From an uncultured Eubacteriales bacterium (lineage in GTDB: Bacteria; Bacillota; Clostridia; Oscillospirales; Acutalibacteraceae): a stretch of 64,000 bases of DNA. A program made the position numbers and the translations under genes. The stretch spans positions 72,416 through 136,415 of the forward strand of contig CAOSWK010000002.1 of assembly GCA_948527295.1 (NCBI GenBank), given 5' to 3'. The notes beneath the pieces were generated by a model, which made no database searches, was not told the origin of the DNA, and saw nothing but the letters and a program-made list of their open reading frames with translations. This document shows positions 1-64,000 of the stretch, piece by piece. How positions within the stretch are numbered: position 1 is the first letter of the stretch; every line of letters starts with the position of its first letter.

Positions 1-68
1 GCACAATATTTGTACATAATTATCAACTGTTTTCGTGTATACCTTTTTCCCTTCCATACTTCTTTTTG

Positions 69-97
69 TTGACATTTTGCACGTTTCAAATTATCAT
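69..97 (+). promoter_or_regulatory. SigA-type promoter candidate upstream of potABCD
   Basis: TTGACA (69-74), 17-nt spacer, TATCAT (92-97), about 55 nt upstream of the potA start. Confidence 0.4.
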
Positions 98-152
98 TTT
101 ATTTGTGCTAAAATTTTAGCGATTAAAAGGGTTTTAAAGGAGATATTTTGGG

Positions 153-1307
153 TTGGAAAAAGATGTGATAATCTCATTAAAAAATATTACTGTTTCTTTT
201 AATGGAAATACCGTTTTGAAGAATTTTAACCTTAATATAAAAAATGGCGATTTCGTTACTTTGCTGGGCTCTTCTGGCTGCGGAAAAACCACGATTTTGC
301 GCATAATCGGTGGGTTTGTTCAGCCCGATAGTGGCGAGGTTTTTTTTGCTGGCAAAAATGTTACAAAGCTGCCGGCCCATAAACGTACTGTTAACACGAT
401 ATTTCAGAATTACGCTCTTTTCCCCCATTTGAATGTATATGAGAACATCGCCTTTGGTATGCGGGTTCAGAAGAAGCCGGAGTCTCAGATACGCTCTGAG
501 GTTGCTAAGATGCTTAAAATGGTGAGCCTTTCTGGGTTTGAAAATCGAAATATTGCAAATTTATCCGGAGGTCAGCAGCAGCGCGTCGCCATCGCTCGGG
601 CGCTTGTAAATAATCCTAAGGTACTTTTGCTGGACGAACCTTTGGGGGCTCTTGACTTGAAGTTGCGCAAGGATATGCAGACCGAACTCAAAAAAATTCA
701 GCAAAAAATGGGCATCACTTTCGTTTTCGTCACGCATGATCAAGAGGAGGCGCTCTCTATGTCCGACACGGTTGTGGTTATGGACAGTGGTCAAATTCAG
801 CAAATTGGTTCACCTCAGGATATCTACAATGAGCCGAAAAACGCTTTTGTTGCGGACTTCATTGGCGAGAGTAACATTATCGACGGCATCATGCACGAGG
901 ATTACGTTGTGGAGTTTGCTGGCAGGAAGTTTGACTGCCTTGATGCTGGCTTTTTGAAAAAAGAGAATGTTGATGTTGTGATTCGGCCAGAGGATATTGA
1001 GGTTACCTCGCCAGAGGATGGCCATATTTCGGGCACAGTTACTTCGGTCACGTTTATTGGCGTGCATTATGAGATCATTGTGGACATAGACGGCTTTAAA
1101 TGGATGATTCAGTCCACCGATAGCCAAAATCCGGGCGATGTTATTGGGCTTTTGCTGCAACCGGATGACATTCACATCATGAAAAAGTCGGAGCATTCTG
1201 GCGAGTATGGCGATTACAGCGCCTTTAGTGACGAAATGTACGAGGTTTACGAGGAAAATTCGCCGGATGATGGCATCACTAAGGCTGGTGATAAAAATGA
1301 AGGTTAA
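153..1307 (+). CDS. potA: Spermidine/putrescine ABC transporter ATP-binding protein
   Basis: Walker [13 protein letters not shown] signature LSGGQQQRV, Walker B LLLDEP, C-terminal TOBE-like extension. First gene of a potABCD-ordered operon. TTG start after AAAGGAG. Confidence 0.9.
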
Positions 1308-2121
1308 GGCTTTGTCGCTGCCCTATATCGTTTGGATGGCGATATTTACGCTTGTGCCGATGCTTTTGGTTTTGGTTTTCGCTTTTACCGATAAAACCTG
1401 GAACTTCACTGTTGAAAATATTATTAACGTGGGCTATTATTCGAATATCTTTTTGCGCTCGATTGGGCTGGGGGCTCTTTCTACCGCCATTTGCCTTCTT
1501 TTGGGGTACCCGCTTGCTTATATTATTGCTAAAGTCCCCGCCAAAAAGCAGGGCATCGTCGTTATGCTCATTATGCTGCCCATGTGGATGAACTTTTTGC
1601 TCCGGACTTACGCTTGGATGACTATTCTTGAGAATAACGGGCTTTTGAATAAGGTTCTCTCTTTTTTGGGAGTTTCGCATCCTGTTTCTTTTATAAACAC
1701 TTCGGGGGCCGTGGCTTTGGGGATGGTTTACAATTTTCTGCCGTATATGATTTTGCCGATTTACTCTGCTATTTCTAAAATAGACAAAAAAATTATCGAG
1801 GCGGCACAAGACCTAGGCGCTGGCAGAAGAAAAGTCTTTTTTAGGGTTTTGTTGCCTCTCAGTTTGCCGGGAGTTATCTCTGGCGTCACTATGGTTTTTG
1901 TGCCGGCCGTTAGCACTTTTATTATCTCTAAAATGCTGGGCGGCGGTGCGCACATTTTGGTTGGCGATCTTATCGAGATGCAATTTTTGGGCAGCACATA
2001 TAACCCGCACCTGGGGGCGGCTATTTCTTTTGTTTTGATGATTCTGATTTTCATCTCTATTGGGATTATGAACCAGTTTGACGACTCGGATGAACTTTCT
2101 GTACCGGCGGCGTACCGCTAG
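1297..2121 (+). CDS. potB: Spermidine/putrescine ABC transporter permease
   Basis: Multi-TM permease with EAA loop ([20 protein letters not shown]). Start trimmed to ATG 1297 ([13 protein letters not shown]), which overlaps the potA end. The upstream part of the track ORF lies inside potA. Confidence 0.85.
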
Positions 2122-2152
2122 AAAATCGATTTTTGCTAAAGGAGGGTGCACA

Positions 2153-2968
2153 TTGAAATCACTGGTAAACTCGAGGTCTAAATTGATATCTAAGCTGTAC
2201 ATGTGGCTTATTTTCTTCTTTTTGTATGCTCCGCTTGTCGTGCTCATCGTCTTCTCGTTCAATGAATCCAAGAGCCGCAACGTTTGGACGGGGTTTTCTT
2301 TAAAGTGGTATGCAAAATTATTTGCCGATAAAGAAATTCTGCGCGCCCTATTTAATACTATAATCGTAGCGGTTGTCGCTTCGTTTTTGGCCACCGTTAT
2401 TGGGACTATTGCTTGTTTTGGCATCTTAAAGATGAAGCGCTGGGCCAAGCGCTCTGTTATGAATGTGAATAACTTGCCGATTGTTAATCCGGAGATTGTT
2501 ACGGGCGTCTCTTTGATGCTGCTTTTCGTGTTTGCTTATAAGAATTTCGGGATATTTCGGCCCGGCATCGTCACTTTGATTTTTGCCCATACCACCTTTT
2601 GTTTGCCGTATGTTGTGCTCTCTGTTTTGCCAAAACTGCGCCAGATTAGCCCTTATTTATACGAGGCGGCTCAAGACTTGGGCTGCACTCCCGCTCGTGC
2701 ATTTTTTAAGGTTATTTTGCCGGACATCTTCCCCGGCATCGTCACGGGGTTTATTATGGCTTTTACCCTTTCGCTCGACGACTTTGTAATCAGCTATTTT
2801 ACCAGCGGCGCCACTCAAACGCTGCCCATTGCGATATACTCTATGACTCGAAAGATCGTCAGCCCCGAGATAAACGCGCTTTCGACGATATTATTCGCGG
2901 TTGTTCTCTTGCTTCTGATTGCCATAAACTTGCGCCAGATTAAGGACGAGAGTAAGAATCGCAACTAG
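2153..2968 (+). CDS. potC: Spermidine/putrescine ABC transporter permease
   Basis: EAA loop EAAQDLGCTPARAFFKVILP, six predicted TM segments. TTG 2153 follows AAAGGAGGG by about 6 nt. Confidence 0.85.
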   Translation: MKSLVNSRSKLISKLYMWLIFFFLYAPLVVLIVFSFNESKSRNVWTGFSLKWYAKLFADKEILRALFNTIIVAVVASFLATVIGTIACFGILKMKRWAKRSVMNVNNLPIVNPEIVTGVSLMLLFVFAYKNFGIFRPGIVTLIFAHTTFCLPYVVLSVLPKLRQISPYLYEAAQDLGCTPARAFFKVILPDIFPGIVTGFIMAFTLSLDDFVISYFTSGATQTLPIAIYSMTRKIVSPEINALSTILFAVVLLLLIAINLRQIKDESKNRN

Positions 2969-2998
2969 GCTGTTGATATTATTTAGATTTTAAGGAAT

Positions 2999-4204
2999 TT
3001 GGGTGAGAAAATATTGAAAAAAAAGTCCAGGTTAATTTTGGCCGCTGTTATCCTCTTTTTCGCCGCTGCGTCTGCATTTTTAGCGTGCGTCGCCATATGC
3101 AAAAATAGCCGCAAGCCCGCTGTTACTATTAATGTGTACAACTGGGGTGAGTATATCTCTGACGGCACGGACGGTAGCTTAAATGTTAATGAGGAATTTA
3201 CCCGGCGGACGGGGATTCATGTGAATTACAGTACTTTTTCTAGCAATGAAGCGCTTTTTGCGAAGCTGCAAAACGGCGGCACCAAGTATGACGTGATTAT
3301 TCCCTCCGACTACATGATTTCTAAGATGATTGCTTTGGGGATGCTTCAAAAGCTCAATTTTGATGCGATTCCTAACTTTTCGTACATTGATGATTCCTTT
3401 CGTGGCCTTGAATACGACCCTACAAACGAGTATTCTGTGCCCTACACTTGGGGCACGGTCGGGATTTTTTATAATAAAAAACTTGTCTTAGAGCCGGAAG
3501 ACAAGATAACCTGGGACATTTTGTGGGACCCTAAATACGCCGGGAAAATCCTGATATTTGATAATCCTCGCGATGCATTTGCAATCTCTCAGTTTAGGCT
3601 CGGGATCCCATTGAACTCCAAAAATAAAGAGGATTGGCTTTCGGCTGCCAAAGAATTGAAATCGCAGCAGCCGCTTGTGCAGGCCTATGTTATGGATCAA
3701 ATTTTTGACAAAATGGCGAACAATGAGGCCGCGCTGGCACCTTATTATAACGGCGACGCCGCGCTTTTGACGCAAAAAAACAAGGATATTGGCTTCGTTA
3801 TCCCAAAAGAAGGCACCAATCGTTTTGTTGACGCCATGTGTATCCCGAAAAACTCGGAGCATTTCGATGAGGCCTTGGCTTACATAAATTTTATGTGCGA
3901 CCCTGCCGTTGCAACCGAAAACATCAAGCACATCGGCTATTCTTCGCCTGAAACAGCGGTTAAAAATCGGCTTGACCCTGAAGTTGCCAGCAGCAAAATC
4001 TGCTACCCGGATGACTCCACCTTAAAAAACACCCAGGTTTTTACCTATCTGCCAGACGACATCAACTCGCTTATCGATTCGCTCTGGATCAACATAAAGA
4101 CCGGCGAACAAAAAGATCCGTTCGGTCTGGTCGCCGTTCTAATCGGGTTTATCGTGGTTTATTTGGTTGTGCTCTTTATTAAAAAGAGGAAGCTTAACCC
4201 TTAA
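2999..4204 (+). CDS. potD: Spermidine/putrescine-binding protein (PotD/PotF family) with hydrophobic segments at both termini
   Basis: NVYNWGEYI and a type-2 periplasmic binding-fold pattern. Last gene of the pot operon. N-terminal hydrophobic anchor/signal and a C-terminal TM-like helix (FGLVAVLIGFIVVYLVVLFIKKRK). Confidence 0.8.
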   Translation: MGEKILKKKSRLILAAVILFFAAASAFLACVAICKNSRKPAVTINVYNWGEYISDGTDGSLNVNEEFTRRTGIHVNYSTFSSNEALFAKLQNGGTKYDVIIPSDYMISKMIALGMLQKLNFDAIPNFSYIDDSFRGLEYDPTNEYSVPYTWGTVGIFYNKKLVLEPEDKITWDILWDPKYAGKILIFDNPRDAFAISQFRLGIPLNSKNKEDWLSAAKELKSQQPLVQAYVMDQIFDKMANNEAALAPYYNGDAALLTQKNKDIGFVIPKEGTNRFVDAMCIPKNSEHFDEALAYINFMCDPAVATENIKHIGYSSPETAVKNRLDPEVASSKICYPDDSTLKNTQVFTYLPDDINSLIDSLWINIKTGEQKDPFGLVAVLIGFIVVYLVVLFIKKRKLNP

Positions 4205-4242
4205 ACCGCGTTTCACAATTCGACAAATTTCTTCAAAAATAC

Positions 4243-4270
4243 TTGCGCCGCTTCAAAAACATGATATAAT
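4243..4270 (+). promoter_or_regulatory. SigA-type promoter candidate for the cohesin-like gene
   Basis: TTGCGC (4243-4248), 16-nt spacer, extended -10 TGATATAAT (TATAAT 4265-4270). Confidence 0.4.
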
Positions 4271-4294
4271 TTTAACAGATTAAAATAAAATGGG

Positions 4295-5356
4295 TTGATA
4301 AATTTGTTGAGATGCTTTAAATTTATATCGTGTTTTTGTCTTTGTTGCGCGTTTGTTTTCTCGATTAATCGCGCTAATTCGACTTTTGCTTACAGCGACG
4401 ATGCCCTTGCCATCTCCCTTGCTTGCGACAATCCTTATCCGGTTAGTGGCGAAGAAATCACGCTCCGTCTGAATTTTCTGCCCTCCGCGCCCATTAATGT
4501 CTCGGCCTATCGCCTAAAAGTCAAGTTCGATAGCTCGAAGTTGTCGTACAAAGGCCTCTACTCCTACATAAACAATGACGATTTTAAAAGCTACAGAAAA
4601 GATGGCGACTTGACCGTTTTGTTTGTGACTTCTGAAAACGGCATTAATCTTAAGGCTGGCAGCGCTCAGACTATGCTTGAGCTGAATTTTAAAGTTTTAT
4701 CCAACTGCGATATCGGGCCTTTGGAGGTCTCTGCCGTTGTTGACGGCCTCTGCGATTATGATGCGGAAGCGATTCCTTTGCCAAATATCGATCCGATTGA
4801 AATTAATGTAGTTCAGACCGGCGACGCCAACTGTGACCTCGCGACTCTTTCTCTTGCTGATTATGCGATAACGCCGGCCTTTTCCGCCGATATTACCACC
4901 TACTCTGTTGACGTACCGTACTCTAAGAGCACCATAGAGTTTAGCGCTGCTCCGCTGGACGACACCGCCAATGTCAAAGCCAACCGCAAGACATTAAAAA
5001 GCGCTGGTACGGCCACGGACGTTAACTTGACGGTTACCTCTGCCGATAAGAAATCAAAAAAAGTTTATACAGTTAAGGTGAATCGGCTTAGCAAAGAGGA
5101 CTCCACTCCGGCCAACTTGAAAAGTTTGCCTACTGACGGCAACTTTGACCTTTCCACCAATAGTATCGGTATCGGCAGCCTTGATGACAGCGAAATCCCC
5201 GATGAATCCGTTGCTCAAAATAATGCTTTTGCCCTTCAGCAGGCGTCGGCGCCGCTAGTTGTTAAAGAAAGTGCTTTTAACGTCATTTTGTTTGCGGCCG
5301 TGTCCATAGTTTTTATCGGCATTTCTATTTTCATTATAAAGCGCAAAGCCCAATAA
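4295..5356 (+). CDS. Membrane-anchored surface protein: signal peptide, cohesin-like module, cadherin-like beta-sandwich domain, C-terminal TM helix
   Basis: The ~140-aa N-terminal module has a cohesin-like pattern (ITLRLNF...YRLKVKFDSSKLSYKG...LELNFKVL). CDLATLSLADYAITPAFSADITTYSVDVPY..IEFSAAP matches the Cadherin-like (PF12733-type) pattern. C-terminal FNVILFAAVSIVFIGISIFIIKRK. The exact start is uncertain (TTG 4295, no clear SD). Confidence 0.6.
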   Translation: MINLLRCFKFISCFCLCCAFVFSINRANSTFAYSDDALAISLACDNPYPVSGEEITLRLNFLPSAPINVSAYRLKVKFDSSKLSYKGLYSYINNDDFKSYRKDGDLTVLFVTSENGINLKAGSAQTMLELNFKVLSNCDIGPLEVSAVVDGLCDYDAEAIPLPNIDPIEINVVQTGDANCDLATLSLADYAITPAFSADITTYSVDVPYSKSTIEFSAAPLDDTANVKANRKTLKSAGTATDVNLTVTSADKKSKKVYTVKVNRLSKEDSTPANLKSLPTDGNFDLSTNSIGIGSLDDSEIPDESVAQNNAFALQQASAPLVVKESAFNVILFAAVSIVFIGISIFIIKRKAQ

Positions 5357-5391
5357 ACCCGGATTATCTCGAAAAATCTTGCAAAAAGCTA

Positions 5392-5430
5392 AGCTAGCAC
5401 GGGCTTTATCGTGCTAGCTTTTTGTTTTGT
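5392..5430 (+). terminator. Rho-independent terminator
   Basis: Perfect 10-bp stem AGCTAGCACG (5392-5401) / CGTGCTAGCT (5410-5419), 8-nt loop, followed by TTTTGTTTTGTTTTT. Confidence 0.8.
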
Positions 5431-5503
5431 TTTTATTTATTTTTAGCCGATTAATAATTTCAAAAACGTTGATAATACTAAGTTTAGCGGAGGAGGGATC
5501 CCT

Positions 5504-5866
5504 TTGAACAGCGGCTTGGCTAAAAAGTTATACCCTATTTTGGCGGTGTTCGCCGGAATAATCAGCGGTCTCTTGGGGGCTGGCGGCGGAATGCTGATTG
5601 TTCCTATATTGAAAAAATATGGCCTCGACCAACGCTCTACCCACGCCACTTCTGTTTGCATCATCCTGCCAATATGCCTCTTGAGCGCCATTGTCTACCT
5701 CATAAAAGGCAACGTCACCCTCTTCGACACGTTGCCGTATCTGCCTTTTAGCGTTTTGGGCGCGATTATCGGCTCTTTAATTTTGGCCAAAATTAACCAA
5801 GATCTTTTGCGCAAACTTTTTGGCGGATTCATGATTTGGGCAGCGATTCAGCTGCTTTTAAGATGA
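5504..5866 (+). CDS. TSUP/TauE-SafE family half-size (4-TM) membrane protein, part 1
   Basis: Gly-rich TSUP-type motif GLLGAGGGMLIVPIL, about 4 TM segments. TTG start 5-6 nt after GGAGGAGGG. Confidence 0.7.
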   Translation: MNSGLAKKLYPILAVFAGIISGLLGAGGGMLIVPILKKYGLDQRSTHATSVCIILPICLLSAIVYLIKGNVTLFDTLPYLPFSVLGAIIGSLILAKINQDLLRKLFGGFMIWAAIQLLLR

Positions 5867-6219
5867 ACTGGGTAATGGCCGCCATAGCCGGTACACTGTC
5901 TGCCATAATCGGCGCGATGGGGCTTGGCGGCGGCGGCGTTCTGCTAATTTACTTCAACCTATTCACGCAAACGCCTCAAACGCTGGCCCAAGGCATCAAC
6001 CTGCTTTTTTTCATCCCGTCCGCCATCGTCGCCATCATAATTTACATCAAGAAAGGGCTTGTAAACTTTAAGCTCGCCGTAATTTTTTCTCTGCTCGGCC
6101 TGGTTGGCGCTTTGGCAGGGGCTTACCTAGCCTGCTTCATCGAGAGCCGCGTTCTTTCAAAATTGTTCGCAATTCTTCTTTTAATCATGGGAGCCCTGCA
6201 ATTTAGGAAGAAAGCTTGA
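5863..6219 (+). CDS. TSUP/TauE-SafE family half-size (4-TM) membrane protein, part 2
   Basis: Motif GAMGLGGGGVLLIY, about 4 TM segments. ATG 5863 overlaps the TGA of part 1 (ATGA), consistent with translational coupling. Confidence 0.7.
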   Translation: MNWVMAAIAGTLSAIIGAMGLGGGGVLLIYFNLFTQTPQTLAQGINLLFFIPSAIVAIIIYIKKGLVNFKLAVIFSLLGLVGALAGAYLACFIESRVLSKLFAILLLIMGALQFRKKA

Positions 6220-6231
6220 ATCTCCCGCTTT

Positions 6232-8217
6232 TTAATGGCTAACCGTAGCAGAATTTCTGTCATTAAAATTATACCTCTCGACCAGGCGCACCGTCTCTTG
6301 GCTAAAGTTGAGCTCATAGACTCGGTATTTCTGGTTATCCAAATTCACAACCACGCTCTTTGCCTCTCCAGAGCCCTTTATCGAGAAAGAATAATTCGAA
6401 TTATACGCCGGGACAACAGTCTTAGAGTTTCCAGCGTCCATAACGCCGTTTACATAGACCTTCATGCTCACTTCCCTGCTTACGCTCGACGGCAAATCAA
6501 CGTTAATTTTCAGCGTCCGTTCCTGCGATTCTCCAGAGCTAACCGTCAAAGTAACCGCCGTACCTTCGTTTATCTCAACCCCAGGCAATGGATCCGTCGA
6601 AATCACGGTATCCTTAGGCTTGGAGCTTTTTTCTTTAACCACATTCTCCGAGACTTTGAGCCCCTTCTCAGAAATCAGCTTTGCAGCCTCAGTCAAACTC
6701 TTGTTTATCACGTCCGGCACAGCGACCTTCTTCTCGGCCGGCCCCTTGCTCACAAGGATCCTAACCATGCTGTTCACAACAACTTCCGTGCCCTCTTTGG
6801 GGTCCGTCCCCTTCACGATCCCCTCGGCAGTTTCGCTGTCTTCAACCGTTAAAACCTCGTAAACCAAGCCAGCATCCTTAATTTTAGCCTTTGCCGCATC
6901 AAGAGTCAGCCCGCGCAGAACCGGGATAGATACCAAAGAGCCCGAACTATTCACCGTCAGCGTTATCTTCGAGTTCTCCTTCACTCTCTTCGAGCCAGCT
7001 TTCGGGTCCTGATCAATTATAACCCCCTCCGGCTTGTTGGCGTCATAGGCCTGCTCAATATTCCACGTGAACTTATAATTGCTGTTGTCCACCACGTCCG
7101 TAACCTTCATGCCCAAAAAGTTCGGCACGTCAATGTCCTTGTTGCCAAATCCAAACCAGCCAGAGACCATTCCAAGCCCCATCACAACAAGAAAAATGAC
7201 AAGCGCAATTCCAACACCAATCAAAATATTTATAGCCTTCGAGCGTTTCTCCAAAGTCTCCTGCTCCTCGCGATATGTATAGCCGTCAGCATAGCTAGCG
7301 CCAGACTTGTTCTCCTTAATATTATTAATCGCGTCCAGATACTTCGTGGGCGCATCGTCGTTAAAGTATTTATATTCAAAACGAATACTCGGATTCTTCC
7401 TAAAAGCCTCGATAGATTGCAGCATTTCGGCCGCAGAGCTATATCTGTTCTCGGCATTTTTTTGCATAGCCTTCAAGACGATATCCTCCAGCCCCTCTGG
7501 GATCTCAGGATTAATCTCTCTTAGTCTCTTCGGTTCAGACTGCATCTGCATAATAGCCACCGAAACTGCATTGTCAGCTTCAAAAGGCAGACGTCCGGTC
7601 AGCATCTCGTACATCATAACGCCAACAGAGTATATGTCCGACTTCTCGTCCGTGATGTCCCCGCGCGCTTGCTCCGGCGATATATAATGAACCGAACCAA
7701 TCGCCTTATCCGTCATGGTCCGGGTCTCGTCTCTAGAAAACCGTGCAATGCCAAAGTCCGTTACCTTAATAGTCCCGTCCTTCAAAAGCATAATATTCTG
7801 CGGCTTTATGTCACGGTGCACGATCCCCTTCTCGTGGGCGTGCTCTAAGGCTCTTAAAATCTGGATAGTAAAATAAACAGCATCGCGCCAATTAATCTCG
7901 TGCTGTTTATCAATGTACTCCTTAAGCGTTATTCCGTCGATGTTTTCCATCACAATATACTGAATTTTGTCGCCAAAGCTGACGTCGTAGACCTTCACAA
8001 TATTCGGGTGCGACAAAACCGCAATAGCCTTAGACTCATTCTTAAATCTTCTTATAAAGTCACGATTGCTCAAAAATTCATCCTTCAAAATCTTTATAGC
8101 AACCGTTCTATCGTCAATTATATCATAAGCGCGATACACTCTGGCCATGCCACCGCAGCCAAGCAGCTCATTTATCTCGTACCGGCCATCCAGCCTTTTG
8201 CCCACGTATTTATCCAT
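6232..8217 (-). CDS. prkC: Ser/Thr protein kinase with PASTA repeats
   Basis: Hanks kinase motifs GGMARVYRA, HRDIKPQN, DFGIA, SPEQ. Central TM helix and three PASTA-like repeats. ATG 8217 lies 5-6 nt after AGAGGTGA. Sits downstream of stp as in Firmicutes. Confidence 0.9.
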   Translation of the reverse strand: MDKYVGKRLDGRYEINELLGCGGMARVYRAYDIIDDRTVAIKILKDEFLSNRDFIRRFKNESKAIAVLSHPNIVKVYDVSFGDKIQYIVMENIDGITLKEYIDKQHEINWRDAVYFTIQILRALEHAHEKGIVHRDIKPQNIMLLKDGTIKVTDFGIARFSRDETRTMTDKAIGSVHYISPEQARGDITDEKSDIYSVGVMMYEMLTGRLPFEADNAVSVAIMQMQSEPKRLREINPEIPEGLEDIVLKAMQKNAENRYSSAAEMLQSIEAFRKNPSIRFEYKYFNDDAPTKYLDAINNIKENKSGASYADGYTYREEQETLEKRSKAINILIGVGIALVIFLVVMGLGMVSGWFGFGNKDIDVPNFLGMKVTDVVDNSNYKFTWNIEQAYDANKPEGVIIDQDPKAGSKRVKENSKITLTVNSSGSLVSIPVLRGLTLDAAKAKIKDAGLVYEVLTVEDSETAEGIVKGTDPKEGTEVVVNSMVRILVSKGPAEKKVAVPDVINKSLTEAAKLISEKGLKVSENVVKEKSSKPKDTVISTDPLPGVEINEGTAVTLTVSSGESQERTLKINVDLPSSVSREVSMKVYVNGVMDAGNSKTVVPAYNSNYSFSIKGSGEAKSVVVNLDNQKYRVYELNFSQETVRLVERYNFNDRNSATVSH

Positions 8218-8271
8218 AATTTTCACCTCTATAATATAATCACTAAAAGCCCCAATTATTCGCAGTTTTCG

Positions 8272-9009
8272 TCATTCGCACAAAGCCACAACCGTAATAT
8301 TATCCGCTCCACCGCGTTCATTCGCTGCAGAAATCAAGCCGTCCACAAAAGCTTCTCCCTTTTCTACTTTAAAATAATCCAAAATTTCCTTCTGGTCAAG
8401 ATAATTAGTCAAACCGTCGGTGCAGATTATAACAGCGTCCCCCGGCTTCTTGGTTTTCATAGAATAATCAACATCCACGTCCTTGCTAATCCCAAGCGCG
8501 CGCGTAATTATGTTTTTATTAGGATGCATTTTGGCTTCTTCATGGGTAATTTCGCCCTCATCTATCATTTCTTGCACCATCGAGTGGTCAATTGTAAGCT
8601 GATTAATCTTGCCCTGCCGCACCAAATAAGCCCGGCTGTCACCAACATGGGCCACGTGAATTTTGTCATTAACAACAGCCACCAAAACCGCAGTAGTTCC
8701 CATCCCAGCTAAATTCTTATCGTCTTGGGCATTAGTAAAAATCTCAAGATTAGCCTTTTTTAGTGCGTTTTTTAACATCTTTTTAACATCGCTATTTTGA
8801 ATCTCACCAAGCTCTTCCCAAGTTCCGTTACTCAGCGACTCTTTAATGCTCTTCACCGCCAAATTGCTAGCAACGTCGCCACCATTGACTCCTCCCATAC
8901 CGTCACAAACAACGGCCCACAGCGCACTTTCGTTCACTTTGGCAGAATAAAAGCAGTCCTGATTCGACTTTCTTTTTAAGCCAATGTCGCTTCTCCCAAA
9001 TACTCGCAT
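8272..9009 (-). CDS. stp: PP2C-family Ser/Thr phosphatase
   Basis: VCDGMGG, HVGDSRAY, TDGL, GGADNITV motifs. Immediately upstream of prkC. Confidence 0.9.
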   Translation of the reverse strand: MRVFGRSDIGLKRKSNQDCFYSAKVNESALWAVVCDGMGGVNGGDVASNLAVKSIKESLSNGTWEELGEIQNSDVKKMLKNALKKANLEIFTNAQDDKNLAGMGTTAVLVAVVNDKIHVAHVGDSRAYLVRQGKINQLTIDHSMVQEMIDEGEITHEEAKMHPNKNIITRALGISKDVDVDYSMKTKKPGDAVIICTDGLTNYLDQKEILDYFKVEKGEAFVDGLISAANERGGADNITVVALCE

Positions 9010-9010
9010 A

Positions 9011-10054
9011 TTACACCTCCACCGTCTTTGTAGATCTCCTCAGCTGCCCGCACGAGGCATTTATATCCGCGCCCAGCGTCCTTCTTATTGTAACATTTAT
9101 GCCATATTTTTCAAGGATATTAACAAACTTTTTTATTCGCTCCATCCCGCTTTTTTTATAACTCCCCGGCGCAAAATCAACGTCATTAGCAGGAATCAAA
9201 TTAACATGGCACAGCATTCCGCGAAGTTTTTCTGCCAAAAGTCTCGCACACTCGTCGCTGTCGTTAACCCCAGCTATCATCGCATACTCAAACGAAATTC
9301 TCCTATTCGTCTTGCTTATGTAAAATCTGCAGGCCGCCAAAAGGTCGTCCAAGCTATATTTCTTACTTATCGGCATTATCTTGCTTCGAGTCAAATCGTC
9401 CGGCGCGTGCAGCGAGACAGACAAAGTCAGCTGAAATTTTTCTTCGGCCAATTTGCAGATTTTATCAATTATACCACAGGTCGAGAGCGAAATATGGCGC
9501 ATTCCGATGTTCAAATTTTCCGCAGAAGAAACCAGCCTCAAAAACCTAACGACATTCTCGTAATTGTCAAGCGGCTCTCCCATTCCCATCAGCACAACAT
9601 TCGATATCCTGATCCCACTGTCCAACTCGGCCTCTTTAATCTGTGAAATCATCTCTGAAGCAGTCAAATTCCGCGCAAATCCGCCCTTCCCAGTAGCGCA
9701 AAACCTGCAGCCCATCTTGCAGCCAACCTGCGTCGATATGCAAATCGTGTACCCGTGCCGATAGCTCATCACAACGGCCTCGATATACTCTCCGTCGTTT
9801 AAGCGAAACAGATATTTTATCGTCCCGTCAATTTTAGATACCAACTTTCGCGCAATCTCGGCACCCACAATGTAATATTTCTCCGAAAGCTCGCCAATCA
9901 GGCTCTTGGGCAGGTTGCGCATATCACCAAAGCGCTTTACTCCCTTAACCAGCCACAGATAGACCTGCCTAGCCCTATACGCCGGGTAACCCGACTTTTT
10001 AAAATCCTCCAAAAGCTCCGCCTCAAACATCGACTTTATATCGACCAGCGCCAT
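9011..10054 (-). CDS. rlmN: 23S rRNA/tRNA (adenine-C2)-methyltransferase, radical SAM
   Basis: Radical SAM cluster CKMGCRFC, GMGEPLDN, C-terminal catalytic Cys region (INASCGQL). Conserved position upstream of stp-prkC. Confidence 0.9.
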   Translation of the reverse strand: MALVDIKSMFEAELLEDFKKSGYPAYRARQVYLWLVKGVKRFGDMRNLPKSLIGELSEKYYIVGAEIARKLVSKIDGTIKYLFRLNDGEYIEAVVMSYRHGYTICISTQVGCKMGCRFCATGKGGFARNLTASEMISQIKEAELDSGIRISNVVLMGMGEPLDNYENVVRFLRLVSSAENLNIGMRHISLSTCGIIDKICKLAEEKFQLTLSVSLHAPDDLTRSKIMPISKKYSLDDLLAACRFYISKTNRRISFEYAMIAGVNDSDECARLLAEKLRGMLCHVNLIPANDVDFAPGSYKKSGMERIKKFVNILEKYGINVTIRRTLGADINASCGQLRRSTKTVEV

Positions 10055-10084
10055 ATCTTCGATCCCTTCACTTTTTAATATCGC

Positions 10085-10792
10085 CTAATCGTCTCTCCGC
10101 CTGCCAGCAGCCACAGAAATCCAATAAAGTAGAGACATCCCAGCCGTGAATGTGGCCGCCAAATACGTCATTGCAGCTGCTGTTAAAACTTTTTTTGCAC
10201 CCGTTAGCTCTTCTCCGCAAAGCGTTCCGCCCTGCTCCAGCGTTGCAATCGCCCTCCGGCTCGCGTCAAACTCAACCGGCAGCGTTATAACTTGAAAAAG
10301 CACCGCCAAGCTAAACAGCGCGATTCCCAAATTAACGACGAAGTCGTATTGCACCGGCAGCAAAAGGCCAATAAAAATCAGGGGCATAGACAAAGTCGAG
10401 CCAATGTTCGTTACAGGAACCAAGGCTTTTCTAATGTTCATCGGAGCATATCCGTTGGCGTGTTGAACTGCATGCCCGGCCTCATGGGCGGCAACTCCAA
10501 CAGCAGCCACCGAAGTAGAAGAATAAACCGAGTCCGACAGGCGAATTACATTAGTTCGCGGGTCAAAATGATCGGTTAAATCGCCAGAAACATGCTCAAC
10601 CTCAACACCCGTAACGCCGTTTTGCGCCAAAACCCGAGTAGCCGCGTCCGCTCCAGTAAGCCCCCTAGAATTCCTGACCTTCGAATACTTCGAGAAAGTG
10701 CTGCTGACCTTAAACTGCGCGTAAAGCGAGATTATCAGCGCCGGCACCATAAACAAAAAATAGCTGTAGTCAAAATAATAAAATCCGTACAT
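10085..10792 (-). CDS. Membrane zinc metallopeptidase (YugP/Zn_peptidase_2-like)
   Basis: HEAGHAVQH zinc motif flanked by TM segments. GGGAGGA SD upstream. Confidence 0.75.
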   Translation of the reverse strand: MYGFYYFDYSYFLFMVPALIISLYAQFKVSSTFSKYSKVRNSRGLTGADAATRVLAQNGVTGVEVEHVSGDLTDHFDPRTNVIRLSDSVYSSTSVAAVGVAAHEAGHAVQHANGYAPMNIRKALVPVTNIGSTLSMPLIFIGLLLPVQYDFVVNLGIALFSLAVLFQVITLPVEFDASRRAIATLEQGGTLCGEELTGAKKVLTAAAMTYLAATFTAGMSLLYWISVAAGRRRDD

Positions 10793-10810
10793 AAAAATTT
10801 CCTCCCAAAT

Positions 10811-11740
10811 TCACCCTAAAGTTGCTCCAACACTCAATTTGTAGCCTCTCACAAAGTCCGCCGAGCTCATCCGCTTTTTAGACTCCAGCTGCAACTCCAA
10901 AACCTCAACCGCAGAGCCCCCTCCGCAGGCCACAACAAAAGGCGTCAACCTCACCACTTCGCCAGGATGTGCTGCCTTATCTTCCAATAAGACCGGCTTC
11001 GTTTTGTATATCTTCAAGACTTTCCCGTCCAAAGTAGTCTCGGCCACTGGCCATGGGTTAAGTCCTCGCACCAAGTTGTGCACCTCGGCGGCCGGCTTAT
11101 TCCAGTCAATTTTCGAAAACGATTTTTTCAGCATCGGCGCATAAGTTGCCTTTTGGTCGTCTTGCTTTTCCCTTATTATATCGCCCTTTTCTATCCCCTG
11201 TAAAGTTTTCAACAAAAGCTGCGCGCCCATTGCGCTTAGCCGGTCAAATAGCTCTCCCGAGGTCTCATTTTCTTCGATTTGCGTCTCGGCCTTTAAAAGG
11301 ATGTCCCCCGTGTCGAGCCCTTCGTCCATGCGCATTGTGGTCACGCCCGTAACCTTCTCGCCGTTTAGCACCGCCCACTGGATCGGCGCCGCTCCTCTGT
11401 ACTTTGGCAACAGTGACCCGTGCACATTGATGCATCCTCGTTCTGGCAGTGCCAAAATCGCTTTTGGCAATATTTTACCATAAGCCACCACAACAATCAA
11501 ATCCGGAGCCAGCCCCGATATTACGCGCAAAACCTCTCCGTCGTTTAAAGTTTCTGGCTGAAAGACTGCGATCCCGTGCCTCAGTGCGAGCTCTTTTACC
11601 GGTGGAGGCGCCAATTTGTAGCCCCGACCTTTTTTTTTGTCTGGCTGAGTAAAGACCGCCACCACCTCGTGCGCCGACCTTATCAAAGCCTCAAGGCACG
11701 GTACGGCAAAATCCGGCGTTCCCATGAATACAATTCTCAT
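10811..11740 (-). CDS. fmt: Methionyl-tRNA formyltransferase
   Basis: MRIVFMGTPDFAV N-terminus, HGSLLPKYRGAAPIQ motif. Start trimmed to ATG 11740. Downstream of def. Confidence 0.92.
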   Translation of the reverse strand: MRIVFMGTPDFAVPCLEALIRSAHEVVAVFTQPDKKKGRGYKLAPPPVKELALRHGIAVFQPETLNDGEVLRVISGLAPDLIVVVAYGKILPKAILALPERGCINVHGSLLPKYRGAAPIQWAVLNGEKVTGVTTMRMDEGLDTGDILLKAETQIEENETSGELFDRLSAMGAQLLLKTLQGIEKGDIIREKQDDQKATYAPMLKKSFSKIDWNKPAAEVHNLVRGLNPWPVAETTLDGKVLKIYKTKPVLLEDKAAHPGEVVRLTPFVVACGGGSAVEVLELQLESKKRMSSADFVRGYKLSVGATLG

Positions 11741-11783
11741 TCTATCGCCCCGCAAACAAATTTTCAGCTTTTTTCGTCAATTT

Positions 11784-12260
11784 TTAAGAGCTCTTTAAGT
11801 CCGATACATCCAGCATCTGTACTACATGACTCTTAAATAAAATCCCGTCCAAATGGTCAATCTCGTGACAAAAAGCCCTCGCCAACAAAGCTTCACCCTC
11901 GTAAATATGTTCTTTTCCAAGCCTGTCTAATGCCTTAACCTTAACCCTCATGGGCCTTTTGGTTATGCCGTATTCTCCCGGGCAAGAAAGGCAGCCCTCC
12001 GCTTCTTCCTGAAGCCCCTCCGCCTCGATAATCTCGGGGTTCACAAGCTCAATAGCTGGCTCGTCCCTGTCCACCTGAACAACCACCACTCTTTTTAGCA
12101 TGCCCACCTGCGGCGCCGCCAATCCGACTCCGTTATTAAGCCGCATCGTTTCGATCATATCGTCGATAAGCTGCGCCAGTCTTTCGTCAAAATTTTCAAT
12201 AACGCGGCACTTCTTCGATAAAATCGGGTCTCCTTCCAAAACTATGTTCCTGATCGCCAT
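11784..12260 (-). CDS. def: Peptide deformylase
   Basis: GVGLAAPQ, EGCLS, HEIDH motifs. Confidence 0.93.
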   Translation of the reverse strand: MAIRNIVLEGDPILSKKCRVIENFDERLAQLIDDMIETMRLNNGVGLAAPQVGMLKRVVVVQVDRDEPAIELVNPEIIEAEGLQEEAEGCLSCPGEYGITKRPMRVKVKALDRLGKEHIYEGEALLARAFCHEIDHLDGILFKSHVVQMLDVSDLKSS

Positions 12261-12284
12261 AATATCAACATTCCTTTCAATATT

Positions 12285-14759
12285 TTATAAAATCGATTCC
12301 GGATTAACGTCGACAAATGTGCTAATTCCAGAAAATTTTTTGCACTCATCCAGCTTAAAAAGCGCGTCATTAACGAGCCTATCAAAGGTCTTCTCGTCCT
12401 TAAACTTAACAATTATCTTATATCTAAACTTATTATTAACCTTAAAAATCCGGGCCGGTGAAGGCCCTAAGATTCTAACAGCCAAGCCAGAATACTCACT
12501 TTTGATAAGCTCTTTTAATATTCCAAAAAAGAAAAATGCCGCATCTATCACCTTAGTTTTTCTCTCTCCCACAAAGCCAATCACGCAAAGCTTGGCGAAC
12601 GGCGGGTATAGCATGGCCCTTCTCAGCACTATCTCGTCCTTATAAAATGAGTCATAATCCTGATCTGCCGCCAATTTTATGATTGGATTTTCTGGCGTGA
12701 ACGTCTGGATAACCGCACAGCCGCTGTAAGTAGCTCGTCCCGCCCGGCCAATCACCTGAGTAAGCAGCGAAAATGCCCGTTCATAGCTCCTAAAATCAGC
12801 ACCATACAAGGCCTGATCCGCCAGCAATACTCCCACCAAAGTGACATTCGGAAAGTCTAGCCCCTTCGCGATCATCTGCGTCCCCAACATCACATCATAG
12901 CTGCCATTTGCAAACGCGTTCAACTTTTTCTCGTAAGCAAACTTCGTCATTGTCGTGTCAGAATCCATTCGCAGAATTCTAGCACCCGGCAGACTTTTTT
13001 GCAAATCCTCCTCAGCCCGCTGCGTTCCAAAGCCTATGTACTTCAAATCATGCTCATGGCAGCTTGGGCATTCGCCCGTGATGTCCATAGAAAAGCTGCA
13101 ATAATGGCACATCAGCCTTTGGTTGGCAGAGTGAAACGTCAGCGCAATGCTGCAATTCGGGCACATCACCACCTGCATGCAGCTCCGGCACGTCACCATC
13201 GTGTGGTAGCCCCTCCTATTAAGCAGCAAAATCGACTGTTTGCCGTTACTCAAGTTCTCCTCAAGCCTATCGATAAGCTGCTGGCTAAATGCACTGCAGT
13301 TGCCCGACTCCTGCTCCTTGTTCATGTCCACAACAGAAACCTTCGGCAAACTTGCGCCAGAGTAGCGTTTTTTCAAAACACTGATGTTATAAACATTCTG
13401 CTCCGCGAAAAAAAAGCTCTCGACCGACGGCGTGGCAGAGGACAGCAGCAACAAACACTTATGGTAGCAACATCTAAATTTGGCGATTTCTCTAGCGTGA
13501 AAGCGAGGTGTAGCCTCTGATTTGTAACTAGACTCCTGCTCCTCGTCCATAATGACAAGCCCAACCTCTTCAAACGGCGCAAAGACAGCCGACCGAGTCC
13601 CCACAACCACGTTAACCAAACCATCCTTAACCCTACGATATTCGTCAAGCCGCTCCGATGTTGACAGTCCGCTGTGAAAAACCGCAACTTTATCCAAAAA
13701 TCCACCCTTAAAAATGGCCACCATCTGCGCTGTCAACGCGATCTCTGGCACCATAACAATGACGTTCTTTCCATCTGCAACAACATCCTCTATCAAGCGC
13801 ATGAACACTGAGGTTTTGCCGCTACCGGTAACTCCATAAAGCAGTGAACCCTTGTATCCATGCCCTTTATAAAGTTTATAAATAGACTCATACGCGTCAG
13901 TCTGCTCCTTTGTTAAAGTCACATCCCTTGAAAATCCCGAAAACTTCACGTTTTTATAGGGGTCTCTGTAAGCTTTATCATCAAAATATTCTGCGATATT
14001 TTTTTTCACCAAATTGTCCACAACAGCGGCGCCAACGCCAGTTAAATACAAAATTTCTTTAAAAGAAATTCCGCTCAAGTTCTGCTTCAAAACGTTAAAG
14101 ACAATTTTTTGCTTGGAGGTGAGTTTAATGTTATCTCGCAGCACTCCTGCCTTTAACCGAACCATCTTCACCGTAGCATCAGTCACTGCCCTTTTTTTAG
14201 CCTCTTTTTTTTGAATCACGCCCGTATTTTCTAGGCTTTTCAAGCAATTCAAAATGTCCGCGCCAAACCTGGCAATCAAGGTTTCCTTAGCAACCCATTC
14301 CGAAACATTCTCTAAGTAAACCACCAAATCTCTCTTCAAAGCGGTACAGTCACTAATTTGAGTCTCATCAAATCCATCGCAAAGCCTAAATTTCTCATGT
14401 AGCTTAAAGCTCATTCCAGCCGGAATCATCAATTTAACGGCATCAAAAATCGTACAAAAATATTTCTGCTTCATAAACTGGGCAAGCTTCAACATCTCAT
14501 CATTCAAAAGCGGCGCTTCATCTAGCACCGCAAAAACTTCCTTTAATTTAATCCCAGCTCCATCAGATTTATCCGAGGCAACCTCTGTCTGCAGCACGAT
14601 TCCTTGGCGCTTTTTATTGCCCACTCCAAAAGGAACCAGCACTCTGCAGCCCAAAGCCACTTCCTCAGCGAGCTCCCTTGGCAGCACATAGTCATAAAGC
14701 TTATCCAGCCGGTAAACAATATGCTCAACCGCAACTTTTACCATGAATTTTTGTGACAT
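12285..14759 (-). CDS. priA: Primosomal protein N' (replication restart helicase)
   Basis: Walker A GVTGSGKT, DEEQ box, Cys-rich zinc-binding insert (CRSC..CPNC..CHYC..CPSC), 824 aa. Confidence 0.92.
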   Translation of the reverse strand: MSQKFMVKVAVEHIVYRLDKLYDYVLPRELAEEVALGCRVLVPFGVGNKKRQGIVLQTEVASDKSDGAGIKLKEVFAVLDEAPLLNDEMLKLAQFMKQKYFCTIFDAVKLMIPAGMSFKLHEKFRLCDGFDETQISDCTALKRDLVVYLENVSEWVAKETLIARFGADILNCLKSLENTGVIQKKEAKKRAVTDATVKMVRLKAGVLRDNIKLTSKQKIVFNVLKQNLSGISFKEILYLTGVGAAVVDNLVKKNIAEYFDDKAYRDPYKNVKFSGFSRDVTLTKEQTDAYESIYKLYKGHGYKGSLLYGVTGSGKTSVFMRLIEDVVADGKNVIVMVPEIALTAQMVAIFKGGFLDKVAVFHSGLSTSERLDEYRRVKDGLVNVVVGTRSAVFAPFEEVGLVIMDEEQESSYKSEATPRFHAREIAKFRCCYHKCLLLLSSATPSVESFFFAEQNVYNISVLKKRYSGASLPKVSVVDMNKEQESGNCSAFSQQLIDRLEENLSNGKQSILLLNRRGYHTMVTCRSCMQVVMCPNCSIALTFHSANQRLMCHYCSFSMDITGECPSCHEHDLKYIGFGTQRAEEDLQKSLPGARILRMDSDTTMTKFAYEKKLNAFANGSYDVMLGTQMIAKGLDFPNVTLVGVLLADQALYGADFRSYERAFSLLTQVIGRAGRATYSGCAVIQTFTPENPIIKLAADQDYDSFYKDEIVLRRAMLYPPFAKLCVIGFVGERKTKVIDAAFFFFGILKELIKSEYSGLAVRILGPSPARIFKVNNKFRYKIIVKFKDEKTFDRLVNDALFKLDECKKFSGISTFVDVNPESIL

Positions 14760-14809
14760 AAAACTTCCTCAAACCCAGCATCTTGGCCTATAGCCATAAT
14801 TTTGCCGGC

Positions 14810-15013
14810 CTAATTGTTAATATCCGGTTCAAATATTTCGTATTTGTGCGCCTTAAAGTCCCGTATTGCGAGGTTTACTGGCTTTTCCACCAGCGGCTCT
14901 CCATTTTGCTCGGCCTCTCTGGTAATCTCCCTCGCGCGCTTAGCCACGCCAATTACCAACGCATACTTGCTCTTCCTTCCCGACAACATCTCATCGATCG
15001 ACGGTTTTTGCAT
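14810..15013 (-). CDS. rpoZ: DNA-directed RNA polymerase subunit omega
   Basis: 67-aa protein with an omega-like core (YALVIGVAKRAREI). Canonical position after gmk; its start overlaps the gmk 3' end. Confidence 0.85.
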   Translation of the reverse strand: MQKPSIDEMLSGRKSKYALVIGVAKRAREITREAEQNGEPLVEKPVNLAIRDFKAHKYEIFEPDINN

Positions 15014-15617
15014 TGTTCAACACCTCATTAACAATATTTTTCATCCTGCAAACCCTGAATTTTTCGGCATTTATAATAGAATATATATTCCGCGCGCATT
15101 TATCCGCGTCGTCATTTATAACGATATAATCGTAGTCCAACGAATATGCAATCTCATCCGCAGCCCTTGCCAAGCGACTTTCCAAACTTTTTTTGTCTTC
15201 TGTGCCGCGGTTAAACAGCCTATCCGCCAGAACCTCCATGGAAGTCGGCAATATAAATATCCTCAGCGAGTCCTCGCACTTTTCTTTTATCTGCCTGGCG
15301 CCCTCTGTCTCTATCTTTAGCACAACGTCCTTCCCGCTGTTTAGCAGTTTTTCGACCACTTTTTTGGACGTTCCGTAGTAATTATCGCAATACTTGGCAT
15401 GTTCCAGCAAAGTTTTGTTCGATATCGCGTCGCAAAAAGCCTCCTCCGAAACAAAAAAGTAATCCTTCCCGTCAACTTCGCCGTCCCTAGCGGGCCTCGT
15501 TGTTGCAGAGACCGACTTCACAATGTTATCATCAAGCTTAATGAGTTTTTCAAGCACGGTGTCCTTTCCCGAACCAGAAGGCCCCGACAAAACGATCAGC
15601 AAGCCGTTATTACTCAT
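14991..15617 (-). CDS. gmk: Guanylate kinase
   Basis: [10 protein letters not shown]-loop, [20 protein letters not shown]. Start trimmed to ATG 15617. Confidence 0.92.
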
Positions 15618-15885
15618 ACAGATCTGGTTCCTCCCCGCCGTTTTGAGAGCATCCACCTTTTAGCCTATTAACAATCGTCTCTGGATGCAAGGCCGAAAGA
15701 ATCATAAGCTCGCAATCCGTCACGATAACAGCCCTCGTCCGCCTACCGCAAGTCGCATCTATTAGCTCATTTTTGTTTCTCGCCTCGCTAACAGCCCGCT
15801 TTATCGGCGCCGCATCTGGGCACACGATGCTAACGATCCTCGCGGATGACACCATATTGCCAAACCCGATGTTTATAAACTTCAT
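15610..15885 (-). CDS. remA: RemA/YlzA family (DUF370) regulator
   Basis: [27 protein letters not shown] and [11 protein letters not shown] match the RemA family pattern. Upstream of gmk as in Bacillus. Confidence 0.85.
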
Positions 15886-16146
15886 AACGCTTTATTTCTC
15901 CCTTTTTGCGCCCCGCCACAAAAATAAATTTATGATATTATTTTATCAAATTTTACGCGCACTGTCAAGCACGCGTGTTAGCTTGAGTTTTGCTGGGTAA
16001 TTTTATTTAATCCGCGCTGGAATCGCCTTCACGGCTGCGAAAATTTGGGGATATTAATTTGCGCGCGTTTATGATATAATAAAATTTAACGATTGAAAAA
16101 GGAGGCAAACGGGGGCCGCGCGCCTCTTTACAGTGACCTTTGTACA

Positions 16147-16812
16147 ATGAGAATAAGAAGAAAGCCTTGGGCCAGGCCAGAGCTTGCGGCTTGCGAGTTT
16201 TTTGTTGACGACCCCGCGCTAAATAAGGGCAACTGGCGTAATCTTTTTGGCAAAAAGCAGCCGATTTACTTAGAGCTAGGGTGCGGGAAGGGCTCTTTTA
16301 TCGCAGAAATCGCTAGCAAAAGCTTGGACAAAAACTTTATCGCAGTCGACATAAAAAGCGAGGTTTTGGCTCTTGCAAAAAGAAATGTTGAGCGTCAATA
16401 CTCTGCCCTAGGCCGGTCGATTGATAATCTTTTTTTAACAGCACAAAACATCGAGCACATAGACGATATCCTTAGCGAAAGTGACGTAATCTCGCGGATT
16501 TACATAAATTTTTGCAACCCTTGGCCAAAGCCGAGGCACAAAAAGCGCCGATTAACGCATCCGCGGCAGGTTGAAAAGTATAAAAAGTTTTTGGCGCCGG
16601 GTGGCGAAATTTACTTCAAGACCGATGACGATGGCCTTTTTTACGAGAGCATCACTTATTTTAAGGAGTCCGGGTTTGAGATAATTTATGTGACCGAAGA
16701 TTTGTTAAACTCCAGGTTTGACGGGAATATTTCAACAGAGCACGAAAAAATGTTTTGCGAGATGGGCAAAAAAATAAAATTTTTGATCGCGCGGCTATGT
16801 CACGGCAAATAG
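16147..16812 (+). CDS. trmB: tRNA (guanine-N7)-methyltransferase
   Basis: [10 protein letters not shown]-terminus typical of TrmB, SAM motif [15 protein letters not shown]. Start set to ATG 16147. Confidence 0.88.
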
Positions 16813-16834
16813 ACAACAAAAAGGAGCTAATAAA

Positions 16835-18196
16835 ATGAAAAAAATCCTGATTTTGCCAATTTTTATTATGCTTTTTACTTCGGGGTGTTCTCTTAGCAAC
16901 TTTAACACCAGCAATCTGATGCATCCGCCCAAGGCCACTGGCGAAATGGCGCAGATTCAGGCGCTTATTGAGCGCACAGTCGGCGAGGATATCATCTTTA
17001 AGTACCCGCAAAATGGCGATTTTAAGTCCGCCATTATTATGCACGACTTGGACGGCGACTCGCAAGACGAGGCGATCGCGGTTTATCAGCTGGCCTCGCA
17101 GGATGCGCAATCTTATATAATGGTTATCGACAAAGTTGGCGACACATGGAAGGTTATCAAGACCATCGATGCCAAGGGTGTCGATTTGGACAAGGTTTGC
17201 TTTGGCGACATTAACGGCGACGGCATTGATGACATCATTTTGGGCTGGAGCAGCTATACGAGTTACGGCAAGGAGCTTACGGTTATCCTTTATGAGGATG
17301 GCAACTATAACGATTTGACGCCGGAGGAGACTTACTCCGACATGCTTGTGAGCGATTTTGACGGCGATGGTCGGTCCGAGATTTTGACTTTATCAGTGAG
17401 CAGGCGCGAAGATACTCAGTCTGACGACGATGCTAATAAAACCGCCAGGGCTCGGCTTTTAAAGCTAGATTCCGAAAGCCGAAAATTTAAGGCGATGGGC
17501 AGCGCGCTTATAGACTCGACGGTTGTTAAGTACACTCACGCGCAGTTTGGCAAAATAGACGATTCGCAGTGCGGCGCCGTGATTGATGCTATTACCGACA
17601 AGGGCCGCACTATGACGGAGATTGTCTATTGGGATAAAGCTGCTAGTCGCTTGAGAGTGCCTTTTTACGATAGTCAAAAGCTGAGTTCCCCGGAATTTCT
17701 GAGAAATAGCGTTGTTCATTCTAGCGACATCAATAATGACGGGATTATTGAAATTCCTAAAGTTGACTTGACCGATGGTTCTAACGAGAAGTTCACCTAT
17801 GTTTTGTCTTGGTTCCGGCACAACGTGGCTTCTGCCAAGAACGACTACGTCGAAAGCCTCATTATGAACGAGAAGGACTCCTATATTTTTGTCGTGCCCG
17901 GCAAATGGAAGCGGCCGACCTTGGGTGACTATACTGTTCGGTTCGGCTATGACTACAATTCACGCACGTTGCGAATTTTTGAGCGCATTGAGCATGATGG
18001 TCAGGTTGTTAAGAATCGTGAATTCTTGAATATTGCGGTATTTTCTAAAAAAGAATTTGACGAATTGCCCAACAGGACTGAATATCAGATTTTGACCCAA
18101 GAAGGAAACCGCATTTATGCGTCGATTGCTTTGGTTGAGGACTCTGAATTGGCCATTCCGGCTGAAGAGATTAAAAATAATTTTAGAACTATTTAA
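16835..18196 (+). CDS. Lipoprotein with FG-GAP/VCBS-like calcium-binding repeats
   Basis: Lipobox LFTSGC. Four D-x-D/N-G-D-G-type loops (DLDGDSQDEAI, GDINGDGIDDII, SDFDGDGRSEIL, DINNDGIIEIP). Confidence 0.55.
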   Translation: MKKILILPIFIMLFTSGCSLSNFNTSNLMHPPKATGEMAQIQALIERTVGEDIIFKYPQNGDFKSAIIMHDLDGDSQDEAIAVYQLASQDAQSYIMVIDKVGDTWKVIKTIDAKGVDLDKVCFGDINGDGIDDIILGWSSYTSYGKELTVILYEDGNYNDLTPEETYSDMLVSDFDGDGRSEILTLSVSRREDTQSDDDANKTARARLLKLDSESRKFKAMGSALIDSTVVKYTHAQFGKIDDSQCGAVIDAITDKGRTMTEIVYWDKAASRLRVPFYDSQKLSSPEFLRNSVVHSSDINNDGIIEIPKVDLTDGSNEKFTYVLSWFRHNVASAKNDYVESLIMNEKDSYIFVVPGKWKRPTLGDYTVRFGYDYNSRTLRIFERIEHDGQVVKNREFLNIAVFSKKEFDELPNRTEYQILTQEGNRIYASIALVEDSELAIPAEEIKNNFRTI

Positions 18197-18248
18197 ATTT
18201 TACGGGGAGGTATAGGCACTCGGTGAGCTCTTGTGCCGATTAACACTT

Positions 18249-18947
18249 ATGAAGAAGATTTTGGTTGTGGAAGACGAGGCGGCAATTCGCGAATTTGTGG
18301 TTATTAACTTACAAAGAGCCGGATACGACGTGACGGAGGCTGATTGCGGAGAAAAAGCGCTGCAGATTTACGAGGCTGATCCGACTTTTGACATTGCTGT
18401 GCTCGATATCATGATGCCGGGAATTGACGGAATTTCGGTGTGCAAGGAGCTTCGGAAGCAGAACAACGAGATCGGGATAATCATGCTGACGGCGAAAACG
18501 CAGGAAATGGACAAAATCACTGGCTTGATGACGGGCGCGGACGATTACGTTACGAAACCTTTTAGCCCCTCGGAGCTTGTCGCTCGGATTGATGCGGTTT
18601 ATCGGCGAGTGGCTCTGGCTCAGATGCGCGCTGAAAATAAGTTTAAAGAAGAGCTGAAATCTGGCGAATTCATCTTGAATATGCGCAATCGAACACTCTT
18701 AAAGCGCGGCGAGTTGGTCGAGTTGACGCAGGTTGAATTTCAGATTATGGAATATTTTTTCTCTAACCCCAGCACGGCGCTTAGCCGGACGGACATTCTG
18801 AATCATGTTTGGGGCGATGATTACGTTGGCGAGGAGAAAATCGTTGACGTGAATATCCGCAGGCTGAGGATGAAGGTTGAGGATGAGCCCTCGCTTCCGC
18901 GGCACATCTTGACGGTATGGGGACTTGGCTACAAGTGGGAGGCTTAG
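18249..18947 (+). CDS. OmpR-family response regulator
   Basis: Receiver domain (VVEDE, DIMMPGIDG, LTAK) plus winged-helix output (VDVNIRRLRMK, WGLGYKW). Start set to MKKILVVEDE. Confidence 0.9.
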   Translation: MKKILVVEDEAAIREFVVINLQRAGYDVTEADCGEKALQIYEADPTFDIAVLDIMMPGIDGISVCKELRKQNNEIGIIMLTAKTQEMDKITGLMTGADDYVTKPFSPSELVARIDAVYRRVALAQMRAENKFKEELKSGEFILNMRNRTLLKRGELVELTQVEFQIMEYFFSNPSTALSRTDILNHVWGDDYVGEEKIVDVNIRRLRMKVEDEPSLPRHILTVWGLGYKWEA

Positions 18948-19001
18948 ATTCGCATTACGCGTGGGTTTGAGAATAGTCTTTTTTGAAAAGAGGCGAGTTT
19001 T

Positions 19002-20423
19002 ATGTTGGTTCGGGGCATCACCAGGCGGTGGCTTCTTAATAGCCTGGGCATGATTTTGGTCACTTTGGTCGCTATTGAGCTGGTTCTGGCGGTTTTCGTT
19101 CACGAATTTTTCTACAACGGCGTACAGCAAGCTGTTAGCGCTAAGGTGACTAGCCTTGTGAACGTTTTTTCGGGCTATCGGGAGGACTCGGAGAAGGATT
19201 TTGTGACCAAGGCCAAGATGTATATTTCGGATTTCGAAGATAAAAATTTGATGGAGGTCGTGGCCTTTAACAGCAGCAACGAGCCCATTTTTACCTCTAC
19301 GGGCTTTTTGCCTGCCAGCAATTTTGAGATGACAGACTATGCTATGGCACAGGAATCTGCGAGCCACGTTGGACTTTTTGTGGGGCGAAATTCCTCTGGC
19401 GAAAACGTGATGGCCACTACGAAGGCTATTTACACGGCCGACGGCGAATACATCGGCTCCATTCGATATATTGTGTCGCTGCGGTCTGTTGACAGCACTA
19501 TTTTCTGGCTGATAATTGGTTGCGTGGTCATTGGGCTTGCGATCTTGCTTTTCGTCATTATGTCCAGCTCATATTTCATCAACTCTATCGTTAATCCGAT
19601 TCGGGAAATCGGCAAAACAGCGCGGAAAATTGCGCTTGGAGATTTTAATGCAAGAATAGATAAACCTTACGATGACGAAGTTGGCGAGCTTTGCGACACT
19701 GTGAATTACATGGCTCGCAAGCTGGGCGAGGCTGAGAAGGTTAAGAATGAGTTTATCTCGTCTATTTCGCACGAACTGCGCACCCCTCTGACGGCGATTA
19801 AGGGCTGGGCCGAGACTATTGAGCTCGGCGAGGAAACGGACTCCGAAATGAACAAGCGTGGCCTCAAGGTTATAATTCACGAAGCTGAACGGCTCTGCGG
19901 TTTGGTGGAAGAGCTCTTGGATTTTTCTCGATTGCAATGCGGCAAAATGGTGCTGTCATTGGAGCGGATTGATATTTTGGCCGAAATCAGTGAGGCTGTT
20001 TACATGTTCAAAGACCGCGCCGCTTCGGAAAGCAAGGAACTTATTTATGCGGAACCTCCAATATTGTCACCAGTTTTGGGCGACAAAAACCGTCTGCGTC
20101 AAGTTTTCATCAACGTTATAGACAACGCCCTCAAATACACTGCGAGCGGCGGCACCGTCACCGTGAAGGTCAAGGAGGCCGCGGGCTACATTTACATCTC
20201 GGTCAGCGACACTGGCTGCGGCATCCCGGCGGAGCACCTGCCCCACGTTAAGGACAAATTTTACAAGGCTAACACGACTCAAAAAGGCTCTGGAATCGGC
20301 CTGGCAGTGGTTGATGAGCTCGTTCAGCTGCACTCTGGCAGCTTGGACATTGCGAGCGAAGAAAACGTTGGCACGGTCGTTACCATTGCCATCCCCATTG
20401 CAAAGGCCACGAGCGAAGGTTAA
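19002..20423 (+). CDS. Sensor histidine kinase (2 TM, extracytoplasmic loop, HAMP, HisKA, HATPase_c)
   Basis: H-box SHELRTPLT, N-box NALKYT, G-boxes DTGCGI and GSGIGL. Confidence 0.9.
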   Translation: MLVRGITRRWLLNSLGMILVTLVAIELVLAVFVHEFFYNGVQQAVSAKVTSLVNVFSGYREDSEKDFVTKAKMYISDFEDKNLMEVVAFNSSNEPIFTSTGFLPASNFEMTDYAMAQESASHVGLFVGRNSSGENVMATTKAIYTADGEYIGSIRYIVSLRSVDSTIFWLIIGCVVIGLAILLFVIMSSSYFINSIVNPIREIGKTARKIALGDFNARIDKPYDDEVGELCDTVNYMARKLGEAEKVKNEFISSISHELRTPLTAIKGWAETIELGEETDSEMNKRGLKVIIHEAERLCGLVEELLDFSRLQCGKMVLSLERIDILAEISEAVYMFKDRAASESKELIYAEPPILSPVLGDKNRLRQVFINVIDNALKYTASGGTVTVKVKEAAGYIYISVSDTGCGIPAEHLPHVKDKFYKANTTQKGSGIGLAVVDELVQLHSGSLDIASEENVGTVVTIAIPIAKATSEG

Positions 20424-20457
20424 AATTCTTTAAACGAAAAAAAGAAAGGCTTTAAAA

Positions 20458-21306
20458 ATGACGTTAACGCAAGTCTATTTGCAAGGCAAACGGCTTTTAG
20501 CCGAGGCTGAGGTCGACTCCCCTGCCTTTGACGCTATGTGCATCTTTAAGTTTTGCTTCGGTCTTGACCGCCAGGGCTTGATTTTGTACGGAAATGATGC
20601 CGCAGATGAAAGAAAATCTGCTAGATTTTTTGAATTGATACATCAGCGGGTAAAGAGGCGGCCTTTGCAATATATCCTAGGGGCGTGGGAGTTCATGGGA
20701 GTCGAATTTAAGGTCAGCGAAGGTGTTCTGATTCCGCGGGACGACACCGAAGTTTTGGTTTCAGAAGTTTTTGCGCTTATAGAAGACATTAAAAAGCCAA
20801 AAATTTTAGATTTGTGCGCAGGACCAGGAACCATCGCCATAACTTTGGCCAAACGCCGCGTGGATGCTTCTGTTTTCGTGGTGGAGCTTTCTGAAGTAGC
20901 TTTAAGATATTTGCAGGAAAACATAAATTTAAATGCAGTCGAAAACGTCACTCCGCTGCGCTTGGACGTGCTTTTGGATGCAGATAAATTTAATTTTAAT
21001 GAATTTGACATAATTGTCTCGAATCCGCCATATATTGCGACTTCTGAGCTAAAAAGTTTGCAAAAGGAAGTCTTAAACGAACCTCAAATGGCTTTAGATG
21101 GCGGCTCTGACGGCTTGATGTTCTACCGCGCTATTGCTGAAAATTGGGCCAAGTTTTTGTGCCGGGGTGGATATCTCTGCGTGGAAGTTGGCATTGGCCA
21201 AGCTCTCGCCGTTGCGGACATGTTTAAAGCGGCGAGCCTAGATAACATCGAGGTTATTCGCGACTTAAATGGCATCGATCGCGTTGTTATCGCCAAAAAA
21301 TTGTGA
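20458..21306 (+). CDS. prmC: Release factor glutamine N5-methyltransferase
   Basis: NPPY catalytic motif, SAM motif DLCAGPG, HemK-type N-terminal domain. Confidence 0.88.
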   Translation: MTLTQVYLQGKRLLAEAEVDSPAFDAMCIFKFCFGLDRQGLILYGNDAADERKSARFFELIHQRVKRRPLQYILGAWEFMGVEFKVSEGVLIPRDDTEVLVSEVFALIEDIKKPKILDLCAGPGTIAITLAKRRVDASVFVVELSEVALRYLQENINLNAVENVTPLRLDVLLDADKFNFNEFDIIVSNPPYIATSELKSLQKEVLNEPQMALDGGSDGLMFYRAIAENWAKFLCRGGYLCVEVGIGQALAVADMFKAASLDNIEVIRDLNGIDRVVIAKKL

Positions 21307-21390
21307 GTTCTTGATTTTGCCAGCGCGATTGGTTATAATGAAAAAAATACGAAAAATCACGGTTTGCGTGATGTTTTTGAGGTGCTTTTT

Positions 21391-22014
21391 ATGAATATCC
21401 TTGTTATTGGCTGCGGAAAGCTGGGCGCGCGCCTTGCAAACACCCTCTGCTACCACGGGCACGACGTTTCTATTGTTGATCGCGATGAGGACGCATTTGA
21501 GCAGCTGGATGACGATTTTGACGGCATGACTGTGGTTGGGATGCCCATGGATATGAACGTTTTGCGAAACGCCGGAGTCGAAAGCTGCGATGCTGTTGCG
21601 GTTGTTACCGCCGACGATAATCTGAACATAACTGTTTCGCAGATCGTGAAGGAATTTTTTTATGTTGAGAATGTGGTTGCGAGGATCACCGACCCGGTGC
21701 GCGAAGACGTTTTTCATCAGTTTGGGTTAAAGACAATTTGCCAGACGAACTTGGCTTGCGGCGCTTTGTACTCGGCTTTGGTTAATGAATTCACCGAGAA
21801 ACAGCTGCATTTTGGCGACAACACGGTTGGGATCATTGTGAAGGAAGTTGATCCTATCTTGGTTGGCCGGACTGTTGATGCAGTGCCGATGAAGGCGGTT
21901 GAGACCATTATGGGCGTTCTGCGCGAAAACGGCAAGCTTTACCTTTATGACGGGCGGCAGAAAATCGTGCTGAATCCGAAAGACAAGATCATTCTGACGC
22001 GCATAAGCGACTAA
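21391..22014 (+). CDS. TrkA/KtrA-family potassium-uptake NAD-binding protein
   Basis: Rossmann GCGKLG, TrkA_N plus TrkA_C architecture. ATG 21391 after TGAGGTG. Confidence 0.8.
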   Translation: MNILVIGCGKLGARLANTLCYHGHDVSIVDRDEDAFEQLDDDFDGMTVVGMPMDMNVLRNAGVESCDAVAVVTADDNLNITVSQIVKEFFYVENVVARITDPVREDVFHQFGLKTICQTNLACGALYSALVNEFTEKQLHFGDNTVGIIVKEVDPILVGRTVDAVPMKAVETIMGVLRENGKLYLYDGRQKIVLNPKDKIILTRISD

Positions 22015-22071
22015 AATTTGAAAAAGGGGGCAAATCGATAAAGCCTCGCTGTAGTGCTGTTATCGGGTTGT

Positions 22072-22731
22072 ATGAGAATTGTTATATTGGGCGGCGGCAA
22101 GCTTGGGTACCACTTGGCGCAGAACATGCTTGAGCGGGATTACGAGGTCGAGCTGATCGAGAAAAACAAGATAAAATGTATGCATTTGGCCGACGTGCTG
22201 GACGTTGAGGTCGTTTGTGGCGATGGTACTGAGATTAAAGTTTTGGCCGACGCTAGAACTCACAAGGCGGACTGCTTTATTGCTGTGACGGGCAGCGACC
22301 AGGATAATTTGGTGGCCTCGCAGCTGGCCAAAAAAAGGTTTCAGGTGAAGAAAGTCATAACCCGGGCCAATAATCCCCGAAATTTGGAGGCTTTGCGAAA
22401 GCTCGGCATGGACAACGCCGTGAGCAGCACCGAGATCATTACTCGGCTGATTGAGCAAGAAGTTGAGAGCGCCGAAATGCGCCTTGTGACGAGCCTTAAC
22501 AAGGGTCGGGCCGCCATTTGCGAGATTGTTATTCCGGAAGACGCCAAGATAAACGGCGCTTCTTTGAAGGACATCGAGCTGCCAAAGTCTTCGCTTATTA
22601 TCTCTATTTTGAGGGACGAAAGCCTGATCATTCCGCAAGGTGACACGAAAATTTATTCTGGAGACGAAGTTGTCGCCGTTTGTGACGGGCACTCTCAAAA
22701 AAGTTTGATGAAGATGTTCTCGGAAAAATAG
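22072..22731 (+). CDS. TrkA/KtrA-family potassium-uptake NAD-binding protein (second paralog)
   Basis: Rossmann GGGKLG, TrkA_N plus TrkA_C architecture. Start set to MRIVILGGG. Confidence 0.8.
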   Translation: MRIVILGGGKLGYHLAQNMLERDYEVELIEKNKIKCMHLADVLDVEVVCGDGTEIKVLADARTHKADCFIAVTGSDQDNLVASQLAKKRFQVKKVITRANNPRNLEALRKLGMDNAVSSTEIITRLIEQEVESAEMRLVTSLNKGRAAICEIVIPEDAKINGASLKDIELPKSSLIISILRDESLIIPQGDTKIYSGDEVVAVCDGHSQKSLMKMFSEK

Positions 22732-22747
22732 CCTCGTGTTGCGGACT

Positions 22748-23776
22748 TTACGCACTTAGTTGTGTGTTTGGATAGTACCAGCGCAGGATTTGCTTATAGT
22801 CCGAGCCCTGCTTGGCCATGCTTTGGGCTCCGTACTGACTCATCCCTACGCCGTGACCGTAACCCTTGGTTGTGAACTCTATTTTGTCGTTTTGGATGCT
22901 TACCTCAAAATCTGATGACCTAAGTGAAAATATTTCTCGAATCTCCCGACCGGTGGCGCTTTTTGAGCCTATTTTTGCCTCTAGCACCATGCCGGATGAG
23001 GTTCGATTTTTTATTTGCAAAAAAGTCTGCGGATCCTCGCTAAAAGACACATCTGGCCATTTGCCTTTTGCTAGATTTTTAAATTCCTCTAGAGAAAATT
23101 CTTTTTTACTCAAGTAGCCCGGCGCCAACAAGTCTCCAGGGCTTGCGACAGCATTTAGATACGTGCAGCTGCCGCCAAATACGTCTGCTATATTCTCGGT
23201 GTTCCCCGACGATATCGAGTGGTACAGCGCTTCTATGTACTTATCGCCTTGCCTCAGGCTTTGCCCCTTCACCGCGTCCACAGCTTGGCTTATTTTATCG
23301 TAATAAAAATCGAAATCCTTGCCCCAGCGCTCTTGCAGCTGCTCTTTTGACGCATAATAGTACATTTTAGACGAATCCACTGCAAAGTCGGCCCCCTTTA
23401 AGCTTGGATCAGGGCTTTGCGCGTTTTTTTCTTTCAAAAAGCTAAAATATGTATACGCCGCCACGGCTTGGGCTTTTAAGGCTTCTTCTTCGAATGTTGC
23501 GGGCATTTCTGCCGCCACCGTGCTTATGATGAACTCCCTGGCGGGTAATTCTAGCACTTGACCTGTGGATTGATCTAGCAATTTAAACGTGTTTTCTTTT
23601 TGATGCTCTTCCTTGGGCGGCTCGCTGCACATTGCCTTTAGCGAGTTTAGGCTTAGCTCCGGTGGCTTAAAGTTTAGTTTAAAATTAATGTCCGACAATC
23701 CCCTCATTGTGATGGCCAACGGTATGAAGAAGATTAAAAACAACAAGCTCAGCATAAAAAATAATTTTTGTTTCAT
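22748..23776 (-). CDS. spoIID: Stage II sporulation protein D (SpoIID/LytB domain)
   Basis: N-terminal TM anchor. SpoIID-domain hallmarks: AVAAYTY, YHSISSGNTE, GHGVGMSQYGA. Confidence 0.85.
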   Translation of the reverse strand: MKQKLFFMLSLLFLIFFIPLAITMRGLSDINFKLNFKPPELSLNSLKAMCSEPPKEEHQKENTFKLLDQSTGQVLELPAREFIISTVAAEMPATFEEEALKAQAVAAYTYFSFLKEKNAQSPDPSLKGADFAVDSSKMYYYASKEQLQERWGKDFDFYYDKISQAVDAVKGQSLRQGDKYIEALYHSISSGNTENIADVFGGSCTYLNAVASPGDLLAPGYLSKKEFSLEEFKNLAKGKWPDVSFSEDPQTFLQIKNRTSSGMVLEAKIGSKSATGREIREIFSLRSSDFEVSIQNDKIEFTTKGYGHGVGMSQYGAQSMAKQGSDYKQILRWYYPNTQLSA

Positions 23777-23913
23777 GGCAATAAATCATCCTTTTTTATT
23801 TAATTTATTATATTTTTTAAGGATTTATGATAAAACTTTTGGCTCTGCCCTATTTACAAATTGCTATTTTAGCGGTAAAATAAATAACAAAAAGACTTTT
23901 GGAGGCATTGGAT

Positions 23914-24897
23914 ATGAAATTAAAGCTTAATTGGATTCCTTTTGTCATTTCGTTTATTTCCATTTTGGGTCTGCGGGTATACCAGATTTTGTCAATAGGC
24001 AATCCCGCTGTCAGAATTTATTGGGATAATTTTGAAATCGTCTGCTTCATCATTGCGGCTGCCGCTTTTGGAATTATAATGGTCGCAAGTTATATTTCAA
24101 AAGATGCCCCGGACGTTTTTGTGATTAAGAAAAATTTTTTAACCGGGTTCGTTGCGATTTTAACGGCTGCACTTGCTTTGTGGAACTCTTTTGAAAAATT
24201 TAGATATTATTGGTCGGCCGTAGAAAAAGATTGGGTAGACCTGTTTTATATTGTCACCGGCGTTTTTGCGGCGGTCGTCTTTGTTCTGATCGGACTTTGC
24301 TATATAAAAGAAAAAAATTATTTTGAAAAGAACAAATTGCTTGCATTGATGCCGACTTTATGGGTTCTAGCTATGATTTTGAAGCTGTTTTTTGAATACA
24401 ACTCCATCCAGACAAATGTAATTCACGTTTCTAACGCCCTTGCAAGGATCTTCTTGCTGTTCTTTATGTTCAGCCAGGCTCGGCTTTTTGCCACGCTGTT
24501 TAACGCGGCCACCTTTAAAAAGCTGTTCTATTTTGGGTTCTCTGCCGCTTTGTTTATGCTCATCTCTATCACAAACTTCTGGGCCGTTACTATGGACTTT
24601 GGTCGGGATTTTTCGCCGACGGAGATCGTCAATATCGTTACTGAGTTCTCTTTGATTTTGTACATTCTGTGCGTCATCTTTAGCATTCAGGTTGGCAAGA
24701 ATTTGGGTAACTCCGAAGACAAGCCTGTTGTAGAAAAAAAAGAAGACGTTGCGGTTGCAAGTTCTACAGCTGACGTGGCTAACACTAACACGGTTGAGAA
24801 TCGCGAAGAAATGGCCAAGGTCGACAGGTTAATTGAAGATATAAAAAATGAAAATGCCAGCAAAAATCTGGGTTCTAGCGAAGGAATGTCGAACTAA
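23914..24897 (+). CDS. Polytopic membrane protein of unknown function with an acidic C-terminal tail
   Basis: About 8 hydrophobic helices followed by a ~70-aa charged tail. ATG 23914 lies 8 nt after GGAGG. Confidence 0.6.
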   Translation: MKLKLNWIPFVISFISILGLRVYQILSIGNPAVRIYWDNFEIVCFIIAAAAFGIIMVASYISKDAPDVFVIKKNFLTGFVAILTAALALWNSFEKFRYYWSAVEKDWVDLFYIVTGVFAAVVFVLIGLCYIKEKNYFEKNKLLALMPTLWVLAMILKLFFEYNSIQTNVIHVSNALARIFLLFFMFSQARLFATLFNAATFKKLFYFGFSAALFMLISITNFWAVTMDFGRDFSPTEIVNIVTEFSLILYILCVIFSIQVGKNLGNSEDKPVVEKKEDVAVASSTADVANTNTVENREEMAKVDRLIEDIKNENASKNLGSSEGMSN

Positions 24898-24946
24898 TGC
24901 CTCTTCCCCATCGATGCTGACATAATTATAATTCGATTTTTCATAA

Positions 24947-26005
<1,059 letters not shown>

Positions 26006-26013
26006 AATTTAGG

Positions 26014-26046
26014 CCGGCAGGATTCTTATTCTGCTGGTATTTTTAT
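26014..26046 (+). terminator. Rho-independent terminator after gap
   Basis: CCGGCAG / CTGCTGG stem (one G-U pair), 9-nt loop, then TATTTTTAT. Confidence 0.6.
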
Positions 26047-26148
26047 GCCTTTTGGCGTTTTTTCTAATTTGATCTTGGACCGCAAAAATGGTATAATTAA
26101 TTTTGAATAGAGTGAGGCAAAAGTTGATTTTAACGAGGTGCATGGGTT

Positions 26149-27231
26149 TTGTTCGATAAGTTAGAGGTTTTTAAAACGCGGTATGACGAGATAAACGAGC
26201 TGCTGTATGACCCTAATGTTGTTTCTGACCAGGAAAAATACACGGCTTTGATGAAGGAGCAAAAAAATTTAACGCCAATTGTTGAGAAATACGAGGAATA
26301 TAAAAAGGCCAAGCTGAACTTGGAGGAGGCTCGGCAGCTTTTGGATGGTGGAGGTCTTGACAGGGATTTTAAAGAGATGGTTGAAGCAGAAATCGAGAAC
26401 TCCCGCGAGGTCATTGAGAAAACATCCGAAGAACTTAAGATTCTGCTGTTGCCCAAGGACCCTAACGACGACCGCAACGTTATTGTGGAGATTCGCGGTG
26501 GGGCTGGCGGCGAAGAAGCTGCCTTGTTTTCGGGCGTTTTGTTCCGGATGTACAGCATGTATGCCGAAAGCAAGCGCTGGAGGACTGAGATTTTAAACGC
26601 TAACGAGACGGAGCTTGGCGGCTACAAGGAGATTAGCTTTATGATTTCCGGCGAGGGCGCTTATTCTCGCTTAAAGTACGAGAGCGGCGTGCATCGTGTT
26701 CAGCGCGTGCCGGAGACCGAAACTCAGGGGCGCATCCACACCTCCACTGTTACTGTGGCCGTTTTGCCCGAGGCGGAGGATGTTGAGATCGAGATTAATC
26801 CTTCCGACCTGCAGATAGACACTTTTCGCGCGAGTGGCGCCGGCGGACAGCACATCAATAAGACGGAGTCTGCAATTCGTATTACGCACATTCCGACGGG
26901 CGTGGTTGTGGAGTGCCAGGATGAGCGCAGCCAATACAAGAACAAGGATAAGGCTATGAAGGTCTTGAAGTCGCGGCTTTTGGAGGCTAAGATGCAGGAA
27001 CAGACCGATGAAATGGCTCAGAAGAGGAAAAGTCAGGTTGGAACCGGCGACCGCTCCGAACGGATCCGCACTTATAATTATCCGCAGGGAAGAATTACTG
27101 ATCACCGCATTGGGCTAACTTTGTATCGGCTTGAGGATATTCTAAACGGCGATATTGACGAGGTTATTGACGCTTTGATCACGGCTGACCGCGCGGCAAA
27201 GCTTGAAAGTACTATCGAAAATAAAGAATAA
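26149..27231 (+). CDS. prfA: Peptide chain release factor 1
   Basis: GGQ motif ([11 protein letters not shown]), RF1-type PxT tripeptide region (VPETE), MFDKLE N-terminus. TTG 26149 lies 8 nt after GAGGTG. Confidence 0.93.
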
Positions 27232-27244
27232 GAAGTGTTTTTGC

Positions 27245-28261
27245 ATGAAAACTCAGATATTGTCGCAGGGTGACACGCTTGCTGCGGCAAAAATATTAAA
27301 GGCTGGCGGCGTTGTGGCGATTCCGACCGAGACAGTTTATGGACTTGCCGCTAATGCCTTTGATGACGCGGCTGTTAAAAAAATTTTCATCGCTAAGGGC
27401 CGTCCTAGCGACAATCCTTTGATTGTACATATTTCGAAAGTCGATGAAATACGTGATTTGGTGCAAGATTTTACGGCAGAAGCGCAAAAGTTAGCCGATA
27501 CATTTTGGCCTGGGCCTTTGACAATTATTTTGAAAAAGTCCGATGCTATCTCTAAAATAGTTAGCGGCGGGCTTGATTCTGTTGCAGTGCGGCTACCTGG
27601 GCACCCGGTCGCGCGTAAGGTAATTCGTGAAACTGGTTTTCCCTTGGTGGCGCCATCTGCGAACACTTCTGGCAGCCCTAGCCCTACGAGTGCCGCCCAT
27701 GTTATTGCGGATTTGGACGGAAAAATCGATGCCATTGTTGATGCCGGCAGCTGTAAAGTCGGGATTGAGTCTACTGTTGTCTCGCTTTGTGAGTATGTCC
27801 CTAAGATTTTGCGCCCCGGTGCCGTCACGTTTGAGCAGCTAAATCGTGTTTTGGGCAACGTAAAAATTGATGATGCTGTTTTGAATCCGCTTGGTGAAGG
27901 CGTTCGTCCGATTTCGCCCGGCACAAAATACAGGCATTATGCGCCAAAGACTAAGGTCATCATTCTAAAAGGCGACCGTGACGCATATGTCGACTACATA
28001 AATAATATTCGCTCGGTCAAAAATGTCGCGGCGCTTTGCTATGACGAAGATATTCCCTATTTGAAAGTGCCTGCAATATCCTACGGCAGGGAATCTGACC
28101 CTAATTTGCAGGCAGAAAAGCTGTTTAACGCTTTGCGAGAAATAGATAAAATCGAAAACGTCGATACCGTCTACGCTCGATGTCCGGCACAAAGCGGAAT
28201 TGGTCTTGCGGTTTATAATCGGCTCCTTCGTGCTGCGGGTTTTAACGTTGTTGAGATCTAA
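27245..28261 (+). CDS. tsaC: L-threonylcarbamoyladenylate synthase (YrdC domain plus Sua5 C-terminal domain)
   Basis: PTETVYGLAANA, KGRPSDNPLIVH, SANTSG motifs. ~340 aa, the two-domain YwlC/Sua5 type. Confidence 0.88.
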   Translation: MKTQILSQGDTLAAAKILKAGGVVAIPTETVYGLAANAFDDAAVKKIFIAKGRPSDNPLIVHISKVDEIRDLVQDFTAEAQKLADTFWPGPLTIILKKSDAISKIVSGGLDSVAVRLPGHPVARKVIRETGFPLVAPSANTSGSPSPTSAAHVIADLDGKIDAIVDAGSCKVGIESTVVSLCEYVPKILRPGAVTFEQLNRVLGNVKIDDAVLNPLGEGVRPISPGTKYRHYAPKTKVIILKGDRDAYVDYINNIRSVKNVAALCYDEDIPYLKVPAISYGRESDPNLQAEKLFNALREIDKIENVDTVYARCPAQSGIGLAVYNRLLRAAGFNVVEI

Positions 28262-28380
28262 CTTAATGCTAAATTAAACTTTTTTGAATTTTTGCATTTT
28301 TGCATATACTTAATCTTTTTTGTTGAAAAATTTAATACAACATGCTAAAATAAGATTAAATATATTTTTTAGGTGATAAT

Positions 28381-29970
28381 ATGTCTAAAATTAGGAATGT
28401 AGCGGTCAGCGTCGTGTTTTCTCTGGCTCTGTTGTTTGTATTTTTGTTGCCCGCAAATTTTAGCAATCTAATCGTTCATGCGGTTGATACGCTGGAAGTT
28501 ACCGCTGGGATGATGCTTCCTGATGGGTTTGACGTTTTGCCGGACGGCAAGGGCAACTTTGTTATCACAAGTTATGATAACAACAATCAGCAAAGCACTA
28601 TAGCCTATTTAAGCGCGGCCAGCGGCATGCCTTCTCTTACGCATATCAACTACTCCCATTTTATCGTAACCGAAAACATCGACTACAAGTACACTACTGC
28701 GAGCTGTTATAGAGATCTTTCATTCGGTTTAGAAAATTGCGTTTTATTTACTTATCTAGACGCAGATAAAACGGTTGCCAAAAAAATCTCTATTGACGTT
28801 GAAAATTGCCAGTGTGATGGCTCCGGCACTTTAGACTTGGGCAGTATAATCATTGATTCGCCCCTTAAAATCGCTGTGTACGATGATTTTATCTTTTTTG
28901 TAAATAATACCGAAAAATCGCCTATCTCTGGCTATAATTCTAATTTTGAGCAATTGGACACGACGGGCTTAACTTACGATAACAAAGCTTTTCACTCTAT
29001 TTTTACGGACGTCTCCAAAAAATATCTGTATGCCTTGAATAGCTCTAACGATCTGGTGCGTTACAACATTGCTACCGGTAATTACACATTCGAAGCCCCC
29101 GAAAATACTATAAACTTTTCAAATTTGAAATTTGTAACCGATAATATCTTTGTGACGCCCGACAAACGGATAATCACTCTGAATAAAGATAGCTTTAAGT
29201 CCGACTCCGAAGTTGAAATTGCCGCAGAAATAACGGACTTTCCAGCTTGCGTGGTTGCCGGTTTTGACGATGCGTCGATTTTAATTAAAACTGAGGATAA
29301 GGTGATCTCGCGGATTCGTTGCTCGGACGGTGCTGTGACTGGCAAAATTGAGCTGACTGAGAATGTTTTGGCCATTTCTAAATCTGGCGATAAAATTATC
29401 GCTGTTACTGGCGCGGGCACCGGCAGTAATAAGCATATCGCTCTGCTAAAGGAGACTGACATAAAAGAGGTAACTCCTGCCAATCCCAGCAACCCTGGTG
29501 GCGGTAGTTCTGGTGATGGTGGCGATAATAACAATCCGCCGTCTGGTGCAGATGACGCCATAACTAGCGATATTTATACTGTTGACGCACAAAATCTCAC
29601 TATCACCGGCATTGAGCCGGGGACGACTTTTGCGGCGTTTAAAAATAACCTCATTTTTAATGGCTACAATCTGGGACTTAAAAAAGGTGCTACTGCTAAG
29701 CCCATCTACGCAAGTTCGACCAAAGTCGCTACTGGTAACTTTGCCTCCTTTGAAAGAGATGGCGCCGAAAAGGTTTTGTTTAAGCTTATTGTTACGGGCG
29801 ACATTACTGGCACGGGGACTTTGAACTCTCGCGATATTTCTGCTTTTGAAAATTATCTGTTGGGTAAGACTGAGCTAAATGAAGAATCCTTGCAAGCGGC
29901 GAATATAAATGGTGACGGCGACCAAGACGTTATTGACCTGTTTTTGATGAGCAAACTTATGCAAAAATAG
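28381..29970 (+). CDS. Secreted protein with a C-terminal dockerin module
   Basis: Signal peptide. P/G/N-rich linker (PANPSNPGGGSSGDGGDNNNPPSG). C-terminal duplicated Ca-loop/helix pair (GDITGTGTLNSRDISAFENYLLG and ANINGDGDQDVIDLFLMSKL) resembling a type I dockerin. Confidence 0.6.
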   Translation: MSKIRNVAVSVVFSLALLFVFLLPANFSNLIVHAVDTLEVTAGMMLPDGFDVLPDGKGNFVITSYDNNNQQSTIAYLSAASGMPSLTHINYSHFIVTENIDYKYTTASCYRDLSFGLENCVLFTYLDADKTVAKKISIDVENCQCDGSGTLDLGSIIIDSPLKIAVYDDFIFFVNNTEKSPISGYNSNFEQLDTTGLTYDNKAFHSIFTDVSKKYLYALNSSNDLVRYNIATGNYTFEAPENTINFSNLKFVTDNIFVTPDKRIITLNKDSFKSDSEVEIAAEITDFPACVVAGFDDASILIKTEDKVISRIRCSDGAVTGKIELTENVLAISKSGDKIIAVTGAGTGSNKHIALLKETDIKEVTPANPSNPGGGSSGDGGDNNNPPSGADDAITSDIYTVDAQNLTITGIEPGTTFAAFKNNLIFNGYNLGLKKGATAKPIYASSTKVATGNFASFERDGAEKVLFKLIVTGDITGTGTLNSRDISAFENYLLGKTELNEESLQAANINGDGDQDVIDLFLMSKLMQK

Positions 29971-30023
29971 GGTCTTTTTTGCGCTCAAACGGCTAGAGTT
30001 ACGCGGTGTGGAGGTGAACCTGC

Positions 30024-31211
30024 ATGGAAAGTCTTGCGATTCTTTACGACAGCGAGGTGATTAACAATCTGCTGCCGATATTTGCCTTTCACCCCAAAAA
30101 TGTGGTGATTCTTTACGACTACAAATACACTAGCGTTAAGCATCTTGAGTACATAAAAAATGTCTGTATGTCGCGCTTTCCGAGCATTATTTTTGAATAT
30201 AAGGGCTACAACGGGCTTGACATCGAGCATATCTCCAAAACTTGCGTCTCTGTTATTCACAAAAATCCCTCCTGCTTTTTCGACATCACCGGCGCTGGCG
30301 AGTTTGGCGCGATTGGGGCTTATCAGGCCTGCAGAAAAACTTTTACACCAATTTTTAAGCTGGACGTTTTGGGCGAGCGGCTCATAAATGTTTTTGGATG
30401 CAAGTCGCTCGAGAAAAATTTTGTGATGCCAAAACTCAATATAGAAAATATTTTCGCCCTGCACGGTGCGCAAATCACCGGTTATAATCACGCTAGCCCC
30501 GCTTGTGACAATTTTGATCGGATACTAAAATTTTGCGCGGCGGTTTTTGACGATATCGAACTCTGGAAAAAGACTTGCCTCTACTTGCAAAGCGGCAATA
30601 CCAACTTTTCGCAAGGGTACAATAATCTGTTTTTTAAGGCGCCCAAACAGATCTCTAAAGGCAAATTGGAGGTCTCTTTAAACCGATTCAAGCTGCTTAA
30701 AGTGGCGCAGGAGCTAAATCTTATTTACAAGCTTGACACGAGTTCTTCTGAGATTTCTTTTTTCTATCACGACAAAAAGATTAAGTCATATCTGTCGGAC
30801 TTTGGCATCTGGCTGGAGCTTTTTTGTTACATCAACCTAAAGCGCGAGCGGCTGTTTCACGACGTGCGCATGAGCGTGAAGTTTGAGTGGAATAACAACA
30901 AAAATAAGCTTATGGAGATCGTCAACGAAATCGATCTGACCTTCTTCTACGGCATTCACCCATATTTTATCTCCTGCAAGCTCTCAGAGCCCTCGGCCGA
31001 CGCCCTGCGTGAGCTTAGCATGTATCCCTCCTATTTTGGCGGCAATAACTCTAAAAGCGCACTCGTTTTCGTCAGCAAAGTCAACAAGCAGCGCTCGTAT
31101 ACCTACACCCGCGCACACGATATGGGCATCTGTGTCATCGACGGTGACATGATTAAAAGCGGAAAATTTATTAGCGAGATAAAAAAATCTCTCAACATAA
31201 AAAAGCAATAA
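30024..31211 (+). CDS. Card1/Can2-like (DUF1887-type) protein: CARF-like N-terminal domain fused to a PD-(D/E)xK-like nuclease domain
   Basis: N-terminal Rossmann-like half (LAILYDSEVINNLLPIF..NVVILYD; FFDITGAGEF resembling the CARF DxTGGTK loop). C-terminal restriction-endonuclease-like pattern (WLELFCY ... NEIDLTFFY ... YFISCKLS). Strong SD GGAGGTGA 6 nt before ATG 30024. Confidence 0.6.
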   Translation: MESLAILYDSEVINNLLPIFAFHPKNVVILYDYKYTSVKHLEYIKNVCMSRFPSIIFEYKGYNGLDIEHISKTCVSVIHKNPSCFFDITGAGEFGAIGAYQACRKTFTPIFKLDVLGERLINVFGCKSLEKNFVMPKLNIENIFALHGAQITGYNHASPACDNFDRILKFCAAVFDDIELWKKTCLYLQSGNTNFSQGYNNLFFKAPKQISKGKLEVSLNRFKLLKVAQELNLIYKLDTSSSEISFFYHDKKIKSYLSDFGIWLELFCYINLKRERLFHDVRMSVKFEWNNNKNKLMEIVNEIDLTFFYGIHPYFISCKLSEPSADALRELSMYPSYFGGNNSKSALVFVSKVNKQRSYTYTRAHDMGICVIDGDMIKSGKFISEIKKSLNIKKQ

Positions 31212-31212
31212 A

Positions 31213-31259
31213 AGAAGCCACTCTCACACCTAAAGTGCACAGTGACTTCTTCTTTTTTT
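31213..31259. terminator. Bidirectional rho-independent terminator between convergent genes
   Basis: AGAAGCCACT (31213-31222) / AGTGACTTCT (31241-31250) stem with one mismatch. T-runs follow on both strands. Confidence 0.6.
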
Positions 31260-31271
31260 ACAGTTATGTTT

Positions 31272-31724
31272 TTATTTTTCTTTGCTTTTATTATCTTTTT
31301 TCTTGCCCGAACTTAGGCCACTATCATCATCGCCATCTTCCTCTAGTTCTGAGAAATCAGCGCTTTCTGTACCTTTAGTCGTAGAAATAACCTCAATTTC
31401 AATCGGCTCATCCCTTGTTATGAGCTCCTCAAATTCCGATAAATTAACTTCATTCTTTACTTCTTCTAATTTATCCTTCAAGCGGCGAATCTCTTTTTTA
31501 GCGCAATCTATAGAGTCACAAACCTTCTGCATATCGCGATTTGGAACATCACGCAGCTCATTATAATAATGCTTTCCCAGTGTGATATATGATTTTACCA
31601 CACTGTTGGCTTCTTTTTTTATCTGTTTTTTTAGCGACGTAACTTTGCTAAATTTTTTATTTTTTTCCACCACAAAATCGATTGCCTCGTTAAAAGTTTC
31701 TCCTAAATTTCTAAGAAAGTCCAT
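31272..31724 (-). CDS. Coiled-coil protein with an acidic C-terminal tail, unknown function
   Basis: ATG 31724 (MDFLRNLGETF) lies 7 nt after GGAGGA. Helical/coiled-coil N-terminal ~110 aa, then a D/E/S-rich tail. Confidence 0.5.
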   Translation of the reverse strand: MDFLRNLGETFNEAIDFVVEKNKKFSKVTSLKKQIKKEANSVVKSYITLGKHYYNELRDVPNRDMQKVCDSIDCAKKEIRRLKDKLEEVKNEVNLSEFEELITRDEPIEIEVISTTKGTESADFSELEEDGDDDSGLSSGKKKDNKSKEK

Positions 31725-31787
31725 AAGCGCATCCTCCAAAAAACTACTTAATACTTAAAATTATAATAAAACAAAAGCCCAGAAAAC

Positions 31788-32237
31788 TCAATACATATTT
31801 TTACTTTTCCTGCTCTGTTTTTTTAGCAACACCACGCCATAAAGCAAAATTATCAATGTTAAAATTAGTATACTCCAAAAAAACGCAATTAATATAATTC
31901 TTAAAAAAACGTCTCTAAAAAAGAGTTCTGTCTGACTTTTCAAAGCAGATTTAGCAACTTGTTGGCTCATGCTCATTCGGACAAGGTCCATAGCAATATT
32001 AAAAGAGTCCAAAAGCCCCTTGCAAAGCGGGACAGATAATGCACTGCACAAAACTAAAATCGATGACAAAATAAATATGTTTCGGTGCCTTTGCTGCGAC
32101 AAAACGATGTTTTTATAAACAAATCCCTTTAAAGAAAGTAGTTTCGTGTTACTTTTAATGTTACTAAGCTTTTTGCCGCAATTATAGCAAAAATTCACAC
32201 CATCCATATTTTCTGTGTTACAATTTTTGCAGTGCAT
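31788..32237 (-). CDS. Zinc-ribbon domain membrane protein
   Basis: N-terminal CxxC-x13-CxxC (MHCKNCNTENMDGVNFCYNCGKKL) followed by hydrophobic helices. GGAGGAAGATT precedes the ATG. Confidence 0.55.
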   Translation of the reverse strand: MHCKNCNTENMDGVNFCYNCGKKLSNIKSNTKLLSLKGFVYKNIVLSQQRHRNIFILSSILVLCSALSVPLCKGLLDSFNIAMDLVRMSMSQQVAKSALKSQTELFFRDVFLRIILIAFFWSILILTLIILLYGVVLLKKQSRKSKNMY

Positions 32238-32336
32238 AATCTTCCTCCGCTACTTTACTAACAACATGTCTTCGACCGCCATATAATTATGATAAACTTT
32301 TACAATTCTAAAATCAACCATAATTTTTAAACGGCA

Positions 32337-33602
32337 TTATTTCTTTATAAACGCAGACAGTATACTACCTCTCGGGTCACACTTCACGACTATTTTATCT
32401 TCAAATTTCTTTTCTCTACCTTTGCTTGTTAAATATTTTAAATTTACTTCTCCATATGCCCCACCGTATGTTCTGGTTTCGTTACCTGTTCTCGACGACG
32501 CATCTGCTTCTCCTTGCGGCACCATGCTATGCGTACCCAAGCATTTTACTTCGTGAGTCTTTATATTATATCTAAAAGTTGCATGCATTATTACATACGC
32601 AACTATATTGCCGTCATTATCTTTATATACTATGTCTAGGTATCTTCTAACATACCTATACAAGTCGGTTGCGTCATTTTCTAAGTCTCTAACTTGTTCT
32701 ATGTTAGTATCCTGAACCTCTCTAACCAAGTTATGTCTTACCTGCTCAGTTCTTAATCCTAAATCCGTAAACTTTAAGCCGTCTCTATCCAGGTCTTCTT
32801 TTGGACCTCTTGTGATATTTCTGAAAACAATTTCTCCGTTTGCATAGCATATAATATCTGCATGAAATTCATCCGTACGCACTCTTATTCTTTTATCATT
32901 TAAGTGAGAAAAAAGTGTTACTATACATTGCCCCGGAGCCATATAGATTCCCTCATTTGCCGATATTTTCCAATCGTTGTTATATATATGAGCTTTTTCT
33001 TTCATCAAGTTGTTATCTTCAACCCATGCATTTTCACCATCATACACAAAATAGAACGCAAGAAAAAGTCCGCACAAATGCTCACCAGTCTCTTCAAAGT
33101 AAAAGTCTGTCCTTGCCTCTACTTTTCTACGAAAAACTTCTTGTCCGTCCTCATTAAAGCCATTTGAAATAGGCTCACTAATGCTTGTGTCACACACACA
33201 TTTTATTCCGTCTTCGGTTAAAAAGTCCTTCTTATGAATTACTTCCCAACCGTTTTTGGCATTTTGTTTTGAAACTTTACTCTGTTTATTTTCTTCTAAC
33301 GTGTCTACTACTAGCATTTTTATCAAGTCCGCTGTGTCCGGTTCCGAGTCTGGCACATCTGGAGTAATAATAATATTTTCATCATCGTCTGACGCAAAAT
33401 TTTTCGAGTGAACCATTGGTCCTAACTTGCTTGTATCTAAACGGTCTGTTGCCAATCTTACTATATCCAATGTATCAGGTTCCGGCTCTAGCACACCGTC
33501 GTTTAAAAAATCATGTGCAAATGCCGTTTCTGTGCCAATTGCTGGTCCGGTTAAAAAAAGTGAAAGTGCCATAAAACAAGATAGTATCCTTTTAATATTC
33601 AT
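32337..33602 (-). CDS. Secreted protein of unknown function (421 aa)
   Basis: Signal peptide ending AIGTETAFA. Two N-terminal EPDTxD[IL][VI][RK][LM] repeats. I recognise no catalytic motif. Lies 37 nt downstream of the PLC gene. Confidence 0.5.
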   Translation of the reverse strand: MNIKRILSCFMALSLFLTGPAIGTETAFAHDFLNDGVLEPEPDTLDIVRLATDRLDTSKLGPMVHSKNFASDDDENIIITPDVPDSEPDTADLIKMLVVDTLEENKQSKVSKQNAKNGWEVIHKKDFLTEDGIKCVCDTSISEPISNGFNEDGQEVFRRKVEARTDFYFEETGEHLCGLFLAFYFVYDGENAWVEDNNLMKEKAHIYNNDWKISANEGIYMAPGQCIVTLFSHLNDKRIRVRTDEFHADIICYANGEIVFRNITRGPKEDLDRDGLKFTDLGLRTEQVRHNLVREVQDTNIEQVRDLENDATDLYRYVRRYLDIVYKDNDGNIVAYVIMHATFRYNIKTHEVKCLGTHSMVPQGEADASSRTGNETRTYGGAYGEVNLKYLTSKGREKKFEDKIVVKCDPRGSILSAFIKK

Positions 33603-33639
33603 AAAATTCCCCTTCTTCCTCTTTTTCTCTAACCATTTA

Positions 33640-34410
33640 TTACACTCTGTATGTAATCGCTATCAAATAAAATTTATAAAGAAGGCCTGCAATCGCCTTT
33701 TGTGCATTCTTAATAGAATTTTCTGCCACTTGCTCTTTCGATAAGAAACCTTCATGTAAAGCATAAAGGTTGTCGTCCGCTAAAAGCGCAGAACAGACTG
33801 CTACTGTCTCTAAGCTATTAACTTCATAATAACGAAACTCTCTTCTTTGCATCGAGGGTCTTACTCTGTCTTGCACACTCTTGCAAGTATTTTCAAAACT
33901 TACATGGAAGAAGAAGTTAAATCCAGTATCCAGTAAAGTTTGGTTATTCGTATGTACCGGGGTATTAAGATCTCCTAAAAAGTGCAAAGCTCTACCAAGC
34001 TCTTCCATGGCTCTTCTCCGATATGCTCTGGCTTTTTCCAAATTTCCATTGGCCATTGCTTGATAATATAATTTCATGTAATGTAATGCACGGTTAAAAT
34101 GATCAACAAATCTTGTTAATGCAGAATCATTCTCACCCATAAAGTTTAGTCCTGTTACAGGGTTATAAAAATGATATTTATATGCTCCATAAGTCTCATC
34201 CTCGTCTGGCTTTACGCAATAAACCAAAATTATCTCTATATCCTCTTCTGTAAAAAAATCTATACCAAAAATATCCAAAAGAATGTCAAGTCCCCTCTGT
34301 GTAACATATACATGAGTTGGACCGTCAAAAGCCGAACAAGGGCTACCTGCTACACCAAAAATTAACATCATACTCAAAAAAAATGAAAATACCTTTTTTA
34401 AACATCTCAT
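33640..34410 (-). CDS. Secreted zinc-dependent phospholipase C (PF00882-type, catalytic domain only)
   Basis: Signal peptide. Zinc-ligand pattern as in the Bacillus cereus PC-PLC / C. perfringens alpha-toxin N-domain: PTHVYV, YKYHFYNP, HFLGDLNTPVH, FHVSFEN. Confidence 0.75.
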   Translation of the reverse strand: MRCLKKVFSFFLSMMLIFGVAGSPCSAFDGPTHVYVTQRGLDILLDIFGIDFFTEEDIEIILVYCVKPDEDETYGAYKYHFYNPVTGLNFMGENDSALTRFVDHFNRALHYMKLYYQAMANGNLEKARAYRRRAMEELGRALHFLGDLNTPVHTNNQTLLDTGFNFFFHVSFENTCKSVQDRVRPSMQRREFRYYEVNSLETVAVCSALLADDNLYALHEGFLSKEQVAENSIKNAQKAIAGLLYKFYLIAITYRV

Positions 34411-34551
34411 ATAAAATCATCCCTTTCCTTACGCTGCCTTCAGTTCAAATCATTCCACCTCAAGAAAAACACCTCCTTTCAATTTCCATTTTTATGTAAT
34501 TTTGTAAAAATAAACAAAATATATAATATAAAAATTAACTTTTAGGGCTAT

Positions 34552-34580
34552 ATTATATCATTTTATTTATTTTTTGTCAA
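34552..34580 (-). promoter_or_regulatory. Consensus SigA-type promoter for the PLC cluster
   Basis: On the minus strand: TTGACA (34580-34575), 17-nt spacer, TATAAT (34557-34552), within a ~200-nt AT-rich region. Confidence 0.55.
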
Positions 34581-34717
34581 TAATTTAGTAAATTTTATGT
34601 AATTATATTTTAAATTTGTATAATATTTGGGGAGCGCACTAGCCTTTTCACCATACAGCCACAAAGATCTAAAAATTTGCCTTATCAAAAAAACGTTTCA
34701 GTTGGGAATTTTAGGCA

Positions 34718-34764
34718 TAAAAAATCCCCTTCCGCTTGAATCATCATCAAACAAAAAGGGAATC
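34718..34764 (-). terminator. Putative terminator after the aminopeptidase gene
   Basis: Minus strand: ATTCCCTT ... AAGGGGAT stem (one G-U pair, long loop) followed by TTTTTT. Confidence 0.4.
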
Positions 34765-34820
34765 TTATTATAATCAAATTTAATGTTAAAATTTATCTGC
34801 GCTCAACGGGCCCTGTCATC

Positions 34821-36260
34821 TCACTCAATATCCGTGTCAAAAAACGAGGTAATCGCCCTGTACGCCATAAACACGTCTATCTTCGAGACAACCTCAAACG
34901 GCGCGTGCATAGAAAGCACCGGAACGCCCAAATCGACCACGTCCACGCCCAAATTTGCAATGTACTTGGCGATAGTCCCGCCGCCACCAACGTCTACCTT
35001 ACCGAGCTCGCCTGTCTGCCACAGGATTTTATTCTTTTCTAGAAAATTGCGCACATATCCCATAAACTCCGCCGAAGCATCCGAAGTTCCAAACTTGCCG
35101 CCGCTACCAGTGTACTTCGTAATGACGACGCCATTGTTGACGTAGCAGCTGTTGGCAGGGTCATACACCGCGCTATAGGCCGGGTCAAACGCCGCATTAA
35201 CGTCTGCCGAAAGGCACTGCGACTTCATCAAAACATGCTTGTAGTCAACCTTTTCCATCTTGGCAAGGTCCGCAACAAAGTACATAAAAAACGCCGACTT
35301 CATCCCGGTGTTACCATCGCTGCCGGTTTCTTCTTTGTCCGCCAAGACCGTCATTACAGTGTTTTGGGGCACTCCTTTATAGTCCAACACCGCCATTAAC
35401 GAAGGATACGCACAAACTCGGTCATCATGCCCATACGCGCCCACCATGCTGCGGTCCAAACCGACGTCTTTAGCCTTAAACGCCGGCACCATCTCAAGTT
35501 CAGCCGACAAAAAGTCCGACTCCACCACGCCATATTTATCATTAAGGATTTTCATTATGTTCAGCTTTACCAGTTCGGCGCCTTTTTCGGCTTTAAAAGG
35601 TCTGCTGCCCACCAAGATATTCAAATTTTCTGCATCAATGGCCTTGTGTAAGGGTTTTGCGACTTGTTCCTTAGCCAAATGCGGCAATAAATCTGTAACG
35701 CAGAAAACCGGATCATCCTTATCTTCGCCAATCTTTACGTCAACCGAGGTTCCGTCTTTCTTCACAATCTTTCCATGCAGCGCAAGTGGCATCGCCGTCC
35801 ACTGATATTTTTTGATGCCCCCATAATAGTGAGTCTTGAGCATCGCCAAATCGCTTGCTTCGTACAGCGGGTTGGGCTTTATATCTAATCTTGGCGAGTC
35901 AATATGCGCAACGGCAATTTGCGCGCCATTTTTTACGCCCTCTTTGCCGATTATCGCGACTATCACTGACTTTTTCTTGTTAACATAATAAATCTTGTCA
36001 CCAGATTTATAGTCTTTGCCAGCTTCAAATTTGCTAAAGCCCGCCTTTTTCGCCATCTTAACCGCATAACTAGTCGCCTCGCGCTCTGTCTTCGCGTTGT
36101 CCAAAAAAGCCTTATAGCCTTCGCAAAAGTCATCAGCTGCCTTTATCTGCGCACCAGTCAGCCTTGATGCTCCATTTTTTTTCTCCATAAACAAGCTCTC
36201 TTTCAGCTTCTCGGCCTCTGTCTTCGGCTCTATTTTCGACTTACTCTCGCTGCTAAGCAT
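34821..36260 (-). CDS. M18-family aminopeptidase
   Basis: AHIDSPRLDIKPNP, YGHDDRVC, ADKEETGS, SMHAPFE motifs. Start set to ATG 36260 (MLSSESK) after GAGAGGA. Confidence 0.85.
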   Translation of the reverse strand: MLSSESKSKIEPKTEAEKLKESLFMEKKNGASRLTGAQIKAADDFCEGYKAFLDNAKTEREATSYAVKMAKKAGFSKFEAGKDYKSGDKIYYVNKKKSVIVAIIGKEGVKNGAQIAVAHIDSPRLDIKPNPLYEASDLAMLKTHYYGGIKKYQWTAMPLALHGKIVKKDGTSVDVKIGEDKDDPVFCVTDLLPHLAKEQVAKPLHKAIDAENLNILVGSRPFKAEKGAELVKLNIMKILNDKYGVVESDFLSAELEMVPAFKAKDVGLDRSMVGAYGHDDRVCAYPSLMAVLDYKGVPQNTVMTVLADKEETGSDGNTGMKSAFFMYFVADLAKMEKVDYKHVLMKSQCLSADVNAAFDPAYSAVYDPANSCYVNNGVVITKYTGSGGKFGTSDASAEFMGYVRNFLEKNKILWQTGELGKVDVGGGGTIAKYIANLGVDVVDLGVPVLSMHAPFEVVSKIDVFMAYRAITSFFDTDIE

Positions 36261-36279
36261 AAAAACCATCCTCTCAAAT

Positions 36280-36840
36280 TTAGTTAAAATACAAATTTTT
36301 GTACATTCTGCGGCTCTCCAGCACATTTTCAACGTATATAGATGTATCTGGAAACGGGATTTTCTTCAAAGTCTTGCCATCGGCAGAGTATCGCTCGTCC
36401 CGAAGCCATTTGTCCACCGTGCCGATGCCCGCGTTGTAGGCGCAAACCACCTCTACAATAGTATTATACCTCTTTTTCAGGATCGATAAAAGGTAGGCCC
36501 CATATTTGATGTTTGTTTGCGGGTCCTTAAGATTTCCAACGTCCAAAAGCGTCACCAATTTGTGAGTCTGCAGCCATTCAAAAGTCTCTGGCATAATCTG
36601 CATTAACCCGATGGCGCCAGCTTTGGACTCTGCATCCTGCCGAAAATTGCTCTCTGACTTAATTATAGCTAAAATCAGCTCTTTTTCAACGTTAAATCTC
36701 TCGGAATTCTCGCTAACATAGTCGTAATATCGCACAGGGTACGCCTTTTTCAAAAAAAATATATATCCACAATAGAGCGCAAAAAAGGCAAACACAACCG
36801 CCAAAGCGCACTCCAACAAGTTTTTGCATTTAAAATTCAT
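36280..36840 (-). CDS. Lytic transglycosylase (SLT domain), membrane-anchored
   Basis: N-terminal TM helix. SLT catalytic motif IKSESNF ... AGAIGLMQI ... YNAG. Confidence 0.85.
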   Translation of the reverse strand: MNFKCKNLLECALAVVFAFFALYCGYIFFLKKAYPVRYYDYVSENSERFNVEKELILAIIKSESNFRQDAESKAGAIGLMQIMPETFEWLQTHKLVTLLDVGNLKDPQTNIKYGAYLLSILKKRYNTIVEVVCAYNAGIGTVDKWLRDERYSADGKTLKKIPFPDTSIYVENVLESRRMYKNLYFN

Positions 36841-36988
36841 TATTCCCGGTTCCCTCAATATCTCTGCTCTCCGTCTGGCCTCTATAAATCTAAGTTTTGG
36901 CCAAATACCTTATAATTATAGCCGATTAAACCTTCTGTGTCTACAAATTAATGCCGCCACCGCTCAATGCAAAGCTGCATATATCCTG

Positions 36989-37867
36989 CTATTTTTCAAT
37001 TTTATTTTTGAAAAAAGACTCGCTAGAAGTATTTGGCGGGCGCAAAATTCGGTAAAGGCCATACAGGCCCTCTGGCGTTTTGGTGAGCTTATTTATCTTG
37101 CCCTCGCAGCTCAAAGTCGCCTTAAATCCCATCTGGTACAAAATATCCAAAGAGCACTTACTTACCGCACCAAACGGAAACACAAAAGTCGTCGGCGTCG
37201 TGCCCAAAAAATCGGCAACTCTGTTCTGCATCAAGTCGATATCGCTACAGAGGGCATTTTGATAATGCTCAAAGCTCTCACTCCGATTCTTCTTGGTTCC
37301 GCGGCGCTTTCTTGTAATCGTGTGCATGTTATAAGAATGATTCTGGATCTCAACCAAGCCCGAATCCTGCATCTCCCTCAGCTCATCCCACGAACAATGC
37401 GCATAATTTGGGTTTTTGTCCTTGTTCTCGCTGTAAACATCGGCCTGCTTGCCAATCGGAGACAGCACCATCTTGCACTCATACTTCTTCAAAAGAGGAA
37501 ACGCATACAAATAATTGTTATAATACCCGTCGTCAAATGTCAGCATTATCGGCTTTTCTGGCAAATCCTTGTTTTCATAGACGTAGTCGATCAAATCCTG
37601 CATAACTATCGTAGTGTAGCCATTCTCTTTTATATACTTTAAGTCGCCCTCGAACACATCCGGAGTTATAACAAATTTGCCCTTCGATCGGTTCGTCTTT
37701 AGTATCGAATGATACATGAGTATTGGCAGCCTCACGCTGTCTGCCGACTCCGAAACAGACGAGAAAATCATGTTCGTGCCGTAGCTCAAAGGCAGCCATA
37801 CCAAGATAAATGCGACTACCACTAGGAGGACAAGTACTGGCTTTTTTATTTTAAAGTTCACATACAT
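36989..37867 (-). CDS. Polysaccharide deacetylase (NodB homology domain)
   Basis: N-terminal TM helix, LTFDDGY motif, downstream His motifs (HSYNMH). ATG 37867 after GAGAAGGGCGG. Confidence 0.85.
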   Translation of the reverse strand: MYVNFKIKKPVLVLLVVVAFILVWLPLSYGTNMIFSSVSESADSVRLPILMYHSILKTNRSKGKFVITPDVFEGDLKYIKENGYTTIVMQDLIDYVYENKDLPEKPIMLTFDDGYYNNYLYAFPLLKKYECKMVLSPIGKQADVYSENKDKNPNYAHCSWDELREMQDSGLVEIQNHSYNMHTITRKRRGTKKNRSESFEHYQNALCSDIDLMQNRVADFLGTTPTTFVFPFGAVSKCSLDILYQMGFKATLSCEGKINKLTKTPEGLYGLYRILRPPNTSSESFFKNKIEK

Positions 37868-38030
37868 ACGCAAAAATCCGCCCTTCTCACTGTTCACGCG
37901 CGCAAGCATTACGTTTAAGAGCAATCATTTTTGTAATCTATATGAAAAAACTTCGCAAATAATGAACAATCGCCCAACAAATGTGCAAAGCGTATGCTGA
38001 ACTTTGGCATGTATAAGCCATCCAGGTGGT

Positions 38031-38543
38031 TCAGTCCTCATAGTTTATGTTGACGGCAAACCCCTTGGTAAAAAAATATATGAGAGGCGACAACGCCGCC
38101 GTGTACAGGGCCGCTATCAAATAGTGGTTAACAAGCGCATATAATCTGTCCGCATAGCCGAAAAACAAGAACTCAACCAAAAAATGCACAGCGTAAAAAG
38201 CGAAAATAAAGGCAATAGCCACTGCAACCGAAGTGACCAAATTGAACTTTATGATTTTTTGCGCAAAGTTTCCAACCAAAAATCCCAAACAAGTCGTTGC
38301 AATCGAATAAAACCCAATACCGCCCGTTGCACCAACATCCAAAAGCAGCCCAATGAAAAATCCAAACACGGCGCCAACCGTGTGACCTTCAAATAGCGCG
38401 ATCATAACGGCAACCGGCACCAAAATTACAGGCCTCACGCCATATATACTCGGAATCAAATTTGGCGTCTGCTCCAAAACATAAACCATCAAAATCTCAA
38501 TAACATACGCAAAAAATCGCGCGCATCTGTAAGCAATCCGCAT
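38031..38543 (-). CDS. mreD: Rod shape-determining protein MreD
   Basis: 170-aa polytopic membrane protein directly downstream of mreC. AAGGAGGG SD. Confidence 0.8.
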   Translation of the reverse strand: MRIAYRCARFFAYVIEILMVYVLEQTPNLIPSIYGVRPVILVPVAVMIALFEGHTVGAVFGFFIGLLLDVGATGGIGFYSIATTCLGFLVGNFAQKIIKFNLVTSVAVAIAFIFAFYAVHFLVEFLFFGYADRLYALVNHYLIAALYTAALSPLIYFFTKGFAVNINYED

Positions 38544-38576
38544 CAGGGCCCTCCTTTTTACGCTAAAATAAATACC

Positions 38577-39464
38577 TCAATTTTTCGCCGCTTTTGGCAT
38601 CAGCTCTGCGGCGATCTCCCCCTTACCGCTAAAATCCGTCAAAACAAACACGTCAATAACATTTTTAACGTCGTCAAACGGCACAATCACCGCATAAAAA
38701 GAGGAATCATAATCATCGTTTTTGGTCTCAACAACCTTGCCAATGGGCAGCCCCTTGGGGCAAATGCCTCCAAGCCCCGTCGTGACTATAATGTCGTCAG
38801 GTTTAATTTTATTCTGCGCCGAAATATACATCAAAGCGGTCTGGTTGTTATCGGCCAACGACTTTTTGCCCGTCACAACGCCACTGTCGCCAGTTCCAGC
38901 ATCAATCGCACCCATCTTGTACTCCGGCGACAAAATCGTCTTAACCCGGCAAGAGTGCTCCCTTACCGCAGAAACCCGCCCAATCAGCCCATTTTCGGTA
39001 ATTACCGGATCGTTTTCGCAAACGCCGTCACTGCTGCCTTTATCCAAAGTAAAGCCATAAAACAAATCATTCGGATCCCGCGCAATAACCTCTGCAGTCT
39101 TAAATTTTAGCGATTTATTCTGCTTCTTAAAGCCATAAAACTTCAAGTATTGCGCATTTTCGCGTTTCACATCGTAATAGTCCACCAAAATCGCCCTCAT
39201 ACGGACAAGCTCGGTTTTTAGACTTTTTATCTCTTTTTCATATTCATCAGCAGATTTTTGATTCTTAGGCAAAACAGAGGCCGCCGCGTCGGTAAGGTCG
39301 TTCGACACCATCTGCATGGGCGTTACAATACAGTCAACAATTTTAGGAATAAAGTTCGTGCCCGGCACAAAGGTCAAAATGGAAATTCCCCCAGCGATAA
39401 AGCAGCACGCAACAAAAAGCTTGAACCCATTGCTTTTAAAAAATCTTTTAAAATCCAACGCCAC
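38577..39464 (-). CDS. mreC: Rod shape-determining protein MreC
   Basis: N-terminal TM helix, coiled-coil (EYEKEIKSLKTELVRMR), beta-barrel C-terminal domains (GLIGRV, GGICPKGLPIGKV). GTG start. Confidence 0.88.
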   Translation of the reverse strand: MALDFKRFFKSNGFKLFVACCFIAGGISILTFVPGTNFIPKIVDCIVTPMQMVSNDLTDAAASVLPKNQKSADEYEKEIKSLKTELVRMRAILVDYYDVKRENAQYLKFYGFKKQNKSLKFKTAEVIARDPNDLFYGFTLDKGSSDGVCENDPVITENGLIGRVSAVREHSCRVKTILSPEYKMGAIDAGTGDSGVVTGKKSLADNNQTALMYISAQNKIKPDDIIVTTGLGGICPKGLPIGKVVETKNDDYDSSFYAVIVPFDDVKNVIDVFVLTDFSGKGEIAAELMPKAAKN

Positions 39465-39582
39465 CGCCCCCTTGCAAAAGTCCGCCTTAAATTACAAAAA
39501 TCTTGCCATTAATCAGGCGGAGACCCCTCAAAATTGATCCCCGCCCACAAAAAAAGATAAAAATAAATCAATCAAAACAAAA

Positions 39583-40593
39583 TTACGGCCTTTTCCGCCG
39601 ATAATAACTCCTCGGCATAACAAGCTCCAAGCGTTTGCCCGTGCCATCTGCCACGCAGTCAAGCGGGCGTTCTGCCACATGCACAACCATCCTCGTCTCT
39701 TGCGAGATCAGCTGATCTAGTCCGCGAAGCAAAGCGCCGCCGCCAGTCAGCATAATCCCATGGTCAATAATGTCAGCCGAGAGCTCCGGCGGAGTCTTCT
39801 CAAGCGTGCTTTTAATAGCATCAATAATGGCTGTCAGTGGCTCAAATAAGGCCTCCCGCACCTCTTCGGCCGTAATCTCAATATGCTTTGGCAATCCGTC
39901 CACCAAATTTCTGCCTTTAATCTCCATCGAGCCTTCATTCTCGTAGCTAAATGCCGACCCAATCTGGATCTTAATGTTCTCCGCCGTGCGCTCGCCAATC
40001 AGCAGATTATACTTCTTTTTAATGTAAGCTACAATCGCCTCGTCAAACCGATTTCCCGCCACGCGCACAGACTGCGATGTAACAATGTCCCCCAAAGAAA
40101 TAACCGCAATCTCCGAAGTGCCGCCGCCAATGTCAACAACCATACTTCCAGTAGGCTCCGCAACAGGCAACCCAGCTCCAATAGCAGCCGCCATAGGTTC
40201 TTGAATCAGCTCAACTTCCTTTGCCCCAGCCTGACGCGTTGCATCTTCAACCGCGCGCTTTTCAACCTCTGTAACGCCCGCCGGAATGCACACAACGACC
40301 TTTGGCCGCTTGCTAAACAAACTAGTTTTCACTGTTTTTCTTATAAAATGCTTCAACATAGTGGCAGTAATATCAAAATTTGCGATCACACCGTCTTTTA
40401 AAGGGCTCACTGCAACAATAGACCCCGGCGTTCTGCCTATCATATCTTTAGCCTGCAGCCCAACCGCCAAAACAGTGTCAGTATTAACGTCCACCGCAAC
40501 AACCGACGGCTCGCGCAAGATAATCCCTTTATTCTTCATAAACACCAAAGTATTCGCCGTGCCCAAATCTATCCCAATATCCCGTGAAAACAT
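39583..40593 (-). CDS. mreB: Rod shape-determining protein MreB (actin-like ATPase)
   Basis: [11 protein letters not shown] phosphate-1 motif, [17 protein letters not shown]. Start set to ATG 40593 after AAGAGG. Confidence 0.95.
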
Positions 40594-40810
40594 TTTGCCT
40601 CTTTTGCTCCCTTCAACCTCAGCACGATCACACATTCGCGCATGCGCAAAAACGTTATTTTTAAATATTATACTACACGCGGCGCGGATTTCTCAACAAA
40701 AAAACTTACATTTAAAAATTATCTCCTAAACACACAAAAAAAGCGCGCATCCACACATATTTTTAGCAGATTACGCGCCTTAAACTTCTTTCTTCTTTTT
40801 TCAGATTTAA

Positions 40811-41089
40811 TTAAAAAAACAAATTTTTACTTGCCCATTTTTCTGCTTCTTTTTTGGTGGCAAATGTTTTACTCTTCTTCGGACCTATTCCCAAAGTCCT
40901 TCCCTCAACAGTATAATCAGTCCACTCTTTAGGTACGTAATTCGTCGCTTCCGTTACTTCGGAATGAAATGTCTCCATTATTTTATAGCCTCCAGAAGCA
41001 GACTCTAATTCTTCTTCAGTTAAGCAAACCTCATTGCCATTCTTTTTGCTTGCTTTTGCCAAAGTTTCATCGTTTTTACCTTTTTTCAT
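40811..41089 (-). CDS. Small protein (92 aa) with a double-glycine-type N-terminal leader, paralog 1
   Basis: AAGGAGAG SD 7 nt before the ATG. 34-aa N-terminus MKKGKNDE...VCLTEEELESASGG. C-terminal KEWT..V..LGI.P..KTFATKKEAEKW is shared with the upstream paralog. Confidence 0.6.
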   Translation of the reverse strand: MKKGKNDETLAKASKKNGNEVCLTEEELESASGGYKIMETFHSEVTEATNYVPKEWTDYTVEGRTLGIGPKKSKTFATKKEAEKWASKNLFF

Positions 41090-41142
41090 CTTTCATCTCT
41101 CCTTTTCTAATTTTAACAACATATTACACATGTTGCTATGCA

Positions 41143-41171
41143 ATTATACCAAATATTTTTAGTTTTGTCAA
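41143..41171 (-). promoter_or_regulatory. Consensus SigA-type promoter for paralog 1
   Basis: Minus strand: TTGACA (41171-41166), 17-nt spacer, extended -10 TGGTATAAT (TATAAT 41148-41143). The -35 box abuts the stop codon of paralog 2. Confidence 0.6.
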
Positions 41172-41444
41172 TTACATTTTTCCTTTTAGCCAGTTTTGAG
41201 CTTCCTCTTCTGTCGCAAACGTCTTCTTTTCAGTAAAAGGAATCAGTCCAAAAAAGACATTTTTCTTAACCGAAGCTGTCCATTTTTCCTTTCCATTTTC
41301 AGAGACACAACTCAAACCCCAGCCCACAGAAGAACCTCTGCCACCCCCAGCAGCAGCCTCCAGCTGGTCGTCCGTAAGGCAAATGCTCTCATCAAATTCA
41401 ACCCTAGTTCTGTTCAAAGCCTCATCACGCTTACCTTTTTTCAT
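41172..41444 (-). CDS. Small protein (90 aa) with a double-glycine-type N-terminal leader, paralog 2
   Basis: Start set to ATG 41444 (MKKGKRDE), ~9 nt after GAAAGGGA. 34-aa N-terminus ending ICLTDDQLEAAAGG. C-terminal KEKWTASVKK..FGLIPF.EKKTFATEEEAQNW. Confidence 0.6.
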   Translation of the reverse strand: MKKGKRDEALNRTRVEFDESICLTDDQLEAAAGGGRGSSVGWGLSCVSENGKEKWTASVKKNVFFGLIPFTEKKTFATEEEAQNWLKGKM

Positions 41445-41493
41445 ATTTATCATCCCTTTCTAAAATAAACAGCACATAAAAATTGTTGACACA

Positions 41494-41522
41494 ATTATAC
41501 CAAAATATTTTTAAATTGTCAA
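41494..41522 (-). promoter_or_regulatory. Consensus SigA-type promoter for paralog 2
   Basis: Minus strand: TTGACA (41522-41517), 17-nt spacer, TGGTATAAT (TATAAT 41499-41494). Nearly identical to the 41143-41171 module. Confidence 0.6.
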
Positions 41523-41579
41523 TATTTTTGTATTAAACTACAGCATACCTTAAATAATTAAATGCTTTTTAGCTCTTCA

Positions 41580-42017
41580 TTACTTGCCAGTTGAACCAAA
41601 ACCGCCCTCTCCACGAACCGTGCTCTCTAGACTTTCTACTTCACAAAAAGACACAGGCAAAACCGGCATTATTATCATCTGCGCAATGCGTTCATTCTGT
41701 TTAACCGTGTAATCCTTTGCACTAAAATTCCTCAAACTAACGTAAATTTCGCCTCTGTAGTCACTGTCCACCACGCCAACGGAATTTGCCAAAGAAATCC
41801 CAAACTTAGTCGCAAGGCCACTTCTTGCAAAAATAAAAGCAGCCATCTCTTTGCTTGGCAACTCAATCGCAATCCCCATCGCAACTAAAGCCGATTCACC
41901 AGCTTTTATCGTAATATCCTCATCTATGCAAGCGTATAAGTCCAGCCCAGCAGCACCCACTGTTGCCCGCTGCGGAATTATCGCACCTTCTCGCTTCTTT
42001 TGCACTTTCACAACCAT
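41580..42017 (-). CDS. dut: dUTP diphosphatase
   Basis: AGLDL, GVVDSDYRGE, RGEGGFGSTG motifs. The start is ambiguous (ATG 42017 or TTG 42035). Confidence 0.88.
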   Translation of the reverse strand: MVVKVQKKREGAIIPQRATVGAAGLDLYACIDEDITIKAGESALVAMGIAIELPSKEMAAFIFARSGLATKFGISLANSVGVVDSDYRGEIYVSLRNFSAKDYTVKQNERIAQMIIMPVLPVSFCEVESLESTVRGEGGFGSTGK

Positions 42018-42242
42018 CTCAGACTTCACTATCAATCAGCCTTTCTTAAAGCTCATATTATTAAAATTTTAATTACACAAAATAAAAATCGCGCCTAGCT
42101 ATAAACGCGACTTTGCATATACTCCAAAACACAACCGGTTGGTCTTGGTAGTTATAGAGAACCTACAAACTTAAAACGCGGGCGATAAAATAAAAAATTC
42201 ACAATCAGCTTCGATCGCGAATTGGTGTGCGCGACCACGCGC

Positions 42243-42316
42243 TGGCTGCGGAACTAGGATTCGAACCCAGACAAACAGAGTCAGAGTCTGCTGTGCTACC
42301 CTTACACAATTCCGCA
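42243..42316 (-). tRNA. tRNA-Gln (anticodon CUG), CCA encoded
   Basis: Hand-folded cloverleaf. Acceptor TGCGGAA/TTCCGCA with U1-A72 and G73, both typical of bacterial tRNA-Gln. D stem GTGT/GCAC. Anticodon stem GCAGA/TCTGT with loop CTCTGAC. T arm CTGGG-TTCGAAT-CCTAG. 3' GCCA. Confidence 0.85.
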
Positions 42317-42328
42317 TCAATAAAATTA

Positions 42329-42357
42329 ATTATACCTCAAAAGATAAGCAAAGTCAA
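42329..42357 (-). promoter_or_regulatory. SigA-type promoter for tRNA-Gln
   Basis: Minus strand: TTGACT (42357-42352), 17-nt spacer, TATAAT (42334-42329), 12 nt before the tRNA 5' end. Confidence 0.55.
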
Positions 42358-42384
42358 GCGCATAAGCTAAAAATCAATCTCAAT

Positions 42385-42430
42385 TCAAAAAAGCAAAAGC
42401 ATGACTACACAAAAGAGCCATGCTTTTTTT
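42385..42430 (-). terminator. Rho-independent terminator after rplL
   Basis: AAAGCATG (42396-42403) / CATGCTTT (42419-42426) stem with T-runs on both strands. Confidence 0.65.
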
Positions 42431-42449
42431 ATGTTAATTAAAGATAAAA

Positions 42450-42830
42450 TTACTTAACTTCTACTTCTGCGCCAGCTTCGGTCAACTTAGCTTTAATAGC
42501 CTCCGAATCTTCCTTAGAAACGCCCTCTTTCAGCGTCTTTGGCGCACCGTCTACAATTTCCTTAGCTTCTTTCAAGCCAAGGCCAGTAACCTCTTTAACA
42601 ATCTTAATAACAGCAACTTTGTTGCCGCCAGCCGATTTCAAAACGATGTCGAAAGCAGACTTTTCTTCAGCAGCAGCTGCGCCACCACCAGCAGCCGGAG
42701 CAGCAGCCACAGCAACAGGAGCAGCAGCAGATACGCCAAACTCCTCCTCCAAAGCCTTAACAAGCTCGCTCAATTCCAAAACAGTCAACGCTTTAACGTC
42801 TTCAATTAACTTCGCAACTTTATCTGACAT
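42450..42830 (-). CDS. rplL: 50S ribosomal protein L7/L12
   Basis: [33 protein letters not shown], Ala/Gly hinge, C-terminal [22 protein letters not shown] 42830 after GGAGGA. Confidence 0.95.
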
Positions 42831-42928
42831 AATAATTATCCTCCAAAAATTCAATAAATTTGAGCACAAAGCCCTTCTTAACAATACAATATAAAAACTA
42901 AACTAATAAAATAAACTCAAGTAAGCAA

Positions 42929-43471
42929 TCAAGCACTCTGCTCGCTCTGCTGCTTGCTAGCAATAGCGCCAAGAGCCACAACAAGCCCTCTAATAGTGCC
43001 ATTAAGCACAGCAACAAACCCAGAAATCGGCGCGTTCAAGCCACCCAAAGCCTTTGCCACAAGCACTTCTTTTGTAGGCAGCTTAGCAAGATTATTAACC
43101 TCAGCCTCGCTAATTACGCTCCCCTCAATAAAACCAGCCTTCGCCTTAAAAAAGTCGTGATCCTTAGCAAAATTACAAAGAATCCTGGCTGCAGCAACAT
43201 GGTCGTCCTTACTAATAGCAATAGCAGTAGTCCCCTCAAGAAAAGGCTCCAGCCCGTCAATCTCGGCTTCCTTAGCAGCTCGTTGAAGCAAAGTATTTTT
43301 AACAACAAAATACTCAACGCCCGTTTCCCTCAGCTCTTTGCGCAACTTAGTGTCGTCCGCAACGTTAATGCCCTTATAATTAACGATAACACCAGCACAA
43401 GCGCTCTTTAAATTTTCGGCCAAATTTGCAACCAACGCCTTTTTTTGTTCCAAAATTTTTTCGCTCGGCAA
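42929..43471 (-). CDS. rplJ: 50S ribosomal protein L10
   Basis: L10 pattern (KKALVANLAENLKSACAGVIVNYKGINVADDTKLRKELRE). TTG 43471 lies 8 nt after GGAGG. The upstream part of the track ORF is leader. Confidence 0.9.
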   Translation of the reverse strand: MPSEKILEQKKALVANLAENLKSACAGVIVNYKGINVADDTKLRKELRETGVEYFVVKNTLLQRAAKEAEIDGLEPFLEGTTAIAISKDDHVAAARILCNFAKDHDFFKAKAGFIEGSVISEAEVNNLAKLPTKEVLVAKALGGLNAPISGFVAVLNGTIRGLVVALGAIASKQQSEQSA

Positions 43472-43645
43472 TTCATTCACCTCCACAGCCAAAATTTTCA
43501 GATACACAAAAGCAAAACGCCCATTCCGCAAACCGCAGAAAAGGCGCAAACACTCACAAAACAAGCATACCCGCGCTAATCCTCGGTAGGCGTGAACTCA
43601 CATTACGCATAATCATGCACCTACTGTCTTTGGAATAACAGTCTT
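43472..43645 (-). promoter_or_regulatory. Probable ribosomal protein L10 leader (autoregulatory 5' UTR of rplJL)
   Basis: ~170-nt untranslated, GC-rich, structured region between a consensus promoter and the rplJ start. This is the position the Firmicutes L10 leader occupies. The fold was not verified. Confidence 0.45.
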
Positions 43646-43650
43646 AAAGT

Positions 43651-43679
43651 ATGATACCACTCATTTTCAAGTTTGTCAA
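43651..43679 (-). promoter_or_regulatory. SigA-type promoter for rplJL
   Basis: Minus strand: TTGACA (43679-43674), 17-nt spacer, TGGTATCAT (TATCAT 43656-43651). Confidence 0.55.
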
Positions 43680-43717
43680 GAGGTTCAAAAAATTTTCGCA
43701 CAAATTTTTAAACAAAG

Positions 43718-45112
43718 CTAAAATTCTGCAGTTCCGGTAGTTCTGGGGAAGGGTAGCACGTCCCGAATATTTGAGATTCCCGTCAAATACATGATAAGAC
43801 GTTCAAACCCTAAGCCAAACCCCGAATGCACCGCCGACCCGTATCGCCGAAGGTCCAAGTACCACCAATAGTCTTCCTCTTGCAAATTTAATTCCTTCAT
43901 CCGCAAAATCAAGCGCTCCAACCGTTCTTCACGCTGGCTTCCCCCCACAATTTCGCCAATCCCAGGCACCAGCAAATCCATCGCCGCCACGGTCCGGCCA
44001 TCCTCGTTCTCGCGCATATAAAACGACTTTATCTCCTTGGGGTAGTCGATCACAAAAACCGGCTTTTGGTAGACCTTCTCCGTCAAATACTTCTCGTGCT
44101 CGGTCTGCAGATCTATTCCCCACGACACCTTATACTCAAAGGCATCATTATTCTTTTCCAGAATTTTTATTGCGTCCGTGTACGTCACAACGCCAAAGTC
44201 CGAATTCACAATATTCGTGAGCTTGCTTATCAGCTCTTTGTCGTAAAAATTGTTAAAAAACTCCATATCCGCCGAGCAAATCGCCAGCACGTAGCTTATG
44301 ATGAATTTCATCATGTTCTCGGCAACGTCCATGCAGTCCTTTAAGTCAGCAAACGCCATTTCTGGCTCAATCATCCAAAACTCCGCTGCGTGCCGCTGTG
44401 TGTAAGATTTCTCTGCCCGAAAGGTGGGCCCAAACGTATAAATGTTTCCCAACGCCAGTGCCATGCATTCGCCCTCCAGCTGGCCAGAGACCGTCAGTGA
44501 GGTATGCTTTTGAAAAAAGTCCTGCGAATAGTCCACATGGCCGTCCTCAGTCTTCGGAACATTCTCAAGATCCAGCGTAGTAATCGTAAACATCTCGCCG
44601 GCGCCTTCACAGTCGCTGCCCGTGATTATCGGAGTGTGCGCGTAAACGAACCCCTGCTCCTGAAAAAACTTATGAATAGCATAAGCCGCAGCAGAACGGA
44701 CTCTATAAGCCGCGCCAAATGTGTTCGTCCTGGGACGCAGATGCGCAATCGTCCTCAAATATTCAAGCGTGTGCCTCTTTTTTTGCAGCGGATAATCACT
44801 CGTAGATTCGCCTTCGATAAAGATTTCGGTTGCCTGAATTTCAAAAGGTTGCTTGGCCTGTGGGGTAAGCAGCAAATTGCCTTTTACGCAAACCGCCGAT
44901 CCCACGTTGAGTTTGGCGACCTCCCTAAAATTCTCCACCTTGTCCTCAACAAAAACCACCTGCAGGTCCTTAAAAAAGCTGCCATCGTTAAGCTGCATAA
45001 ATCCCAATGCCTTCGAGTCCCGAATAGTCTTAACCCAGCCGCAAACGGTTATTCCTTTATCCGCAAATCTCGCCGAATTCTTGTAAAGCTCCGCTATTTT
45101 TACTCTCTTCAT
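43718..45112 (-). CDS. asnS: Asparagine--tRNA ligase
   Basis: Class IIb aaRS: N-terminal OB anticodon-binding domain, FRAE motif 2, GGSQREER and GFGLGFERL motif 3. 464 aa, typical AsnRS length. Confidence 0.88.
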
Positions 45113-45185
45113 CGCAAGGCATAATCAGCCAAACGGCCGCATTATGCGCTTCCCACCCTTCTTTTTATATAAAATTTCAGCATAT

Positions 45186-45214
45186 ATTATACCAAACTCT
45201 GGCTAAACTATCAA
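45186..45214 (-). promoter_or_regulatory. SigA-type promoter for asnS
   Basis: Minus strand: TTGATA (45214-45209), 17-nt spacer, TGGTATAAT (TATAAT 45191-45186). Confidence 0.5.
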
Positions 45215-45253
45215 CAAAGCCCGTAAAACTCCCGCTCAGCTGAGTTTTATTTA

Positions 45254-45880
45254 TCATTTGGTTGCGCCGGTTTTCATCAATCTCGCTTGAGCACTGCGTT
45301 CGTTTTCGTCCAGCTTCATCAAAATGTACCGGATCCCGCCCTCTGCCTGAGGAATCACCACATACTCCAGCGCGTTGACTCTTCTGCGCGTTTTTTCGAT
45401 TTCTCTAGCCAAAAGCTGACATGATTTCTCGACCTCCGCCAACTTCAGCATATCTTCAAAAACCTCCGAGAGCGCCCCCACCGCGTCGTCCAAGCTAAAA
45501 GATGTAAACGCCAGCCCATACGAATATATGTCGTTTTTGTCGGCCGTCCTGGTGCTAAAGCTAAACTTCGGCACGTTCACGCTCATAATGTTCCTGCTAG
45601 AAACCTCAATAGAAACGGCCTGCTTAGGCGCAAGGAGCGCAACATTTAAGGCTTCTTCGCTCATTTCAGATTTAGCCATCAAAAATTTTTCGTTGGCCCT
45701 TTTTATGCCGCGCTCAACCTTCTGCCGCAGATTTTTGTTCTCCTCCACCATGGCGATGAACTGCTTCATCAGCTCGTCTCGTTTGTCCTTCAAGAGCTTG
45801 TGCCCCCGCACGGCCATGACTCGCTTCTTTTTAAGCCTCGTGAGCTCCATTCTAGTGGGATTCACCTGTGCTGTCGCCAT
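45254..45880 (-). CDS. ntpD: V-type ATP synthase subunit D
   Basis: Long coiled-coil central-stalk protein (NPTRMELTRLKKK N-terminus typical of V/A-type D). Last gene of the operon. Confidence 0.88.
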   Translation of the reverse strand: MATAQVNPTRMELTRLKKKRVMAVRGHKLLKDKRDELMKQFIAMVEENKNLRQKVERGIKRANEKFLMAKSEMSEEALNVALLAPKQAVSIEVSSRNIMSVNVPKFSFSTRTADKNDIYSYGLAFTSFSLDDAVGALSEVFEDMLKLAEVEKSCQLLAREIEKTRRRVNALEYVVIPQAEGGIRYILMKLDENERSAQARLMKTGATK

Positions 45881-45882
45881 AA

Positions 45883-47262
45883 TTAATCACCACTTTTTCC
45901 GTAATATTCGTCCAAGTACTCGTCCTTAATCCGCTTGAGTTCGCTGCGCGGCAAAATCGAAAGCAGCTTCCAGCCGATGTCCAGTGTCTCCTCGATGCTT
46001 CTGTCATTTTCGTACCCCTGCGAGACGTACTCCTCCTCAAAAGCGTCCGCAAATTTGGCGTAAAGCTTGTCGATGTCCGTAAGCGCCGCCTCTCCAAGGA
46101 TTATCATAAGCTCCTTCGCTTCCTTGCCCCTAGCATACGCCGAAAACAGCTGATTCATCGTATTCGCGTGGTCTTCTCTGGTCTTGCCCTTGCCGATTCC
46201 CTTATCTTTTAAGCGCGAAAGTGACGGCAAAACGTCAATCGGCGGCGTCAGGCCCTTTCTAAACAATTCTCGGCTCAAAATGATTTGCCCCTCTGTTATA
46301 TACCCCGTCAAATCTGGGATCGGGTGCGTTTTGTCATCCTCAGGCATCGTCAGAATCGGAATAAGCGTGATGCTGCCCTTTTTCCCCTTCTGACGTCCCG
46401 CTCGTTCGTAAATCGAAGCTAAATCTGTATACATATAGCCTGGATATCCACGCCGACCGGGGACTTCTCTGCGCGCGGCCGAAACCTCCCTCAAAGCGTC
46501 GGCATAGTTCGTGATGTCCGTCATGATCACCAGCACGTGCATATCCTTCTCAAAAGCCAAGAACTCCGCCGCCGTCAAGGCCATCTTGGGCGTAGCGATG
46601 CGCTCAACCGCCGGGTCGTTGGCCAAATTCAAAAACATCACCGTCCGGTCTATGGCGCCGGTGGCCTCAAAGCTCTCAACGAAAAATTGCGACTCCTCAA
46701 AAGTGATGCCCATCGCCGCAAAAACAACCGCAAAAGACTCCTGCGCACCGCGAACCTTAGCCTGGCGCGCTATTTGAGCCGCCAGTTTTGCATGAGGCAA
46801 TCCACTGGCAGAAAAAATCGGTAACTTTTGGCCTCTAACGAGCGTATTCAAGCCATCGATAGCCGAAACGCCCGTCTGAATAAACTCCTGCGGATAATTT
46901 CTCGCAGCAGGGTTCATCGGCAAGCCATTTATGTCCATTCGCTTTTCTGGCAAAACTTCTGCACCGCCGTCAATAGGCCGTCCCAACCCGTCAAAAACTC
47001 GACTCAGCATATCAATCGAGACGCCAAGCTGCATGCTTCTGCCCAAAAATCGCACCTTGCTGTTAGAAAGATTTATCCCCGCGGAATTCTCAAACAGCTG
47101 CACCAAAGCATTCGTCCCGTCAATTTCAAGCACTCTGCACCGGCGTTTTTCTCCGTTTGCAAGCTCTATTTCGCCCAGCTCATCGAAGTTCACGTCCTCA
47201 ACATCCCTCACCAACATCAAAGGGCCGGCAACTTCCTCTATCGTTCTGTACTCCTTCGGCAT
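45883..47262 (-). CDS. ntpB: V-type ATP synthase subunit B
   Basis: Non-catalytic B-subunit pattern ([34 protein letters not shown]). ATG 47262 overlaps the ntpA stop (TGATG). Confidence 0.93.
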
Positions 47263-49031
47263 CAAAAATCCTCCCTCTTTAATGTTGACCCGATCTCCTC
47301 CGACATCGCCCGCGCTATGCTATCGTACTCATTTTTACTTTCTAAATTAGAAATATACTTAAATCGCCCAATTCGCTCTCTTACCGGCAGGCTCAGCAGC
47401 AGCTCTATCTGCGCGCCGTTTTCCAGCACTTGCCGCGCCAAATCGTAAAACTCCAAGATCAGCCTTATCATCAGGCACTGTTTGTCTATCGTCGTGTAGG
47501 CGTCCTCCTCGTGGAAGGCGTTCTGATGCAAGAAGTCCTCCCGAATCGACCGTGCCACCTCTAGCTTTAGCCTATCCTGTGCCGACAAAGCGTCCATTCC
47601 AACAAGCTTCACAATCTCCTCAAGTTCGGCCTCCTCCTGCAAAAGCCGCATCATCCGCGTCCGCAGCCGCATAAATTCCGAATCCACGTTACCATTGAAC
47701 CACTCCGACAAAGTGTCTACGTACAAGGAGTAGCTGTTTAGCCAGTTTATCGCCGGAAAATGCCGCCTGTACGCCAGCGAGGAGTCCAGCCCCCAAAAAA
47801 CCTTTACAATCCGTAAAGTCGCCTGCGCCACCGGCTCAGAGATATCCCCACCCGGCGGAGAAACCGCTCCAATAACGGATAACGCGCCCTCTCGCGGAGT
47901 TTTTCCCAAAGACATAACTCGGCCGGCACGCTCATAAAATTGCGCCAACCTGCTACCCAAATACGCCGGATATCCCTCTTCGCCGGGCATCTCTTGCAAT
48001 CGGCCGGACATTTCCCGCAATGCTTCGGCCCACCGCGAAGTTGAATCTGCCATGAGCGCCACAGAATAGCCCATGTCCCGGAAATATTCGGCAATGGTGA
48101 TGCCCGTGTATATCGAAGCTTCGCGCGCCGCGACCGGCATATCCGAAGTGTTCGCAATCAAAACCGTACGCTTCATCAAAGACTGCCCCGTTTTGGGGTC
48201 AATCAACTCCGGGAACTCATTCAAAACGTCCGTCATTTCGTTGCCGCGCTCTCCGCAACCAATGTAAACAACAATATCCGCGTCAGCCCATTTGGCCAAC
48301 TGATGCTGCACTACGGTCTTTCCGCTACCAAAAGGCCCCGGCACAGCGGCCACCCCGCCCTTAGCGATAGGAAAAAGCGTATCTATAACCCGCTGCCCCG
48401 TGATTAGCGGCATGTTGGGCGACATCTTTTTTTTGTACGGCCGGCCCACTCTAACGGGCCACTTCTGCATCAGAGTCAGCTCTCTTGCCCCTTTTTCGGT
48501 CTTTATCGTGGCGACGGCCTTATCCACCGCATAGCTGCCCTCTTTTATCGACTCAACGACGCCAAACACGCCACTTGGCACCATTATTCTGTGCTTGACC
48601 AGCTCTGTCTCTGCGACGGTTCCGATGATGTCGCCAGGTTCGACTTCTTCTCCGACCTTAACTCGAGGGACAAACGCCCATTTTTTGTCTCGCTTTAGCG
48701 CCGGCGCCTCGACTCCTCGCTTTAGATTATTCCCCGAAGCTTTCATAATGTCATCTAGCGGCCGCTGAATTCCGTCAAAAATGCTGCCAATAAGCCCCGG
48801 ACCAAGCTCCACGCTCAACGGTTCTTTTGTCGACTCTACCGGCGCGCCCGGCCCAAGCCCCGAAGTCTCTTCATAGACCTGAATCGAAGCCTTATCGCCG
48901 TGCATCTCGATAATCTCGCCGATCAAATGCTCGTCGCTAACCTTAACCACGTCAAACATATTCGCGTCCTTCATGTTTTCCGCGATAACAAGCGGCCCCG
49001 CGACCTTTTTTATAATGCCCTTGCCCATCAT
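47262..49031 (-). CDS. ntpA: V-type ATP synthase catalytic subunit A
   Basis: Walker [20 protein letters not shown], non-homologous insert typical of A subunits, 589 aa. Confidence 0.95.
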
Positions 49032-49048
49032 TTCACCTGCTAACTTAT

Positions 49049-49363
49049 TTATGAAAATAAAATGTCCGTCCCCACAGCCTTTATGACGGATTCCTTCAAA
49101 GCCTTCATCCCAAGTCTGGCTTCGCCCGCCACGCCGGGGATCGGGATGATTGAAACCTGCATTTCCGCCGTGAGTTCTAGCAATTCGTCATAATCCTCGG
49201 CAATAATGGATTCCGTCAAAAATATCACCGCTAAATCCTCGTTTATCAGCCGCATTACAACGGCTCGGGCTTCCTTAGAGTCCTTTACCGGAAAAACCTC
49301 CAACCCAAGCGCCGCAAAGCCATAAATGCTGTCTCTTTCGCCAACCACCGCTATTCTATGCAT
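49049..49363 (-). CDS. V-type ATP synthase subunit F (E. hirae NtpG equivalent)
   Basis: 104-aa protein at the position between C and A. Starts IAVVG.., typical of subunit F. Confidence 0.8.
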
Positions 49364-50339
49364 ACATCATCCGTATCCTCTCTTTTATCAAGCCGCTTTC
49401 AGCGCGATTTCGCTTGCCCGAAAGAATAATCCTAGCGACCTTTATCTCGTTCTGACGGGCCAAAATGTAAGCAATAATCGGGCCAATTGAAAAACAATCG
49501 TACTTTTCGGCCTCAATAAGCTCAATAATCCTGTTATCGCGCCAAACATCAAACCTTTGCAAAGACTCCGCAACAAAAGGCACCACGTCCGCATAAGGCG
49601 TGACCTCCAAATACTCAAGCAAGTCCGCTTGCCCCATCATTGCTACTTCTGTCAATTTCTTAACATCCAGAGAATCGCATGCAACCAACTCAGAACTCAA
49701 AAATTCGCGCCCTTTGTGCATTGCTTGGCCACGAAACACGATTTTTATATTTGCACTAGCCACAAAAAATTCCGCGTACGCTTTTATCAACCCAACTTTA
49801 GAGCCATCGCCCTCAGCTTTAATCGCATTTAGAAAGGCTTTGTCGATAATATCATCGCACAGCTGGCCGTCCTCAGTGTGGAGGAGTTTATAAAACGCTT
49901 CACGGGCAGGCTCGGTCATCCCTTGTGGCAAATTCGCGAAGTCGCCCTCTTCTACGCATTTGATCAAACGTGAAATGTCCACTGTTCCGCCCGGCATGAA
50001 GAGGTCCTTCGACAGCGACTCCGTTATATAGCCCTTTATGGCGGCCTTCAAGTTGTGATAATCTATCGGCAGCAAAATCACTCGAAATGGCTCTCTATCG
50101 GCCACTAACTCTGCCACCAGCTGCCAAAGCCTCTGTTCTTCCGCCTTCAACATAAACTGGTAGTCGCAATCAGGGCCCTTGGCGTCTAGGGTTTCGTCGC
50201 CCCAACCCTTGTCCCTTAACGCATTCACGCACTCTTCGTAAGACTCGCAAGCCATCAGCCGGCTAACGTCCTGCTCCGATAGCAAAGAGAGCTCCCGTGC
50301 CCGTATCCGCGCGACAGCATAGGTATATCGGTCCTTCAT
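49356..50339 (-). CDS. ntpC: V-type ATP synthase subunit C (d-type)
   Basis: 327-aa all-helical protein (YAVARIRARE N-terminus) at the canonical position. Confidence 0.8.
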   Translation of the reverse strand: MKDRYTYAVARIRARELSLLSEQDVSRLMACESYEECVNALRDKGWGDETLDAKGPDCDYQFMLKAEEQRLWQLVAELVADREPFRVILLPIDYHNLKAAIKGYITESLSKDLFMPGGTVDISRLIKCVEEGDFANLPQGMTEPAREAFYKLLHTEDGQLCDDIIDKAFLNAIKAEGDGSKVGLIKAYAEFFVASANIKIVFRGQAMHKGREFLSSELVACDSLDVKKLTEVAMMGQADLLEYLEVTPYADVVPFVAESLQRFDVWRDNRIIELIEAEKYDCFSIGPIIAYILARQNEIKVARIILSGKRNRAESGLIKERIRMMYA

Positions 50340-50378
50340 CGCCTCGCCCCCTTCTCGTTTTAATCCGCTTTTTGAAAA

Positions 50379-50972
50379 TTACGCAAACAAAATTTCATTC
50401 ACTTCGTCGGACAACAGCTCAAAATTGCAATCAAACAGCGCATCAAAAGTGCAATTTTCTTCGATATCGCCATAAGACAAAATAAATCCGCCGGCAATGT
50501 CACGCGTTTTGGCAGAGATTTTAAGCTCTCCTCCCGCCAACTGAGCCACTTCTGCTAATCTGTCCTTAAAGCCCGCCGGTACTTTTTTCAAATCCTCTTC
50601 GCAGAAAATTATCTCGCCGCTTTGGGCACCAGCATACTTTCTGCACAACTTCAAAATTGCCTCAAAGTACTCTTCAACCGGCATCCGGCGCAGATTTTCC
50701 TTAGCCTCATTTAAAACCGAGCCGATAATCTCGCGCTTTGCATCTAAAATTTGCTCGCGTTCCTTTAATTTGCCTTTAGATTTGGCCTTTTGCAAGATGA
50801 ACTCTGCCTTGTCTTCGGCGTTCTTTATGATCAATTCTGCACGCTTTTCTGCCTCTTTTTTCGCGCTAACCAAAACTTCGCTAGCCTTGAACTTCCCCGC
50901 TGCGAGTATCATTTCGGCGTCCTTATTCGCTTCGTCATCGATGCAGCTTAATATTTTATCTAACCCAGTCAT
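50379..50972 (-). CDS. ntpE: V-type ATP synthase subunit E
   Basis: Long N-terminal charged helix then a globular C-terminus. ATG 50972 lies 9 nt after GGGAG. Confidence 0.8.
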   Translation of the reverse strand: MTGLDKILSCIDDEANKDAEMILAAGKFKASEVLVSAKKEAEKRAELIIKNAEDKAEFILQKAKSKGKLKEREQILDAKREIIGSVLNEAKENLRRMPVEEYFEAILKLCRKYAGAQSGEIIFCEEDLKKVPAGFKDRLAEVAQLAGGELKISAKTRDIAGGFILSYGDIEENCTFDALFDCNFELLSDEVNEILFA

Positions 50973-51005
50973 AGACAAAAACTCCCAACTTAGAATAAAT
51001 CCCGG

Positions 51006-53511
<2,506 letters not shown>

Positions 53512-53562
53512 AGCTGCGCAACCACCTTTTCGGCACTTATAATTGTTCTAATTTCTAATTGC

Positions 53563-53874
53563 TCAATTTACAATAGCGTTAATAACCGCTTCTATCGCTT
53601 TCTCCTTTAAACTTTCCGCCTTTTCCTTCAAGGCCTCGATATCATTTTCGCACTTTTTCATCTTCTTTTTAAAAATCTCTTCCGCGCTACTTTTAGCAAA
53701 ATTAATCCTCAGTTCTGCCTTTGCACCGGCTTCTTTAACCGCGGAGTCAACTATGCCCTGTGCTTCTTTTTTGGCCTGATTTATCATAAATTCTGCTTCT
53801 TTTTTAGCTTCTTCGTGCTTTTTGGCAGCTAAATCTTCCATATCCTTGACTGCATTTATCATATCCGAAACCAC
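53563..53874 (-). CDS. V-type ATP synthase small peripheral-stalk subunit (G/H-like; E. hirae NtpF equivalent)
   Basis: 103-aa Lys/Glu/Ala-rich helical protein, first in the operon. GTG 53874 lies 9 nt after AAAGGTGA. Confidence 0.65.
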   Translation of the reverse strand: MVSDMINAVKDMEDLAAKKHEEAKKEAEFMINQAKKEAQGIVDSAVKEAGAKAELRINFAKSSAEEIFKKKMKKCENDIEALKEKAESLKEKAIEAVINAIVN

Positions 53875-54042
53875 CGCGCACCATCACCTTTTTTACAAAC
53901 TAATTTATTATACATTAGTTTCCAAAACTTTTCAAGAAATTTTAGCGCCGCCTCTCAAATTTTGCCGCACTTGTGTTATAATAAAAGTGTACTGCATAGT
54001 TATGATTTTAAGAAGACAAAAATTAAAGGCAGGTTTGTTTTT

Positions 54043-54819
54043 ATGAATATAAACGATTCTTTTATTAACCCGCATGTGTATGTATCCTTTTTTATAAATA
54101 ATTTTTTGCCGGGGGCTTTGATTTTTTTCGTCGGATGGTTTGTTGCAAATAAGCTCATCGCTATAATAAAAGAAGCTATGGTTAAATCTCGGGTGGACGA
54201 AAGCATTATTTCCTTTTCAAATTCTGTGCTAAAAGTCATTTTTAGAGGCATAGTTATTTTAATGGTGGTCACTTGTTTTGGGGTTAATATCTCGTCCATC
54301 ATCGCAACTTTGGGAGCCGCTCTTGTTACTGTTGGCCTCGCTTTAAAAGATAACCTCTCTAACGCGGCAAGCGGCATGATCATCATTATAAACAAACCCT
54401 TTAAGATCGGGGATTCCCTAGAAACTCGCGACGTTACCGGAACCGTTACAAAAATAGAGATGCTTTCAACAACCCTAAAAACAGCGGACAACAAAGAAAT
54501 CGTCGTGCCAAACTCTAGGCTTACCGCCGACTATATCATTAACTCGAGCGTAAATTTAAAACGCCGGTTGGACATCACTTTGCCTATAAAAAAAGATACC
54601 AAATTTTCTGACATTCAAAATATTCTAGAAAACACAATTAGCAACGACGAAAATATTTTAAAAGCCCCCGCGCCGGCTGTATCCATCGGCAGTTTTAATA
54701 ATAAAACCATCGATGTTGACATTAAGGTCTGGTGCGACGCCAAAAATTATGACTCTTTAGAAAAAAATCTATGCGAGAAGATAAAATTAGAGCTCGATGA
54801 AAATAATATCAACTTTTAG
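54043..54819 (+). CDS. mscS: Small-conductance mechanosensitive channel (MscS family)
   Basis: Three N-terminal TM helices, pore-helix Gly/Ala pattern (GAALVTVGLALKD), PFKIGD beta-domain motif. Start set to ATG 54043. Confidence 0.85.
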   Translation: MNINDSFINPHVYVSFFINNFLPGALIFFVGWFVANKLIAIIKEAMVKSRVDESIISFSNSVLKVIFRGIVILMVVTCFGVNISSIIATLGAALVTVGLALKDNLSNAASGMIIIINKPFKIGDSLETRDVTGTVTKIEMLSTTLKTADNKEIVVPNSRLTADYIINSSVNLKRRLDITLPIKKDTKFSDIQNILENTISNDENILKAPAPAVSIGSFNNKTIDVDIKVWCDAKNYDSLEKNLCEKIKLELDENNINF

Positions 54820-54843
54820 CCAAAAGGTACTGGAGGTCTTAAC

Positions 54844-55446
54844 TTGAAATTTGATGCTTTTACCGCCGGGGTGAGTCTTGGCGGGCTGCGGAGTAAAAAC
54901 GATATTAAACTGCTAATTTGCTATATGCTCACCAGTGTGGGCGAGCCGCTCTCTAAGGACGAGGTCGTCTCTGTGCTGCAGGAAAACGGTCTTGCAAATT
55001 ACTTTGAGATAAACGATGCGTTCTCGGCGCTAATCGGCAGCAATAATATTGCTCCGGCCGCCGACGCTGACTCTAAGTACGTCATTACCGAGAGCGGCAA
55101 GTTAATTGCCACGCAGCTTGACACCGCTCTGCCTATTTCTATTCGAGAAAAAACTCTGGCCGCGGCGATAGATCTTTTAGCTAAGGTTAAGCGCGAAACC
55201 GAAAACACCGTCACAATAGAAGAAAAACCAAACGAATGCTATGTCTCTTGCACGGTTTCTGGCGGAGACGACCGCGACCTTTTAAATATAAAGCTCTTTG
55301 TGCCCGACTTTAAGCAAGCCTCGCTCGTTAAACGAAATTTTCAAGAAAACCCGGATTTAGTCTACTCCTGCATGTTGGCCCTTCTTACTAAAAATTCTGA
55401 CCTCGTTAAAACCGCCCTAGAAGCCATTCAACAAACTTCCAATTGA
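54844..55446 (+). CDS. DUF4364 family protein
   Basis: N-terminal DAFTAGV..GGLRSKNDIKLLICYML pattern that I associate with Clostridial DUF4364 proteins. TTG 54844 lies 6 nt after TGGAGGT. Confidence 0.55.
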   Translation: MKFDAFTAGVSLGGLRSKNDIKLLICYMLTSVGEPLSKDEVVSVLQENGLANYFEINDAFSALIGSNNIAPAADADSKYVITESGKLIATQLDTALPISIREKTLAAAIDLLAKVKRETENTVTIEEKPNECYVSCTVSGGDDRDLLNIKLFVPDFKQASLVKRNFQENPDLVYSCMLALLTKNSDLVKTALEAIQQTSN

Positions 55447-55483
55447 TTTATATTTGGATCTATAATTTTTACATAATAGAAAA

Positions 55484-55515
55484 AAGACCACGACTGTTCT
55501 CGTGGCCTTTTGTTT
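55484..55515. terminator. Bidirectional terminator between DUF4364 and ftsH
   Basis: AAGACCACG / CGTGGCCTT stem (one mismatch), 8-nt loop, flanking A-run and T-run. Confidence 0.65.
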
Positions 55516-55540
55516 GGCTTATTACACATACGTAAAATTC

Positions 55541-57406
55541 TTACTCTTCAGTCAACGGTTCTGAATCGTCGGCTTGCATTATCTGGTTGAATTCATCCTC
55601 GCCCATTTTTTCCTTCACAAAAAGCGTCTTGGCGACCTTATGAAGCTTCTCGACGTTTTCTTTTAATATCCTCTCGGCCTCATTATAGCAGTCAGATATA
55701 ATTTTCTTGACCTCGGCATCAATCTCAGCGGCGATCTTTTCGGAATAATTCTTAACCTGGCCCATGTCCCTTCCGATAAAAACTTCCTCCTTGTCGGAAT
55801 TATACGCAATCGGGCCCAACGTTGCGCTCATGCCGTACTTTGTCACCATAGAATTTGCAACCTTCGTCGCACGCTTTATGTCGCTAGAAGCGCCAGTCGA
55901 GATGTCTCCAATGATCAAATCCTCCGCAATGCGGCCGCCAAGGCAAACCTGAATGTCCTCCCTCATCTCCGAGCGAGACCTATAAGAGCGGTCCTCCGAA
56001 GGCAGCGATAAAGTGTAGCCACCAGCTGTTCCGCGCGGAATAATCGAAATTTGATGCACCGGGTCCTGAGTCTTGCAAAAGTAGGTAACAACGGCATGCC
56101 CGGCCTCGTGGTAAGCCGTGAGCGTCTTTTCTTTGTCCGTCATTACGCGGGACTTCTTCTCAGTGCCCACCACAACTTTGATGGTCGCCTCCTCAATTTC
56201 CTCCATCGTGATAGCCTTCAAATTCTTCCGAGCCGAGAGCAAAGCCGCCTCGTTCAAGAGGTTCTCAAGGTCCGCACCAGTAAACCCCGCCGTAGACTTA
56301 GCAATCGTGTTCAAAACAACGTCCGGCGCCAAAGGTTTGCCCTTCGCGTGCACCTTTAAGATGTCTTCCCGACCCTTTATGTCCGGATATCCCACCAAAA
56401 CCTGCCGATCAAACCTACCAGGCCGCATCAAAGCTGGATCCAAAACATCCGGCCGGTTAGTTGCGGCGATCATAATGACTCCCTCGTTTGCGCCAAATCC
56501 GTCCATTTCAACCAGCAGCTGGTTTAAAGTCTGCTCACGCTCATCGTGTCCTCCACCGAGGCCTGCTCCACGTTGACGTCCCACCGCGTCTATCTCATCT
56601 ATAAAAACTATGCAAGGCGAATTTTTCTTTGCCTGGTCAAAAAGATCCCGAACCCGCGAAGCTCCGACACCAACGAACATCTCAACAAAGTCCGAACCAG
56701 AAATCGAAAAGAAAGGTACCCCAGCTTCTCCCGCAACAGCGCGGGCCAAAAGCGTTTTGCCCGTTCCAGGAGGCCCAATCAGCAGCACGCCCTTAGGGAT
56801 CCTCGCCCCTAAGTCGTTGTATTTAGCAGGATTTTTCAAAAACTCAACCAGTTCCGCCAACTCTTCTTTTTCCTCGTCGGCCCCCGCCACGTCCTCAAAC
56901 GTGGTCTTTCTCTTTTCATCGTTCATGTTTTTGATCTTCGCCTTGCCAAACGTCATCGAGCGGCCGCCTTCACCCAGGCCCGACATCATGCGGCGCATCA
57001 CAAACCACCAAACAAATCCAAGGCCCACAAAAGTAAGCAAATTCAGCAAAATGCTGCTCCACCAAGAGTTCTCACTCGCGCGGATCAAGTTCTGCTTCAT
57101 CTGGGCGTCGGGGTTGTTGCTGTTGTACTCCTCAACAAAGGGCTTAATGTCCTCCCTCATCCACAGCACATTCGGCGCCGTGTACTCAATCTCTTTGTTG
57201 CCCTCTTTGAGCTTCAGCTTCATCTCTCCGGTGCCAAGGTTCATGCTGTATTCAGCAACCTTCTGGTCCTTAAAGTACCTGACAATGTCGGAGTAAACCT
57301 CAGCCCTCTGCGGCCGAGAGCCAAACAAAGTCAAGATGAAGATGATGATCAGTATCGGCACGCCGATATAAAACAGCATATTTCTAAGCATTTTTTTATT
57401 TTCCAA
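55541..57406 (-). CDS. ftsH: ATP-dependent zinc metalloprotease FtsH
   Basis: Two N-terminal TM helices, Walker A GPPGTGKT, Walker [13 protein letters not shown] region, HEAGHAV zinc site. Start ambiguous (TTG 57406 / TTG 57412 / ATG 57391). Confidence 0.93.
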
Positions 57407-57487
57407 TTGCAACCCGCTCTCCTTTTTATATATAAATACCGTCAAGTTTCCCGTTAATACTGCGCTTCTGGGTATTCAGCCCCCAAA

Positions 57488-58879
57488 TTATTCTTTACCA
57501 GAAAAATAAATAATCGCCACTTTTTGAGTGTCCTCAGTAACTTTAACGCATTCAGCAATTCCCACTCCGTCGATCCACAGCACCTCGTTACCATTCGCCA
57601 CTAGCATCAGAACGTGGTCTCGTTCACTCTGCGGAATTTTAAGCTCGTTAAACAGCTTTTTTACAGTTTTAGTGACCCCTCTGCCCGCCTGGCAAAAGCG
57701 ATCTCCAGCTCTTCGTGTCCTAAAAACCGCATTCTTACCTATTTTATCATAATCCAGCGCACAAAAAAGCGGCAATTCATCGGCCTTGCCAAAATTCTCA
57801 AAGTCCCCTCTGCTCAACACCTTTATTATGAACTTTTTTAAATTTTCTGTCAAGAGATCCCCCGCTTTAAAAGGGATCACCATGTCATTTTGTGGCACGT
57901 CCGGCTTTTTTCCATTTTTTTTGACGGTCAATAAATTGTCCTTCACACAAACCGTTATTCCCCGCGGCAAATTCACCGCCCCGCGGTTAGCCTTTATCAA
58001 ACCCAAAATCAAATCTACGTGCTGAGCCGTAACATTTGACTTTAAAAACTCAAAAACAGCCAAGCGTATAAACCTAGATAAAATCGGCAACGGCTGAGTT
58101 TTAACCTTGTTTAACGCGTATACACCGGGCGAAACCAAACTTTCGTCCAAAATTTTGGCCGCAACTGCATCCAGATATTCCTCATCTGCCTTTAATAGGG
58201 AGAGCGTCCGAGCAGCTGTGGCCTCAAATTCCGGATTAATCTGCTTTAAAACCGGCACCACATCTAGCCGAATCTTGTTTCTGGTGTACTCACGATCTAA
58301 ATTTGTGCTGTCGGTAACAAAATCAACGCCGCTCTTCTCGCAATACGCCTGAGTTTCGGCTCTCCTCAAAAAAATAAACGGCCTTATAATGTTCTCTCTC
58401 TTCGGCGCAATTCCGCAAAGTCCGCTGAGACCTGTTCCTCTGGCCAAATTGATCATCATCGTCTCTATGCTGTCCGACAATGTGTGCGCCGTCGCAATTC
58501 TGCCATTATACTTACTTGCTAAATCATGAAAAAAACGATACCGCAGCGTCCTTGCGCATTCTTCAATGCTTTGGCCCATGTCTTCGGAAGCTTTCATCAC
58601 GTTCACCCGCAAAACTTCAAGCTTTATAGCGTTTTTTTCGCAGTAATTCCTAACAAAAGCCTCATCCCGGTCCGATTCATCCCCGCGCAGGCAATGATTA
58701 ACGTGAGCCGCAAAGATATTCAGCGTGTCCCTAAAGTTCTTTACAAAAAAGCTCAAAAGCGCCATAGAATCAGCTCCGCCAGAGACTCCGATAATCACGG
58801 TCTCAGCGTTCTCCAGCATCCCCTGCTTAAAAATCGCCTCGTTAATTTTTGCCTCAATGCGGCTAACTTCAGACTTCAA
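57488..58879 (-). CDS. tilS: tRNA(Ile)-lysidine synthase
   Basis: PP-loop SGGADS. TilS substrate-binding and C-terminal domains. TTG 58879 lies 9 nt after AAGGAGG inside the dnaB 3' end, an 11-nt overlap. Confidence 0.88.
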   Translation of the reverse strand: MKSEVSRIEAKINEAIFKQGMLENAETVIIGVSGGADSMALLSFFVKNFRDTLNIFAAHVNHCLRGDESDRDEAFVRNYCEKNAIKLEVLRVNVMKASEDMGQSIEECARTLRYRFFHDLASKYNGRIATAHTLSDSIETMMINLARGTGLSGLCGIAPKRENIIRPFIFLRRAETQAYCEKSGVDFVTDSTNLDREYTRNKIRLDVVPVLKQINPEFEATAARTLSLLKADEEYLDAVAAKILDESLVSPGVYALNKVKTQPLPILSRFIRLAVFEFLKSNVTAQHVDLILGLIKANRGAVNLPRGITVCVKDNLLTVKKNGKKPDVPQNDMVIPFKAGDLLTENLKKFIIKVLSRGDFENFGKADELPLFCALDYDKIGKNAVFRTRRAGDRFCQAGRGVTKTVKKLFNELKIPQSERDHVLMLVANGNEVLWIDGVGIAECVKVTEDTQKVAIIYFSGKE

Positions 58880-60263
58880 GCCGTTTTGCCTCCTTAGCCG
58901 TAAACCGCATAAACTCTCCCTGCCAGTGCAGCGGCACCGAGCGCGTTTCACCATGCCTGTTCTTCGCAATTATGCATTCACCGCTATTTCTGTCGGCGTC
59001 CTCGTCAACGTTGTCGCCGTCCTTATAGTAGTCGTTGCGGTAAAGAAACAGCACAATATCGGCATCCTGCTCGATAGAACCAGAATCACGCAAGTCCGAA
59101 AGCAAAGGCCGATGATCCGTGCGCTGTTCGCTGGCACGAGACAACTGCGACAACGTAACGACCGGCACGTTGATTTCCTTTGCCATAATTTTGAGGCTCC
59201 TCGTAATCACAGAAACCTCCTGAACCCTGTTCTCAATCCGCTTCCCGCCAGACATCAGCTGCAGATAGTCCACCACAACCAAGTCGACGTTCTTTAAACG
59301 CCTCAGTTTTGCCTTCATTTCCGATACCGTAATCCCGGGTGTGTCGTCAAAGTAAATCTCCGAGCGCGACAAAATGTCGCCCGCTTCTATAAGTCGGATC
59401 CATTCGTCGTCGGCCAACTTGCCCGTGCGCAGCTTCATCCCAGCAACCATAGCCTCTGTGGAGAGCAACCTAGAGGTAAGCTGCTCTTTCGTCATTTCAA
59501 GCGAAAAAAACGCAACCCTCTTTTTTTCTTTAACCGCAATATGACGCGCAATATTCAGCGCAAAGCTAGTTTTACCCATGCCAGGACGAGCCGCCAGCAA
59601 AATCAAGTCCGACCGATTAAGACCACTTATAGTCTCATCCAGATCCTTAATCCCCGTCGGCACACCCTGATACAGCTGATTCTCATCCGAATTCAGCCTA
59701 TCCAACCTGTCAAAAGTCTCGATAATCGTCTCGTTAATCCTCTGCAACCCCTGCATATTCTTGCCCTGGCGGATATCAAAAATCTTTTGCTCAGCCGAAT
59801 CCAGCAACGTTGCCGCGTCTCCAGCACCAGAAGAAGCGTCCTCAATTATGTCCCTCGCCGTAGTGATGAGCATGCGCACGTCATAGTTGTCCCGAACAAT
59901 GTAGGCATATGTATTCGCGTTTTTAATCGACGGCACAATTTGGGCCAACTGCAACAAATAAGTCTTCGCATTCGTCTCGTCAAAGTCGCCGTCCTTCTTT
60001 AAGTTATCAAGCACGGTGACAAAGTCGATAGGCCGCCCAAGTGTGAACATCTCAAGCATAGTGGCGTAGATCAGCTTATGGTTTGCCAAATAAAAATAAT
60101 CCGCCACCGGCAAAATCTCTATAATTCTGTCCAAACACTGCGAGTCCAGCAATATAGCGCCCAAAACCGACTGCTCTGCCTCCGCACTAAACGGCAACTT
60201 TAAGCCATCGTACCCAGAAGTAACTTTTATCTCATCCATGTCGTCCTGCTCCCTTGCGGCCAT
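58869..60263 (-). CDS. dnaB: Replicative DNA helicase
   Basis: N-terminal DnaB domain (PFSAEAEQSVLGAIL), Walker A ARPGMGKTSF, VVVDYLQLM, SQLSR. Confidence 0.95.
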   Translation of the reverse strand: MAAREQDDMDEIKVTSGYDGLKLPFSAEAEQSVLGAILLDSQCLDRIIEILPVADYFYLANHKLIYATMLEMFTLGRPIDFVTVLDNLKKDGDFDETNAKTYLLQLAQIVPSIKNANTYAYIVRDNYDVRMLITTARDIIEDASSGAGDAATLLDSAEQKIFDIRQGKNMQGLQRINETIIETFDRLDRLNSDENQLYQGVPTGIKDLDETISGLNRSDLILLAARPGMGKTSFALNIARHIAVKEKKRVAFFSLEMTKEQLTSRLLSTEAMVAGMKLRTGKLADDEWIRLIEAGDILSRSEIYFDDTPGITVSEMKAKLRRLKNVDLVVVDYLQLMSGGKRIENRVQEVSVITRSLKIMAKEINVPVVTLSQLSRASEQRTDHRPLLSDLRDSGSIEQDADIVLFLYRNDYYKDGDNVDEDADRNSGECIIAKNRHGETRSVPLHWQGEFMRFTAKEAKRLEV

Positions 60264-60278
60264 TTTTAAGCGAATCGC

Positions 60279-60725
60279 CTATTCGCCCACAACCATAACC
60301 GTCATCTTGGCGCTTATGCCGTTATACAGCTTCACCTCAAACTCATAGCTGCCAAGCGACTTAATCTCGCCATTTAAAGAGATTTTCCGCTTATCAATAG
60401 AAACATTATAATTCTTCTCAATCTCCGTAGCAACCTCCTTGGCCGTAATAGAGCCAAAAAGCCGACCTCCGTTTCCCGCCTTGGCCGATATCTTTACAAT
60501 CTTTCCATCTATAACCGCCATCTCTTCCTTTGCCTTCTTAATCTCCTCCTCAACCCGGTGCTGCATGGCCTTTTTCGCGTTATCAAGCTCGTTCAAAGCC
60601 TGTGCTGTTGCCTCTTTGGCTAATTTTTTAGGCAGCAAACAGTTCCTCGCATATCCATCCGAAACCTTGATCAAATCGCCCTTTTTGCCTCTGCCTCTCA
60701 CGTCGCTTAACAGTATCACTTGCAT
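60279..60725 (-). CDS. rplI: 50S ribosomal protein L9
   Basis: MQVILLSDVRGRGKKGDLIKVSDGYARNCLLPK. Start set to ATG 60725. Confidence 0.95.
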   Translation of the reverse strand: MQVILLSDVRGRGKKGDLIKVSDGYARNCLLPKKLAKEATAQALNELDNAKKAMQHRVEEEIKKAKEEMAVIDGKIVKISAKAGNGGRLFGSITAKEVATEIEKNYNVSIDKRKISLNGEIKSLGSYEFEVKLYNGISAKMTVMVVGE

Positions 60726-60746
60726 CGTCAACACTCCCAAAATCAA

Positions 60747-62705
60747 TCAATTATTTATTGCTGTGATCATCGCCATGACTCTCTCCTTAACCTGCTCCAC
60801 ATCGGCATCTTCAATCTGCGCCCCAGCCATCGTTTGATGTCCGCCGCCGCCCAGCTTTTCCATCAAAGGCTGAACGTTAACATCCCCCATAGACCGGGCA
60901 GAAACATTCACCACATCGTTGTCAAAATATATAACAAAAGACGCCTTAACCCCCTGAATATCGAGCAATTCGTCCGCCGCCTGCGCCGCCGCCAACCGGA
61001 TATTTTTCATGCTCCACGGAGAGACCGATATAGCGCAGCTGTTGAAGATCTCCGCCGTAGAAACCAGCTGATATTTCTCCTTATAAGTCGTTATAGTATT
61101 AGAGAAAAACCGCTTCACAGTCACAGTGCTAGCCCCTCGTTTGCGCAAAAAAGCCGCCGCTTCAAAGGTCCGAACACCCGTCTTAAGCACAAAATTCCTC
61201 GTATCCAGCATGATTCCAGAAAGCAAAGCCTCCGCCTCAACAGAAGTCAAAAAGTCCTCTCCAAAATACTGAACAAGCTCCGTAACCATCTCCGAAGCCG
61301 AAGACGCCGAGGGTTCGTGATAAAAAACCAAAGCGCCGTCAATGTGGTTCACCATCATCCTGTGATGATCAATCACAACCGTGCGCTTACACCGCTGATA
61401 AACCGAGAAATCCTCAACAAAGCTAGGCGAATGCGTGTCCACAACAATAAGCAAGGTCTTCTCGGTAATAATATTCAAAGCCGCCGAGGACGCAATAAAC
61501 ACCTTCTCGTCGGTAGCCTTCTTAACAGCCTGCACGACATTCTCCGCCAGAGTGGCCGCCTCGTTCAAAACAACATAAGCATTCTTTTTCTGACCCTTAG
61601 TAATCGCGCTCCACATGCCAACGCAAGCGCCCACGCTGTCCAGATCCGAATACTTGTGCCCCATAATAAAGATCAAGTCGCTCTCCCGAACGTGCTCAAG
61701 CAGAGTGTTCGCAATCACCCTAGTGCGCACCTTGTCGAGCTTCTCGGTCTCTTTAGAAACGCCGCCAAAAAACGCAAACGTGTCCTTGTGCTTAACCACA
61801 GCCTGGTCTCCACCCCGGCCCAAAGCCATCTCCAAAGCCTTTTTAGCCCAAAGCTCACTTTCTCGCAAGTTAGCAGCACTCCTGCCCACACCAATCGAGA
61901 TCGTCGCAAATTTGTTTTCATCGAGCCTAACTTTTCTTACAGACTCAAGCACCAAAAACTTCTCATCAACAAAGCCCTTAACGTAGCGCTCTTCAACAAT
62001 CATCATATAAAAGGCGTCGTTGAGCTTCCTAAAAATAGCCTTAGCGTCTCTTGCCCAGTTTTGAAGCAGCTGCTCGACTCCCGCAACAACCAAGCTGCTC
62101 TGCTCAACTTCGATGTCCCTCAAAATCTCGTCCTTATTGTCAAACATAATCAGCATAACCGTCGACCGGCTCGCCAAATACTCAAAGGTAGTCTCCTTAT
62201 AGTAGGTGTCCTCAATAAAATACAGCACATTTATTTTGGGCAAAGCCACGCCGTACACCGTGAATCGCTTGCCATTATGAGAAACATCAACACCGTTGCG
62301 CTCAAAAATATGGCCAACCTTCTTATTATTCAAAAACTTTTCAACAGATTCACCCAAGCAATTCGAGTTCCCCGCAACCTCCGCCTTAAACGAGTCATTC
62401 GCAAAAACAATTTCGCCATTCTTGCCAATAGCCACAGCAGAAAACGGCGTCCATTCCAAAAATTTATCGCTATCCCGCTGCGCGTCGAGTAAGTCACTCA
62501 TAAGCGATTCCACATATCTTTTAAAATCGAAGATTCCCCTGGCCAGCAAAAAGAACAAAACCACAACCAGAGCCAATTCCGCAAAAAATATATACTTGTT
62601 GAAGAACCAGCTAACCGCCGCCATCATGAACATCAGCAGGTTCATGATGAACACTAAAGGCGTTGTAACCCAAACTTTTTTTCTCAAAAAAGCACCCCCG
62701 CGCAA
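60747..62705 (-). CDS. gdpP: DHH/DHHA1 phosphodiesterase with N-terminal TM helices and PAS / degenerate GGDEF region (GdpP-type c-di-AMP phosphodiesterase)
   Basis: Two N-terminal TM helices, DHH motif (VVIDHHR), DHHA1 GGGGH motif (LGGGGHQTMAGAQ). Canonical gdpP-rplI-dnaB synteny. Alternative start TTG 62687. Confidence 0.85.
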   Translation of the reverse strand: MRGGAFLRKKVWVTTPLVFIMNLLMFMMAAVSWFFNKYIFFAELALVVVLFFLLARGIFDFKRYVESLMSDLLDAQRDSDKFLEWTPFSAVAIGKNGEIVFANDSFKAEVAGNSNCLGESVEKFLNNKKVGHIFERNGVDVSHNGKRFTVYGVALPKINVLYFIEDTYYKETTFEYLASRSTVMLIMFDNKDEILRDIEVEQSSLVVAGVEQLLQNWARDAKAIFRKLNDAFYMMIVEERYVKGFVDEKFLVLESVRKVRLDENKFATISIGVGRSAANLRESELWAKKALEMALGRGGDQAVVKHKDTFAFFGGVSKETEKLDKVRTRVIANTLLEHVRESDLIFIMGHKYSDLDSVGACVGMWSAITKGQKKNAYVVLNEAATLAENVVQAVKKATDEKVFIASSAALNIITEKTLLIVVDTHSPSFVEDFSVYQRCKRTVVIDHHRMMVNHIDGALVFYHEPSASSASEMVTELVQYFGEDFLTSVEAEALLSGIMLDTRNFVLKTGVRTFEAAAFLRKRGASTVTVKRFFSNTITTYKEKYQLVSTAEIFNSCAISVSPWSMKNIRLAAAQAADELLDIQGVKASFVIYFDNDVVNVSARSMGDVNVQPLMEKLGGGGHQTMAGAQIEDADVEQVKERVMAMITAINN

Positions 62706-62742
62706 CGTAATCGCATCAACTCATATGATAACAAATATCTAC

Positions 62743-64000
62743 TTAAATTTCCATAATTATTGGCAAAATCATCGGGCTTCTTTTCGTCTGCTCATAAAAA
62801 AACTTAGCAAGTTCGTCCTTAATCTTCGTCTTCATAATGCCCCATTCGCGCACTCCGTCTTCGTTGCAGCCTTCCAAAACTTTAATAACCTTATTTTTCG
62901 CAGTCTCCATCAAAGGTTCCGACTCTCGCACATAAACAAACCCCCGCGAGACAATGTCCGGCCCCGAAACAATGTATCCGTTCGAGAAATCCATAGTACA
63001 AACAACAACAATCAGCCCGTCTTGAGCCAGATGCTTTCTGTCCCGCAAAACAATACTTCCAACGTCACCGACTCCAAGGCCATCCACCAAGATTCTGCCA
63101 GCCGGCACCTTGCCCAAATACTTCAAATAATCCTCATTGACCTCGATAACGTCGCCAATATCACCAATAAAAACATTCGAATGCTTCATGCCCATGCTCT
63201 TAGCCAGCTGCGCATGATGGTGTAAGTGCTTCTGCTCGCCGTGGACAGGGATAAAGTACTTGGGCTTAACAATCCCCTGAATAATCTTCAGCTCCTCCTG
63301 GCAGGCGTGGCCAGAAACGTGAACCTCATACATAGACTCATAAACGACCGTGCAGCCCTTCTTAAGAAGCTCGTTAACAACCGCTCCCACCATCTTCTCG
63401 TTTCCAGGAATCGGGTTCGCAGAAATAATGATAAAATCGTCCGGCCCAACCTCAACCTTCCGGTGGTCAGAGTAAGCCATCCTCGTCAAAGCAGACATCG
63501 GCTCGCCCTGGCTGCCAGTGGTCAAAAGCACCGTCTTTTCTTTAGGATACTTATTAAGCAAGTCTATATCGATAATCACCCCGTCCGGAATGTCAAGATA
63601 CCCCATCTCATCGGCAATAGCCATATAGTTAATCATGCTTCGCCCCGAGAAGGCAACCTTGCGGTCATATTTGTGCGCACAATTTATGATCTGCTGTATC
63701 CGGCCAATATTCGACGCAAACGACGCAATTATAATCCGGTTGTTTTCGGCCTGTTTAAACAGGTGCTCAAAAGACGCAATGACCTTCTGCTCCGTGATGG
63801 TGTATCCCGCGCGCTCCGCATTGGTAGAGTCCGCAAACAAAGCCAAAACTCCCTGCGATCCAATCTGCGCAAACTTGCCAAGATCCGTCATTTCGCCTTG
63901 CACAGGTGTACAGTCAATTTTAAAGTCCCCCGTATGCACAAGCGTTCCGGCCGGAGAATATATCGCAACGCCCACAGCATCAGGAATAGAATGGTTCACA
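62743..64000 (-). CDS. rnj: Ribonuclease J (3' portion; the N-terminus lies beyond the window edge)
   Basis: Metallo-beta-lactamase/beta-CASP motifs (HTGDFKID, HVSGHA, PVHGE) and an RNase J C-terminal domain. The ORF is open to position 64000. Confidence 0.88.
   Translation of the reverse strand, partial: VNHSIPDAVGVAIYSPAGTLVHTGDFKIDCTPVQGEMTDLGKFAQIGSQGVLALFADSTNAERAGYTITEQKVIASFEHLFKQAENNRIIIASFASNIGRIQQIINCAHKYDRKVAFSGRSMINYMAIADEMGYLDIPDGVIIDIDLLNKYPKEKTVLLTTGSQGEPMSALTRMAYSDHRKVEVGPDDFIIISANPIPGNEKMVGAVVNELLKKGCTVVYESMYEVHVSGHACQEELKIIQGIVKPKYFIPVHGEQKHLHHHAQLAKSMGMKHSNVFIGDIGDVIEVNEDYLKYLGKVPAGRILVDGLGVGDVGSIVLRDRKHLAQDGLIVVVCTMDFSNGYIVSGPDIVSRGFVYVRESEPLMETAKNKVIKVLEGCNEDGVREWGIMKTKIKDELAKFFYEQTKRSPMILPIIMEI

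What the first reader, a model, noticed from the sequence alone, without database searches (positions are those of the whole stretch)
30024..31211. Orphan Card1/Can2-like CARF-nuclease with substitutions at both signature motifs and no CRISPR-Cas or cyclase partner in the window
The 395-aa protein has the two-domain layout I associate with DUF1887/Card1/Can2 ancillary nucleases of type III CRISPR systems.
- The N-terminal Rossmann-like CARF half includes LAILYDSEVINNLLPIF and a loop, FFDITGAGEF. The canonical motif in that loop is D-x-T-G-G-T-K.
- The C-terminal PD-(D/E)xK-like half reads WLELF ... NEIDL ... FISCKLS.

Two things are unusual:
1. No cas10, other cas gene, CRISPR array, CD-NTase or other nucleotide cyclase is present anywhere in these 64 kb. 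The gene sits 53 nt behind a dockerin-bearing secreted-protein gene in a low-GC islet.
2. The ligand-loop Lys appears replaced (TGAGE rather than TGGTK). The usual E-x-K of the nuclease motif reads S-C-K.

By inference there are three possibilities. It may be a decayed remnant. It may be a sensor for a different ligand with altered catalysis. It may be an effector wired in trans to a distant cyclic-oligoadenylate source.
Basis: partly seen in the sequence, partly recalled or inferred. Interest (0 to 1): 0.62.

Follow-up and report, generated by a model that had tools for sequence, protein, structure and literature searches.

The report
CRISPR-independent Can2-like nuclease with dockerin partner
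This gene encodes a well-conserved relative of the CRISPR helper nuclease Can2 that keeps its DNA/RNA-cutting site but has rebuilt its signal-sensing pocket, lives in small-genome gut bacteria that almost never carry the CRISPR type III machinery which normally signals to it, and always sits just after a cell-surface protein gene, so it seems to have taken on a job outside CRISPR that is still unknown.

Summary
ORF 30024..31211 (+, 395 aa) is a Can2/Card1 (DUF1887) CARF + PD-(D/E)xK protein: PADLOC 2e-52, and an AF2 model (pLDDT 91) that best matches VC1899, Can2 and Card1.

The two "unusual" motifs differ in weight:
- **S-C-K is not unusual.** The published Can2 consensus is E-ExD-(E/S)CK, and this protein fits it exactly.
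All four published cA4-contact residues are replaced (S19→D9, T42→D32, K99→E93, Y118→K112). The D/D/E triad is conserved in this clade and in a sister clade at ~27% identity.

The gene is not decaying (dN/dS 0.04; the nuclease residues are invariant in 98 homologs). It is not wired to a distant type III system. The 99%-complete genome has no Cas10, RAMP, CD-NTase or CRISPR array, and 30 of 31 genomes of the clade lack Cas10.

New findings:
- The gene forms a conserved two-gene unit with the genome's only dockerin protein, a surface β-propeller, behind a conserved σA-type promoter.
- The sister clade in Lachnospirales sits at the end of the lit–ytfI–ytfJ sporulation operon.

Best reading: a CRISPR-independent Can2 derivative that has taken on a host function, with a probably active nuclease and a pocket that binds something other than cA4. 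Its role is unknown.

The parts
28323..28351 (+). σA-type promoter-like site with extended -10 (TTGAAA, 17 nt, TGcTAAAAT) upstream of the partner gene. It probably drives both genes.
   Evidence: It is the best consensus match in the region (10 of 12, with TG). The motif and the GGTGAT Shine-Dalgarno are conserved upstream of the partner gene in relatives whose Can2-like proteins are only about 50% identical. No promoter or terminator match lies in the 53-nt gap between the genes. Function is inferred, not shown.
28381..29970 (+). Conserved operon partner, 529 aa. Layout: N-terminal signal/anchor helix, seven-bladed β-propeller (about residues 37-356), disordered P/G/N-rich linker (368-391), β-sandwich (394-471), type I dockerin (473-525).
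   Evidence: Pfam Dockerin_1. AF2 model with pLDDT 83.6 overall and above 90 in the propeller; its fold matches are WD40-type propellers. It has 67 full-length homologs. It carries the only dockerin in the genome. dN/dS is 0.23-0.25.
29971..30023 (+). 53-nt intergenic spacer with Shine-Dalgarno GGAGGTGA 7 nt before the ATG.
   Evidence: Sequence read directly. No promoter-like or terminator-like site is predicted here. The median gap in the clade is 30 nt, range 1-114 with one outlier of 731.
30024..31211 (+). Can2/Card1-like protein (395 aa): CARF domain (about residues 1-135), helical/β insertion domain (about 136-250), PD-(D/E)xK nuclease domain (about 251-395).
   Evidence: dN/dS 0.04.
30048..30050 (+). 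D9, equivalent to the cA4 contact Ser19 of SthCan2 (Asp9 in VC1899).
   Evidence: Alignments. D or N in 59 of 60 homologs. D in 42 of 42 of the sister clade. Residue roles are from PMC7969007.
30117..30119 (+). D32, equivalent to the cA4 contact Thr42 of SthCan2 (Asp34 in VC1899).
   Evidence: Alignments. D in 58 of 60 homologs and in 42 of 42 of the sister clade.
30288..30302 (+). CARF motif II loop T89-G-A-G-E93. It replaces the TGGTK that is conserved in all published Can2 clades. E93 stands where the cA4-binding Lys99 would be.
   Evidence: E in 57 of 60 homologs. E or D in 41 of 42 of the sister clade. Motif definition from PMC10783487.
30357..30359 (+). K112, equivalent to the cA4 contact Tyr118 of SthCan2.
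   Evidence: Alignments. K in 49 of 60 homologs. Y or H in the sister clade.
30816..30818 (+). E265, the first Glu of the E-ExD-(E/S)CK nuclease motif (in WLE).
   Evidence: Invariant in 98 of 98 sequences. Aligned to the FEHY/WLE helix of Can2 and VC1899.
30927..30935 (+). E302-I-D304, the ExD metal-binding element (in NEID).
   Evidence: Invariant in 98 of 98. Aligned to NELD of SthCan2, where E276A/D278A abolishes activity (PMC7969007).
30972..30980 (+). S317-C-K319, the (E/S)CK element of the nuclease motif.
   Evidence: Invariant in 98 of 98. Aligned to ECK of 7BDV, 1XMX and 8BAO. The Ser variant is part of the published consensus (PMC10783487).

Best explanation
The gene encodes a member of a conserved, CRISPR-independent branch of the Can2/Card1 (DUF1887) family, found in small-genome Acutalibacteraceae/Oscillospiraceae gut bacteria.

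**Shown:**
- It has the Can2 fold and the complete E-ExD-(E/S)CK nuclease motif.
- It is under strong purifying selection.
- Its genome, and nearly all genomes of its clade, lack Cas10.
- The four residues that contact cA4 in Can2 are replaced by a conserved D/D/E/K set.
- It is always encoded directly after a gene for a surface β-propeller/dockerin protein.

**Inferred:**
- The protein is a homodimeric, metal-dependent nuclease or nickase, as Can2 is.
- Its CARF pocket no longer binds cyclic tetra-adenylate. Because the new acidic residues are conserved across two sister clades, the pocket is still a functional site. It may bind another, probably cationic or metal-bridged, ligand or a partner segment that gates the nuclease.
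- The two genes are co-transcribed from a conserved vegetative σA-type promoter, so the nuclease is made together with the surface protein.

**Unknown:** the cellular role. The sister clade sits in the forespore lit-ytfI-ytfJ operon. That points to a domesticated role in cell-envelope or developmental biology more than to classical cOA-triggered defence.
For: **Family and fold**
- PADLOC 2e-52.
- Profile against PDB matches Can2, VC1899 and 8BAO.
- AF2 model, pLDDT 91.4, with a fold search led by VC1899, Can2, Cdn1 and Card1.

**Nuclease intact**
- E265, N301, E302, D304, S317, C318 and K319 are invariant in 98 homologs spanning 21-98% identity.
- The published consensus is E-ExD-(E/S)CK. Ser at this position gives outer-sphere Mn coordination in the active enzyme TbrCan2 (PMC10783487).

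**Selection**
- dN/dS is 0.043 and 0.040.

**Not cA4-coupled**
- S19/T42/K99/Y118 of SthCan2 map to D9/D32/E93/K112 in two independent alignments, and these residues are conserved.
- NxTGGTK is described as conserved in all Can2 clades.
- VC1899, which also has Asp at the first two positions and a negatively charged pocket, is not regulated by cA4.

**No signal source**
- The 99%-complete genome has no Csm1, Cas10 palm domain, RAMP, SMODS or CRISPR array.
- None of the 34 Can2-like-positive genomes in the order has Cas10, although 7 of 301 genomes do.
- Only 1 of 31 clade genomes has Cas10, and there it is on a different contig.

**Operon**
- The dockerin partner lies upstream on the same strand in 8 of 8 metagenomic contexts.
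- It is upstream in 31 of 32 evaluable genome loci, plus L039 by eye, with a median gap of 30 nt.
- It is the only dockerin in the genome.
- The dockerin-linked clade has 100/98 support in the tree.
- A σA-type promoter is conserved upstream, and the gap has no promoter or terminator match.

**Sister clade**
- YtfJ lies upstream in 38 of 43 loci, with a median gap of 19 nt.
- ytfJ belongs to the σF regulon (PMC3416734).
Against: - There is no biochemical evidence for nuclease activity or for any ligand.
- VC1899, the closest orphan precedent, is nearly inactive in vitro (PMC7969007), so an intact motif does not guarantee activity.
- The pocket mapping rests on sequence-to-structure alignments at about 15% identity. 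No coordinates were available to check geometry or electrostatics.
- Co-transcription is inferred from spacing, strand and consensus scans only. The public runs found were assembled contigs and gave no transcription data.
- A cytoplasmic nuclease and a secreted surface protein have no obvious mechanistic link. Adjacency could reflect shared regulation only.
- The sporulation link is shown only for the sister clade. This clade has a vegetative-type promoter, and its ytfJ lies on another contig.
- Most clade genomes are MAGs of unstated completeness.
Confidence: 0.6

Rival explanations
1. It is an ordinary cA4-activated Can2 ancillary nuclease that works in trans with a type III CRISPR-Cas system (or other cOA synthase) encoded elsewhere or on a mobile element.
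For: - The fold and nuclease motif are those of Can2.
- One clade genome (G323) has a Cas10 on another contig, and ASF356 in the sister clade has one 1.6 Mb away.
Against: - The 99%-complete genome has no Cas10, Csm1, RAMP, SMODS or CRISPR array, and only 0.24% of it is masked.
- 30 of 31 clade genomes, and 34 of 34 Can2-like-positive genomes in the order, lack Cas10.
- All four cA4 contacts are replaced, three of them by acidic residues or by charge reversal.
- No cas gene appears in any 16-20 kb context.
Confidence: 0.03
2. It is a decaying remnant of a lost type III system: a pseudogene in the making with no function.
For: The gene is an orphan and has lost the canonical CARF motif.
Against: - dN/dS is 0.04.
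- The frame is intact in about 100 homologs.
- Ten nuclease-domain residues are invariant and the replacement pocket residues are conserved.
- It is retained in streamlined genomes of 1.0-1.5 Mb.
- The operon partner and promoter are conserved.
Confidence: 0.02
3. It is a non-CRISPR anti-phage effector. The nuclease is switched on by an infection-derived signal other than cOA and sensed by the remodelled CARF pocket. The fast-evolving surface partner may act at the phage-adsorption level, making the pair a two-layer defence cassette.
For: - All characterised relatives are defence nucleases (PMC7969007, PMC10783487).
- The pair keeps together while every other neighbour changes.
- The partner is surface-displayed and its protein sequence evolves about six times faster (dN/dS 0.23-0.25), as phage-exposed proteins often do.
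Against: - The tree suggests largely vertical inheritance, with one origin of the pairing, which is unlike patchy defence islands.
- dN/dS of 0.04 and retention in reduced genomes look housekeeping-like.
- No neighbouring gene hits a defence family.
- No mobility genes are nearby.
- The sister clade is embedded in a core sporulation operon.
Confidence: 0.17
4. It is a catalytically silent CARF protein that acts as a DNA- or RNA-binding regulator (like the CARF transcription factor Csa3), for example controlling the upstream surface-protein gene.
For: - VC1899 has an intact motif yet almost no activity in vitro (PMC7969007).
- CARF regulators such as Csa3 exist, and the CARF domain gives distant fold hits to Csa3.
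- The gene is tightly linked to a single partner gene.
Against: - The most strongly conserved residues of the whole family are exactly the catalytic E, ExD and SCK positions. That is what selection for catalysis predicts.
- There is no HTH or wHTH domain.
- The sister clade has a completely different upstream gene.
Confidence: 0.12

Closest known systems
Can2 / Card1 (SthCan2 7BDV, TresuCard1 6WXW/6XL1, Cdn1 9U49): cA4-activated CARF-PD-(D/E)xK ancillary nucleases of type III CRISPR-Cas
   Same: - Same three-part architecture and fold (TM about 0.63-0.69 by query length).
- Same E-ExD-(E/S)CK nuclease motif.
- Similar length.
   Different: - The NxTGGTK motif, stated to be conserved in all Can2 clades, reads D-I-T-G-A-G-E here.
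- All four cA4 contacts are replaced (S19/T42/K99/Y118 become D/D/E/K).
- The genome and nearly all genomes of the clade have no type III system.
- It has a conserved operon partner that is not a cas gene.
VC1899 of Vibrio cholerae (1XMX): the founding member of DUF1887, an orphan with unknown function
   Same: - It is the best structural match (TM 0.71/0.74).
- It is also not associated with type III CRISPR and is not regulated by cA4.
- It also has Asp at the positions of Ser19 and Thr42, and a negatively charged pocket (PMC7969007).
   Different: - VC1899 keeps Arg at the Lys99 position, where this family has Glu.
- VC1899 has ECK, where this family has SCK.
- Sequence relatedness is weak (profile E-value 6e-7, 15% identity).
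- VC1899 is from a different phylum.
- No dockerin or YtfJ partner is known for VC1899 (not tested here).
TbrCan2 (clade 1 Can2 of type III-D; 8Q3Y and related entries)
   Same: It has Ser in place of the Glu of ExK and is nevertheless an active, Mn-dependent nuclease. This shows that E→S does not abolish catalysis (PMC10783487).
   Different: - TbrCan2 has the SxTTS...K arrangement with the Lys displaced, where this family keeps S-C-K.
- It keeps NxTGGTK and is strictly cA4-dependent.
- It is a weaker structural match (TM about 0.55).
YtfJ-linked Can2-like proteins of Lachnospirales (for example Clostridium sp. ASF356 and Anaerotignum lactatifermentans DSM 14214): uncharacterised, identified here
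   Same: - They form the sister clade (99/94 support).
- Same D9/D32/E93 triad and same invariant nuclease residues.
- Not adjacent to type III genes in the two cultured hosts examined; A. lactatifermentans and NSJ-143 lack Cas10, while ASF356 has one 1.6 Mb away.
   Different: - The upstream partner is the sporulation gene ytfJ in a lit-DUF2953-ytfJ string, not a dockerin protein.
- Position 112 is Tyr or His instead of Lys.
- Only 26-32% identical.

Membership tests
Can2/Card1 (DUF1887, CARF4-PD-(D/E)xK) | N-terminal CARF Rossmann domain plus C-terminal PD-(D/E)xK nuclease domain, with the Can2 fold | tested here: met
   - PADLOC CARF4--CARF_PDDEXK, 2e-52, full length.
- Profile against PDB: 7BDV 1.3e-16, 1XMX 6e-7, 8BAO 2.6e-5.
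- AF2 model with pLDDT 91.4; the top 23 fold hits are all Can2, Card1, VC1899, Cdn1 or Can1.
Can2/Card1 (DUF1887, CARF4-PD-(D/E)xK) | Nuclease motif E-ExD-(E/S)CK (PMC10783487) | tested here: met
   E265, E302-x-D304 and S317-C-K319 are present. They are invariant in 98 of 98 homologs and aligned to the corresponding residues of three solved structures.
Can2/Card1 (DUF1887, CARF4-PD-(D/E)xK) | CARF motif NxTGGTK, "conserved in all clades" (PMC10783487) | tested here: not met
   The motif reads D-I-T-G-A-G-E. The final Lys is Glu in 57 of 60 homologs, and the second Gly and the Thr also vary.
Can2/Card1 (DUF1887, CARF4-PD-(D/E)xK) | Conserved cA4-contact residues Ser19, Thr42, Lys99 and Tyr118 (SthCan2 numbering; PMC7969007) | tested here: not met
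   They map to D9, D32, E93 and K112 in both the phmmer and the profile alignments. Conservation is 59/60 (D or N), 58/60, 57/60 and 49/60.
Can2/Card1 (DUF1887, CARF4-PD-(D/E)xK) | Genomic association with a type III CRISPR-Cas system (Cas10 cyclase) | tested here: not met
   - No Cas10, Csm1, RAMP or CRISPR array in the 99%-complete genome.
- 0 of 34 carriers in the order and 1 of 31 clade genomes have Cas10.
- No cas gene in any sampled context.
Can2/Card1 (DUF1887, CARF4-PD-(D/E)xK) | cA4-dependent, metal-dependent DNA/RNA cleavage by a homodimer | not testable with these tools
   This needs purified protein. Only a monomer could be modelled.
VC1899-like orphan DUF1887 proteins | No type III partner, and an acidic, non-cA4 pocket (Asp at the Ser19 and Thr42 positions) | tested here: met
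   D9 and D32 correspond to Asp9 and Asp34 of VC1899. VC1899 is the top structural hit. Close kinship is not shown: identity is 15%, and the third pocket position differs (Glu here, Arg in VC1899).
CBASS-type or other cyclase-coupled effector | A CD-NTase (SMODS) or other oligonucleotide cyclase encoded in the genome or operon | tested here: not met
   No SMODS match at E ≤ 1 in the genome. No cyclase in any neighbourhood. Other cyclase families were not searched.
Type I dockerin protein (the upstream partner) | Duplicated Ca-binding loop-helix module matching Pfam PF00404 above its threshold | tested here: met
   30 bits against a cut-off of 22.9 in the window, and 34.8-47.3 bits in eight relatives. 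The genome also has a single cohesin gene. Binding between the two was not tested.

The most novel reading that the evidence does not exclude
A whole branch of the Can2 family in Clostridia has been domesticated away from CRISPR. Its CARF domain, rebuilt into a conserved acidic D/D/E pocket, senses a non-cOA ligand that is cationic or metal-bridged, such as a divalent cation, a polyamine or a spore-associated metabolite. That ligand gates a housekeeping nuclease tied to cell-envelope or developmental programmes. In Oscillospirales the nuclease is co-expressed with a surface β-propeller/dockerin protein. In Lachnospirales it is expressed in the forespore with YtfI/YtfJ. This would be the first CARF effector with a physiological, non-immune ligand and role.
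Probability: 0.2. Interest if true: 0.8.

Novelty: new variant of a known kind. Interest (0 to 1): 0.55.

Why it matters
Every characterised CARF effector is a receiver of type III CRISPR second messengers. What orphan CARF proteins do has been open since the VC1899 structure was deposited in 2004. This locus is not a one-off.

- **Scale and constraint.** It represents a large, strongly constrained branch of Can2, with about 100 genes in two sister clades.
- **What changed.** The branch keeps the nuclease, has replaced the cA4-binding residues with a conserved acidic set, and lives almost entirely in genomes without Cas10, many of them reduced to 1.0-1.5 Mb.
- **Where to look for function.** It has two conserved and quite different operon contexts, a surface dockerin protein and the ytfI-ytfJ forespore operon. 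These give concrete starting points.
- **Tractability.** The sister clade occurs in cultured strains (Clostridium sp. ASF356, Anaerotignum lactatifermentans DSM 14214), so the question can be tested by experiment.

If the pocket binds a new ligand, that would widen the known signalling range of CARF domains. If it does not, the family is still a clean example of a defence nuclease recruited to a host function.

Tried and rejected
1. **Co-transcription from public reads.** The four runs found (X1-X4) are assembled contigs of a strain about 95% identical, with flat depth and unknown library type. They show that the pair exists in a sister strain but say nothing about transcription.
2. **Phylogenetic-profile test of a sporulation link.** YtfJ is present in 287 of 301 genomes of the order, so carriers and non-carriers cannot be told apart. 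The test is uninformative.
3. **Reading sporulation-sigma promoters from the single upstream sequence.** This was too ambiguous. Comparative footprinting replaced it and gave a σA-type extended -10 promoter.
4. **Regex classification of dockerins.** It missed even the window's own dockerin, so locally built HMMs replaced it.
5. **k-mer CRISPR candidates.** The three candidates in the genome are plain tandem repeats whose "spacers" repeat too.
6. **S-C-K as a sign of altered or lost catalysis.** Rejected after reading PMC10783487: the consensus is (E/S)CK.
7. **A conserved Cys cluster as a metal or Fe-S site.** C3, C48, C74, C103 and C126 are specific to the dockerin-linked clade and are not shared with the sister clade. 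There is no support for a family-wide cluster, and no coordinates were available to test geometry.
8. **Defence-island context.** No neighbour has a convincing PADLOC hit. The only one is a 6.8e-4 coiled-coil match to LmuB.
9. **NCBIfam.** It has no model for this protein.
10. **Antigenic-variation cassette idea for the partner.** It is the only dockerin gene in the genome, so there are no silent copies.
Full report
**1. The observation**

It starts 53 nt after ORF 28381..29970, whose C-terminus matches Pfam Dockerin_1 above threshold.

Profile searches place the protein in the Can2/Card1 (DUF1887) family:
- PADLOC CARF4--CARF_PDDEXK, 2e-52, over the full length.
- Pfam Card1_endonuc, 24.2 bits, just below the 26.4 cut-off.
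- phmmer against PDB: Can2 7BDV, 1.9e-5.
- A profile of 60 homologs against PDB: 7BDV 1.3e-16, VC1899 6e-7, 8BAO 2.6e-5.

An AlphaFold2 model built on that alignment is confident (pLDDT 91.4, pTM 0.89). Its best structural matches are VC1899 (TM 0.71/0.74), SthCan2, Cdn1, Card1, the Dysgonamonadaceae Can2 and TbrCan2. NCBIfam has no model for the protein.

**2. The two "signature" substitutions**

Both are real. In the phmmer and the profile alignments, DITGAGE aligns with NVTGGTK of SthCan2, and ISCK aligns with IECK/VECK of three solved relatives. They do not mean the same thing.

*The nuclease motif is normal.* The TbrCan2 paper gives the Can2 nuclease consensus as E-ExD-(E/S)CK. It also shows that an active clade has Ser at the position of the ExK Glu, where it takes part in outer-sphere Mn2+ coordination (PMC10783487). 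This protein has E265, E302-x-D304 and S317-C-K319, a perfect match. In an alignment of 98 non-identical homologs spanning 21-98% identity, the only invariant columns are G261, E265, N301, E302, D304, S317, C318, K319, G339 and G340. The catalytic site is therefore the most constrained part of the family. S-C-K is not evidence of altered catalysis.

*The CARF change is a genuine departure.* The same paper states that NxTGGTK is conserved in all seven Can2 clades. Zhu et al. name Ser19, Thr42, Lys99 and Tyr118 as the conserved cA4 contacts of Can2 and Can1 (PMC7969007). Both alignments map these onto D9, D32, E93 and K112.

| SthCan2 cA4 contact | This protein | Conservation in 60 homologs |
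|---|---|---|
| Ser19 | D9 | D or N in 59 |
| Thr42 | D32 | D in 58 |
| Lys99 | E93 | E in 57 |
| Tyr118 | K112 | K in 49 |

The mapped positions fall where CARF ligand loops are expected in the model: after β1, at the end of β2, and after β4. VC1899 is not regulated by cA4 and has a negatively charged pocket. It has Asp at the first two of these positions.

**3. Not a remnant**

dN/dS against two close relatives (98% and 94% identical) is 0.043 and 0.040. The frame is intact in about 100 homologs.

**4. Not wired to a distant cOA source**

The assembly is rated 99% complete with 2.3% contamination at 1.28 Mb. Only 3,073 bases are masked, with a longest run of 791. The genome has:
- no match to Csm1, the Cas10 palm domain, RAMPs or SMODS at E ≤ 1;
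- no CRISPR array; the three k-mer candidates are plain tandem repeats.

Wider sampling gives the same answer:
- Across 301 genomes of the same order, 34 carry a Can2-like gene and 7 carry a clear Cas10, with no overlap.
- Among 31 genomes of the close clade, found through named GenBank records, only one has a Cas10. It is on another contig, and that genome still has the dockerin-Can2-like pair.
- Most of these genomes are only 1.0-1.5 Mb.
- No cas gene appears in any 16-20 kb neighbourhood.

**5. A conserved operon partner**

In eight divergent metagenomic contexts (42-62% identity), every other neighbour differs, yet a Dockerin_1 protein gene lies directly upstream on the same strand.

I built HMMs from the partner's C-terminal β-sandwich and dockerin and scanned all fetched loci. 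The partner is present in 31 of 32 evaluable genome loci of the clade, plus L039 by eye. The median gap is 30 nt and some genes overlap. It is absent from all other clades.

Further properties of the partner:
- It carries the only dockerin domain in the whole genome. The genome also has a single cohesin gene, membrane-anchored, at window 4295..5356.
- It is a family of its own, with 67 full-length homologs.
- Its model shows a signal/anchor helix, a seven-bladed β-propeller, a disordered linker, a β-sandwich and the dockerin.
- Its protein sequence evolves about six times faster than the nuclease (dN/dS 0.23-0.25), as surface proteins often do.

An extended -10 σA-type promoter (TTGAAA, 17 nt, TGCTAAAAT) and a GGTGAT Shine-Dalgarno are conserved upstream of the partner in relatives down to about 50% Can2-like identity. 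The 53-nt gap has no promoter or terminator match. Co-transcription from a vegetative promoter is therefore likely but not shown.

**6. The sister clade**

More distant homologs (26-32% identity) occur in Lachnospirales, including the cultured Clostridium sp. ASF356 and Anaerotignum lactatifermentans DSM 14214.

- In these genomes the gene lies directly after a lit-DUF2953(ytfI-like)-ytfJ string.
- A YtfJ HMM hits the upstream ORF in 38 of 43 loci, with a median gap of 19 nt.
- ytfJ/gerW is a widely conserved sporulation gene listed in the σF (forespore) regulon (PMC3416734; bioRxiv 10.1101/2022.02.25.481979).

A maximum-likelihood tree of 98 proteins gives this picture:
- The YtfJ-linked group is monophyletic (100/99).
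- The dockerin-linked group forms one clade (100/98). Its only exceptions are a locus with truncated upstream sequence, one 183-aa insertion and one basal long branch.
- The dockerin clade and the clade holding the YtfJ-linked group (plus a small partner-less Anaerocolumna/P0062 branch) are sisters (99/94).

The acidic triad is shared. In the sister clade, D9 is present in 42 of 42, D32 in 42 of 42, and E93 in 38 of 42 with 3 more Asp. A pocket that had merely lost its function should drift. Conservation at about 27% overall identity argues that the rebuilt pocket is itself functional.

Intermediate Can2-like clades in the window's order have neither partner and a more variable loop (TGGSS, TGGDK, TGGDE, TGGGD). 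They keep S-C-K and also lack Cas10.

**7. Mechanism**

*Shown:*
- Can2 fold and an intact catalytic motif.
- Strong purifying selection.
- Loss of the cA4 contacts.
- Absence of a cOA source.
- Conserved gene pairing.

*Inferred:*
- The protein is a dimeric, metal-dependent nuclease or nickase.
- It is not gated by cA4.
- Its acidic pocket binds something else, plausibly a cationic or metal-bridged ligand or a protein segment.
- It is made together with the surface protein in vegetative cells.

*Unknown:* the cellular role. The sister clade's place in a forespore operon, the retention in reduced genomes and the housekeeping-grade constraint favour a domesticated host function. A non-cOA defence role remains a serious rival, with the fast-evolving surface partner acting as an adsorption-level layer. 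A non-catalytic regulator is less likely, because the catalytic residues are the most conserved.

A caution: the sporulation link cannot simply be transferred to this clade. Its promoter looks vegetative and its ytfJ is on another contig. A profile test against YtfJ was uninformative, because YtfJ is nearly universal in the order.

**8. Comparison with what is known, and novelty**

The protein works like a Can2 in fold and catalytic motif. It fails three defining features of the characterised family: NxTGGTK, the cA4 contacts, and the type III association.

The nearest precedent is the orphan VC1899, which shares two of the pocket Asp residues and the lack of cA4 regulation. VC1899 is only distantly related, keeps Arg at the Lys99 position, and has no known function.

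- *Already known:* the family itself is catalogued (a PADLOC/CARF-census profile matches it), S-C-K is a known variant, and orphan DUF1887 proteins are known.
- *New here:* a large, strongly constrained, CRISPR-independent branch; a conserved acidic replacement of the cA4 site; and two conserved operon contexts.

No paper in the searched library links DUF1887 to sporulation. I rate it a new variant of a known kind, with moderate to high interest.

**9. Limits**

- No biochemistry was possible.
- Transcription could not be tested.
- Most relatives are MAGs.
- Only Cas10 and SMODS cyclases were searched.

Noticed in passing
window 4295..5356 (+): This is the only cohesin-domain gene in the genome (353 aa): signal peptide, cohesin, cadherin-like β-sandwich, C-terminal TM anchor. 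With the single dockerin protein at 28381..29970 it would form a minimal surface-display system of one cohesin and one dockerin, in a 1.28-Mb genome.
   Followed up: partly
L088 1..4194 (Clostridium sp. ASF356), L105 (Anaerotignum lactatifermentans DSM 14214), and 38 of 43 loci among L068-L111: In Lachnospirales the sister-clade Can2-like gene is the last gene of a conserved string: small ORF, Lit (PF07314), DUF2953/YtfI-like, YtfJ (PF09579). The gap to the Can2-like gene is 5-76 nt in all but two loci. This suggests a nuclease co-expressed in the forespore, in cultured and therefore tractable hosts.
   Followed up: partly
window 28290..28305 (+): A tandem 8-mer, TTTTGCAT TTTTGCAT, lies just upstream of the -35 element of the partner's promoter. 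It is conserved in the closest relatives (L032, L036) but not in more distant ones. It could be an operator.
   Followed up: no
window 28400..28477 and 29681..29761: In a strain about 95% identical (runs X1-X4), two segments of the partner gene of 76-79 nt are replaced by unrelated sequence of similar length, while the rest aligns. One is just after the start (signal/anchor region) and one is in the β-sandwich domain just upstream of the dockerin. These look like local hypervariable patches in the surface protein.
   Followed up: no
L023/L024, L025, L030 (relatives' contexts): MecA lies two genes upstream of the pair in two contexts. A ClpC-like AAA+ gene (Clp_N-AAA-UVR-AAA_2) follows directly downstream in a third. 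TfoX_N follows in one. These genes are linked to competence and proteolysis, but the co-occurrences are too few to interpret.
   Followed up: no
window 30024..31211, residues C3, C48, C74, C103, C126: Five cysteines in the CARF domain are nearly invariant in the dockerin-linked clade but are T/F/T/G/N-K in the sister clade. C84, C171 and C185 are shared more widely. No coordinates were available to see whether they cluster.
   Followed up: partly
window 30024..31211, residue E330 (31011..31013): E330, on the helix after the SCK strand, is invariant in both partner-linked clades. It aligns to Lys in VC1899 and 8BAO, and is Lys in 8 of 19 intermediate-clade proteins. It could be an acidic residue that compensates for the E→S change in the ExK element, as happens in some restriction enzymes. 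Untested.
   Followed up: no
genome contigs C1:4966-5350, C2:216130-216310, C8:13930-14130 (outside the window): Exact tandem repeats of about 147, 60 and 66 nt (a TGT/ACA-rich unit on C1, a GAT/GAA-rich unit on C2). A k-mer scan flagged them as CRISPR-like, but they are not arrays.
   Followed up: yes
L031 178..1098: The outlier homolog P0062 (25% identity) groups with partner-less Anaerocolumna proteins inside the sister clade. It follows a 306-aa protein with a Big_2 Ig-like domain, another probable surface protein.
   Followed up: no

What the first reader, a model, noticed from the sequence alone, without database searches (positions are those of the whole stretch)
40811..41525. Tandem paralogous small proteins with double-glycine-type leaders and duplicated consensus promoters, wedged into the mreBCD-dut core region with no exporter, immunity or modification gene nearby
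Seen directly:
- There are two minus-strand ORFs of 92 and 90 aa, about 351 bp apart.
- Each is preceded by the same ~32-bp promoter module (TTGACA, 17 nt, TGGTATAAT) and a good SD.
- Both begin MKKGK.DE and carry a 34-aa N-terminus ending (V/I)CLT(E/D)(E/D)(E/Q)LE.A.GG. The GG falls at residues 33-34 in both.
- Both share a conserved C-terminal block: W-T..V....G(L/I).P...K(K)TFAT.EEA..W.

From established knowledge, an acidic helix of the form LxxxELExxxGG matches the double-glycine leader consensus. Such leaders are cleaved by C39-peptidase ABC exporters (PCATs) in class II bacteriocins, lanthipeptides and some signalling peptides.

The oddities are these:
- The predicted cores are 56-58 aa, hydrophilic and highly charged. 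Typical bacteriocin cores are cationic or hydrophobic.
- Nothing within about 20 kb looks like a PCAT, immunity protein, RiPP maturase or quorum-sensing two-component system.
- The neighbours are essential housekeeping genes.
- There is no terminator between the two copies, because the -35 box of the downstream copy abuts the stop codon of the upstream copy.

By inference this could be an undescribed family of strongly expressed GG-exported small proteins (signal, effector or cell-envelope factor). Alternatively it is an intracellular small-protein family whose N-terminus only mimics a GG leader.
Basis: partly seen in the sequence, partly recalled or inferred. Interest (0 to 1): 0.72.

Follow-up and report, generated by a model that had tools for sequence, protein, structure and literature searches.

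The report
Orphan small proteins with double-glycine leaders
Two neighbouring, probably very strongly expressed genes encode small proteins found only in one group of uncultured mouse-gut bacteria; each starts with a tag that looks like the "cut-and-export" signal of peptide-secreting ABC transporters, so they are probably secreted mini-proteins of unknown role, but no exporter gene could be found.

Summary
Two minus-strand genes, A (41172-41444, 90 aa) and B (40811-41089, 92 aa), each sit behind a perfect extended-consensus promoter and share one strong terminator. They are real genes (dN/dS below 1).

The family is tiny. Only two 50%-identity clusters turned up among 1.84 billion representative proteins, and only two species among 185,579 species genomes. 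No source names it and no curated model reaches its cutoff. Every member lies between dut and mreB, as A only, B only, or A+B.

Residues 1-34 are acidic and modelled as disordered. They are more conserved than the rest and end in L(-12)xxx[E/Q](-8)L(-7)xxA(-4)xGG. For B this is the best match to a double-glycine leader matrix among about 122,000 six-frame positions. A profile-profile comparison aligns it in register (P = 8.6e-5).

The 55-60 aa cores are mildly cationic and hydrophilic. They vary between strains and model as a three-strand sheet plus helix with no significant structural match.

No C39/PCAT exporter, immunity gene or maturase lies in the window or the 10 kb beyond its start. Whole genomes could not be scanned.

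Best reading (about 0.5): a new family of PCAT-exported mini-proteins using an unlinked exporter. Main rival (about 0.3): an intracellular binding protein with an acidic tail.

The parts
41494..41522 (-). Promoter of paralog A: TTGACA-17-(TG)TATAAT, perfect extended consensus
   Evidence: It scores 12/12 with TG. It is one of only 3 exact matches in the window, against 0 in 100 shuffles. It is conserved in all related loci.
41172..41444 (-). Paralog A coding sequence (90 aa plus stop). It is the widespread type of the family.
   Evidence: dN/dS is below 1 against five other alleles.
41343..41444 (-). Paralog A leader, residues 1-34, ending ICLTDDQLEAAAGG
   Evidence: GG lies at residues 33-34 in all alleles. 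The leader matrix gives 10.7 bits, third in the window. It is acidic, pI 4.8.
41175..41342 (-). Paralog A core, 56 aa, modelled as three strands plus a C-terminal helix
   Evidence: AlphaFold2 gives mean pLDDT 78.9 with E6-15, E18-27, E36-42, H45-55. The core has pI 9.3 and net charge +3.
41143..41171 (-). Promoter of paralog B. Its -35 box directly follows the stop codon of A.
41115..41137 (-). 5'-proximal hairpin in the paralog B leader RNA, possibly an mRNA stabiliser
   Evidence: The hairpin folds at -8.2 kcal/mol with z -4.3, and 0 of 200 shuffles fold as well. The same hairpin is present in L013 (z -3.5). The stabilising function is inferred.
40811..41089 (-). Paralog B coding sequence (92 aa plus stop)
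   Evidence: dN/dS is below 1.
40988..41089 (-). Paralog B leader, residues 1-34, ending VCLTEEELESASGG
   Evidence: It is the top-scoring double-glycine-leader match among about 122,000 six-frame positions (22.3 bits). hhalign places it in register. pLDDT is below 50 with a short helix at residues 25-31.
40814..40987 (-). Paralog B core, 58 aa, strand-strand-strand-helix
   Evidence: The full-length model has core pLDDT about 65-79, with E35-45, E53-61, E64-69, H79-89. The core has pI 9.0.
40736..40781 (-). Intrinsic terminator shared by both genes. It separates them from the mreB promoter.
   Evidence: It folds at -18.2 kcal/mol with z -3.9, followed by U7. An equivalent stem with sequence differences is present in the clade II locus L001.
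40667..40696 (-). Separate mreB promoter (context only, not part of the unit)
   Evidence: It scores 11/12 and is conserved in all loci.

Best explanation
A and B are precursors of a new, genus-restricted family of small proteins that carry a double-glycine secretion leader.

Proposed mechanism:
1. Each gene is transcribed from its own near-ideal sigma-A promoter. B is also read through from A's promoter. Both transcripts stop at one shared terminator before mreB.
2. The 34-residue acidic, unstructured leader ends in L(-12)-x3-[E/Q](-8)-L(-7)-x2-A(-4)-x-G-G.
3. The C39 peptidase domain of a peptidase-containing ABC transporter (PCAT), encoded elsewhere in the genome, would bind this leader, cut after Gly34 and export the cargo.
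4. The 55-60 residue, mildly cationic cargo would fold outside the cell into a three-strand sheet plus helix.

There is no immunity gene, and the core is hydrophilic and strain-variable. The exported protein is therefore more likely a strain-specific signal or a surface or envelope factor than a pore-forming bacteriocin.

Shown here: gene reality, the promoter and terminator architecture, the leader motif and its statistics, the disorder of the leader, the faster-evolving core, the narrow distribution and the fixed locus.

Inferred only: high expression, cleavage, export, the exporter's existence and the extracellular role.
For: - Leader match: B ranks first and A third among about 122,000 six-frame positions with a double-glycine leader matrix. 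B's 22.3 bits falls within the leave-one-out range of the training leaders (8.4-33.4); A's 10.7 bits is at its low end.
- hhalign aligns family columns 21-34 to the leader consensus, ending exactly at GG (P 8.6e-5).
- The motif fits the published consensus I/L/V(-12)-x3-E(-8)-L(-7)-V(-4)-G-G quoted in PMC12184118.
- The GG position is fixed at residues 33-34 in all alleles of both types.
- The leader is disordered and is followed directly by the first strand of the core.
- The leader is acidic and the core cationic.
- The leader is more conserved than the core: 16/34 identical versus about 24% between paralogs. Leader dN/dS is about 0.07-0.25 against 0.25-0.6 for the core in within-clade comparisons. 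In allele P0004 the leader has only three substitutions, none in the last 16 residues, while the core has diverged to dN 0.5.
- A-only, B-only and A+B strains occur in both clades at one fixed locus. This resembles the allelic diversity of signalling and bacteriocin peptides.
- Precedent for unlinked exporters: pneumococcal BriC uses ComAB, and VP1 has no known exporter (PMC7595303).
- Precedent for a genus-restricted, hyper-abundant double-glycine-leader protein in a gut member of the same broad order: MAM of Faecalibacterium.
Against: - No C39/PCAT gene was found among the 30 larger window ORFs scanned, nor among the called genes of the window's contig around the locus and in the 10 kb beyond the window start. 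None was seen in the flanks returned (up to 10 kb each side) for the related loci whose called genes were listed (L001-L018). In most known systems, including MAM and CtA/PCAT1, the exporter is adjacent.
- No curated leader or bacteriocin model hits, even at E up to 10.
- Paralog A scores only 10.7 bits. It has Gln at -8, and both paralogs have Ala at -4.
- At 34 residues the leader is longer than the 15-30 typical of class II leaders (typical range from memory).
- No other protein among billions shares this leader, so there is no leader family with diverse cargos.
- A constitutive-looking consensus promoter is unusual for signalling peptides or bacteriocins.
- The leader matrix was built from sequences recalled from memory.
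Confidence: 0.5

Rival explanations
1. The proteins are intracellular and abundant, and bind nucleic acid or a protein partner. The basic strand-strand-strand-helix domain would be the binding module. It may act with the preceding helix as an alpha-beta3-alpha unit like a double-stranded-RNA-binding domain, or resemble the arm/AP2-type DNA-binding domains of phage integrases. The acidic N-terminal tail would be a regulatory or partner-binding segment, and the GG only a hinge.
For: - The best structural matches, none significant, are double-stranded-RNA-binding domains in the PDB (E 0.18-0.5, TM about 0.5).
- In BFVD the best matches are small phage proteins and integrase N-termini (E 0.016-0.36).
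- Sub-threshold Pfam hits fall on the C-terminal KTFATxEEAxxW element: Arm-DNA-bind_4 (E 0.04) and DUF1391.
- Weak profile hits go to AP2-repeat/HNH-like proteins carrying the same element.
- The neighbourhood is housekeeping, the promoter looks constitutive, and there is no exporter nearby.
- The core pI is 8-9.5.
Against: - None of these matches is significant.
- The tail is modelled as disordered and not packed on the domain.
- The tail is the most conserved part, while the supposed binding domain varies sharply between closely related strains (P0004). That is the opposite of what is expected for a housekeeping binder.
- The net charge of +1 to +4 is modest for a nucleic-acid binder.
- The in-register match to the double-glycine consensus would then be a coincidence, conserved in both paralogs.
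Confidence: 0.3
2. The leader serves a modification pathway. The N-terminal segment would recruit an unlinked maturase (radical SAM or other), and the product would be a modified peptide rather than a plain exported mini-protein.
For: - The leader is conserved and the core variable.
- A Cys is invariant at -13, and Cys occurs in many A-type cores.
- Double-glycine leaders are also used by lanthipeptides and related peptides (established knowledge; PMC10885120 appears in the listing but was not read).
Against: - No maturase lies in the 74 kb examined. The only radical SAM protein there is RlmN-like.
- B-type cores have no Cys.
- The cores are predicted to be folded domains with a conserved hydrophobic core (W, F, A, W). 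That is unlike typical modified-peptide cores.
Confidence: 0.07
3. The genes are a domesticated phage or mobile-element remnant, such as a moron-like small gene cassette. They would persist at a recombination-prone spot with no secretion-related role.
For: - B has low GC (36%, GC3 31%) against 45% for the window.
- The nearest fold neighbours are small uncharacterised phage proteins.
- Presence and absence vary between strains, and a hybrid promoter in L013 suggests deletion between the promoter repeats.
- Apparently frameshifted alleles P0013 and P0018 exist.
Against: - No integrase, repeats, tRNA-flanked island or other phage genes lie at the locus in any genome.
- The same locus is occupied in both clades, which indicates vertical inheritance.
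- Selection is purifying.
- PHROGs gives no significant hit.
Confidence: 0.08

Closest known systems
MAM (Microbial Anti-inflammatory Molecule) of Faecalibacterium and its PCAT (PMC12184118)
   Same: - It is restricted to one genus, with no known domains.
- It is among the most abundant proteins of the cell.
- It has an N-terminal disordered leader ending in GG, with L(-12)/E(-8)/L(-7).
- It is diverse between species.
- Its host is a gut anaerobe, probably of the same broad order (host placement of the window organism is inferred, not tested).
   Different: - The MAM leader is 21 aa with the MMMPAN motif, and its cargo is 113 aa and helical. Here the leader is 34 aa and the cargo 55-60 aa with a strand-strand-strand-helix model.
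- The PCAT is adjacent to the MAM gene. No exporter is nearby here.
- There is no sequence similarity.
CtA, the substrate of PCAT1 in Clostridium (Acetivibrio) thermocellum (PMC8794836, PMC6959990)
   Same: It is a double-glycine-leader precursor whose cargo is a polypeptide of unknown function. The leader binds the C39 domain and the GG is the cleavage site.
   Different: - The CtA leader has GG at residues 23/24 and is encoded next to PCAT1.
- A sequence search of the PDB with the family profile or the leader found no match.
Orphan pneumococcal double-glycine peptides BriC and VP1 (PMC7595303)
   Same: - They are stand-alone double-glycine peptide genes not encoded with a dedicated exporter. 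BriC uses ComAB, and VP1's exporter is unknown.
- Multiple alleles exist in the population.
- VP1 is very highly expressed, and both have non-bacteriocin roles.
   Different: - They are under quorum-sensing or Rgg control rather than a constitutive-type consensus promoter.
- From memory, they are much shorter peptides with no predicted globular fold.
- There is no sequence similarity.
Class II bacteriocin precursors (for example lactococcin A, pediocin, colicin V)
   Same: - An anionic double-glycine leader precedes a cationic core.
- Tandem paralogous structural genes recall two-peptide bacteriocins.
- Cores vary between strains.
   Different: - There is no immunity gene and no exporter or accessory gene at the locus.
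- The core is hydrophilic (GRAVY -0.4 to -0.9) and predicted to be globular.
- Most strains carry only one of the two genes, so they are not an obligate pair.
Arm/AP2-type DNA-binding domains and double-stranded-RNA-binding domains
   Same: - The layout is three antiparallel strands followed by a helix that begins T-x-x-E-A.
- The size is about 55-70 aa.
   Different: - Pfam scores are below the cutoff (Arm-DNA-bind_4 14 bits against 22.3).
- The dsrm family is not among the matches listed at E up to 1-10.
- Foldseek E-values are all above 0.01.

Membership tests
Double-glycine leader peptides (substrates of C39-peptidase ABC exporters, PCAT/AMS) | Gly-Gly (or GA/GS) at -2/-1, at the end of an N-terminal extension | tested here: met
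   GG lies at residues 33-34 and is invariant in all 10 distinct leaders of both types.
Double-glycine leader peptides (substrates of C39-peptidase ABC exporters, PCAT/AMS) | Consensus I/L/V(-12)-x3-E(-8)-L(-7)-x2-V/I/L(-4)-x-G-G (as quoted in PMC12184118) | tested here: met
   - B has L(-12), E(-8), L(-7) and A(-4). A has L(-12), Q(-8), L(-7) and A(-4).
- The leader matrix ranks B first (22.3 bits) and A third (10.7 bits) among about 122,000 positions.
- hhalign is in register, P 8.6e-5, probability 60%.
- Caveats: -4 is Ala, A is marginal, and the matrix was built from leaders recalled from memory.
Double-glycine leader peptides (substrates of C39-peptidase ABC exporters, PCAT/AMS) | Match to a curated leader or bacteriocin signal model (NCBIfam/TIGRFAM, Pfam) | tested here: not met
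   NCBIfam gives no hit at E up to 10. Pfam gives no leader or bacteriocin family. Such short models are insensitive, so this is weak negative evidence.
Double-glycine leader peptides (substrates of C39-peptidase ABC exporters, PCAT/AMS) | Leader is a detachable, non-hydrophobic extension, not a Sec signal and not part of the fold | tested here: met
   Residues 1-33 have pLDDT below 50, with a short helix at 25-31 just before GG, and the first strand of the core starts at residue 35. Leader GRAVY is -0.6 to -1.2.
Double-glycine leader peptides (substrates of C39-peptidase ABC exporters, PCAT/AMS) | Exporter with a C39 peptidase domain encoded next to the precursor gene | tested here: not met
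   No Peptidase_C39/ABC_membrane protein was found among the 30 larger window ORFs scanned, nor among the called genes of the window's contig around the locus and in the 10 kb beyond the window start. None was seen in the flanks returned (up to 10 kb each side) for loci L001-L018, whose called genes were listed.
Double-glycine leader peptides (substrates of C39-peptidase ABC exporters, PCAT/AMS) | Exporter with a C39 domain anywhere in the genome; cleavage after GG; export | not testable with these tools
The remaining tests need experiments.
Class II (unmodified) bacteriocins | Cationic mature peptide | tested here: met
   Core pI is 8.1-9.5 and net charge +1 to +4.
Class II (unmodified) bacteriocins | Hydrophobic or amphiphilic membrane-active core | tested here: not met
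   Core GRAVY is -0.43 to -0.90. The core is predicted to be a globular strand-strand-strand-helix domain.
Class II (unmodified) bacteriocins | Dedicated immunity gene adjacent to the structural gene | tested here: not met
   Between dut and mreB there are only the one or two family genes, their promoters, one terminator and the mreB promoter, in all loci.
MAM family (Faecalibacterium) | Leader motif MMMPANx(8,11)VxGG and an adjacent PCAT (PMC12184118) | tested here: not met
   The leaders begin MKKGK/MKKGN/MRKGK and end (A/S)xGG. No PCAT is adjacent. The resemblance is functional only.
Arm/AP2-type DNA-binding domain (Pfam PF14657 and relatives) | Score above the Pfam gathering threshold | tested here: not met
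   The best score is 14 bits (E 0.04) against a cutoff of 22.3, covering only 13 residues.
Arm/AP2-type DNA-binding domain (Pfam PF14657 and relatives) | Three-strand sheet plus C-terminal helix, with a significant structural match | tested here: inconclusive
   The topology fits. The Foldseek matches to putative integrases in BFVD are at E 0.12-0.36, and no such match appears in the top 50 for the PDB.
Double-stranded-RNA-binding domain (dsRBD) | alpha-beta3-alpha fold with a significant sequence or structural match | tested here: inconclusive
   The top PDB matches are dsRBDs, but at E 0.18-0.5 and TM 0.3-0.56. The dsrm family is not among the Pfam matches listed. The would-be first helix has pLDDT below 50.

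The most novel reading that the evidence does not exclude
An uncultured mouse-gut genus of Eubacteriales keeps a dedicated hot-spot between dut and mreB. There, interchangeable cassettes (type A, type B or both) encode constitutively hyper-expressed mini-proteins with a double-glycine leader. An unlinked PCAT would cut and export them as folded, strain-specific surface or signalling proteins. This would be a second, unrelated example of the Faecalibacterium MAM principle, and it would show that PCATs supply abundant structural or recognition proteins and not only peptides.
Probability: 0.3. Interest if true: 0.6.

Novelty: new member of a known kind. Interest (0 to 1): 0.45.

Why it matters
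If the leader is functional, this adds an unannotated protein family to the substrates of peptidase-containing ABC exporters. Its cargo would be a small folded hydrophilic domain, not a membrane-active peptide. The gene is probably among the most strongly transcribed in the cell and differs between closely related strains.

Together with MAM of Faecalibacterium, that would suggest gut Clostridia commonly use this route for abundant envelope or recognition proteins. Genome mining that relies on exporter adjacency and curated leader models misses such genes.

If the leader is only a mimic, the case is a useful warning. An in-register double-glycine consensus can then arise in an intracellular protein.

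Tried and rejected
- Curated families. Pfam, NCBIfam and PHROGs gave nothing at or above any cutoff. Only sub-threshold hits fell on the C-terminal strand-helix element.
- Homology searches. Two single-protein searches found 4 and 8 cluster representatives. The exhaustive profile search of 1.84 billion representatives found only the two family clusters and two fragments. The remaining hits were repeat proteins (WD40-like and similar) and AP2-repeat proteins, judged spurious. A leader-only profile search found only a truncated allele. Two attempts failed on parameter limits.
- Source names. None exists for any cluster member.
- PDB sequence searches with the family profile and with the leader gave only chance hits to ornithine transcarbamoylase, or nothing.
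- Structure searches (PDB twice, BFVD once) gave no match at E of 0.001 or better.
- Looking for the family in another genomic context, ideally beside an exporter. The GTDB species genomes and JGI metagenomes returned only the same dut-mreB locus.
- Exporter hunt. Thirty window ORFs were scanned with Pfam and 10 kb beyond the window start was fetched. Nothing was found. The look-up at the other window end failed because that protein is not on record.
- RNA element in the region. Rfam found only tRNA-Gln and the L10 leader, both elsewhere. The A-type 5' UTR has no significant structure (z +0.29).
- Rejected: spurious ORFs or non-coding DNA. dN/dS is below 1, and frame, start, SD, promoter and terminator are all conserved.
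- Rejected: a Sec signal or lipoprotein, because there is no hydrophobic stretch.
- Rejected: an obligate two-peptide bacteriocin, because most strains carry one gene only.
Full report
**1. What is in the sequence**

On the minus strand, between dut (41580-42035) and mreB (39583-40635), lie two small ORFs. A is at 41172-41444 (90 aa) and B at 40811-41089 (92 aa).

Each is preceded by a perfect TTGACA-17-TATAAT promoter with the TG extension. That exact pattern occurs three times in the 64 kb window and never in 100 shuffles. The two 32-nt promoter modules are 78% identical and 351 bp apart.

Each gene has a strong Shine-Dalgarno sequence about 9 nt before its ATG. The -35 box of B directly follows the stop codon of A. 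Transcripts that start at A's promoter should therefore read into B.

A single strong intrinsic terminator follows B (-18.2 kcal/mol, z -3.9, then U7). After it comes a separate mreB promoter. The B-type 5' UTR begins with a significant hairpin (z -4.3). The A-type UTR has no significant structure.

**2. They are real genes of a very small family**

The paralogs are 34% identical. Searches of 5.8 billion proteins returned 4 cluster representatives for B and 8 for A. A profile search that reads every one of 1.84 billion representatives found only two clusters at E below 1e-10, plus two fragments. The other weak hits are repeat proteins.

Among 185,579 species genomes, only two carry the family. 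Both are "uncultured Eubacteriales bacterium" assemblies from the mouse gut catalogue. The JGI metagenomes added one more locus of the same kind. No source gives the proteins a name. Pfam, NCBIfam and PHROGs give nothing at or above any cutoff.

Pairwise dN/dS is below 1 throughout, with dS up to 0.9 in A and 1.9 in B. The ORFs are therefore under purifying selection.

**3. A fixed locus with interchangeable content**

In every locus recovered, the gene or genes lie between dut and mreB. The flanking MreC sequences define two clades, at 95% or more and at about 84% identity to the window.
- Clade I contains A+B (the window and five near-identical loci), A only (L011, L018, L019) and B only (L013).
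- Clade II contains A only (L001-L004, L012, L017) and B only (L015, L016).

The promoter, the type-specific 5' UTR, the terminator and the mreB promoter are conserved in all loci. In L013 an A-like promoter is joined to the B-type UTR. This looks like a deletion between the two promoter repeats (inference).

Apparently frameshifted alleles exist (P0013, P0018).

**4. Anatomy of the protein**

Residues 1-34:
- They are acidic (pI 4.4-6.2) and hydrophilic.
- Their length is fixed, and M1, K3, E8, C22, L23, T24, E29, G33 and G34 are invariant.
- AlphaFold2 models residues 1-33 at pLDDT below 50, with a short helix at 25-31.

The remainder:
- It models as three antiparallel strands and a C-terminal helix. 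pLDDT is about 65-79 in the full-length model and averages 78.9 for the A core alone.
- The core is mildly cationic (pI 8.1-9.5) and hydrophilic.
- The positions conserved between paralogs are the likely hydrophobic core (W, G, P, K, F, A, W).

Foldseek finds no significant neighbour. In the PDB the best matches are the sheet-helix part of double-stranded-RNA-binding domains (E 0.18 or worse). In BFVD they are small uncharacterised phage proteins and a few integrase N-termini (E 0.016 or worse).

**5. Is the N-terminus a double-glycine leader?**

Counting back from GG, B reads L(-12)TEEE(-8)L(-7)ESA(-4)SGG. A reads L(-12)TDDQ(-8)L(-7)EAA(-4)AGG. The published consensus is I/L/V(-12)-x3-E(-8)-L(-7)-V(-4)-G-G (PMC12184118).

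It ranks B first (22.3 bits) and A third (10.7 bits) among about 122,000 six-frame positions of the window. Leave-one-out scores of the training leaders span 8.4-33.4 bits. A profile-profile comparison aligns family columns 21-34 with the leader consensus, ending exactly at GG (P 8.6e-5, probability 60%).

The leader is more conserved than the core:
- Between paralogs it is 16/34 identical, against about 24% for the core.
- Within clades, leader dN/dS is about 0.07-0.25 and core dN/dS 0.25-0.6.
- In allele P0004 the leader has only three substitutions, none in the last 16 residues, while the core has diverged to dN 0.5 and gained a 5-residue insertion.

This is the pattern expected if the N-terminus is constrained by an external, conserved partner such as a peptidase domain, rather than by packing against its own variable core (inference).

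Against the leader reading:
- No curated leader model hits.
- Paralog A is a marginal match.
- At 34 residues the leader is longer than most class II leaders (typical range from memory).
- No other protein carries this leader.

**6. The missing exporter**

Thirty window ORFs, including the 10 longest, were scanned. They are housekeeping or unrelated genes:
- PknB/PP2C, PriA, RlmN, formyltransferase, GAPDH, RF1, Sua5 and SpoIID;
- an OmpR-type two-component system and an ABC importer;
- cohesin and dockerin proteins;
- V-ATPase subunit I, FtsH, TilS, GdpP and RNase J. The precomputed listing for the window's own contig adds the remaining V-ATPase subunits.

The 10 kb beyond the window start also lacks a C39 exporter. 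So do the flanks of the related loci whose called genes were listed (L001-L018). There is no room for an immunity gene at the locus. The rest of the genome could not be reached with the tools, so the key test remains open.

Unlinked exporters do have precedent. Pneumococcal BriC is exported by ComAB, and VP1 has no known exporter (PMC7595303).

**7. Interpretation**

The most likely reading (about 0.5) is a new family of double-glycine-leader precursors. A 55-60 aa folded, cationic, strain-variable cargo would be cut after Gly34 and exported by a PCAT encoded elsewhere. With no immunity gene and a hydrophilic core, it would act as a signal or envelope/surface factor rather than a classical bacteriocin.

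The closest functional analogue is MAM of Faecalibacterium. MAM is genus-restricted and matches no known domain. It is the second most abundant protein of the cell and carries a disordered double-glycine leader (PMC12184118). There, however, the PCAT is adjacent and the cargo is unrelated.

The main rival (about 0.3) is an abundant intracellular binding protein with an acidic tail. It is supported only by non-significant fold and motif resemblances and by the housekeeping context. Modification-pathway and mobile-remnant readings are minor.

**8. Novelty and score**

The family itself is undescribed, but the principle is known: a double-glycine leader on a small protein, possibly with an unlinked exporter. 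I therefore file it as a new member of a known kind. Membership is still incomplete, because the leader motif is met, the adjacent exporter is not met, and genome-wide exporter presence and cleavage are untested.

Interest is moderate (0.45). The polymorphic cassette at a housekeeping locus and the parallel to MAM are attractive. Function and export remain inferred.

Noticed in passing
window 34552-34580 (-): This is the third and only other perfect extended-consensus promoter in the window (TTGACA-17-TGnTATAAT). It lies about 140 nt upstream of the gene at 33640-34410, which has a weak Zn-dependent phospholipase C (PF00882) match. That gene may also be very strongly expressed.
   Followed up: partly
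L013 359-8956 (+): In the B-only strain L013 a 2,865-aa leucine-rich-repeat (LRR_5) protein lies directly upstream of dut. The window and the other loci have rplJ-rplL (and tRNA-Gln in the window) there. This is a second structural difference beside the variable slot.
   Followed up: no
L013 about 10076-10210: The B-only locus L013 carries about 130 bp of extra A+T-rich sequence between the gene's stop codon and the shared terminator. The other loci lack it, and its origin is unknown.
   Followed up: no
P0013 (39 aa) and P0018 (51 aa), from related metagenome and NCBI contigs: These are apparently truncated or frameshifted A-type alleles. P0013 loses the frame just before the GG, and P0018 enters the frame from another one. 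Either the gene is dispensable in some strains or these are assembly errors.
   Followed up: partly
window 4295-5356 (+) and 28381-29970 (+): One protein contains a cohesin plus a cadherin-like domain, and another contains a dockerin. The organism therefore probably builds a cellulosome- or amylosome-like surface complex, which fits a Ruminococcus-like member of the Eubacteriales.
   Followed up: no
window 18231-20423 (+): An OmpR-type response regulator and a HAMP/HisKA histidine kinase lie about 21 kb from the finding. They are not the LytTR/HPK10 type usually tied to double-glycine pheromones, and nothing links them to the small genes.
   Followed up: partly
window 5504-5866 and 5836-6219 (+): Two overlapping ORFs of 120 and 127 aa each match TauE (sulfite exporter family) in the precomputed annotation. 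This may be a split gene or a frameshift.
   Followed up: no
window 42243-42316 (-) and 43503-43651 (-): tRNA-Gln(CTG) lies between rplL and dut. An L10 leader RNA (RF00557, 58.6 bits) lies upstream of rplJ.
   Followed up: yes
window 40811-41089 versus the rest of the window: Paralog B is compositionally atypical (GC 36%, GC3 31%, against 45% for the window). Paralog A (GC3 40%) resembles the ribosomal protein genes (GC3 39-43%). This could reflect codon bias of highly expressed genes or a different history for B.
   Followed up: partly
window 32337-33602 (-), 30024-31211 (+), 23899-24897 (+): Three sizeable ORFs (421, 395 and 332 aa) have no Pfam match at E of 1e-5 or better. The first is conserved downstream of the phospholipase-like gene in all related loci.
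   Followed up: no
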